This document shows, in pieces, positions 1-14,685 of a stretch of 14,685 nucleotides of DNA. The translations under genes were made by a program, and so were the position numbers. Source of the stretch: Crocosphaera subtropica ATCC 51142 (GTDB lineage Bacteria; Cyanobacteriota; Cyanobacteriia; Cyanobacteriales; Microcystaceae); contig NC_010542.1 in NCBI RefSeq assembly GCF_000017845.1, positions 1 to 14,685 of the forward strand, given 5' to 3'. A model generated the notes under the pieces. That model saw only the letters and a program-made list of their open reading frames with translations, made no database searches and was not told the DNA's origin. How positions within the stretch are numbered: the stretch's first letter is position 1; the number at the start of each line of letters is the position of its first letter.

Positions 1-37
1 TTTTTTGATCAGCACAATTAATTCTATTAGGAATATT

Positions 38-700
38 ATGAATAGAAGCACTGGACAGATTTCAAGACTTGAATTTCAAATAACATTAACAATTGGTTTA
101 ATAGTCTCACTGGGAATATCTATTATTATAGGAGCCTACTTTTCAGTCACTCAAAATAAAACATTAGAAGAAAAAAAAGAAGCAAGAGAAACAATATCTT
201 TTATCGCAGGTATTCTAGGTGCTGGACTGGGAATTGTAAGTGCTTTTTATGCTGTTGATTCTATATCAAGAAATAGTCAAACCAGTAAGATTAATCGAGC
301 TATTAATATTATCTCAGAGTGGAATAATATTGATTTTCAAGATTATAAAGACGTATTAGGAGAATTAAGAAGTAAAACTCAACAACTCAAAAAAAATAAT
401 GGAGAAAATGCAAGTGAAGCAGAAAAAGGATATATAATAAATGAAATTATAGAAAGTGATTTTGGATATGTAGGAAAAATACTTGGATACCTTAATTTTC
501 TAGAATATGTTTCATTATTGGTAGAGACAAATTGTGTAGATGAAGACATGATATATGAATATTTTGTTGTTATTTTTATCAAGGCAGATGATTTATTAGG
601 ATTATGGATAAAACAAAGACAAAAAGATTCAAACAATTACAAAATATATGATCAATTTATTAAAGTTACTAATAAATGGAGATTAAGATATGAGAAATAA
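38..700 (+). CDS. hypothetical membrane protein with two N-terminal TM helices and a ~140-aa soluble C-terminal domain
   Basis: The track ORF is 5..700 (TTG at 5), and the frame stays open to the window edge. I prefer the ATG at 38 because AGGA at 29-32 precedes it by 5 nt. Hydrophobic segments are ITLTIGLIVSLGISIIIGAYFSV and ISFIAGILGAGLGIVSAFYAV. The gene is much more AT-rich than the backbone genes. I recognise no family with confidence. Confidence 0.6.
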   Translation: MNRSTGQISRLEFQITLTIGLIVSLGISIIIGAYFSVTQNKTLEEKKEARETISFIAGILGAGLGIVSAFYAVDSISRNSQTSKINRAINIISEWNNIDFQDYKDVLGELRSKTQQLKKNNGENASEAEKGYIINEIIESDFGYVGKILGYLNFLEYVSLLVETNCVDEDMIYEYFVVIFIKADDLLGLWIKQRQKDSNNYKIYDQFIKVTNKWRLRYEK

Positions 701-711
701 TAAAATTATAA

Positions 712-747
712 TAGGTTGAGTATAAGCTATAATTTATACTCAACCTA
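712..747 (+). terminator. 14-bp stem hairpin just downstream of the 38..700 CDS, a possible intrinsic terminator
   Basis: taggttgagtataa (712-725) pairs perfectly with ttatactcaaccta (734-747) around an 8-nt loop. The 3' flank (ttaccaaaatattt) is only weakly T-rich. A second 11-bp hairpin, aatttagagaa / ttctctaaatt, lies at 802-829. Confidence 0.35.
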
Positions 748-1079
748 TTACCAAAATATTTCAAGTTAGATTTGTTAGCTATTGTTAGCTAATCAAAGAA
801 TAATTTAGAGAAAAGAAATTCTCTAAATTCACTAAAATGAATCACCACTAAGTAAAAACATTAAATTTAACCTCATTTTGCACACAATTCTATAGTATAG
901 TTTTAAAAAGCTATAGTAATCTATATCATTTATAACAAATTTTTAGGTTACTTACTATATTACAAAAATGTTACATATTGACAACTTAGATTGCCCCGTA
1001 TGACAGCCTCGCTAGTTTTTCCCCTATTAGTAAGAATTGTTCAGTTAAAAGTTAGCCTTAATTATTAAGGGGATTATGG

Positions 1080-3563
1080 CTAAAAAATATCCCTGGCCCG
1101 AGTCCAACGCATAAGATCAAAAGGAAATTTACCGTCAGGGGTCAATACTTTCACCATTGGTTCTCGATGTTGGTACAGTGGCAAGTGGTGAACCGGTACA
1201 TTCTCCACTAACCCACGGGCGATCTGCTTCTCATACCATTGGAGAAATTCGTCGGTTATTCCTGCCGTCGGGTTAGATAGGTATGGGGATGAGGATGGCT
1301 TAGAGGATGTCTGTGGGGTATTGGTGGCGGTGGTGGGCTTCCATTTCTGCTTGATGGCTTTGACTAGGAAGCCAGCAGGGTTTTTAACTTGTCCCTGGCG
1401 TTTATGCTCTCGTAAGGCTTCTAGGGCGTTTAAGACCACTTCGGAGGTGTTAGATTTAATTAATCGCTCAATGGTGCGGTTAACTTCGATGCCATAATCG
1501 TCACACTTCTCAAGCAGCTTCTTCTTACTCAGTTTTCTGGGTTGGCCATTAGTCGATGATAAAAATTGATTATTATCATGGGATTGGAGATTGCAGATTG
1601 GAGATTTTAGATTGACTCCTGGTTGTTTGACAGAGGTTGGAGATTCATGATTATTGATTTTCCGTTGGTTAGTAGATAATGGTTGATTGTTTTGATCAAT
1701 CTGCAATCTGCCCTCTTCAATCTCCAATGTTTGCTCAATGGTTGGTGATTGATTGGTGGTGTCGTCAACCTGGGGAGCTTCAGGGGTTGATGGAGTCGGT
1801 TCTGTTGTGTCTTCTACTGCGTCAATTTTGCCATTTGACGGGGGTTGATTGGGTTTGGTAATGGATTCATCATTCGATGGGGTTAACTGGGCTATTTCTG
1901 CCATTAACTCGGCTTCTAGGCGTTTGAGGCCATAGGGAATGAATAAGCCAAGATTGAGAAAGGCTTGCTTAGCAGAATGAACCGAAGCGAGACGGTTGGC
2001 TAGGTGATCTGGGAGATCATCGGGTAATTCGGAAAGTTGAACCGGTGCGTCGGAGAGAGGGGGGTCAGTAGGTGGCTTAGATTTTTGGAAAGTTGTGGGA
2101 TTATTTTTTGATTTTTTTTGTGGGTCAAATTCAAGCCCTTCAAAAACTTCATATATAGGGGTATATGATGCACTTTCGCTCTGGCTATGGGTTTCAGCTT
2201 GTTTGGTTGGGGGGGCAGTTTGGTCAGTTTCGGGGCTTTTTTGGGGTTCGGTAATAGATGCTGTTTCCCTCTGGGAATGGGATTGCATCTTTTCTTGATT
2301 GCTTCTGTATTTGGGATGCCACAGTGCTAGATACTTTTTCTGGGATAAGGTTCTGTTTGAAAACCCTGTGCCATATTTTTCTTTGGCTATTTTTATGATG
2401 GCTTGTCTTCTTTCTACTACTTTTTGGGGTAGCTCTCCATTGGCTTCTAGGTGGGCTACTGTTTCAGTAATTCTCTTTTCTATGTCGAGGGTTCTAGGAG
2501 TTTTGTCCATCGACTTATTGTAGGTTTGGTTATAGTTACTGCTTCGGTTGGGATAGTTACAGTAGGGTAGATAATATTCGTTTCTTTCTGTGTAATAACA
2601 GATTTCTTCGATTCGTTGCTCTATTTCGTGTTGGTGGCGACACCATTGATTATATCCTGGGGCGTTGATTACTTCTTCGATGACTGCGGCCCTTAGTTTG
2701 GCTCCTGTTAGTTCTTTGAAGACGATATGATAGGCGACGAATTTTGTTAGTAGGTAGTTGGTTTGGTGGTGTCCTGTCCATCCTAGTTCTAGTAGTTTTT
2801 CTAGGGCTTGTTTCCAGGCGATCGCTGTTGGACTATAGTAAGCTTTTTGCCAGCTTCTTTGGGCTTTGAATTCTTGGTAGGCTACGTCTAAGCGGCTACT
2901 AAAGGTTTCTATGTCTTGTCCTTCGGCGGCCCAGTCCATTTGGTCTAGGAAGTCTTCTACTGAGTCGCTGATGATGTTTAGGTCTTGGTCTAGGAGGTAT
3001 GACCCGCTATTGGGTTGTAATGGGAGGCGTACTCCATTATAACAGCTTTTTTTTCCGTTTTTGGCGTATCTCTTGGGGTTGGGAAAGATTTCTAGTTGCC
3101 CTGTTTTTATTTCTAGTTGGGCTGCTTCTAGGGTGGCTTTGACTAAACAGGCTGTTTTGAAGGTGTGTAGGGGTTCGGGTAGGGCAAATATTAGGTGTAT
3201 GCCTTGACTATCACTTGATTGAATGAGAACGTGACGGCATAGCCCGATGCTTTCTAGGGCTTCTGTTATGGTTTTTATGGCATCAGGGTCGTTGAAAGGG
3301 TGATAGGGGCTGTTTCTATCGATGTCGATGGTTATGTGTCGGGTGGTTGACCCGAACCGTAATCCGATGGTTATCTGAGGATCTTGGTGTTTATCCCAGA
3401 TTTCTCTCGGACTTAGGGGATAAATGTTGATTGTTGTCCATTTATCGTCGATTTCTAAGATAAAGTCCCATCCGTGATGGTAATATTGGGTGAGTCGCTG
3501 TCCGGTGACAGTGCTAGGGGTTAAGTGTTGGTAGTTTTGTTGTTTCCCTGTTTTTTTCTTCAT
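1080..3563 (-). CDS. putative plasmid replication initiator: primase-polymerase (AEP)-like N-terminal domain, long low-complexity linker, conserved C-terminal domain
   Basis: An 827-aa uninterrupted ORF. The N-terminus has an acidic HITIDIDR motif (DxD type) followed by SSDSQGIHLIFAL (sGxH type), the pattern of archaeo-eukaryotic primase / prim-pol-like plasmid Rep proteins. Residues ~430-700 are P/S/T/Q-rich low complexity. The C-terminal block reads VLNALEALREHKRQGQVKNPAGFLVKAIKQKWKP. A HIP1 octamer lies at 2818-2825. The CDS call is strong; the functional call rests on motifs only. Confidence 0.7.
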   Translation of the reverse strand: MKKKTGKQQNYQHLTPSTVTGQRLTQYYHHGWDFILEIDDKWTTINIYPLSPREIWDKHQDPQITIGLRFGSTTRHITIDIDRNSPYHPFNDPDAIKTITEALESIGLCRHVLIQSSDSQGIHLIFALPEPLHTFKTACLVKATLEAAQLEIKTGQLEIFPNPKRYAKNGKKSCYNGVRLPLQPNSGSYLLDQDLNIISDSVEDFLDQMDWAAEGQDIETFSSRLDVAYQEFKAQRSWQKAYYSPTAIAWKQALEKLLELGWTGHHQTNYLLTKFVAYHIVFKELTGAKLRAAVIEEVINAPGYNQWCRHQHEIEQRIEEICYYTERNEYYLPYCNYPNRSSNYNQTYNKSMDKTPRTLDIEKRITETVAHLEANGELPQKVVERRQAIIKIAKEKYGTGFSNRTLSQKKYLALWHPKYRSNQEKMQSHSQRETASITEPQKSPETDQTAPPTKQAETHSQSESASYTPIYEVFEGLEFDPQKKSKNNPTTFQKSKPPTDPPLSDAPVQLSELPDDLPDHLANRLASVHSAKQAFLNLGLFIPYGLKRLEAELMAEIAQLTPSNDESITKPNQPPSNGKIDAVEDTTEPTPSTPEAPQVDDTTNQSPTIEQTLEIEEGRLQIDQNNQPLSTNQRKINNHESPTSVKQPGVNLKSPICNLQSHDNNQFLSSTNGQPRKLSKKKLLEKCDDYGIEVNRTIERLIKSNTSEVVLNALEALREHKRQGQVKNPAGFLVKAIKQKWKPTTATNTPQTSSKPSSSPYLSNPTAGITDEFLQWYEKQIARGLVENVPVHHLPLYQHREPMVKVLTPDGKFPFDLMRWTRARDIF

Positions 3564-4239
3564 TGAAGGGTTCGCTTTGGTGATGTTAGCGAGCTACCCA
3601 TACAGGGAGGATGCTGTCTTATTTAAGTTTTATGGTAGAAGGAAGGAAGATGACGACGGGGTAAGAAAAAAGATCCTTGTCTCAAAAGAAGTTATCCAAG
3701 GATTTGCGATGGTAAACTAAAATGCCCAAACGTCCTATTAGAGAAGGTTCCATCTACAATCCACAATTGCCAATCAGCAAAAAAGTGACTCACTACCTGT
3801 ACGGACAAAACAAAATTAGGTAGTATAAAGACAGCAACCCCCCTCAACCACGCCTACAGTTTTTTTCATGTCGCCAAACAAGAGTTGAGACTGTTAGGTG
3901 ATTTGGGTTGCACCCAAGCTTTCAAAACTTATTCAAACTATTTAAGGCTTTTAGACCGTTTCAAGTTTGTCAAAGCTAAAAAGCTTTAGTTGCGGTTGCT
4001 TTGTCTGTGAGATGTCTATGCAAAGATACACAGATATTCTCTAACCTTAAGCATACTGAAAGATGGGGTAAAAAGCCAGCAAGAATAACCGATGGTTGCA
4101 TTGTCGGGGAGTCTAGGGAGCCTAAAAGCCTTGTGTGATGAAGACTGCGCTGGCTTCAGACTAGAAGGTATGGACTAAGTACATTATCAGAACTAAAGAA
4201 TAGTGAACTAGCCCAACTTGCTATCGCTTAACTCTTATT

Positions 4240-4275
4240 AAAAAAGTCCTCCTGATATCTAAGGAGGACTTTTTA
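4240..4275. terminator. strong bidirectional intrinsic-terminator-like hairpin
   Basis: agtcctcc (4245-4252) pairs with ggaggact (4263-4270) around a 10-nt loop. An A-run flanks it 5' (4240-4245) and TTTT flanks it 3' (4271-4274). It sits at the end of a 738-bp ORF-free region and 27 nt before the PEP-CTERM ORF start. Confidence 0.6.
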
Positions 4276-4301
4276 AACGGCACAAAATGGAGTGAAAGAA
4301 T

Positions 4302-4625
4302 ATGTTTCCAAAAACAGGTGAATTAGTAGAACAACTAAAATTTGTTATTCCAGTAGGAACTCAGTTTCTTGTTAACGATTTAACTGCTAATAATGTTGAT
4401 ATATCTTTGTGTACATCAACTTGTGAGGAAGTTCCTTTCTGGATGACAAACGACGGCAAAATAGATCCTGCTATTAGTGGTTTTGGATTTAAAGATGATC
4501 CAGCAGGTGGAACTTATGATGCGTCATCAATTACTACGCAAAAAGCCCCTGAACCTGGTACTATTCTCGGACTTCTTGCTATCAGTGGTTTAGGTTTAGG
4601 ATTAAAACGCAAAAAGCAATCATAA
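4302..4625 (+). CDS. PEP-CTERM domain protein with no recognisable N-terminal signal peptide
   Basis: The C-terminus KAPEPGTILGLLAISGLGLGLKRKKQS has PEP, a hydrophobic span and a basic cluster, which is the PEP-CTERM/exosortase sorting signal. GGAG at 4289-4292 lies upstream of the ATG. An in-frame TGA at 4293-4295 prevents any N-terminal extension. Confidence 0.7.
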   Translation: MFPKTGELVEQLKFVIPVGTQFLVNDLTANNVDISLCTSTCEEVPFWMTNDGKIDPAISGFGFKDDPAGGTYDASSITTQKAPEPGTILGLLAISGLGLGLKRKKQS

Positions 4626-4654
4626 TTAATATTTAGCTAGAAAATTGCAGTATG

Positions 4655-4697
4655 ACCGCCTAGAATCCTTGTTCTAAACTAGGCGGTTTCGTTTTTT
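4655..4697 (+). terminator. intrinsic terminator after the PEP-CTERM gene
   Basis: accgcctag (4655-4663) pairs with ctaggcggt (4679-4687). The stem is followed by tttcgtttttt. Confidence 0.6.
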
Positions 4698-4743
4698 GTT
4701 AATAACGTAAAACTAATTTTTTTTTTTGGAGTTAACTTTTAAA

Positions 4744-4772
4744 GAAAAAAATATCCTTAGAAGGATATTTTT
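4744..4772. terminator. A-run / hairpin / T-run, a bidirectional terminator candidate downstream of the relaxase gene
   Basis: aaaaaaa atatcctt ag aaggatat tttt. The stem is 4751-4758 / 4761-4768. It lies ~135 nt beyond the relaxase stop on the minus strand. Confidence 0.45.
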
Positions 4773-4907
4773 AAAAAATATATTTTTTTGAGGAGTTTTT
4801 CAATCAAAGTTAAATGATTGATTAACCCTTAAATCAATTTTATCAAGAATAACGGAAGCTAACTGCCCAATAGGAGGGAATTTTTGCCAGCTAGTACATC
4901 TGTTGAT

Positions 4908-6644
4908 TCAACGAGAAAAACCCCGACCCCGACAACGTTGCTTTTCTCGTTGTTCAAAATCGCGTTGTAATTGAGCGATGCGCTGGCTAATTTGTGAGTC
5001 AACATCGTGAATCATTTTTCTATCCTCATCGGTTAAATTAGCTGTTACTTTGCCGTCTTTCCGTTCAAAGATTAAGCCCCGTCCATCTTTGGCGTGTAAC
5101 TCCATAGTTTGTTTATCAGTTGAAAGCTTGAAAATGTAGCGTTTCCCTTCATAAGTGCTAAAACCGTTTTTAGGTTTGGCTTTGACATAACGCATTAAGC
5201 GAATAGCAGTCGAAACAACTATCACGTTATTGAAGTCCTGTTGACGTTGTTCAGGGGTTAAGGACTGTTTTTCTCCATTCGATTGAGCTTGATTTCGATG
5301 TTGTTGACTCGTCCGTTGATTTTCTCCAGTTGGTGACTGTTGGGGGGAAGGAGTTTGATTAACATCCAAGTTCCGAGACTGGAGGTTATCAGAATCAGTC
5401 CTATCAATTTTAGGAGAGTTAGGGGACGGAACATTATCACGTTGTCGAGGTGTTTTTTGGTTTCCTGTTTCTCGTACTGTGCTGCCTTCCAAATGAGACG
5501 ATAATTTTCGTTCAGTTCGTTTATCAGGTAGGTTAAATTGCTCTGAACTTGTTTGAGATTTTGATGATGAAGTTGGTCGTTTTTGTTGAGTTGATTTTCT
5601 AGATTTTCGAGTTTTTCTGCCATCGTTTCCAAGACGGTTACTAAGGTCTTGTAATCGCTGTCGGTTTTCATCTGCTTGTCGATTAGACTCGATAACAGCT
5701 TCGTTAATTCTTCGTAGCTCTGCTGTGAGATCGGCTTCTGAATCTTCTGACCGTTCCCGTTCATCTCCATCATTATTTATCCTGTGAGTCGTCAAGTTTT
5801 GAGATAATTCTAACGTTGTTTTATCGATGTCTGCATCAGCATCAACTGTTAGCAGAGATGAGTTTTTTGCTGAGGAGTTTTGAATGAGAAGCGTTTCAGA
5901 TTTGATACTATTTTCTACGGTAACTAATTGTTTTTCGAGGGCTTCGATTTGCTCGTTTGTGGTTTTAATTTCTAAATATTCGTCACCTCGTTCTGTAGCG
6001 ATGCCTCGTTTCATCATAGCTGCTACATTTGCCCCTAAATGAATCTGAGGTATGCGAGAAATGTTTTGTTCTTTTAAGCTTCGATGATCTATTTTTTCAG
6101 AACTACCGATACTTTCTAAAGCATCGTTTGTATAGGTTGCCCAACTTTCTCTAAGCTTCAATAAAAAGTCTTTTTTATCTAAGGATCTATCTTTAGCTCC
6201 TAGTCCATTTTCATCGACAATTCTGGTGGTAATCATGATGTGGACGTGAGGATTATGGGTATTTATTTCATGAAAAGCGAGATCCGCAACTAGCCCCTTA
6301 TCGACAAAGTTATCTTGAGCAAAGTTTCTGACTAATTCTTGCTTTTGGGGGTGGGTAAGTTCAGTGGGGAGAGCGATGTCAAATTCTCTAGCGGTACGAG
6401 AGTTAGAACGTTTTTCAAAGAGTTCGGCTGCGTTCCAAAGTTGAGAACGATCTGCCATCCAATTAGGGGCATTATGTGGGGTTAAGATTTCGGTAGCATA
6501 CACACCTTTTTTACGGGTGTAATTGAAGGTTTCGCCGATGCGTAGATCATGTATTTTTTCAGCAGCACGATAGGCAGCCGCTTCGGTAGCTGACTGTCCA
6601 TTACTACGGGATATTATTTTGGCATTGAGATGGTAGATAGCCAT
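4908..6644 (-). CDS. mobA: MOBQ-family relaxase (MobA/MobL)
   Basis: The N-terminus MAIYHLNAKIISRSNGQSATEAAAYRAAEKI is the MobA/MobL motif I with the catalytic Tyr. HEINTHNPHVHIMITTR is the histidine-triad motif (H..NPHxH). The middle third is S/T/Q/R/N/P-rich low complexity. The last ~110 aa form an unassigned structured domain. Divergent oriT and mobC lie upstream, as in RSF1010. Confidence 0.95.
   Translation of the reverse strand: MAIYHLNAKIISRSNGQSATEAAAYRAAEKIHDLRIGETFNYTRKKGVYATEILTPHNAPNWMADRSQLWNAAELFEKRSNSRTAREFDIALPTELTHPQKQELVRNFAQDNFVDKGLVADLAFHEINTHNPHVHIMITTRIVDENGLGAKDRSLDKKDFLLKLRESWATYTNDALESIGSSEKIDHRSLKEQNISRIPQIHLGANVAAMMKRGIATERGDEYLEIKTTNEQIEALEKQLVTVENSIKSETLLIQNSSAKNSSLLTVDADADIDKTTLELSQNLTTHRINNDGDERERSEDSEADLTAELRRINEAVIESNRQADENRQRLQDLSNRLGNDGRKTRKSRKSTQQKRPTSSSKSQTSSEQFNLPDKRTERKLSSHLEGSTVRETGNQKTPRQRDNVPSPNSPKIDRTDSDNLQSRNLDVNQTPSPQQSPTGENQRTSQQHRNQAQSNGEKQSLTPEQRQQDFNNVIVVSTAIRLMRYVKAKPKNGFSTYEGKRYIFKLSTDKQTMELHAKDGRGLIFERKDGKVTANLTDEDRKMIHDVDSQISQRIAQLQRDFEQREKQRCRGRGFSR
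5258..5773 (-). CDS. alternate-frame ORF nested inside the relaxase gene; candidate mobB-like overlapping gene (coiled coil plus C-terminal TM helix)
   Basis: A 171-aa ORF on the same strand as mobA, offset by one frame (6644-5773 = 871 nt). It lies exactly over the low-complexity part of the relaxase. Its own sequence is not low complexity: it has heptad-like LENLENQLNKNDQLHHQNLKQVQSNLTYLINELNENY and a hydrophobic LTLLKLIGLILITSSLGTWMLIKLL. AGGA lies 6 nt upstream of the first ATG (minus-strand ACAGGATAAATAATG). In RSF1010/R1162, mobB is nested in mobA in another frame. Confidence 0.45.
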   Translation of the reverse strand: MMEMNGNGQKIQKPISQQSYEELTKLLSSLIDKQMKTDSDYKTLVTVLETMAEKLENLENQLNKNDQLHHQNLKQVQSNLTYLINELNENYRLIWKAAQYEKQETKKHLDNVIMFRPLTLLKLIGLILITSSLGTWMLIKLLPPNSHQLEKINGRVNNIEIKLNRMEKNSP

Positions 6645-6734
6645 CTTTTTATTGAGTGTGTGCTGTGTTTAAGAGTAGAACAATTCCTTTCCCATCCGCC
6701 CAGAGTAGGGGGTTCAGGGGGTGGAACCCCTTGA

Positions 6735-6770
6735 CGCACTGCAAACGATAGTTTGCGTAAGTGCGCTTTC
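6735..6770 (+). other. oriT: oriT: inverted repeat followed by a MOBQ nic core GTAAGTGCGC
   Basis: cgcact gcaaac gata gtttgc GTAAGTGCGC tttc. The arms gcaaac (6741-6746) and gtttgc (6751-6756) are followed directly by gtaagtgcgc (6757-6766). This matches the RSF1010 oriT core GGTAAGTGCGCCCT, which also follows a hairpin (recalled from memory). Extra inverted repeats lie at 6709-6715/6724-6730 and cctttc g gaaagg at 6770-6782. The site sits between divergent mobA and mobC. Confidence 0.75.
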
Positions 6771-6840
6771 CTTTCGGAAAGGGGATCTAGCTACTTGATT
6801 ATAGTATAGAATATGGGTGTGAAAGCTGGTGTCTGATGAG

Positions 6841-6869
6841 TTACCATAATGGTCTAAGTTTACCATAAT
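6841..6869 (+). promoter_or_regulatory. two direct TTACCATAAT repeats upstream of mobC, a promoter/operator candidate
   Basis: ttaccataat occurs at 6841-6850 and 6860-6869, and each copy contains a CATAAT -10-like hexamer. GAGGGG at 6872-6877 is the likely SD for the ATG at 6884. On the minus strand a TATAAT (plus-strand 6798-6803) could serve mobA. Confidence 0.3.
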
Positions 6870-6883
6870 ATGAGGGGTATATA

Positions 6884-7495
6884 ATGACTAAAAAGTTAGA
6901 AAAATTACTAGAGCAACGGGAGAAGATTAACGCACGGATACAGAAGGCGAGAGCGAGGGAGACAGCACAGAAAAGGAAGGAAGATACGAGACGAAAGATT
7001 TTACTAGGGGCGTTGGTGATAGAGATGATGGATAAGGGGGAATTAGATGATGGGGTTATTATGAAAAGATTAGAGGGATTTTTGACGAGAGATATTGATA
7101 GAAAGTTGTTTGATTTTCCTGTACAGGGAGATAGTGATTCAACGGAAACGACATCAGATAAAAAGCCTACATCTTCTAAGAAAACTACTGAGTCAAAGGG
7201 GGCTAAGAAGGGGTCAAGTGCGTCTCAAAGTAGTGAGGGAAAAATAGCTGATTTAATTAGAACAGAAGTAGAGGGATCATCGGTTGAGATTATTTTAGAA
7301 GAGTACCCTTCAGATCAGAAAATGGCTATTCTCAGAACAGTGAGAGAAGTTACTAACTTAGGACTTAAAGAGGCCAAAGATTTAATTGAGTCAACACCTT
7401 GTGTAATTCACAAAACGACTCAATCATCAGCTGATGGTGCTAAGAAAAAATTAGAGAAGTTTGGGGCTAAGGTGAGTTTAAAAGTTGATAGTTAA
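6884..7495 (+). CDS. mobC: MobC-type relaxosome accessory protein fused to a ribosomal bL12 (L7/L12) C-terminal-like domain
   Basis: Residues 1-80 ([41 protein letters not shown]...[14 protein letters not shown]) resemble RSF1010 MobC. Residues 81-130 are an S/T/K-rich linker. Residues ~131-200 ([67 protein letters not shown]) align with the E. coli RplL C-terminal domain. A good SD is present. Confidence 0.85.
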   Translation: [203 protein letters not shown]

Positions 7496-7499
7496 AAGT

Positions 7500-7634
7500 T
7501 TAGGGGTCAAAGGCTTTTGAGAAAGCTTCTGTGATGGGTTCAATTTGAAGGTCTTTGAGACGGGTATAAACGGCAGAACGGGCGATGCCGTAACGGTTGG
7601 GGAGTTGGGATAAGGGAATGCGGTCAATTTCCAT
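7500..7634 (-). CDS. 44-aa helix-turn-helix mini-protein, an excisionase/regulator-like candidate or gene remnant
   Basis: My own translation, below the track threshold: MEIDRIPLSQLPNRYGIARSAVYTRLKDLQIEPITEAFSKAFDP. The segment GIARSAVYTRLK is a typical HTH recognition-helix pattern. The start lies 13 nt from repeat copy A. There is no clear SD. Confidence 0.3.
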   Translation of the reverse strand: MEIDRIPLSQLPNRYGIARSAVYTRLKDLQIEPITEAFSKAFDP

Positions 7635-7646
7635 CTTGGTTGCGTA

Positions 7647-7692
7647 CTGGACTGTCTAGGACAGATTAGGTTAACGGTTGGGTAATTGTTCC
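7647..7692 (+). repeat. module-boundary repeat, copy A
   Basis: ctggactgtctaggacagattaggttaacggttgggtaattgttcc. It shares the blocks CTrGAC-N-GTCTAGGACA, GGTTAAC and AATTGTTC with copies B and C. By my hand count it matches copy C at about 35 of 46 positions without gaps. Confidence 0.8.
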
Positions 7693-7771
7693 AAAACAGA
7701 AATATTTAAGTTAAGAAAACCAAGTTTATAGTTAAAATTTATGTATTAGCTAAATAAGAGGAGAATTAAAC

Positions 7772-7978
7772 ATGAGCATTGAGCAACAGGATTTTGATGA
7801 CAAGCCAGAATGGTTAGTATCTGTCCTAAAAGAATTGGAAGCCTATGATAAAATGGGAAAGGAAGACAAAAAAAAGACTTTTCAAGAATTGGAGAAACGG
7901 ATAAAGAAAGAAGCTCTCTTAGAAGAACAAGTAGAAAATCTGGGAAAAAATTACTTGAACAACCAGGATAAAAATTAA
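7772..7978 (+). CDS. hypothetical 68-aa charged, likely helical protein
   Basis: A strong SD (aagaggag) lies 7-8 nt upstream of the ATG. It sits 6 nt upstream of the next ORF, giving operon-like spacing. No family recognised. Confidence 0.55.
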   Translation: MSIEQQDFDDKPEWLVSVLKELEAYDKMGKEDKKKTFQELEKRIKKEALLEEQVENLGKNYLNNQDKN

Positions 7979-7984
7979 GAAAAA

Positions 7985-8449
7985 ATGATGAATTTAAAGG
8001 AACAGAGTAAAGAAAAATTTTTAACGACTGAAGAGATTCAAGTTTTGTTCAACGATGGATTCACCAGTGAACAAGAGCGGGTTTTCTTTGGGGTTATGTT
8101 GTTTACGGGCTGTCATTTACATGAAGCTTGTGCCTTAGAAACGGCTGATGTTTATGATGAATCTGGTTTGGTTAGGGATGGGATCATTATTAGGAATAAG
8201 AATACCTTAAAAACAAGAATCATCCCCGTGTGTGAACCATTAAGGAAACTGTTGAGCAAATACAGTTTAAATCGTCAGGAACGTTACTTATTTCCTGAAG
8301 AGTCAGGGGGACATATTCAGTCTAAAACTGCGTCTAGAATCTTGAAAAAAGCCTGTGAAAAAGTGGGTCTTCTTAACGTTGATACCAATATTTTTAGAAA
8401 AACAATGGTTGCTCAAATGATGAATAGGAAAACCCCTTTTATATCATAG
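7985..8449 (+). pseudogene. degenerate, C-terminally truncated paralogue of the small tyrosine recombinase
   Basis: It aligns with the 11734..12339 product: LTTEEIQVLFNDGF vs LTSDQISLLFTEGF, and YLFPEESGGHIQSKTASRILKKACEKVG vs NLFPGRHGRGHIHKASADRILRGICKKLE. The catalytic Arg context AARINEA is replaced by GCHLHEA, and HSFRRT is replaced by NIFRKT. The ORF stops before the GH...Y nucleophile segment. Confidence 0.6.
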
Positions 8450-8466
8450 ATATCTAGAAAAATACC

Positions 8467-8631
8467 ATGAAAATCGATTTAACATCAGAACAAATTCATT
8501 ACTTGAAGTATTTGGTTTTGAAAGGAATAGCTGAAGCGAAAGAAGCATCGGCACCTGAGAGCCAAAAAATTTATGAGACGATTCTCTTGGCTTTAGATCA
8601 AGAAGTTAGAGAAGAAAATAATCTGAACTGA
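8467..8631 (+). CDS. hypothetical 54-aa protein
   Basis: My own translation: MKIDLTSEQIHYLKYLVLKGIAEAKEASAPESQKIYETILLALDQEVREENNLN. There is no obvious SD. Its stop codon abuts the 38-bp duplicated segment. Confidence 0.3.
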   Translation: MKIDLTSEQIHYLKYLVLKGIAEAKEASAPESQKIYETILLALDQEVREENNLN

Positions 8632-8665
8632 GTTCTAATAGGTAATCATCGGGATTAAGATTAAC
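8628..8665 (+). repeat. 38-bp segment nearly identical to 10052-10090 (duplicated 3' end of the RHH/HTH gene)
   Basis: ctgagttctaataggtaatcatcgggattaagattaac vs tgtgagttctaataggtaatcatcggggttaagattaag. On the minus strand both encode ..NLNPDDYLLEL... Around 8600-8720 the frame is broken by stops upstream, so this copy is a remnant. Confidence 0.8.
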
Positions 8666-8747
8666 TTTCATAAGAAATACTGTAGTCCAGCCAATTCGCT
8701 TTTGTTAGATAAATCAGCTAGAAAACTATTTATGTTAGATAAGACAA

Positions 8748-9341
8748 ATGGTAAAATTAAGACTGGAGAATCTAGAAAGAACGAGATTTAATTGCTGTAA
8801 AAAAAAGATGAATCAAAGAGAGCTTTCGGAAAAAGAATTTAATCAATATCACGACTTAAACAAAGTCAAAGAATCTCTAAAGTTGTTTGTTAAACATAAC
8901 TCGATTTTTGAAAACTCTTATCAAGATGAGGATGAGATTTGGAGGGATTATAAAACCAATATAGAATCATTAGAAATCGAGGAGATAAGTATAGAATATA
9001 AAGAAGAGAGTGCGGAATGCACCGCCGCTTTCCAGCCTGAAGTCACTTCAGGCTGGGTCGGCGGTAACATTAATTATAATGATATTACCTGCTATGATTT
9101 CGTAGCTAGTTTTAGCGTTGATTTAACGATAGAATTTGATTATTATCTGGGACCTAATTATACTCAAAAAGCTAGTTTTAAGAAAAACTCTAAAGATTCA
9201 GTCACAGTTTGTTTTACTTTTGATGAAGATTTTGATTTCAAATTAGAGTGGTGGGAATTTGAAAACAGCTATCTTGGAGATCCTGAATATGAAAAAGCCT
9301 ATGACTTGCTAGTAGATTGGTTATCTTTTAGTACCAGCTAA
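8748..9341 (+). CDS. hypothetical acidic protein (197 aa)
   Basis: A long ORF in AT-rich DNA. By my count it has about 40 D/E versus 22 K/R. The start is uncertain (alternative ATG at 8808) and there is no clear SD. It contains an in-frame GC-rich palindrome at 9021-9065. No family recognised. Confidence 0.55.
   Translation: MVKLRLENLERTRFNCCKKKMNQRELSEKEFNQYHDLNKVKESLKLFVKHNSIFENSYQDEDEIWRDYKTNIESLEIEEISIEYKEESAECTAAFQPEVTSGWVGGNINYNDITCYDFVASFSVDLTIEFDYYLGPNYTQKASFKKNSKDSVTVCFTFDEDFDFKLEWWEFENSYLGDPEYEKAYDLLVDWLSFSTS
9021..9065. repeat. 45-nt GC-rich nested palindrome lying in frame inside an AT-rich ORF
   Basis: accgccg ctttc cagcctgaagt c acttcaggctg ggt cggcggt. The inner stem is 12 bp (9032-9043 / 9045-9056) and the outer stem is 7 bp (9021-9027 / 9059-9065). 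It starts on a codon boundary, spans exactly 15 codons and encodes TAAFQPEVTSGWVGG. Confidence 0.8.
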
Positions 9342-9355
9342 GAAAATTAGCTATT

Positions 9356-9393
9356 CTGGACTATCTAGGACAGATTACGTTAAGTATTGTTCC
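9356..9393 (+). repeat. module-boundary repeat, copy B (shorter)
   Basis: ctggactatctaggacagattacgttaagtattgttcc. It is nearly identical to copy A over the first 26 nt and lacks ~8 nt of the spacer before ATTGTTCC. Confidence 0.8.
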
Positions 9394-9439
9394 TTCGTAC
9401 TAATAAAGTGGTTTATGGTAGTTAGTACATTAAAACTAA

Positions 9440-9889
9440 TTAAGATAACTCCATAATTCTTGCCCATATTGGAGTTTCTTCTTCTGAAGACTTCCAAACA
9501 GCTTTATCTAATTCTTCTTGTTCTAAAGGATGACCATACCCATGTTCAAAAAGGTTAAAACTTCCATCGGGATCTAAATATGCTTCTTGAATTAAAACTT
9601 CACTCAAATCTAAAGTTTCTTCTTCATTATCTTCTTGATAAAACTCTTTTTGTAAATAAGTATAGAAATAAAAATGTTGACGAGCGACCCCGGTCGGGTT
9701 CCCCGACCTTGGGAACGCGCGGTGACACTCTTCTACATCATCGGCTTGGAATATAGCTCTAATAAAAACATCATTTTCTGAACAAATATATCCCTCGGAT
9801 TCTTGATATTCTATTACATGATTGACTTTTCCTTTGGCATAATTTAAAGCGGCTTCAATTACTTTTGATAGGTTAGCAGTTTTTAACAT
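9440..9889 (-). CDS. hypothetical strongly acidic protein (149 aa)
   Basis: AAGGAAG lies ~12 nt upstream of the ATG. By my count it has about 30 D/E versus 12 K/R. It contains a GC-rich palindromic patch (plus-strand 9684-9726) encoding ..HRAFPRSGNPTGVARQ... No family recognised. Confidence 0.65.
   Translation of the reverse strand: MLKTANLSKVIEAALNYAKGKVNHVIEYQESEGYICSENDVFIRAIFQADDVEECHRAFPRSGNPTGVARQHFYFYTYLQKEFYQEDNEEETLDLSEVLIQEAYLDPDGSFNLFEHGYGHPLEQEELDKAVWKSSEEETPIWARIMELS
9684..9726. repeat. GC-rich patch with overlapping inverted repeats inside an AT-rich ORF
   Basis: ggtcggg (9692-9698) pairs with cccgacc (9702-9708), and gttccc (9698-9703) pairs with gggaac (9711-9716). The local GC content is far above that of the surrounding gene. 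Confidence 0.6.
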
Positions 9890-9939
9890 AATTCAGACTT
9901 CCTTATAGTGGCGAGGCGAGTTTTTACAGGGGATATATC

Positions 9940-9985
9940 CTAGACAGTCTAGGACAAACAAGGTTAACTTGCGGGGAATTGTTCA
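9940..9985 (+). repeat. module-boundary repeat, copy C
   Basis: ctagacagtctaggacaaacaaggttaacttgcggggaattgttca. It contains the near-perfect palindrome cctagac a gtctagg (9939-9953). It overlaps the stop codon of the 9983..10579 ORF and lies ~50 nt upstream (minus sense) of the 9440..9889 start. Confidence 0.8.
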
Positions 9986-10579
9986 CTCATCATCATCAGG
10001 GGCATCTGATGAGGGAAAATAACGACGTTGAGAAGGGGGTTTGTGCCACCCTGTGAGTTCTAATAGGTAATCATCGGGGTTAAGATTAAGTCGAGAAGCC
10101 CATTGATTTATTTGGCTTGAAGTTAGGTTAATCTTTTTACAAAGGTCGGTTTTTGTTAGACCTTCACTTATTTCTGTATCGGAACAAGTAAACTCTATGT
10201 TTCCTCTAGGGATGTCTTCAAATTTCTCCTTTAGAGAAGATAAACCTGTATTTATAAGAGCTTGTCTAAGTTGGTCAATTTCTGTTCTTAGGGACTCTAT
10301 CTCATCAGTAAACTCAGATTCTTGTTCAGCTACAGTAGCAGATAAGTCGTCTATTTCCGTGGTTTTAACTTTCAAGTTTTTGACTTCTTCTTCGAGTGTC
10401 TCTGGTAGCACTTCGGTAGGAATATTCCCCTCAAGGTAATGCTCAAGGATAATAACTAAGGCTTGAGATACCTTTTTTATTTTGTGAGTCTTCATCCAGG
10501 TTTCTAGACTGCTGTATAGGCTTAAATCTAGATAGGCTGTGACTTTAGCGTGATTCTTTAACCATTCGTTGGTAGCCAT
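9983..10579 (-). CDS. ribbon-helix-helix N-terminus, acidic coiled coil and C-terminal HTH-like domain; putative regulator or centromere-binding protein
   Basis: KVTAYLDLSLYSSLETWMKTHKIKKVSQALVIILEHYL fits a beta-strand/helix/helix RHH (CopG/Arc/ParG-like) pattern. The middle is EEEVKNLKVKTTEIDDLSATVAEQESEFTDEIESLRTEIDQLRQAL. The C-terminus GLTKTDLCKKINLTSSQINQWASRL is HTH-like. The gene sits directly downstream of the AT-rich repeat field. Confidence 0.65.
   Translation of the reverse strand: MATNEWLKNHAKVTAYLDLSLYSSLETWMKTHKIKKVSQALVIILEHYLEGNIPTEVLPETLEEEVKNLKVKTTEIDDLSATVAEQESEFTDEIESLRTEIDQLRQALINTGLSSLKEKFEDIPRGNIEFTCSDTEISEGLTKTDLCKKINLTSSQINQWASRLNLNPDDYLLELTGWHKPPSQRRYFPSSDAPDDDE
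10052..10090 (+). repeat. partner of the 8628-8665 duplication, within the intact gene
   Basis: See 8628-8665. Here the segment is part of the intact 9983..10579 reading frame. Confidence 0.8.
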
Positions 10580-10950
10580 TACTCTTTTATATAAAATTAA
10601 ATAACTTAAAGTCCTCTGTAGTTTAACTAATTTAACTTAAATTAAGTTACTACATTAATTATAGTATAATACTATTTAATTAAGTAGCGCATCAATAAAA
10701 AGTTTAAATTATAAAGTAAGGTACTTAATTAAATTAGTAATTAATTTTACTAAACTACATAAATATTAGTATATTACTTAAATAAACAATTAGTAAATTG
10801 ATATAGATTAACTACTTAGTATAATACTGTAAGTAACTTAAGTAAAGTAACTTAAGTAAAGTAATTTAAAGTAGTAAATGTAGATTGAGTATTGTTGTAT
10901 AACACTTAATTTTATATAGTAAGGTACTTTAAGTTACTCTAGTAAACTAC
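10580..10950. repeat. extremely AT-rich repeat field; candidate oriV or centromere/operator region
   Basis: No ORFs. The palindrome agtat-a-atact within tagtataatact occurs at 10662-10673 and 10817-10828, and both copies contain TATAAT. The inverted repeat taactta aat taagtta lies at 10633-10649. The core gtaactta occurs at 10834-10841 and 10848-10855, and its complement taagttac at 10643-10650 and 10930-10937. agtaaggtactt occurs near 10706 and 10919. Confidence 0.6.
10831..10880 (+). repeat. about 3.5 tandem copies of a 14-nt unit (iteron-like)
   Basis: aagtaactt | aagtaaagtaactt | aagtaaagtaattt | aaagtagtaaatg. The two full units are at 10840-10853 and 10854-10867. Confidence 0.75.
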
Positions 10951-10991
10951 TAATGCTGAAACCTTTATAGGGAGAGGGTTTAAAAAATAAA

Positions 10992-11089
10992 GCAGCCTGG
11001 AACCGACTGAAGCGAGTGGAGCGTAGCGGAACGAGTGGAAGGAGGTGGAGAGGCTGCACTAGGGGGGTGTGGGGGGAGACATCCCCCCA
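10992..11089. repeat. GC-rich island with terminal inverted repeats, internal direct repeats and a G6/C6 hairpin
   Basis: gcagcct (10992-10998) pairs with aggctgc (11051-11057). cgagtgga is repeated at 11013-11020 and 11032-11039. tgggggga (11070-11077) pairs with tcccccca (11082-11089) around a 4-nt loop. There is no convincing ORF on either strand. Confidence 0.6.
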
Positions 11090-11249
11090 TATCATCTACA
11101 AAAGTTTTAAAAGTTAAAAGAAGCGTGTTTTAGATGCTAAGTGCATAACTAGGATACTTCAAACCTAAATGAATTTAATAGCAACATTTAGTTGCTGGCA
11201 TCGGAGAAAACAATCTTTGTACAAACTACCAGTTAGTGAGAAAAAGGAA

Positions 11250-11573
11250 ATGAAGAATTGCCAGTTTTTACATAAGTTCATTTTGCCCATGGCTATGGTT
11301 ACAGTTGTGATGAATATTGCAGCACCAGCGATTAGTCAAGTTCGAGTAAACGAGAGTCAGACACGGCAACCGACTCGAACGACAAAGCCTAATAATCTTG
11401 TAAATGATCGAGAAGAAAAAATTGAAATAGATGAGGTTTTGCTTGAACGAGAGACAGAGACAGCGCGAGCTATAGTTAAGCCTGGAGGAGGAAGAATTGC
11501 CAGATTTCTTTGGTGCAGATTCGGTCCCCAGGGCGGTTCCCGAGACAAATGTGCCGCACAAGCTAATGAGTGA
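11250..11573 (+). CDS. small putative secreted protein (107 aa from the ATG at 11250)
   Basis: The track ORF is 11169..11573. The internal start gives MKNCQFLHKFILPMAMVTVVMNIAAPAISQV, a plausible Sec signal peptide ending in A-x-A-like APAISQ. The mature part is charged and has two Cys near the C-terminus. Antisense ORFs of similar size exist, so coding is not certain. Confidence 0.4.
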   Translation: MKNCQFLHKFILPMAMVTVVMNIAAPAISQVRVNESQTRQPTRTTKPNNLVNDREEKIEIDEVLLERETETARAIVKPGGGRIARFLWCRFGPQGGSRDKCAAQANE

Positions 11574-11733
11574 CATACTCCCTTGTCTCAAAATCTAGAG
11601 TTGATGAGGCTTTGCCCTTAAGTCAGTGCCATTGACCTCTAACCTTCACAATCGCGCTTGATGAGTCTCCTCATTGCTGGGGAGATTCTTTATCAAACTT
11701 TAGCCCTTATGACTTGACGAAAGCCAGATAAGT

Positions 11734-12339
11734 CTAAAAATCCAGGGTAGAGATCGCGTGTTGCTTCTGCTTATCCGTGACCCCTAGATAGCGTTCGAGG
11801 GCGGCTAAGGTACGATGACCTGAGATAGCTTGGATGTGTCTGAGAGGAACACCAGCATCACTCATTTGGGTCAAAGCGGTACGTCGGAAGCTGTGGGTAC
11901 TGACTCCTTCGATTTCCAGCTTTTTACAGATGCCTCTGAGAATGCGGTCAGCACTGGCTTTATGAATGTGGCCACGTCCATGACGGCCTGGGAAAAGATT
12001 CGGGTTATATTTATTGAGAGATGGGTATGAGTCTTGATATTCCTGTAAATATTGAGTTAGACGGGGGTGTATATCAATTTCTCTAGTGTCTTGTTTTCCT
12101 TTGGTGTTGAAACTGCGGATAACAAGTTTTTCCCTGATACCTTTGATGCCGATCACATCACCATAGAAGAGGGTAACAGCTTCATTAATACGGGCTGCTG
12201 CGTAGAGACAGATGCCGAATAAAGCTTTATCTCTTGGATTAAGGAAGCCTTCGGTGAATAATAGAGATATCTGATCAGATGTGAGGATTTCAGCGCGGCC
12301 ATAGCGGTTTACTTTCATAAAAGTATTGTACGCTGTCAT
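11734..12339 (-). CDS. tyrosine recombinase, catalytic domain only (~200 aa)
   Basis: The full catalytic signature is present in order: AAARINEA (Arg), NTKGKQ (Lys), HSFRRT (His-x-x-Arg), SGHRT (His), LERYLG (Tyr nucleophile). There is no N-terminal SAM-like core-binding domain. Confidence 0.9.
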   Translation of the reverse strand: MTAYNTFMKVNRYGRAEILTSDQISLLFTEGFLNPRDKALFGICLYAAARINEAVTLFYGDVIGIKGIREKLVIRSFNTKGKQDTREIDIHPRLTQYLQEYQDSYPSLNKYNPNLFPGRHGRGHIHKASADRILRGICKKLEIEGVSTHSFRRTALTQMSDAGVPLRHIQAISGHRTLAALERYLGVTDKQKQHAISTLDF

Positions 12340-12523
12340 AGATAAGTTTAATAACGTAGAAGCATTGAAAGCCCATCACATGGTTGTTACAGCAACAGGA
12401 GTTTAGATTTTCTTATCATTTCACTTTAAGATTCCTGAGTATTAACACTCAAACGATAAGTTTTATTTATATAGTCAAGGAACGGGTTAAACGTTTTGAA
12501 AATGGAACAGGAGGAAAGGATTG

Positions 12524-12790
12524 ATGGAAAGTCTCAAGATACGCTCCCGTGTGGATGCTGATGGAGTTGTGCGCTTACAAGTTCCTGTGGAGTTAGCCAA
12601 CTCAGAAATTGACTTAGTGGTGGTTTATCAAACAGTGGAAAAGAGCAGAGAATCAAAGGAGTCTAAAACCGCTACTGAATTAGGCTATCCCGAAGATTTT
12701 TTTGATTCGACTTTTGGTTGTTGGGAAGGGGAACCTTTAACCAGAGGTGAACAAGGGGAATGTGACCAAAGACGTTGGGATCTACTGTGA
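12524..12790 (+). CDS. vapB: VapB-type antitoxin
   Basis: A small ORF directly upstream of the PIN toxin and overlapping it. AGGAGG at 12509-12514 precedes the ATG at 12524 by 9 nt (the track uses TTG at 12521). It has a beta-rich N-terminus (IRSRVDADGVVRLQVPVEL) and an acidic tail GYPEDFFDSTFGCWEGEPLTRGEQGE, typical of cyanobacterial PIN-partner antitoxins. Confidence 0.8.
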   Translation: MESLKIRSRVDADGVVRLQVPVELANSEIDLVVVYQTVEKSRESKESKTATELGYPEDFFDSTFGCWEGEPLTRGEQGECDQRRWDLL

Positions 12791-13188
12791 TTTATCTACT
12801 CGATACTAATACTTGTATTCAATATTTGACCGGTAGAAGTCCTGCGGTAATGGCTCGCTTCAAGAGGGTGAGACGGGTTGAGATCGCTTTGTGTGATGTG
12901 GTCAAGGCCGAACTTTACTATGGGGCTAACAAGAGTTCACGTCGTGAGGCCAATCTAGCTTTATACGAACGTTTTTTTAGTCAATATGTGAGTTTACCTT
13001 TTGATGGCACGGCGGCCATTATTTATGGTCGCCTCAGAGCAACCCTTGAAGCTGTGGGGCAACCCATTGGCCCCTATGACCTAATGATTGCTGCGATCTC
13101 ATTAGCCAATAATTTAATTTTAGTGACTCATAATGTTGATGAGTTTAGCCGTGTCGAAGGGTTAACGATTGAAGATTGGGAAGTGTGA
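12787..13188 (+). CDS. vapC: PIN-domain ribonuclease toxin VapC
   Basis: IYLLDTNTCIQYL (first acidic residue), VVKAELYYGA, GPYDLMIAAISL and LVTHNVDEF together form the PIN acidic quartet pattern. I prefer the GTG at 12787, which overlaps the antitoxin stop as GTGA (translational coupling). The track starts at TTG 12775. Confidence 0.9.
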   Translation: MIYLLDTNTCIQYLTGRSPAVMARFKRVRRVEIALCDVVKAELYYGANKSSRREANLALYERFFSQYVSLPFDGTAAIIYGRLRATLEAVGQPIGPYDLMIAAISLANNLILVTHNVDEFSRVEGLTIEDWEV

Positions 13189-13307
13189 ACAGCTAGAACG
13201 AGGGCGTGTATAGTTGTGAGAAGCTATCAGGAGCAACCTATTATCACACTAAAGCCAAGCGATCTCTAGTGACCTCATAAAAGGTTTAATTACACAAAGT
13301 TCCCAAC

Positions 13308-13331
13308 AAAAAACCCCGTCAAATGACGAGG
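13308..13331 (-). terminator. intrinsic terminator for the 13368..13565 gene
   Basis: The minus strand reads cctcgtca tt tgacgggg tttttt. It has a 7-8 bp stem with one G-U pair, followed by a T6 run. Confidence 0.6.
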
Positions 13332-13367
13332 TAAATAACAAGAGAAGACGGTCATTGAAAACTGTAA

Positions 13368-13565
13368 TTAACGACCAAGCTTTTGAGAATAAGAAACGAG
13401 TCCAGCACTAACAACTTGACCATAGTTGTTGAGGCGATCTTGTTGTCCGGTGCGAGTGGGGGCAAAAAATGTATCGGTTAGGCCCATTGAAGCGAACATG
13501 ACGGTAGCAGCGAGAATGATGTAGTTGCGGACGATGGTGGTGTTGTTGGTGGTGGTGTTTAACAT
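13368..13565 (-). CDS. small single-TM membrane protein (65 aa from the internal ATG)
   Basis: The track ORF is 13368..13598. The ATG at 13565 is preceded by AGAGG ~9 nt upstream. The TM segment is YIILAATVMFASMGL. An intrinsic terminator follows. Confidence 0.5.
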   Translation of the reverse strand: MLNTTTNNTTIVRNYIILAATVMFASMGLTDTFFAPTRTGQQDRLNNYGQVVSAGLVSYSQKLGR

Positions 13566-13884
13566 TTGTTTGACCTCTGTTCCTCTTGTTACCTTCATAT
13601 TACGGGGTCGTCAAGGGTGATGTCAGTCCCAAAAGTAAGGTATATTCAGGGTTTTCACGATTCCCTTTATGGATGAGAAGTGGAATTAAGTAGAAAATAT
13701 TGCCCTTCTTTAACCTATTCACTTCTTCTGAGTTTCCCCTCAGTCATTGATAAGTTTTTGCTCTCTAATCTTTGATAAGTACGTCTAATGGATACTATTA
13801 AAATTAATCTGTCAAGCTCTCTTTACAGATTGTTACATTTACTGTTACAATTATTTACATAGAGAGCCATCGGAGGCAACACGG

Positions 13885-14055
13885 ATGTACACCACCCAAC
13901 TTGATAACGGACTTACCAACACCTACGCCGTTGAAACCAAGCCTTACTATGCTGAATATCCTGCGCCCTATCAACAACGTCGCTACTTAATTCAAGGGGC
14001 TGTCGCTGCATTATTCGTCACCAGCTTAGTAATGGTATCGGCTGTTATTAGCTAA
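13885..14055 (+). CDS. small tail-anchored membrane protein (56 aa)
   Basis: My own translation: MYTTQLDNGLTNTYAVETKPYYAEYPAPYQQRRYLIQGAVAALFVTSLVMVSAVIS. GGAGG at 13873-13877 lies 7 nt before the ATG. Upstream are TTTACA (13822-13827) and TACAAT (13846-13851) with an 18-nt spacer. A terminator follows. Confidence 0.55.
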   Translation: MYTTQLDNGLTNTYAVETKPYYAEYPAPYQQRRYLIQGAVAALFVTSLVMVSAVIS

Positions 14056-14098
14056 GAATTCATCTCTTGCTTGACAATTTTTGGATTTCTCCCGTTTG

Positions 14099-14122
14099 AC
14101 CTCAGATAGTCTGGGGTTTTTT
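14099..14122 (+). terminator. intrinsic terminator after the 56-aa ORF
   Basis: acctcaga (14099-14106) pairs with tctggggt (14110-14117) with one G-U pair. It is followed by tttttg. Confidence 0.55.
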
Positions 14123-14415
14123 GCTGTTTCTCTCTATGTTGATCTTTATTAATCTATTTCTAGCTGGCTTGATTATGTTTTCAAAGTTTTGTTGACCGAA
14201 ATGATCCTCATCAACTTCTCAGATAACTCAATTAACTCTTATTCAATATTCACAATTGGCGTTTGGGTAGAATCTGTAATAAAAACCCCGTTAAGGTTTG
14301 ACCATCACAATGATTATAAAATTTTTCTTAAGCGAGCTTTCGTCTATTTATGAACCTAGTTATCATTACATTCGGACTATATTTAGTTTTACTTTTATAG
14401 ATTAATAAAGTGACA

Positions 14416-14685
14416 ATGAAACGTAATATGAAGCTTATTAAAGAAATTTTATTAATGATTGAGAATGAAGAAACTCAAAAAGATGCAATTTTTAAAAAAT
14501 ATAGTAAAAAAGAAGTCTATTATCATAATTATTTAATTTATAAAGCTGGCTTAATTGAAGGAAATAATCACCTTTTAGAGAAAGATGCTTACCATGAAAA
14601 TTGGAATTTTCCTATTATTTGTCCAACAATAATTACTTGGTCCGGCTATGATTTTTTAGAAACAATTAGAGATAAAGATTTTTGA
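14416..14685 (+). CDS. DUF2513-like small protein
   Basis: MKRNMKLIKEILLMIENEE...YHNYLIYKAGLIEG...ITWSGYDFLETIRDK resembles the DUF2513 pattern as I remember it (MKRDMDLIRKILL..E......L...GLI......LTW.GH.FL). The track starts at GTG 14410. The stop TGA is the last three bases of the window. The gene has very low GC. Confidence 0.55.
   Translation: MKRNMKLIKEILLMIENEETQKDAIFKKYSKKEVYYHNYLIYKAGLIEGNNHLLEKDAYHENWNFPIICPTIITWSGYDFLETIRDKDF

Follow-up and report, generated by a model that had tools for sequence, protein, structure and literature searches.

Why would a plasmid mobilisation protein end in the factor-binding head of the ribosomal stalk? The question is raised by one gene in the window (the whole stretch of DNA that was analysed, 14,685 bp), which is a complete plasmid of Crocosphaera subtropica ATCC 51142. 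The product of this gene had been read from the letters alone as an RSF1010-like MobC, a linker and a C-terminal domain (CTD) of ribosomal protein bL12 (L7/L12). Profile searches, BLASTP and structure models agree on this three-part reading, and the RSF1010 MobC and RplL strings that had been quoted beforehand are essentially correct. We are thus all but certain of the identity and architecture of the protein: an RSF1010/IncQ-type MobC, a disordered linker and a complete bL12 CTD (Table 1).

Table 1. Features of the fusion gene and its surroundings, in window coordinates
Feature	Positions	Strand	Remarks
MobQ-family relaxase, 578 aa	4908..6644	-	divergent from the fusion gene
Putative upstream oriT-region hairpin, GGGGTTC...GAACCCC	6709..6730	+	first of three predicted hairpins
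oriT inverted repeat, GCAAAC-GATA-GTTTGC	6741..6756	+	directly 5´ of the nick core, as in RSF1010/IncQ1
oriT nick-region core, GTAAGTGCGC	6757..6766	+	predicted nick between 6765 and 6766
Promoter-like site, TTACCA-17-CATAAT	6841..6869	+	two TTACCATAAT direct repeats (6841-6850, 6860-6869), upstream of the fusion gene
MobC-bL12 fusion ORF	6884..7495	+	203 aa, ATG start
MobC domain, residues 1-80	6884..7123	+	RSF1010/IncQ-type relaxosome accessory
S/T/K/E-rich disordered linker, residues 81-132	7124..7279	+	low pLDDT
bL12 (L7/L12) CTD, residues 133-200	7280..7483	+	PF00542 and model fold

A MobC protein with a bL12 head

The N-terminal part is a MobC domain, as the original prediction held for the first ~80 residues. 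Residues 2-79 are identical to the MobC of the IncQ1 plasmid pRKZ3, the record used as the MobC reference, at 39 of 78 positions (50%, E=7e-25, BLASTP), and tblastn returns matches named 'mobilization protein' across hundreds of MOBQ plasmids. The fusion shares conserved motifs, including FLxRDxDRxLF, with the MobC of RSF1010/R1162 and its MOBQ kin, and its gene likewise diverges from a MobA/MobQ relaxase gene across a hairpin and a GTAAGTGCGC oriT. In R1162/RSF1010, MobC aids DNA opening at the nick site. The predicted model of this domain is all-helical (residues 3-50, 56-66 and 70-75; pLDDT 83), with neither a sequence match in the PDB nor a fold match by Foldseek. The Pfam TraD model (PF06412), representing TraD of Agrobacterium Ti plasmids, matches exactly at its cutoff (22.3 bits, cutoff 22.3) through the DTRRKILLG region (residues 29-46; model positions 2-19 of 62); the similarity to IncQ MobC is far greater. 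Ti-type TraA relaxase models also match the adjoining relaxase. Whereas a classical MobC is a single domain of ~86-94 aa (the norm is below ~100 aa) that ends just past FDLP, the fusion continues with a linker of ~50 residues and a 68-residue bL12 CTD, and is therefore a variant architecture rather than a canonical MobC member.

The S/T/K-rich linker of ~50 aa recognised beforehand is confirmed by the AlphaFold model, in which residues 84-128 have pLDDT below 50. Across the fusion family the linker varies from ~15 to 70 residues and has no conserved columns.

For the remainder, the proposal of a bL12 CTD at residues ~131-200 is borne out by Pfam: residues 135-200 align with positions 2-67 of the 67-position model PF00542 (E=7.5e-20, 71.5 bits, cutoff 25.9). 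A phmmer search of the CTD against the PDB returns bL12 chains only (best E=5e-12). Residues 134-201 are modelled as beta-alpha-alpha-beta-alpha-beta and superpose on the E. coli bL12 CTD (1ctf) with a TM score of 0.87, an rmsd of 1.4 A and 41% identity. A ClpS-like reading of the CTD was rejected, since it comes from structural matches alone, at 8-14% identity, far behind bL12. The alignment to the E. coli RplL CTD in the original prediction stands; the single 1-aa offset that it described gives way to a pair of 1-residue indels that cancel out: one residue is added before K65, as in cyanobacterial bL12, and G97 is lost.

The protein layout is analogous to that of bL12, with an anchoring N-terminal domain, a flexible hinge and a complete PF00542 factor-binding head. 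In bL12, the N-terminal domain (NTD) serves dimerisation and anchoring to uL10, and the helix-4/5 surface of the CTD contacts EF-Tu, EF-G, IF2 and RF3. The fusion has no match to the bL12 NTD model (PF16320) in a search in which genuine bL12 proteins have both PF16320 and PF00542, and reaches 63.2 bits with the bL12 equivalog model TIGR00855 (cutoff 84.4), over model positions 51-125 only. Because the NTD that anchors bL12 to uL10 is missing, the fusion is not a ribosomal protein. The setting differs as well, bL12 lying in the rplJ-rplL operon and the fusion gene on a plasmid next to a relaxase gene. The database label of the fusion, 'ribosomal protein L7/L12' with the GO term translation, is a misannotation.

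How much of the factor-binding surface has been kept? The window protein retains K65, R73, G79, L80, K81, E82, A83 and K84, with K70 replaced by R. At bL12 columns with a conservation of 90% or more, 71% of weighted fusion sequences keep the residue, compared with 35% at other columns, and the best-conserved surface columns of the CTD are those of the factor-binding helices 4 and 5. Weighted conservation at these nine contact positions is 64-85% across the fusions, where bL12 has 100%. For K65, K70, R73, K81 and E82, whose weighted identity lies in the same range of 64-85%, conservation is 89-95% in unweighted counts when K/R and E/D swaps are allowed. The bL12-invariant K100 is absent from every fusion CTD, G79 and K84 are substituted in one fusion clade, and one fusion, P0073, lacks the LGLKEAK motif entirely.

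The mobilisation cassette

The relaxase gene encodes a protein that matches the NCBIfam MobQ model NF041496 (256.3 bits, cutoff 200) and Pfam PF03389 (MobA/MobL, E=6.4e-74). Most of the loci fetched have a homologous relaxase upstream of, and divergent from, their MobC homolog; those that lack it are usually cut close to mobC. Between the relaxase gene and the fusion gene, positions 6705-6790, folded as single-stranded DNA, reach -23.1 kcal/mol (z=-6.35), and none of 200 shuffled sequences folds equally well. Positions 6741-6766 have the RSF1010-type oriT layout when compared with the IncQ1 sequence cagtttctcgaagagaaaccGGTAAGTGCGCC. The arms of the inverted repeat co-vary in relatives (GCAAGC/GCTTGC in L003, GCAACC/GGTTGC in L005), the core GTAAGTGCGC is invariant in 9 of 9 aligned oriTs, from IncQ1 to cyanobacteria, and the same core lies upstream of mobC, on the mobC strand, in 50 of 82 loci. 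The nick is predicted by analogy with R1162/RSF1010, where the cut separates TAAGTGCG from CCCT.

Relaxase, RSF1010-type oriT and mobC thus form a compact mobilisation cassette. Downstream of oriT, the fusion ORF is preceded by a GAGG Shine-Dalgarno sequence (6872-6875); the promoter-like site is a consensus match alone, of a kind no commoner in the region than expected from shuffling. The 827-aa ORF of the window is not homologous to the CyRepA1 gene that adjoins the cassette of Gloeothece, which argues that the cassette travels between replicons. These plasmids are small and encode no coupling protein.

Recurrence, origin and loss of the CTD

Could the fusion be an error of assembly, or a frameshift, by which a MobC gene and an independent bL12-like gene came to be joined? 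The linker is A-rich and of low complexity, a place where sequencing errors might arise, and one copy from a metagenome-assembled genome, L014, is frameshifted there. However, a search for the same fusion elsewhere recovered it in ~53 protein clusters (90% identity), with linkers of very different length; in an exhaustive search it has six representatives at 50% identity. Two cultured strains, Crocosphaera subtropica ATCC 51142 and Gloeothece PCC 7424, have it in frame on finished plasmids, and so do dozens of independent metagenomic contigs, whose linkers differ. Free-standing bL12-CTD genes are absent from the 81 MobC loci scanned; a CTD out of frame with its MobC occurs only in L014, as the remnant left by the frameshift. 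Because the fusion recurs in independent clusters with different linkers, we reject an artefact, the chance of which is negligible.

All traceable fusion clusters belong to Chroococcales/Pleurocapsales-type cyanobacteria, and the CTD occurs in 7 of 23 cyanobacterial MobC loci compared with none of 58 from elsewhere. The fusions fall into three deep clades, between which the MobC domains are 41-60% identical. Outside the family, the nearest relative of the CTD is the bL12 of Crocosphaera (58% identical). The fusion CTDs are monophyletic in a neighbour-joining tree with long CTD branches, in which a single origin has a weak bootstrap of 22/50, and all three clades share the derived changes E96K, loss of K100 and loss of E53. 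These relationships suggest one probable capture of the CTD, with a cyanobacterial rplL as donor; more than one capture, or gene conversion, may have taken place instead.

Our literature search turned up no description of a MobC-bL12 fusion, in keeping with the earlier statement that no described role of a bL12 CTD in conjugation was known. A bL12 CTD off the ribosome is not unique, as it is known from phage proteins and from tandem arrays in many bacterial proteins. The closest precedent is a set of phage proteins with embedded bL12 domains, acquired from hosts, with EF-Tu/EF-G contacts largely conserved and under purifying selection (Mizuno et al., 2019, Nat Commun 10:752, PMC6375957). As in the fusion, a mobile element encodes the domain as part of a longer polypeptide that is not ribosomal, and homologs without it exist; the phages, however, infect Proteobacteria, and the carrier proteins are unrelated to MobC, none being a conjugation protein (PMC6375957). 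The window CTD is at most 45% identical to the phage examples, compared with 58% for cyanobacterial bL12, which excludes a phage origin and points to independent acquisition. Peptides of one phage bL12 protein were found by mass spectrometry in ribosome fractions (PMC6375957); for the fusion, ribosome association is unlikely because the bL12 NTD is absent. Proteins with tandem bL12 CTDs, such as WP_346660302.1 of Nannocystis pusilla, are also non-ribosomal carriers of PF00542 named 'ribosomal protein L7/L12'. They have 3-8 copies, together with kinases, LRV/HEAT repeats, dockerin/Ig domains or nothing recognisable, and have no link to conjugation; an origin of the CTD from them was rejected, as they are at most 49% identical to it.

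The CTD is not a constant part of the cassette. It is missing from the close relatives L006-L008 and from Gloeothece pP742405, and in L014 it is frameshifted and degraded. DNA homology to relatives without the CTD stops within the linker, at ~7176 or 7216, and the L014 frameshift also falls inside the linker. From these comparisons, the linker has broken repeatedly, each time with loss of the CTD, which is optional and dispensable for the mobilisation cassette. The dN/dS ratio of the CTD is 0.25-0.46, below 1 in 6 of 6 pairwise comparisons, compared with 0.05-0.11 for the MobC domain. Judged by these ratios, the CTD is under purifying selection that is relaxed relative to the MobC domain; relative to genuine bL12, the looser constraint is clear from the fall of bL12-invariant positions to 64-85% (weighted).

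Repeated loss is what might be expected if the CTD is a near-neutral accretion: gained through illegitimate recombination with rplL, it would linger as an appendage that is harmless or of generic use only (for solubility or spacing), and would be disappearing slowly. The degraded L014 copy, the relaxed constraint and the erosion of bL12-invariant residues would all fit, and MobC functions without a CTD throughout Proteobacteria and in many cyanobacterial plasmids. Yet frame and fold are intact in the ~53 clusters and three deep clades, dN/dS is consistently well below 1, and the retained residues cluster in functional helices rather than being randomly spread. We therefore regard accretion as improbable.

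What the tethered head may do

The reading that we prefer, tentatively and with confidence that as a whole comes close to even, treats the fusion as a stalk mimic on a tether, to which translational GTPases would dock at the relaxosome. The helical MobC domain would bind at oriT with the relaxase, as the MobC of R1162/RSF1010 does, and the tether would present the bL12 head in an anchor-hinge-head arrangement copied from bL12. Host translational GTPases would be docked weakly, through avidity, and translating ribosomes would be brought along to the relaxosome. Weak docking of GTPases is the likeliest activity because most of the helix-4/5 factor surface is retained; for the separate claim that the CTD has kept GTPase binding, we would speak of a reasonable possibility that falls short of probable. 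The isolated bL12 CTD binds factors weakly, so any effect would need avidity or a high local concentration.

The specific benefit of the CTD to the plasmid is a guess. Transcripts of mob genes close to oriT might be translated locally, a plausible benefit because MOBQ relaxases prefer to act in cis; the link between the CTD and cis-acting relaxases is our own conjecture. For MOBQ4, the relaxases are described as cis-acting and mobC as an enhancer of transfer (PMC6856555). The relaxed constraint on the CTD, its eroded contact residues and its absence from close relatives count against a stalk mimic.

Where would the partner of the CTD be encoded? The relaxases of plasmids with and without the CTD are ~90% identical, and no conserved neighbour gene accompanies the CTD among the loci compared; the partner is therefore probably host-encoded. 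This bears on another reading, in which the domain has been neofunctionalised: the bL12 fold would serve as a handle for the type IV coupling protein of a helper element, for the relaxase or for DNA, and the resemblance to bL12 would mostly reflect descent and fold constraints. Evolution of the CTD outpaces that of the MobC domain and, by a wide margin, that of bL12; moreover, E96K, the loss of K100 and the deletion of G97, with helix-5 changes peculiar to single clades, suggest that the interface has shifted. The bL12 CTD is also promiscuous, as its tandem fusions illustrate, and in other relaxosomes accessory proteins contact coupling proteins through separate domains. The best-conserved surface columns nevertheless remain those of the factor-binding helices, no plasmid-encoded partner co-varies with the CTD and these plasmids have no coupling protein, such that we consider neofunctionalisation unlikely, if worth keeping in view.

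A free bL12 head might instead act as a decoy, absorbing host immune effectors or toxins that dock on the stalk to reach the ribosome, for example the CARF-RelE protein Cami1, and so protecting the plasmid at entry or during residence. Among the structures that the CTD model matches is the bL12 chain of 8phj, a Cami1-ribosome complex. As a type III CRISPR effector, Cami1 is common (135 of 1113 loci; PMC11229360), and its action has been described as an L12-mediated interaction (PMC12179292). The fusion gene is the first gene 3´ of the predicted nick, which by analogy with R1162 would place it in the leading region, and patchy presence and fast surface evolution are typical of conflict genes. 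However, transfer is predicted to deliver the coding strand, and early expression from single-stranded DNA is therefore not expected. Each ribosome carries several copies of bL12, a pool that would dwarf any plasmid protein. Moreover, dN/dS stays below 1 and, at the resolution used, gives no hint of positive selection, PADLOC gave no meaningful match for the fusion and nine other window proteins (the relaxase left out), no defence-related neighbour gene is present in the window, and a soluble decoy would hardly be expected to be fused to a MobC that sits on DNA. The decoy thus seems to us distinctly improbable.

The stalk mimic could also be part of something broader, a joint reading that is unlikely. 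A MobC oligomer on DNA, with flexibly tethered bL12 heads, would capture GTP-form factors and ribosomes at oriT, and so couple translation to conjugative DNA processing, for instance through cis-loading of newly made relaxase. The fusion would then belong to a wider and so far unrecognised class of stalk-head adaptors, including the phage bL12-domain proteins and the tandem CTD arrays, that tap GTPases off the ribosome.

Some implications hold whatever the head does. Dozens of entries named 'ribosomal protein L7/L12' are mobilisation proteins and are due for re-annotation, and the mobQ-oriT-mobC cassette may serve cyanobacterial genetics. If the CTD is functionless, the family is still a clean case of domain capture and decay on plasmids. 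If the head still binds EF-Tu, EF-G or IF2, it would be the first physical link between translation and the relaxosome, in a natural system that is genetically tractable because sister plasmids occur with and without the CTD, and it would help to explain why phages and plasmids have repeatedly stolen the bL12 domain.

A MobC accessory protein with a bL12 head

The window spans the whole of a 14,685-bp plasmid from Crocosphaera subtropica ATCC 51142 (formerly Cyanothece). Our analysis shows that its mobC-bL12 gene encodes the MobC accessory protein of an RSF1010-like mobilization cassette, with a bL12 (L7/L12) head on a flexible tether. The original prediction likened the first ~80 residues to RSF1010 MobC, and this assignment held against the actual record of pRKZ3, an IncQ1 (RSF1010-type) plasmid with IncQ-type MobB genes and a small divergent mobilization gene: residues 2-79 gave 39/78 identities to pRKZ3 MobC (BLASTP, E=7e-25). 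The single N-terminal Pfam match was to the Ti-plasmid TraD model, precisely at threshold, on the DTRRKILLG motif. The C-terminal domain (CTD) of bL12 proposed for the other end was also recovered, as PF00542 (ribosomal L7/L12 C-terminal domain) aligned to residues 135-200 over model positions 2-67 of 67 (E=7.5e-20; 71.5 bits, gathering cutoff 25.9). The NCBIfam bL12 model TIGR00855 matched through its C-terminal half alone (63.2 bits, under the equivalog cutoff of 84.4), and a phmmer search of all PDB sequences matched bL12 chains exclusively.

In an AlphaFold2 model built from a 19-sequence family alignment, the N-domain is helical (helices 2-51, 56-66 and 70-75; pLDDT 80-90), residues 84-128 are disordered (pLDDT < 50), as befits the linker that had been read there, and residues 134-201 form a beta-alpha-alpha-beta-alpha-beta domain. 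Superposition on the crystal structure of the bL12 CTD from E. coli (1ctf) gave a TM score of 0.87 and an rmsd of 1.4 A at 41% identity. ClpS, a known structural relative, trailed bL12 by far among the structural matches (8-14% identity). Lacking the uL10-binding N-domain, the protein cannot be a ribosomal subunit.

oriT and plasmid setting

The relaxase and mobC-bL12 genes are separated by 239 bp, in which the hairpin and core (see table) have the same arrangement as the RSF1010/IncQ1 oriT (cagtttctcgaagagaaaccGGTAAGTGCGCCCTCCC in the IncQ1 record). The core 10-mer was found upstream of mobC, on the mobC strand, in 50 of 82 fetched loci. It is invariant across an alignment of IncQ1, Rhizobium, Acinetobacter and cyanobacterial sequences, and the hairpin arms co-vary among the aligned oriTs (GCAAGC/GCTTGC, GCAACC/GGTTGC). 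As single-stranded DNA, the region is predicted to form three hairpins, folding far above shuffled controls (z=-6.35). In R1162/RSF1010 the nick lies 8 nt 3´ of the repeat, which is the last part to transfer. By analogy, we predict a nick between 6765 and 6766, and mobC-bL12, whose coding strand would be the transferred strand, would thus be the first gene to enter the recipient. The direct repeats downstream of the core could be a promoter or an operator for autoregulation.

Features of the C. subtropica plasmid
Feature	Position	Strand	Remarks
DUF4760 protein	5-700	+	plasmid cargo
827-aa ORF	1080-3563	-	no Pfam match; very weak primase-polymerase match alone
PEP-CTERM sorting-signal protein	4302-4625	+	TIGR02595; small; plasmid cargo
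MobQ-family relaxase	4908-6644	-	divergent, upstream of mobC-bL12; NF041496, 256 bits; PF03389, E=6e-74
oriT hairpin	6741-6756		GCAAAC-GATA-GTTTGC, directly 5´ of core
oriT core 10-mer	6757-6766		GTAAGTGCGC
Two exact direct repeats	6841-6869	+	TTACCATAAT, 19 bp apart; form promoter-like TTACCA-17-CATAAT upstream of mobC-bL12
GAGG	6872-6875		ahead of the ATG
mobC-bL12	6884-7495	+	203 aa, ATG start
44-aa ORF	7500-7634	-	MEIDRIPLSQLPNRYGIARSAVYTRLKDL...; convergent with mobC-bL12; helix-turn-helix-like by eye
Tyrosine-recombinase ORF	7985-8449	+	154 aa; appears truncated
198-aa coiled-coil-like protein	9983-10579	-	counterpart at 6407-6805 of locus L007
Tyrosine-recombinase ORF	11734-12339	-	201 aa
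VapBC-type toxin-antitoxin pair	12521-13188	+
VapC toxin	12775-13188		tRNA(fMet)-specific endonuclease VapC equivalog (NCBIfam), 142.8 bits, cutoff 140

The 827-aa ORF presumably encodes the replication protein. It showed no homology to the CyRepA1 gene adjoining the Gloeothece cassette, so the mobQ-oriT-mobC cassette resides on different replicons. VapC represents a second translation-targeting function on this small plasmid. Both tyrosine-recombinase ORFs match just the catalytic part of Phage_integrase. Short DNA patches from the region of the 44-aa ORF occur at other positions in two related plasmids (L003 and L007), and the C-terminal two thirds of the 198-aa protein are almost identical in the latter, a CTD-less plasmid contig of Crocosphaera sp. 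Alani8.

Distribution, probable capture and loss of the CTD

The fusion recurs well beyond the window. A search of 5.8 billion proteins yielded 53 clusters (90% identity) with both domains, 30 with MobC only and 37 of genuine bL12 (PF16320 plus PF00542). The fusion hosts are Crocosphaera isolates and MAGs, Gloeothece citriformis PCC 7424 (plasmid pP742406), Chroococcus sp. FPU101, Aphanothece hegewaldii and Xenococcaceae MAGs. In the family alignment the MobC domain is well conserved, the CTD is recognisable, and the linker (~15 to ~70 residues) has zero conserved columns. An assembly or frameshift artefact is rejected by this recurrence with linkers of differing length. Only about six 50%-identity representatives with the complete architecture came out of an exhaustive profile search covering 1.84 billion representatives. 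Scanning one genome per species, we found the CTD in 7 of 23 cyanobacterial and 0 of 58 non-cyanobacterial MobC loci, and only 1 of 515 PLSDB plasmids with a MobC match had full-length coverage. Most scanned loci keep the relaxase-oriT-mobC order, those without a relaxase usually ending close to mobC. Free-standing CTD genes, which the original prediction suggested looking for beside MOBQ relaxases, were not found near the relaxases of the scanned loci.

Outside the family, the nearest relative of the window CTD is genuine Crocosphaera bL12 (58% identity), with tandem-array proteins at 49% or less and phage matches at 45% or less. The fusion CTDs form one clade inside the bL12 sequences, with Crocosphaera as the closest named members and with branches that are conspicuously long. 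The clade is weakly supported in bootstrapping (22/50), as expected for 69 columns. Derived states common to all three deep fusion clades (A, B and C) and absent from bL12 are E96 to K and the loss of the invariant K100 and of E53. This single clade with its shared states leads us to favor one capture from a cyanobacterial rplL, with repeated capture or gene conversion as possible alternatives.

Fusion and MobC-only forms are intermixed in the MobC-domain tree, where the MobC-only proteins P0023-25 fall within the Crocosphaera fusion clade. Three CTD-less Crocosphaera-type plasmids (L006-L008) share 83-90% DNA identity with the window from oriT through mobC, with homology ending within the linker at ~7176 or ~7216. 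Gloeothece PCC 7424 holds both forms, a 171-aa fusion and an 86-aa MobC, on two plasmids with identical mobQ/mobC/GIY-YIG nuclease gene order. On both of these (pP742406 and pP742405) the nuclease gene is convergent with mobC, and pP742406 additionally carries a Shedu (SduA) defense gene. In a Xenococcaceae MAG (L014:1592-2120), a frameshift in the A-rich linker stops the MobC ORF at 88 aa, and the CTD runs on out of frame with its helix-5 motif degraded to VTRLYFREARKII; either the copy is decaying or the MAG contains a sequencing error. Together, these comparisons show that the CTD is an optional module, swapped or lost via the low-complexity linker. The CTD is dispensable.

The bL12-type surface and its possible use

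Among four Crocosphaera alleles, dN/dS (Nei-Gojobori) was 0.05-0.11 for the MobC domain, 0.11-0.60 for the linker and 0.25-0.46 for the CTD, which is under purifying but relaxed selection. The CTD could be near-neutral baggage, but pure neutrality sits poorly with a CTD ratio below 1 and with reading frames intact across deep clades. Weighted over the fusion sequences, retention is 71% for the 21 positions with at least 90% conservation in bL12 and 35% for the rest. For the helix-4/helix-5 residues K65-K84, which we take to be the bL12 contacts for EF-Tu, EF-G, IF2 and RF3, unweighted retention is K65 95% (K/R), I66 89%, K70 91% (K/R), R73 89%, G79 66%, L80 98% (L/I), K81 91%, E82 94% (E/D), A83 64% and K84 72%. 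The window protein has all of these save K70, which is R. Clade B (Gloeothece, Chroococcus, Aphanothece type) has a nearly unchanged 16-residue bL12 stretch, A83G is frequent in clade A (Crocosphaera type), and in clade C G79 and K84 vary and one member (P0073) is without the motif.

This retained surface argues that the head may still make bL12-type contacts. The relaxases of CTD-bearing and CTD-less plasmids are nearly identical, and no special neighbor gene common to the CTD-bearing plasmids was found among the compared loci; the partner is thus probably host-encoded. In R1162, MobC helps to open the strands at the nick, and the MobC domain may act likewise at oriT; in several systems, mobC deletion lowers transfer (PMC6856555). 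Given the retained surface, a layout that copies the anchor, hinge and head of bL12, and a probable host partner, we favor a model in which translational GTPases, and translating ribosomes, would dock weakly by avidity at the relaxosome via the CTD. MOBQ4 relaxases act in cis (PMC6856555), which makes local boosting or retention of mob translation an attractive, if conjectural, payoff. A rival model gives the CTD a shifted, non-translational partner. In another, the CTD is a decoy for bL12-docking immune effectors: Cami1 is one of these (PMC12179292), is common (PMC11229360), and appears in complex with bL12 among the structural matches to the window protein model, but the stoichiometry is unfavorable for a decoy or titration role.

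A literature search found no link between L7/L12 and MobC, relaxosomes or conjugation. The closest known parallel is provided by phage proteins with embedded bL12 domains (Mizuno et al., 2019; PMC6375957), and a Ribosomal_L12 domain is tabulated in one cyanobacterial orthocaspase (PMC8283722). The exhaustive profile search also returned many long non-ribosomal proteins from bacteria in which the PF00542 domain is repeated in tandem 3-8 times; in some, these copies are joined to a Ser/Thr kinase, to LRV/HEAT repeats or to dockerin/Ig/SprB modules. Examples within P0121-P0265 are P0121 (593 aa, 7 copies), P0122 (692 aa, 7-8), P0124 (1056 aa, 7-8), P0130, P0125 and P0148; one tandem-array protein, from Nannocystis pusilla (WP_346660302.1), has 'ribosomal protein L7/L12' as its sole annotation. 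We found no publication on such proteins. The phage, orthocaspase and tandem-array cases show that the bL12 head is a recurrently co-opted module. P0187, P0241 and P0243 (~203 aa) are apparently genuine bL12 with the N-domain and two tandem C-terminal domains. P0184 (182 aa) and P0245 (204 aa) have two tandem MobC domains (unit DTRRKILxGAL...DRxLFxLP twice), and therefore the MobC module has also been duplicated in some lineages.

The MobC-bL12 fusion is unreported in the searched literature and mis-annotated in databases, where a protein 100% identical to the window protein goes under the name "50S ribosomal protein L7/L12-like protein (plasmid)". It is a new context for the bL12 head and a new MobC architecture within a category of system that is not itself new. 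The combination is surprising, and the plasmids with and without the CTD offer a clean natural comparison.

Follow-up and report, generated by a model that had tools for sequence, protein, structure and literature searches.

A conserved repeat present in three copies on a small Crocosphaera plasmid, possibly a recombination site at the boundaries of gene modules

The DNA analysed here (the window, 14,685 bp) is a complete plasmid of Crocosphaera subtropica ATCC 51142, and it carries three direct copies of a short repeat, called R below. The locus raises the question of what R does: whether recombination joined gene modules at this site, whether a regulator binds it, or whether it is left over from older rearrangements. 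A sequence-only reading had described three copies of about 46 bp, in the same orientation and with shared sequence blocks. This was confirmed by a consensus scan and by an independent repeat search, in which 7647-7691, 9356-9400 and 9940-9984 formed the top-ranked direct-repeat family of the plasmid (73-78% identity over 45 nt). The degenerate 28-nt consensus CTRGACNRTCTAGGACARAYNANGTTAA had three matches in the plasmid, all on the + strand, with 0 expected from 200 shuffles. In direct 28-nt comparisons copies A and B agreed at 26/28 positions and copies A and C at 23/28, while the best values in 30 dinucleotide shuffles were 21-23. The presence of R in three copies is far beyond chance.

Table 1. 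Features of the R region and of the neighbouring genes.
Feature	Position	Strand	Remarks
44-aa ORF	7500..7634	-	starts 12 nt from copy A
Left flank of R-A, 24 nt	7623..7646	+	common with the single R of relatives; on the - strand TTGAC and the ATG of the 44-aa ORF
R-A	7647-7692 (with left extension 7643..7692)	+	repeat search; nhmmer 45.3 bits
R-A, parts	left arm 7643-7649; central heptamer 7650-7656; right arm 7657-7663	+	CGTACTG; GACTGTC; TAGGACA; extension GATTAGGTTAACGGTTGGGTAATTGTTCC
Module 1 (R-A to R-B)	7693..9351	+	promoter-like segment, split Int2', 54-aa ORF, copied fragment of the 198-aa gene, 197-aa gene
Promoter-like segment, 56 nt	7700..7755	+	100% identical to L026 65-120; TTAAGA-16-TAAAAT at 7711-7738
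Int2', Xer-like	7772..8449	+	in-frame stop at 7976-7978, giving a 68-aa N-terminal ORF and a 154-aa ORF
Copy of near-3' coding part of the 198-aa gene, 36 nt	8629..8664	-	97% identical (27/28 in the 28-nt comparison); original at 10054-10089
Acidic 197-aa ORF	8748..9341	+	177 aa in the NCBI annotation; homologues in unrelated contexts without R
R-B	9356-9393 (with left extension 9352..9393)	+	repeat search; consensus match; nhmmer; between the convergent 197-aa and 149-aa genes
R-B, parts	central heptamer 9359-9365; right arm 9366-9372	+	left arm TATTCTG; heptamer GACTATC; right arm TAGGACA; shortened extension
Module 2, acidic 149-aa ORF, pI 4.5	9440..9889	-	sole ORF of the B-C interval
R-C	9940-9985 (with left extension 9936..9985)	+	repeat search; consensus match; nhmmer; orthologue L026 1911-1956
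R-C, parts	central heptamer 9943-9949; right arm 9950-9956	+	left arm TATCCTA; heptamer GACAGTC; right arm TAGGACA
198-aa backbone gene	9983..10579	-	conserved core to residue 189; variable tail
Int, 201-aa Xer-like tyrosine recombinase	11734..12339	-	catalytic domain only; 1.75 kb from copy C

The similarity between the copies was found to reach 4 nt further to the left, which turns the left half of R into a 21-bp quasi-palindrome with the pattern TGTCCTR-GACNRTC-TAGGACA. In this core 7-bp inverted arms enclose a 7-bp centre, and the right arm is invariant. The palindrome of copy C, earlier called near-perfect, is perfect over 17 bp (9938-9954, TCCTAGAC-A-GTCTAGGA). R shows the sequence pattern of a generic tyrosine-recombinase core site, with inverted arms and a crossover region of 6-8 bp. 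The same palindrome can equally be read as arms with a 1-bp spacing, typical of operators; as 10+1+10, the arms agree at 9/10 positions in copy C, at 8/10 in V1 relatives and L021, at 7/10 in copy A and at 6/10 in copy B. An extension of about 12-25 nt follows the core on its 3' side only; it contains (T)TAnGTTAA and in R-C overlaps the stop codon of the 198-aa gene. Copy B is about 6-8 nt shorter than its orthologue on contig L021, which keeps the full-length extension. The central heptamer is the same in orthologous copies (B and L021; C and L026-C1) and different among the paralogous copies of one plasmid. Translated on the + strand, R gives L-D-x-L-G-Q, and CTATCTAGG is common to copy B, the L021 copy and the E-R-Y-L-G codons of Int.

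The copies split the region as had been described, with four + strand ORFs (68, 154, 54 and 197 aa) in the A-B interval and a single - strand acidic ORF in the B-C interval. Module 1 was not found as a block in the V1 and V2 relatives, and its sub-blocks occur separately in L021, L023, L026 and L029-32. The copied 36-nt piece of the 198-aa gene lies at the left end of a 780-bp block that is missing in L026. Such a backbone-gene fragment inside module 1 is expected from a cointegrate followed by a deletion. Homologues of the 149-aa gene in L021 and L026 have the same placement relative to R-B and R-C.

The neighbouring genes include the intact small tyrosine recombinase that had been noted near the repeats. 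Int matched the Pfam Phage_integrase model (7e-18) over positions 4-170 of 172, and sequence and alignment showed the catalytic motifs R, H-x-x-R, H and Y (AARINE, HSFRRT, GHRTLAALERY). Its best NCBIfam matches were XerA, XerC and XerD, all under cutoff, and homologues were found in 465 PLSDB plasmids. Based on the residues expected of an active tyrosine recombinase, Int is predicted to be active and Int2' is not. Int2' also matched the Pfam model (9.3e-12) and is 32% identical to Int, and a tblastn match of the L021 Int2 spans 7787-8446. In Int2' the Arg-I residue is changed to His and His-II to Asn, and the His/Tyr segment is absent. It had been regarded as a decayed recombinase paralogue; instead it belongs to a conserved family, as the catalytic Tyr segment was missing in 13/13 aligned homologues. 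The 44-aa ORF, previously described as an excisionase-like helix-turn-helix protein, had no match in family searches. In relatives the ORF is 8 codons long and only the first 4 codons are conserved, and its status as a gene is doubtful. For the 198-aa protein, family and structure searches gave no match. We propose it as a putative DNA-binding protein, with an RHH/HTH assignment that is putative too. R adjoins the 3' end of a 198-aa-type gene in every relative that has both.

Four related plasmid contigs (L011 to L014) have a backbone that is 88-92% identical and carry one R each. L011 comes from a Crocosphaera MAG, and L012 is a 14,032-bp contig with overlapping ends and apparently circular. 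Their R lies between a - strand cassette gene and a 222-aa homologue of the 198-aa gene. Between the L12-like gene and the 198-aa-type gene the relatives have about 600 bp and this plasmid 2,516 bp, and the additional 2.25 kb sits between R-A and R-C. A single R in relatives, together with additional DNA between the copies here, agrees with the expectation for serial insertion, or for cointegration, at one site. The left flank of the relatives' R is that of R-A (L011 1466-1517 versus 7623-7674, 52 nt, 88% by BLAST), its body matches R-B (31/32 by BLAST; 29/32 in register including 4 left-flank nt), and to its right lies the gene found here after R-C.

In several relatives other than these four, homology was lost 0-13 nt from an edge of R. 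It breaks in L021 at the left edge of R-B, and the match of homologues of the 197-aa gene stops at 9350, 5 nt before R-B. In L026 it resumes 8 nt after R-A, and the 780-bp deletion ends 13 nt after R-B. Many breakpoints are unconnected with R (7622/7623, the insertion in L013, the left end of the L026 deletion, 11092, 11735, 12473 and 4907). The sequence-only reading had suggested serial insertion at one att site and had proposed to ask whether modules are gained or lost at repeat boundaries in relatives. This holds for the repeats at module boundaries, the single-copy relatives and the junctions at R edges, but not for all of the variation. It had also proposed to look for excision or deletion products; in six read sets of the strain Logan contigs cross all three copies unbroken at 100% identity, with no heterogeneity at R.

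R was conserved also where its surroundings were not. The R of V1 and that of L021 agree at 31/32 positions with unrelated flanks on both sides, and R-B and its L021 orthologue agree at 30/32 over a 32-nt register (4 flank nt and the 28-nt core); backbone DNA is 84-90% identical. The same backbone position holds an R in 6/6 arrangements. L026 has a tandem pair, R-C1 and R-C2, 37 nt apart, and L013 contains an R-derived fragment (21/22 nt). Int is linked to R in this plasmid and in V1 (96% amino-acid identity), and L012 has one R and such an Int. In L013 Int is replaced, and the 7-kb contig of L026 lacks it, although each of the two carries R. Nostoc plasmids, too, combine a 198-aa-type gene with Int, and no R-like site was found on Chondrocystis and Nostoc plasmids whose Int is 72-77% identical.

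Our leading interpretation is that R is a crossover or resolution site of the tyrosine-recombinase type that marks module boundaries, analogous to the dif modules of Acinetobacter, and we give it a probability of roughly 0.45, slightly short of even. R would then be a conserved cis-acting protein-binding site of a Crocosphaera plasmid family, serving site-specific recombination, with a layout that may correspond to a core site plus an accessory arm (the one-sided extension). One R per plasmid, adjoining the 198-aa gene at its 3' end, would be the usual state, and a single R could act in multimer resolution or in the formation and resolution of cointegrates. These reactions would be carried out by a tyrosine recombinase of the Xer type, either the plasmid's own Int, to which we infer a link, or possibly one from the host. 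Accessory modules may have come to lie beside the resident site through recombination with further R-bearing replicons or circles and through subsequent deletions, with three direct copies as the outcome. Since the central heptamers, where crossover would presumably take place, differ between the copies, the copies would be poorly compatible with each other and the array would be stable. The difference between the heptamers of R-A and R-C also means that these two did not arise unaltered from a single recent insertion. R may in addition serve as an operator, like res in Tn3. Against recombination at R stand the six read sets without heterogeneity at the copies, the 1.75 kb that separate it from Int, to which it is not adjacent, its non-standard layout, the weak link between R and Int and the many breakpoints without R. 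The tandem R-C1/R-C2 of L026 is no simple recombination product either.

Several of the same observations would suit an operator for a dimeric DNA-binding regulator, most likely the adjacent 198-aa protein, with each copy controlling a neighbouring promoter and the modules shuffled by homologous or illegitimate recombination aided by short conserved islands. The quasi-palindromic core, which in copy C includes a perfect palindrome of 17 bp, has the form of such a site, and the association of R with the 198-aa-type gene, seen throughout the contexts tested, is more consistent than that with Int. In 4/6 contexts R sits upstream, by 13-50 nt, of a gene on the - strand (the 44-aa ORF; the 149- and 134-aa genes; the 138- and 140-aa genes), the V1 relatives have a perfect TTGACA-16-TAATAT between R and the ATG, and a + strand promoter-like site is found 19 nt from R-A. 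However, the region has no excess of promoter-like sites (9 versus 11 expected), R has no consistent placement with respect to the starts and ends of genes, and the searches with the 198-aa protein returned no DNA-binding match. R-B lies between convergent genes, with nothing to regulate, both here and in L021, and its conservation in these two contexts fits a regulatory role poorly. An operator model would need an additional assumption to account for the sharp homology loss at both edges of R and for the chimeric R that the relatives carry. The stability of the three direct copies in the strain would agree with an operator, as would GACAG-type motifs on Nostoc plasmids whose protein is 75% identical; these form arrays at the equivalent location and point the same way. 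Overall we regard the operator as the strongest competing explanation, possible but rather unlikely.

It is improbable that the copies are functionless relics, duplicated pieces of an old junction or gene 3' end carried along by mosaic recombination. The region is highly mosaic and contains other relics, namely the 36-nt copy from the 198-aa gene and the R fragment of L013, and the + strand reading of R and its codons shared with Int could suggest the remnant of a recombinase-gene 3' end. Yet R is more conserved than its flanks in unrelated contexts, and its constant backbone position speaks against a relic as well. The idea of a coding remnant was rejected: copy C and its orthologue L026-C1 differ by a frame-breaking indel, and no gene needs the segment as coding sequence, since it lies beyond the end of all 13 Int2 family members. 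Least probable, and in our view very unlikely, are hairpins, either of the attC type or as single-strand initiation or promoter structures on a transferred strand. The gene order suggests that the region lies on that side of the relaxase/oriT region where a leading region would be expected, and in single-stranded form copy C has a hairpin of 7 bp (z = -2.4 to -2.6). But copies A and B folded like shuffled sequences (z -0.5 to +0.5) without a hairpin, and R had no match in Rfam. Single-strand initiation, which had been raised as an alternative, is therefore not a property common to all copies. An integron-like platform, also suggested earlier, was not supported by the score of Int against the integron integrase model TIGR02249 of NCBIfam (21.7 bits versus a cutoff of 265) and by the mixed cassette orientations.

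Returning to recombination at R, a more far-reaching version would be a plasmid-encoded system of module exchange in a family of small mobilizable Crocosphaera plasmids, in which a catalytic-domain-only Xer-like recombinase, possibly together with the Tyr-less Int2 and the 198-aa protein, acts on 7-7-7 sites whose heptamers serve as compatibility codes. This would be an independent cyanobacterial counterpart of dif modules, and we consider it speculative and on balance doubtful. If R is a recombination site, it would provide a second, independent case of short Xer-type sites that shuffle modules on small plasmids, for which the documented cases are, to our knowledge, so far essentially confined to Acinetobacter. 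No such system would have preceded it in cyanobacteria, whose mechanisms of plasmid mosaicism are, as far as we know, poorly understood. Crocosphaera/Cyanothece is a nitrogen-fixation model with few genetic tools, and a compact 201-aa recombinase with naturally heterospecific sites could become one. Should R be no more than an operator, this would be an ordinary finding, namely a regulatory site of a plasmid that occurs in several copies.

Among known systems, integron attI/attC arrays likewise have repeated sites between gene modules near a tyrosine recombinase and a sharp loss of homology at one site edge. IntI integrases have an additional domain of their own, attC sites fold into imperfect hairpins on one strand, and the cassettes are mostly single genes without promoters, arranged in one orientation after the Pc promoter. 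Here, in contrast, there is no IntI-type integrase but a 201-aa protein with the catalytic domain only, no attC hairpin common to the copies, orientations are mixed and module 1 holds several genes; attC sites are similar in structure, whereas the 46-nt R copies are similar in sequence too. Operators of plasmid regulators may also be repeated, as are the KorB OB sites of RK2 and the omega heptads of pSM19035, and res of Tn3 has a dual role. R resembles these as a palindromic site repeated on one plasmid, in some cases at promoters, with a putative DNA-binding gene adjacent. It differs in that one copy lies between convergent genes, the copies are found at homology breakpoints and the regulator is only a candidate.

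Plasmid multimer-resolution sites that work with a tyrosine recombinase include loxP/Cre of P1, rfsF/ResD of F and cer/XerCD of ColE1, and heterology in the central region blocks recombination between them. With these R shares the single site per plasmid (in the relatives), the plasmid-borne recombinase and the inverted arms around a short centre. Unlike them, R lies 1.75 kb from the recombinase gene, is triplicated here and has an asymmetric extension.

The dif modules of Acinetobacter Rep_3 plasmids are flanked by pdif (XerC/XerD) sites (PMC13141974, PMC6449649), and spacer identity decides which of these sites recombine (PMC13141974). In both cases several short Xer-type-looking sites on small plasmids delimit accessory modules, which in dif modules often hold toxin-antitoxin or unknown small genes. 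The backbone is common to relatives while module content differs, cointegrates are the proposed route of exchange, and the sites vary mainly in the spacer. A pdif site has 28 bp in an 11-6-11 layout with distinct XerC and XerD arms (TTATGTTAAAT-like), whereas the quasi-palindrome of R is 7-7-7 and is extended on one side. In copy B this extension, TTACGTTAAGT, agrees with the XerD arm (PMC13141974) at 9/11 positions; no XerC-type arm lies 6 bp away, and the agreement is a lead only. Neighbouring pdif sites alternate in orientation (C and D modules), whereas all R copies are direct and on the + strand, and recombination has been demonstrated experimentally for pdif whereas for R it is proposed. 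Finally, pdif sites are served by the XerCD of the host, whereas this cyanobacterial plasmid encodes its own catalytic-domain-only recombinase.

The window spans a whole plasmid of 14,685 bp from Crocosphaera subtropica ATCC 51142 (formerly Cyanothece), and its 149-aa ORF is 100% identical to an NCBI protein of that plasmid. This small, mobilizable plasmid carries three direct copies of the repeat R, and these ranked first among the direct-repeat families in an unbiased repeat search. The observation made in the sequence-only reading was thereby confirmed, its ORF content proved correct on checking, and its interpretation was partly supported. A 28-nt consensus of R matched only at the three copies in the window, with 0 matches expected. 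R-A agreed with R-B at 26/28 positions and with R-C at 23/28, values at least equal to the best (21-23) among 30 dinucleotide shuffles, and the similarity extended 4 nt more leftward than first described. TGTCCTR-GACNRTC-TAGGACA, a quasi-palindrome of 21 bp, makes up the left half of R. Its right arm, TAGGACA, was the same in every R observed; R-A and R-B have a degenerate left arm, and R-C has a perfect 17-bp palindrome (9938-9954). The right-hand extension is asymmetric, with (T)TAnGTTAA and, in most copies, also a G-run and then ATTGTTC. The central heptamer is GACTGTC in R-A, GACTATC in R-B, GACAGTC in R-C and GACGATC in relatives, and it is shared by orthologous copies (R-B and the R of contig L021; R-C and the first copy, C1, of contig L026). 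The R of V1, a related Crocosphaera plasmid arrangement, was identical to that of L021 at 31/32 positions, and R-B at 30/32, while the flanks were unrelated or only 84-90% identical; this conservation argues for a function of R.

Features of the plasmid with their positions in the window
Feature	Position	Strand
MobA/MobL relaxase	4908-6644	-
L12-CTD/TraD-like gene	6884-7495	+
R-A	7647-7692	
Module 1 (R-A to R-B)	7693-9351	
Int2 copy	7772-8449	
GC-rich insert in 197-aa gene (~54 nt)	9018-9071	
R-B	9356-9393	
GC-rich insert in 149-aa gene (~48 nt)	9683-9730	
R-C	9940-9985	
198-aa gene	9983-10579	-
AT-rich repeats	10620-10950	
Third GC-rich island	10989-11102	
Int, Xer-like tyrosine recombinase, 201 aa	11734-12339	-
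130-bp element upstream of Int	12344-12473	
Primase-like protein, 827 aa		
VapBC		

PLSDB contained no near-identical plasmid: megablast of the window and blastn with a 70-nt R query both returned no match. Species-representative genomes and metagenomes were each scanned once for the exact pattern, and R turned up only in plasmid relatives, namely L011 (a Crocosphaera MAG), L012, L013 and L014; L012 (14,032 bp) has overlapping ends and is apparently a complete circle. Four matches in viral contigs were all due to chance, without further similarity to the window. The relaxase, the L12-like gene, the 198-aa-type gene, the intergenic region and Int are common to the window and L011-L014 at 88-92% identity. 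The remainder of the plasmid, replication region included, is unrelated, which makes the family strongly mosaic. The replication half of the window (1-4906 and 12474-14685), with the primase-like gene, had almost no nucleotide similarity to L012 3908-12060; set against the 88-92% identical remainder, this suggests that the mobilization/198-aa/Int block and the replicon have been swapped as units.

All four relatives had a single R, located between a 138/140-aa gene (- strand) and the 3' end of a 222-aa homologue of the 198-aa gene, and the distance from the L12-like gene to the 198-aa-type gene was ~600 bp as compared to 2,516 bp in the window. Their R is chimeric: its left flank is that of R-A (52 nt, 88%), its body is that of R-B (31/32 in the BLAST alignment; 29/32 in register with 4 left-flank nt), and the gene after it is the gene after R-C. 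Together with the shorter interval, this indicates that the A-to-C DNA (2.25 kb), bracketed by R copies, is extra in the window in comparison to L011-L014.

Further arrangements (contigs L021 and L023-L032) were obtained by exact-protein look-ups. L021 has, in order, an L12-like gene, a 114-aa ORF, a 68-aa ORF, a gene of the recombinase-like Int2 family (203 aa), 13 nt, a full-length R of the B type and a 134-aa gene (- strand). The order in L026 is a DUF7736 gene, Int2, a 55-aa ORF, a 134-aa gene (- strand), R-C1, 37 nt, an R-C2-like copy and a 207-aa gene (- strand). Int2 was present without R in L023-25 and L027-28, and the 197-aa gene without R in L029-32. Homology between L021 and the window stopped at the left edge of R-B, that of the 197-aa gene had its last position at 9350, and that of L026 resumed at 7700, 8 nt past R-A; 8627-9406 is missing from L026, the deletion ending 13 nt past R-B. 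Breaks unrelated to R were found at 4907, 7622/7623, 11092, 11735 and 12473, at the left end of the L026 deletion, and at an insertion of 114-aa and 70-aa ORFs in L013. From both kinds of break, R appears to be enriched at junctions, yet other routes of change exist.

Beside R-A, 56 nt (7700-7755) matched L026 65-120, which precedes the DUF7736-Int2 operon, at 100% identity, with the surrounding homologous DNA only 84-89% identical; these 56 nt contain a promoter-like TTAAGA-16-TAAAAT. L013 has at ~412-433 (window 12474) a 21/22-nt R-derived fragment, TGTCCTAGA followed by GGATTTGACAA, in which the right arm of R is joined to the leader that in V1 precedes R on the left. The fragment is inverted and lies at the 5' end of a DUF433 cassette. 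The 130-bp element upstream of Int has the palindrome TGAGTAG-TT-CTACTCA and is retained in L013 despite the replaced Int. Right after it, at breakpoint 12473/12474, the toxin-antitoxin cassettes are VapBC in the window, MNT/HEPN-like in V1 and DUF433 in L013, and this breakpoint is probably a second module-swap hot spot. In Nostoc relatives the toxin-antitoxin pair at this position is likewise variable.

Int has the full set of catalytic motifs, and its best family matches were XerA, XerC and XerD, each below the cutoff. Int homologues are frequent among plasmids of cyanobacteria, with 465 PLSDB records; a comparison between genera of the DNA upstream of Int revealed no conserved element. Int lies close to R in both the window and V1; in L013 it is replaced, and the L026 contig lacks it. 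The presumed decayed paralogue between R-A and R-B belongs instead to the conserved Int2 family of Xer-like proteins (~203 aa), represented by the window copy, L021 537-1148 and entries P0004-P0016. The 13 members found are 60-85% identical, and in the window copy an in-frame stop splits the gene and Arg-I and His-II are lost. Because all 13 end just short of the catalytic His/Tyr segment, we suggest a non-catalytic role, e.g. DNA binding or as partner of a recombinase. Int2 is also not required for R, since L012 has R and Int without it.

The 198-aa-type gene abuts R in all arrangements that have both. Searches of Pfam, NCBIfam, PHROGs and PDB sequences with the 198-aa and cassette proteins yielded nothing usable for function, and a single-sequence AlphaFold2 model was too poor for structure search (pLDDT 58), so that the RHH/HTH label given in the sequence-only reading stays putative. 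Other cyanobacterial plasmids (L032 2330-3085 and Gloeothece PCC 7424 plasmids) encode a protein in which ~aa 81-189, the C-terminal half of the 198-aa protein, is joined to a GIY-YIG nuclease domain. Upstream of the 198-aa gene are AT-rich AAGTTAC/TAAGTAA-type repeats, direct and inverted, which may represent an operator for autoregulation or else an origin; similar ones precede the Nostoc homologues. On the Nostoc plasmids the 198-aa-type protein (75% identical) and Int (72% identical) are kept as a gene pair amid variable toxin-antitoxin pairs and cassettes. By nhmmer and pattern scans, R-like sites were found neither there (L001, L002) nor on the Chondrocystis plasmids (L019, L020). The Nostoc cassettes are flanked by GACAG-/GACAC-/GGGAC-type pentamer arrays and a duplicated remnant of the T4CP gene 3' end. 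At L002 5560-5700 and 6470-6750 and L001 6630-7190, this remnant followed by short direct-repeat arrays (GACACC, GACAG, GGGAC) flanks variable cassettes adjoining the homologue of the 198-aa gene.

In six read sets of ATCC 51142, contigs pass unchanged through the three R copies; the place where they do break, at 9680-9708, is within a dispersed GC-rich element. Two GC-rich, hairpin-forming inserts lie in frame within the AT-rich 197-aa and 149-aa genes, whose homologues in other places lack these inserts and are 18 and 15-16 aa shorter. Because the strain contigs break within it, the second insert is a dispersed genomic repeat (MITE-like), tolerated in coding sequence. The third, intergenic island recurs in L023.

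The best-supported reading, to which we give a probability of about 0.45, is that R is a tyrosine-recombinase-type site. That R is an operator is less probable but keeps substantial weight: R has a quasi-palindrome, lies upstream of - strand genes in 4/6 contexts, adjoins a perfect promoter in V1 and is constantly linked to the 198-aa gene. Against the operator stand the conservation of R-B in two contexts where its neighbouring genes converge, and the sharp loss of homology on either side of R. The earlier proposals of an integron-like platform and of an excisionase-like small ORF failed their tests, and that of single-strand hairpins was rejected for R-A and R-B on folding, with no Rfam match anywhere in the window. 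A dif-like site built on the XerD-arm-like TTACGTTAAGT was dismissed, as it has no partner arm at 6-bp spacing. R could have been read as a coding remnant: its + strand reads L-D-x-L-G-Q, like the catalytic-Tyr region E-R-Y-L-G of Int, and wherever the A and V1 flanks differ, it is at a third codon position. This was rejected because orthologous R copies differ by a frame-breaking indel and all Int2 homologues end before that segment.

As a recombinase-type site, R would serve resolution or cointegration and normally be present as a single copy on each plasmid; accretion of modules would have multiplied it in the window plasmid. The 97% identical 36-nt copy of the R-adjacent gene within module 1 (8629-8664 = 10054-10089) fits a cointegrate followed by deletions. 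The plasmid modules would be delimited by short recombinase-type sites, through a mechanism that we propose; in the full-text literature searched on Cyanothece 51142 plasmids and on cyanobacterial plasmid cassettes with tyrosine recombinases, the element is undescribed. Three direct copies could coexist because their central heptamers differ, and in dif modules it is the identity of the spacer that decides which sites recombine (PMC13141974).
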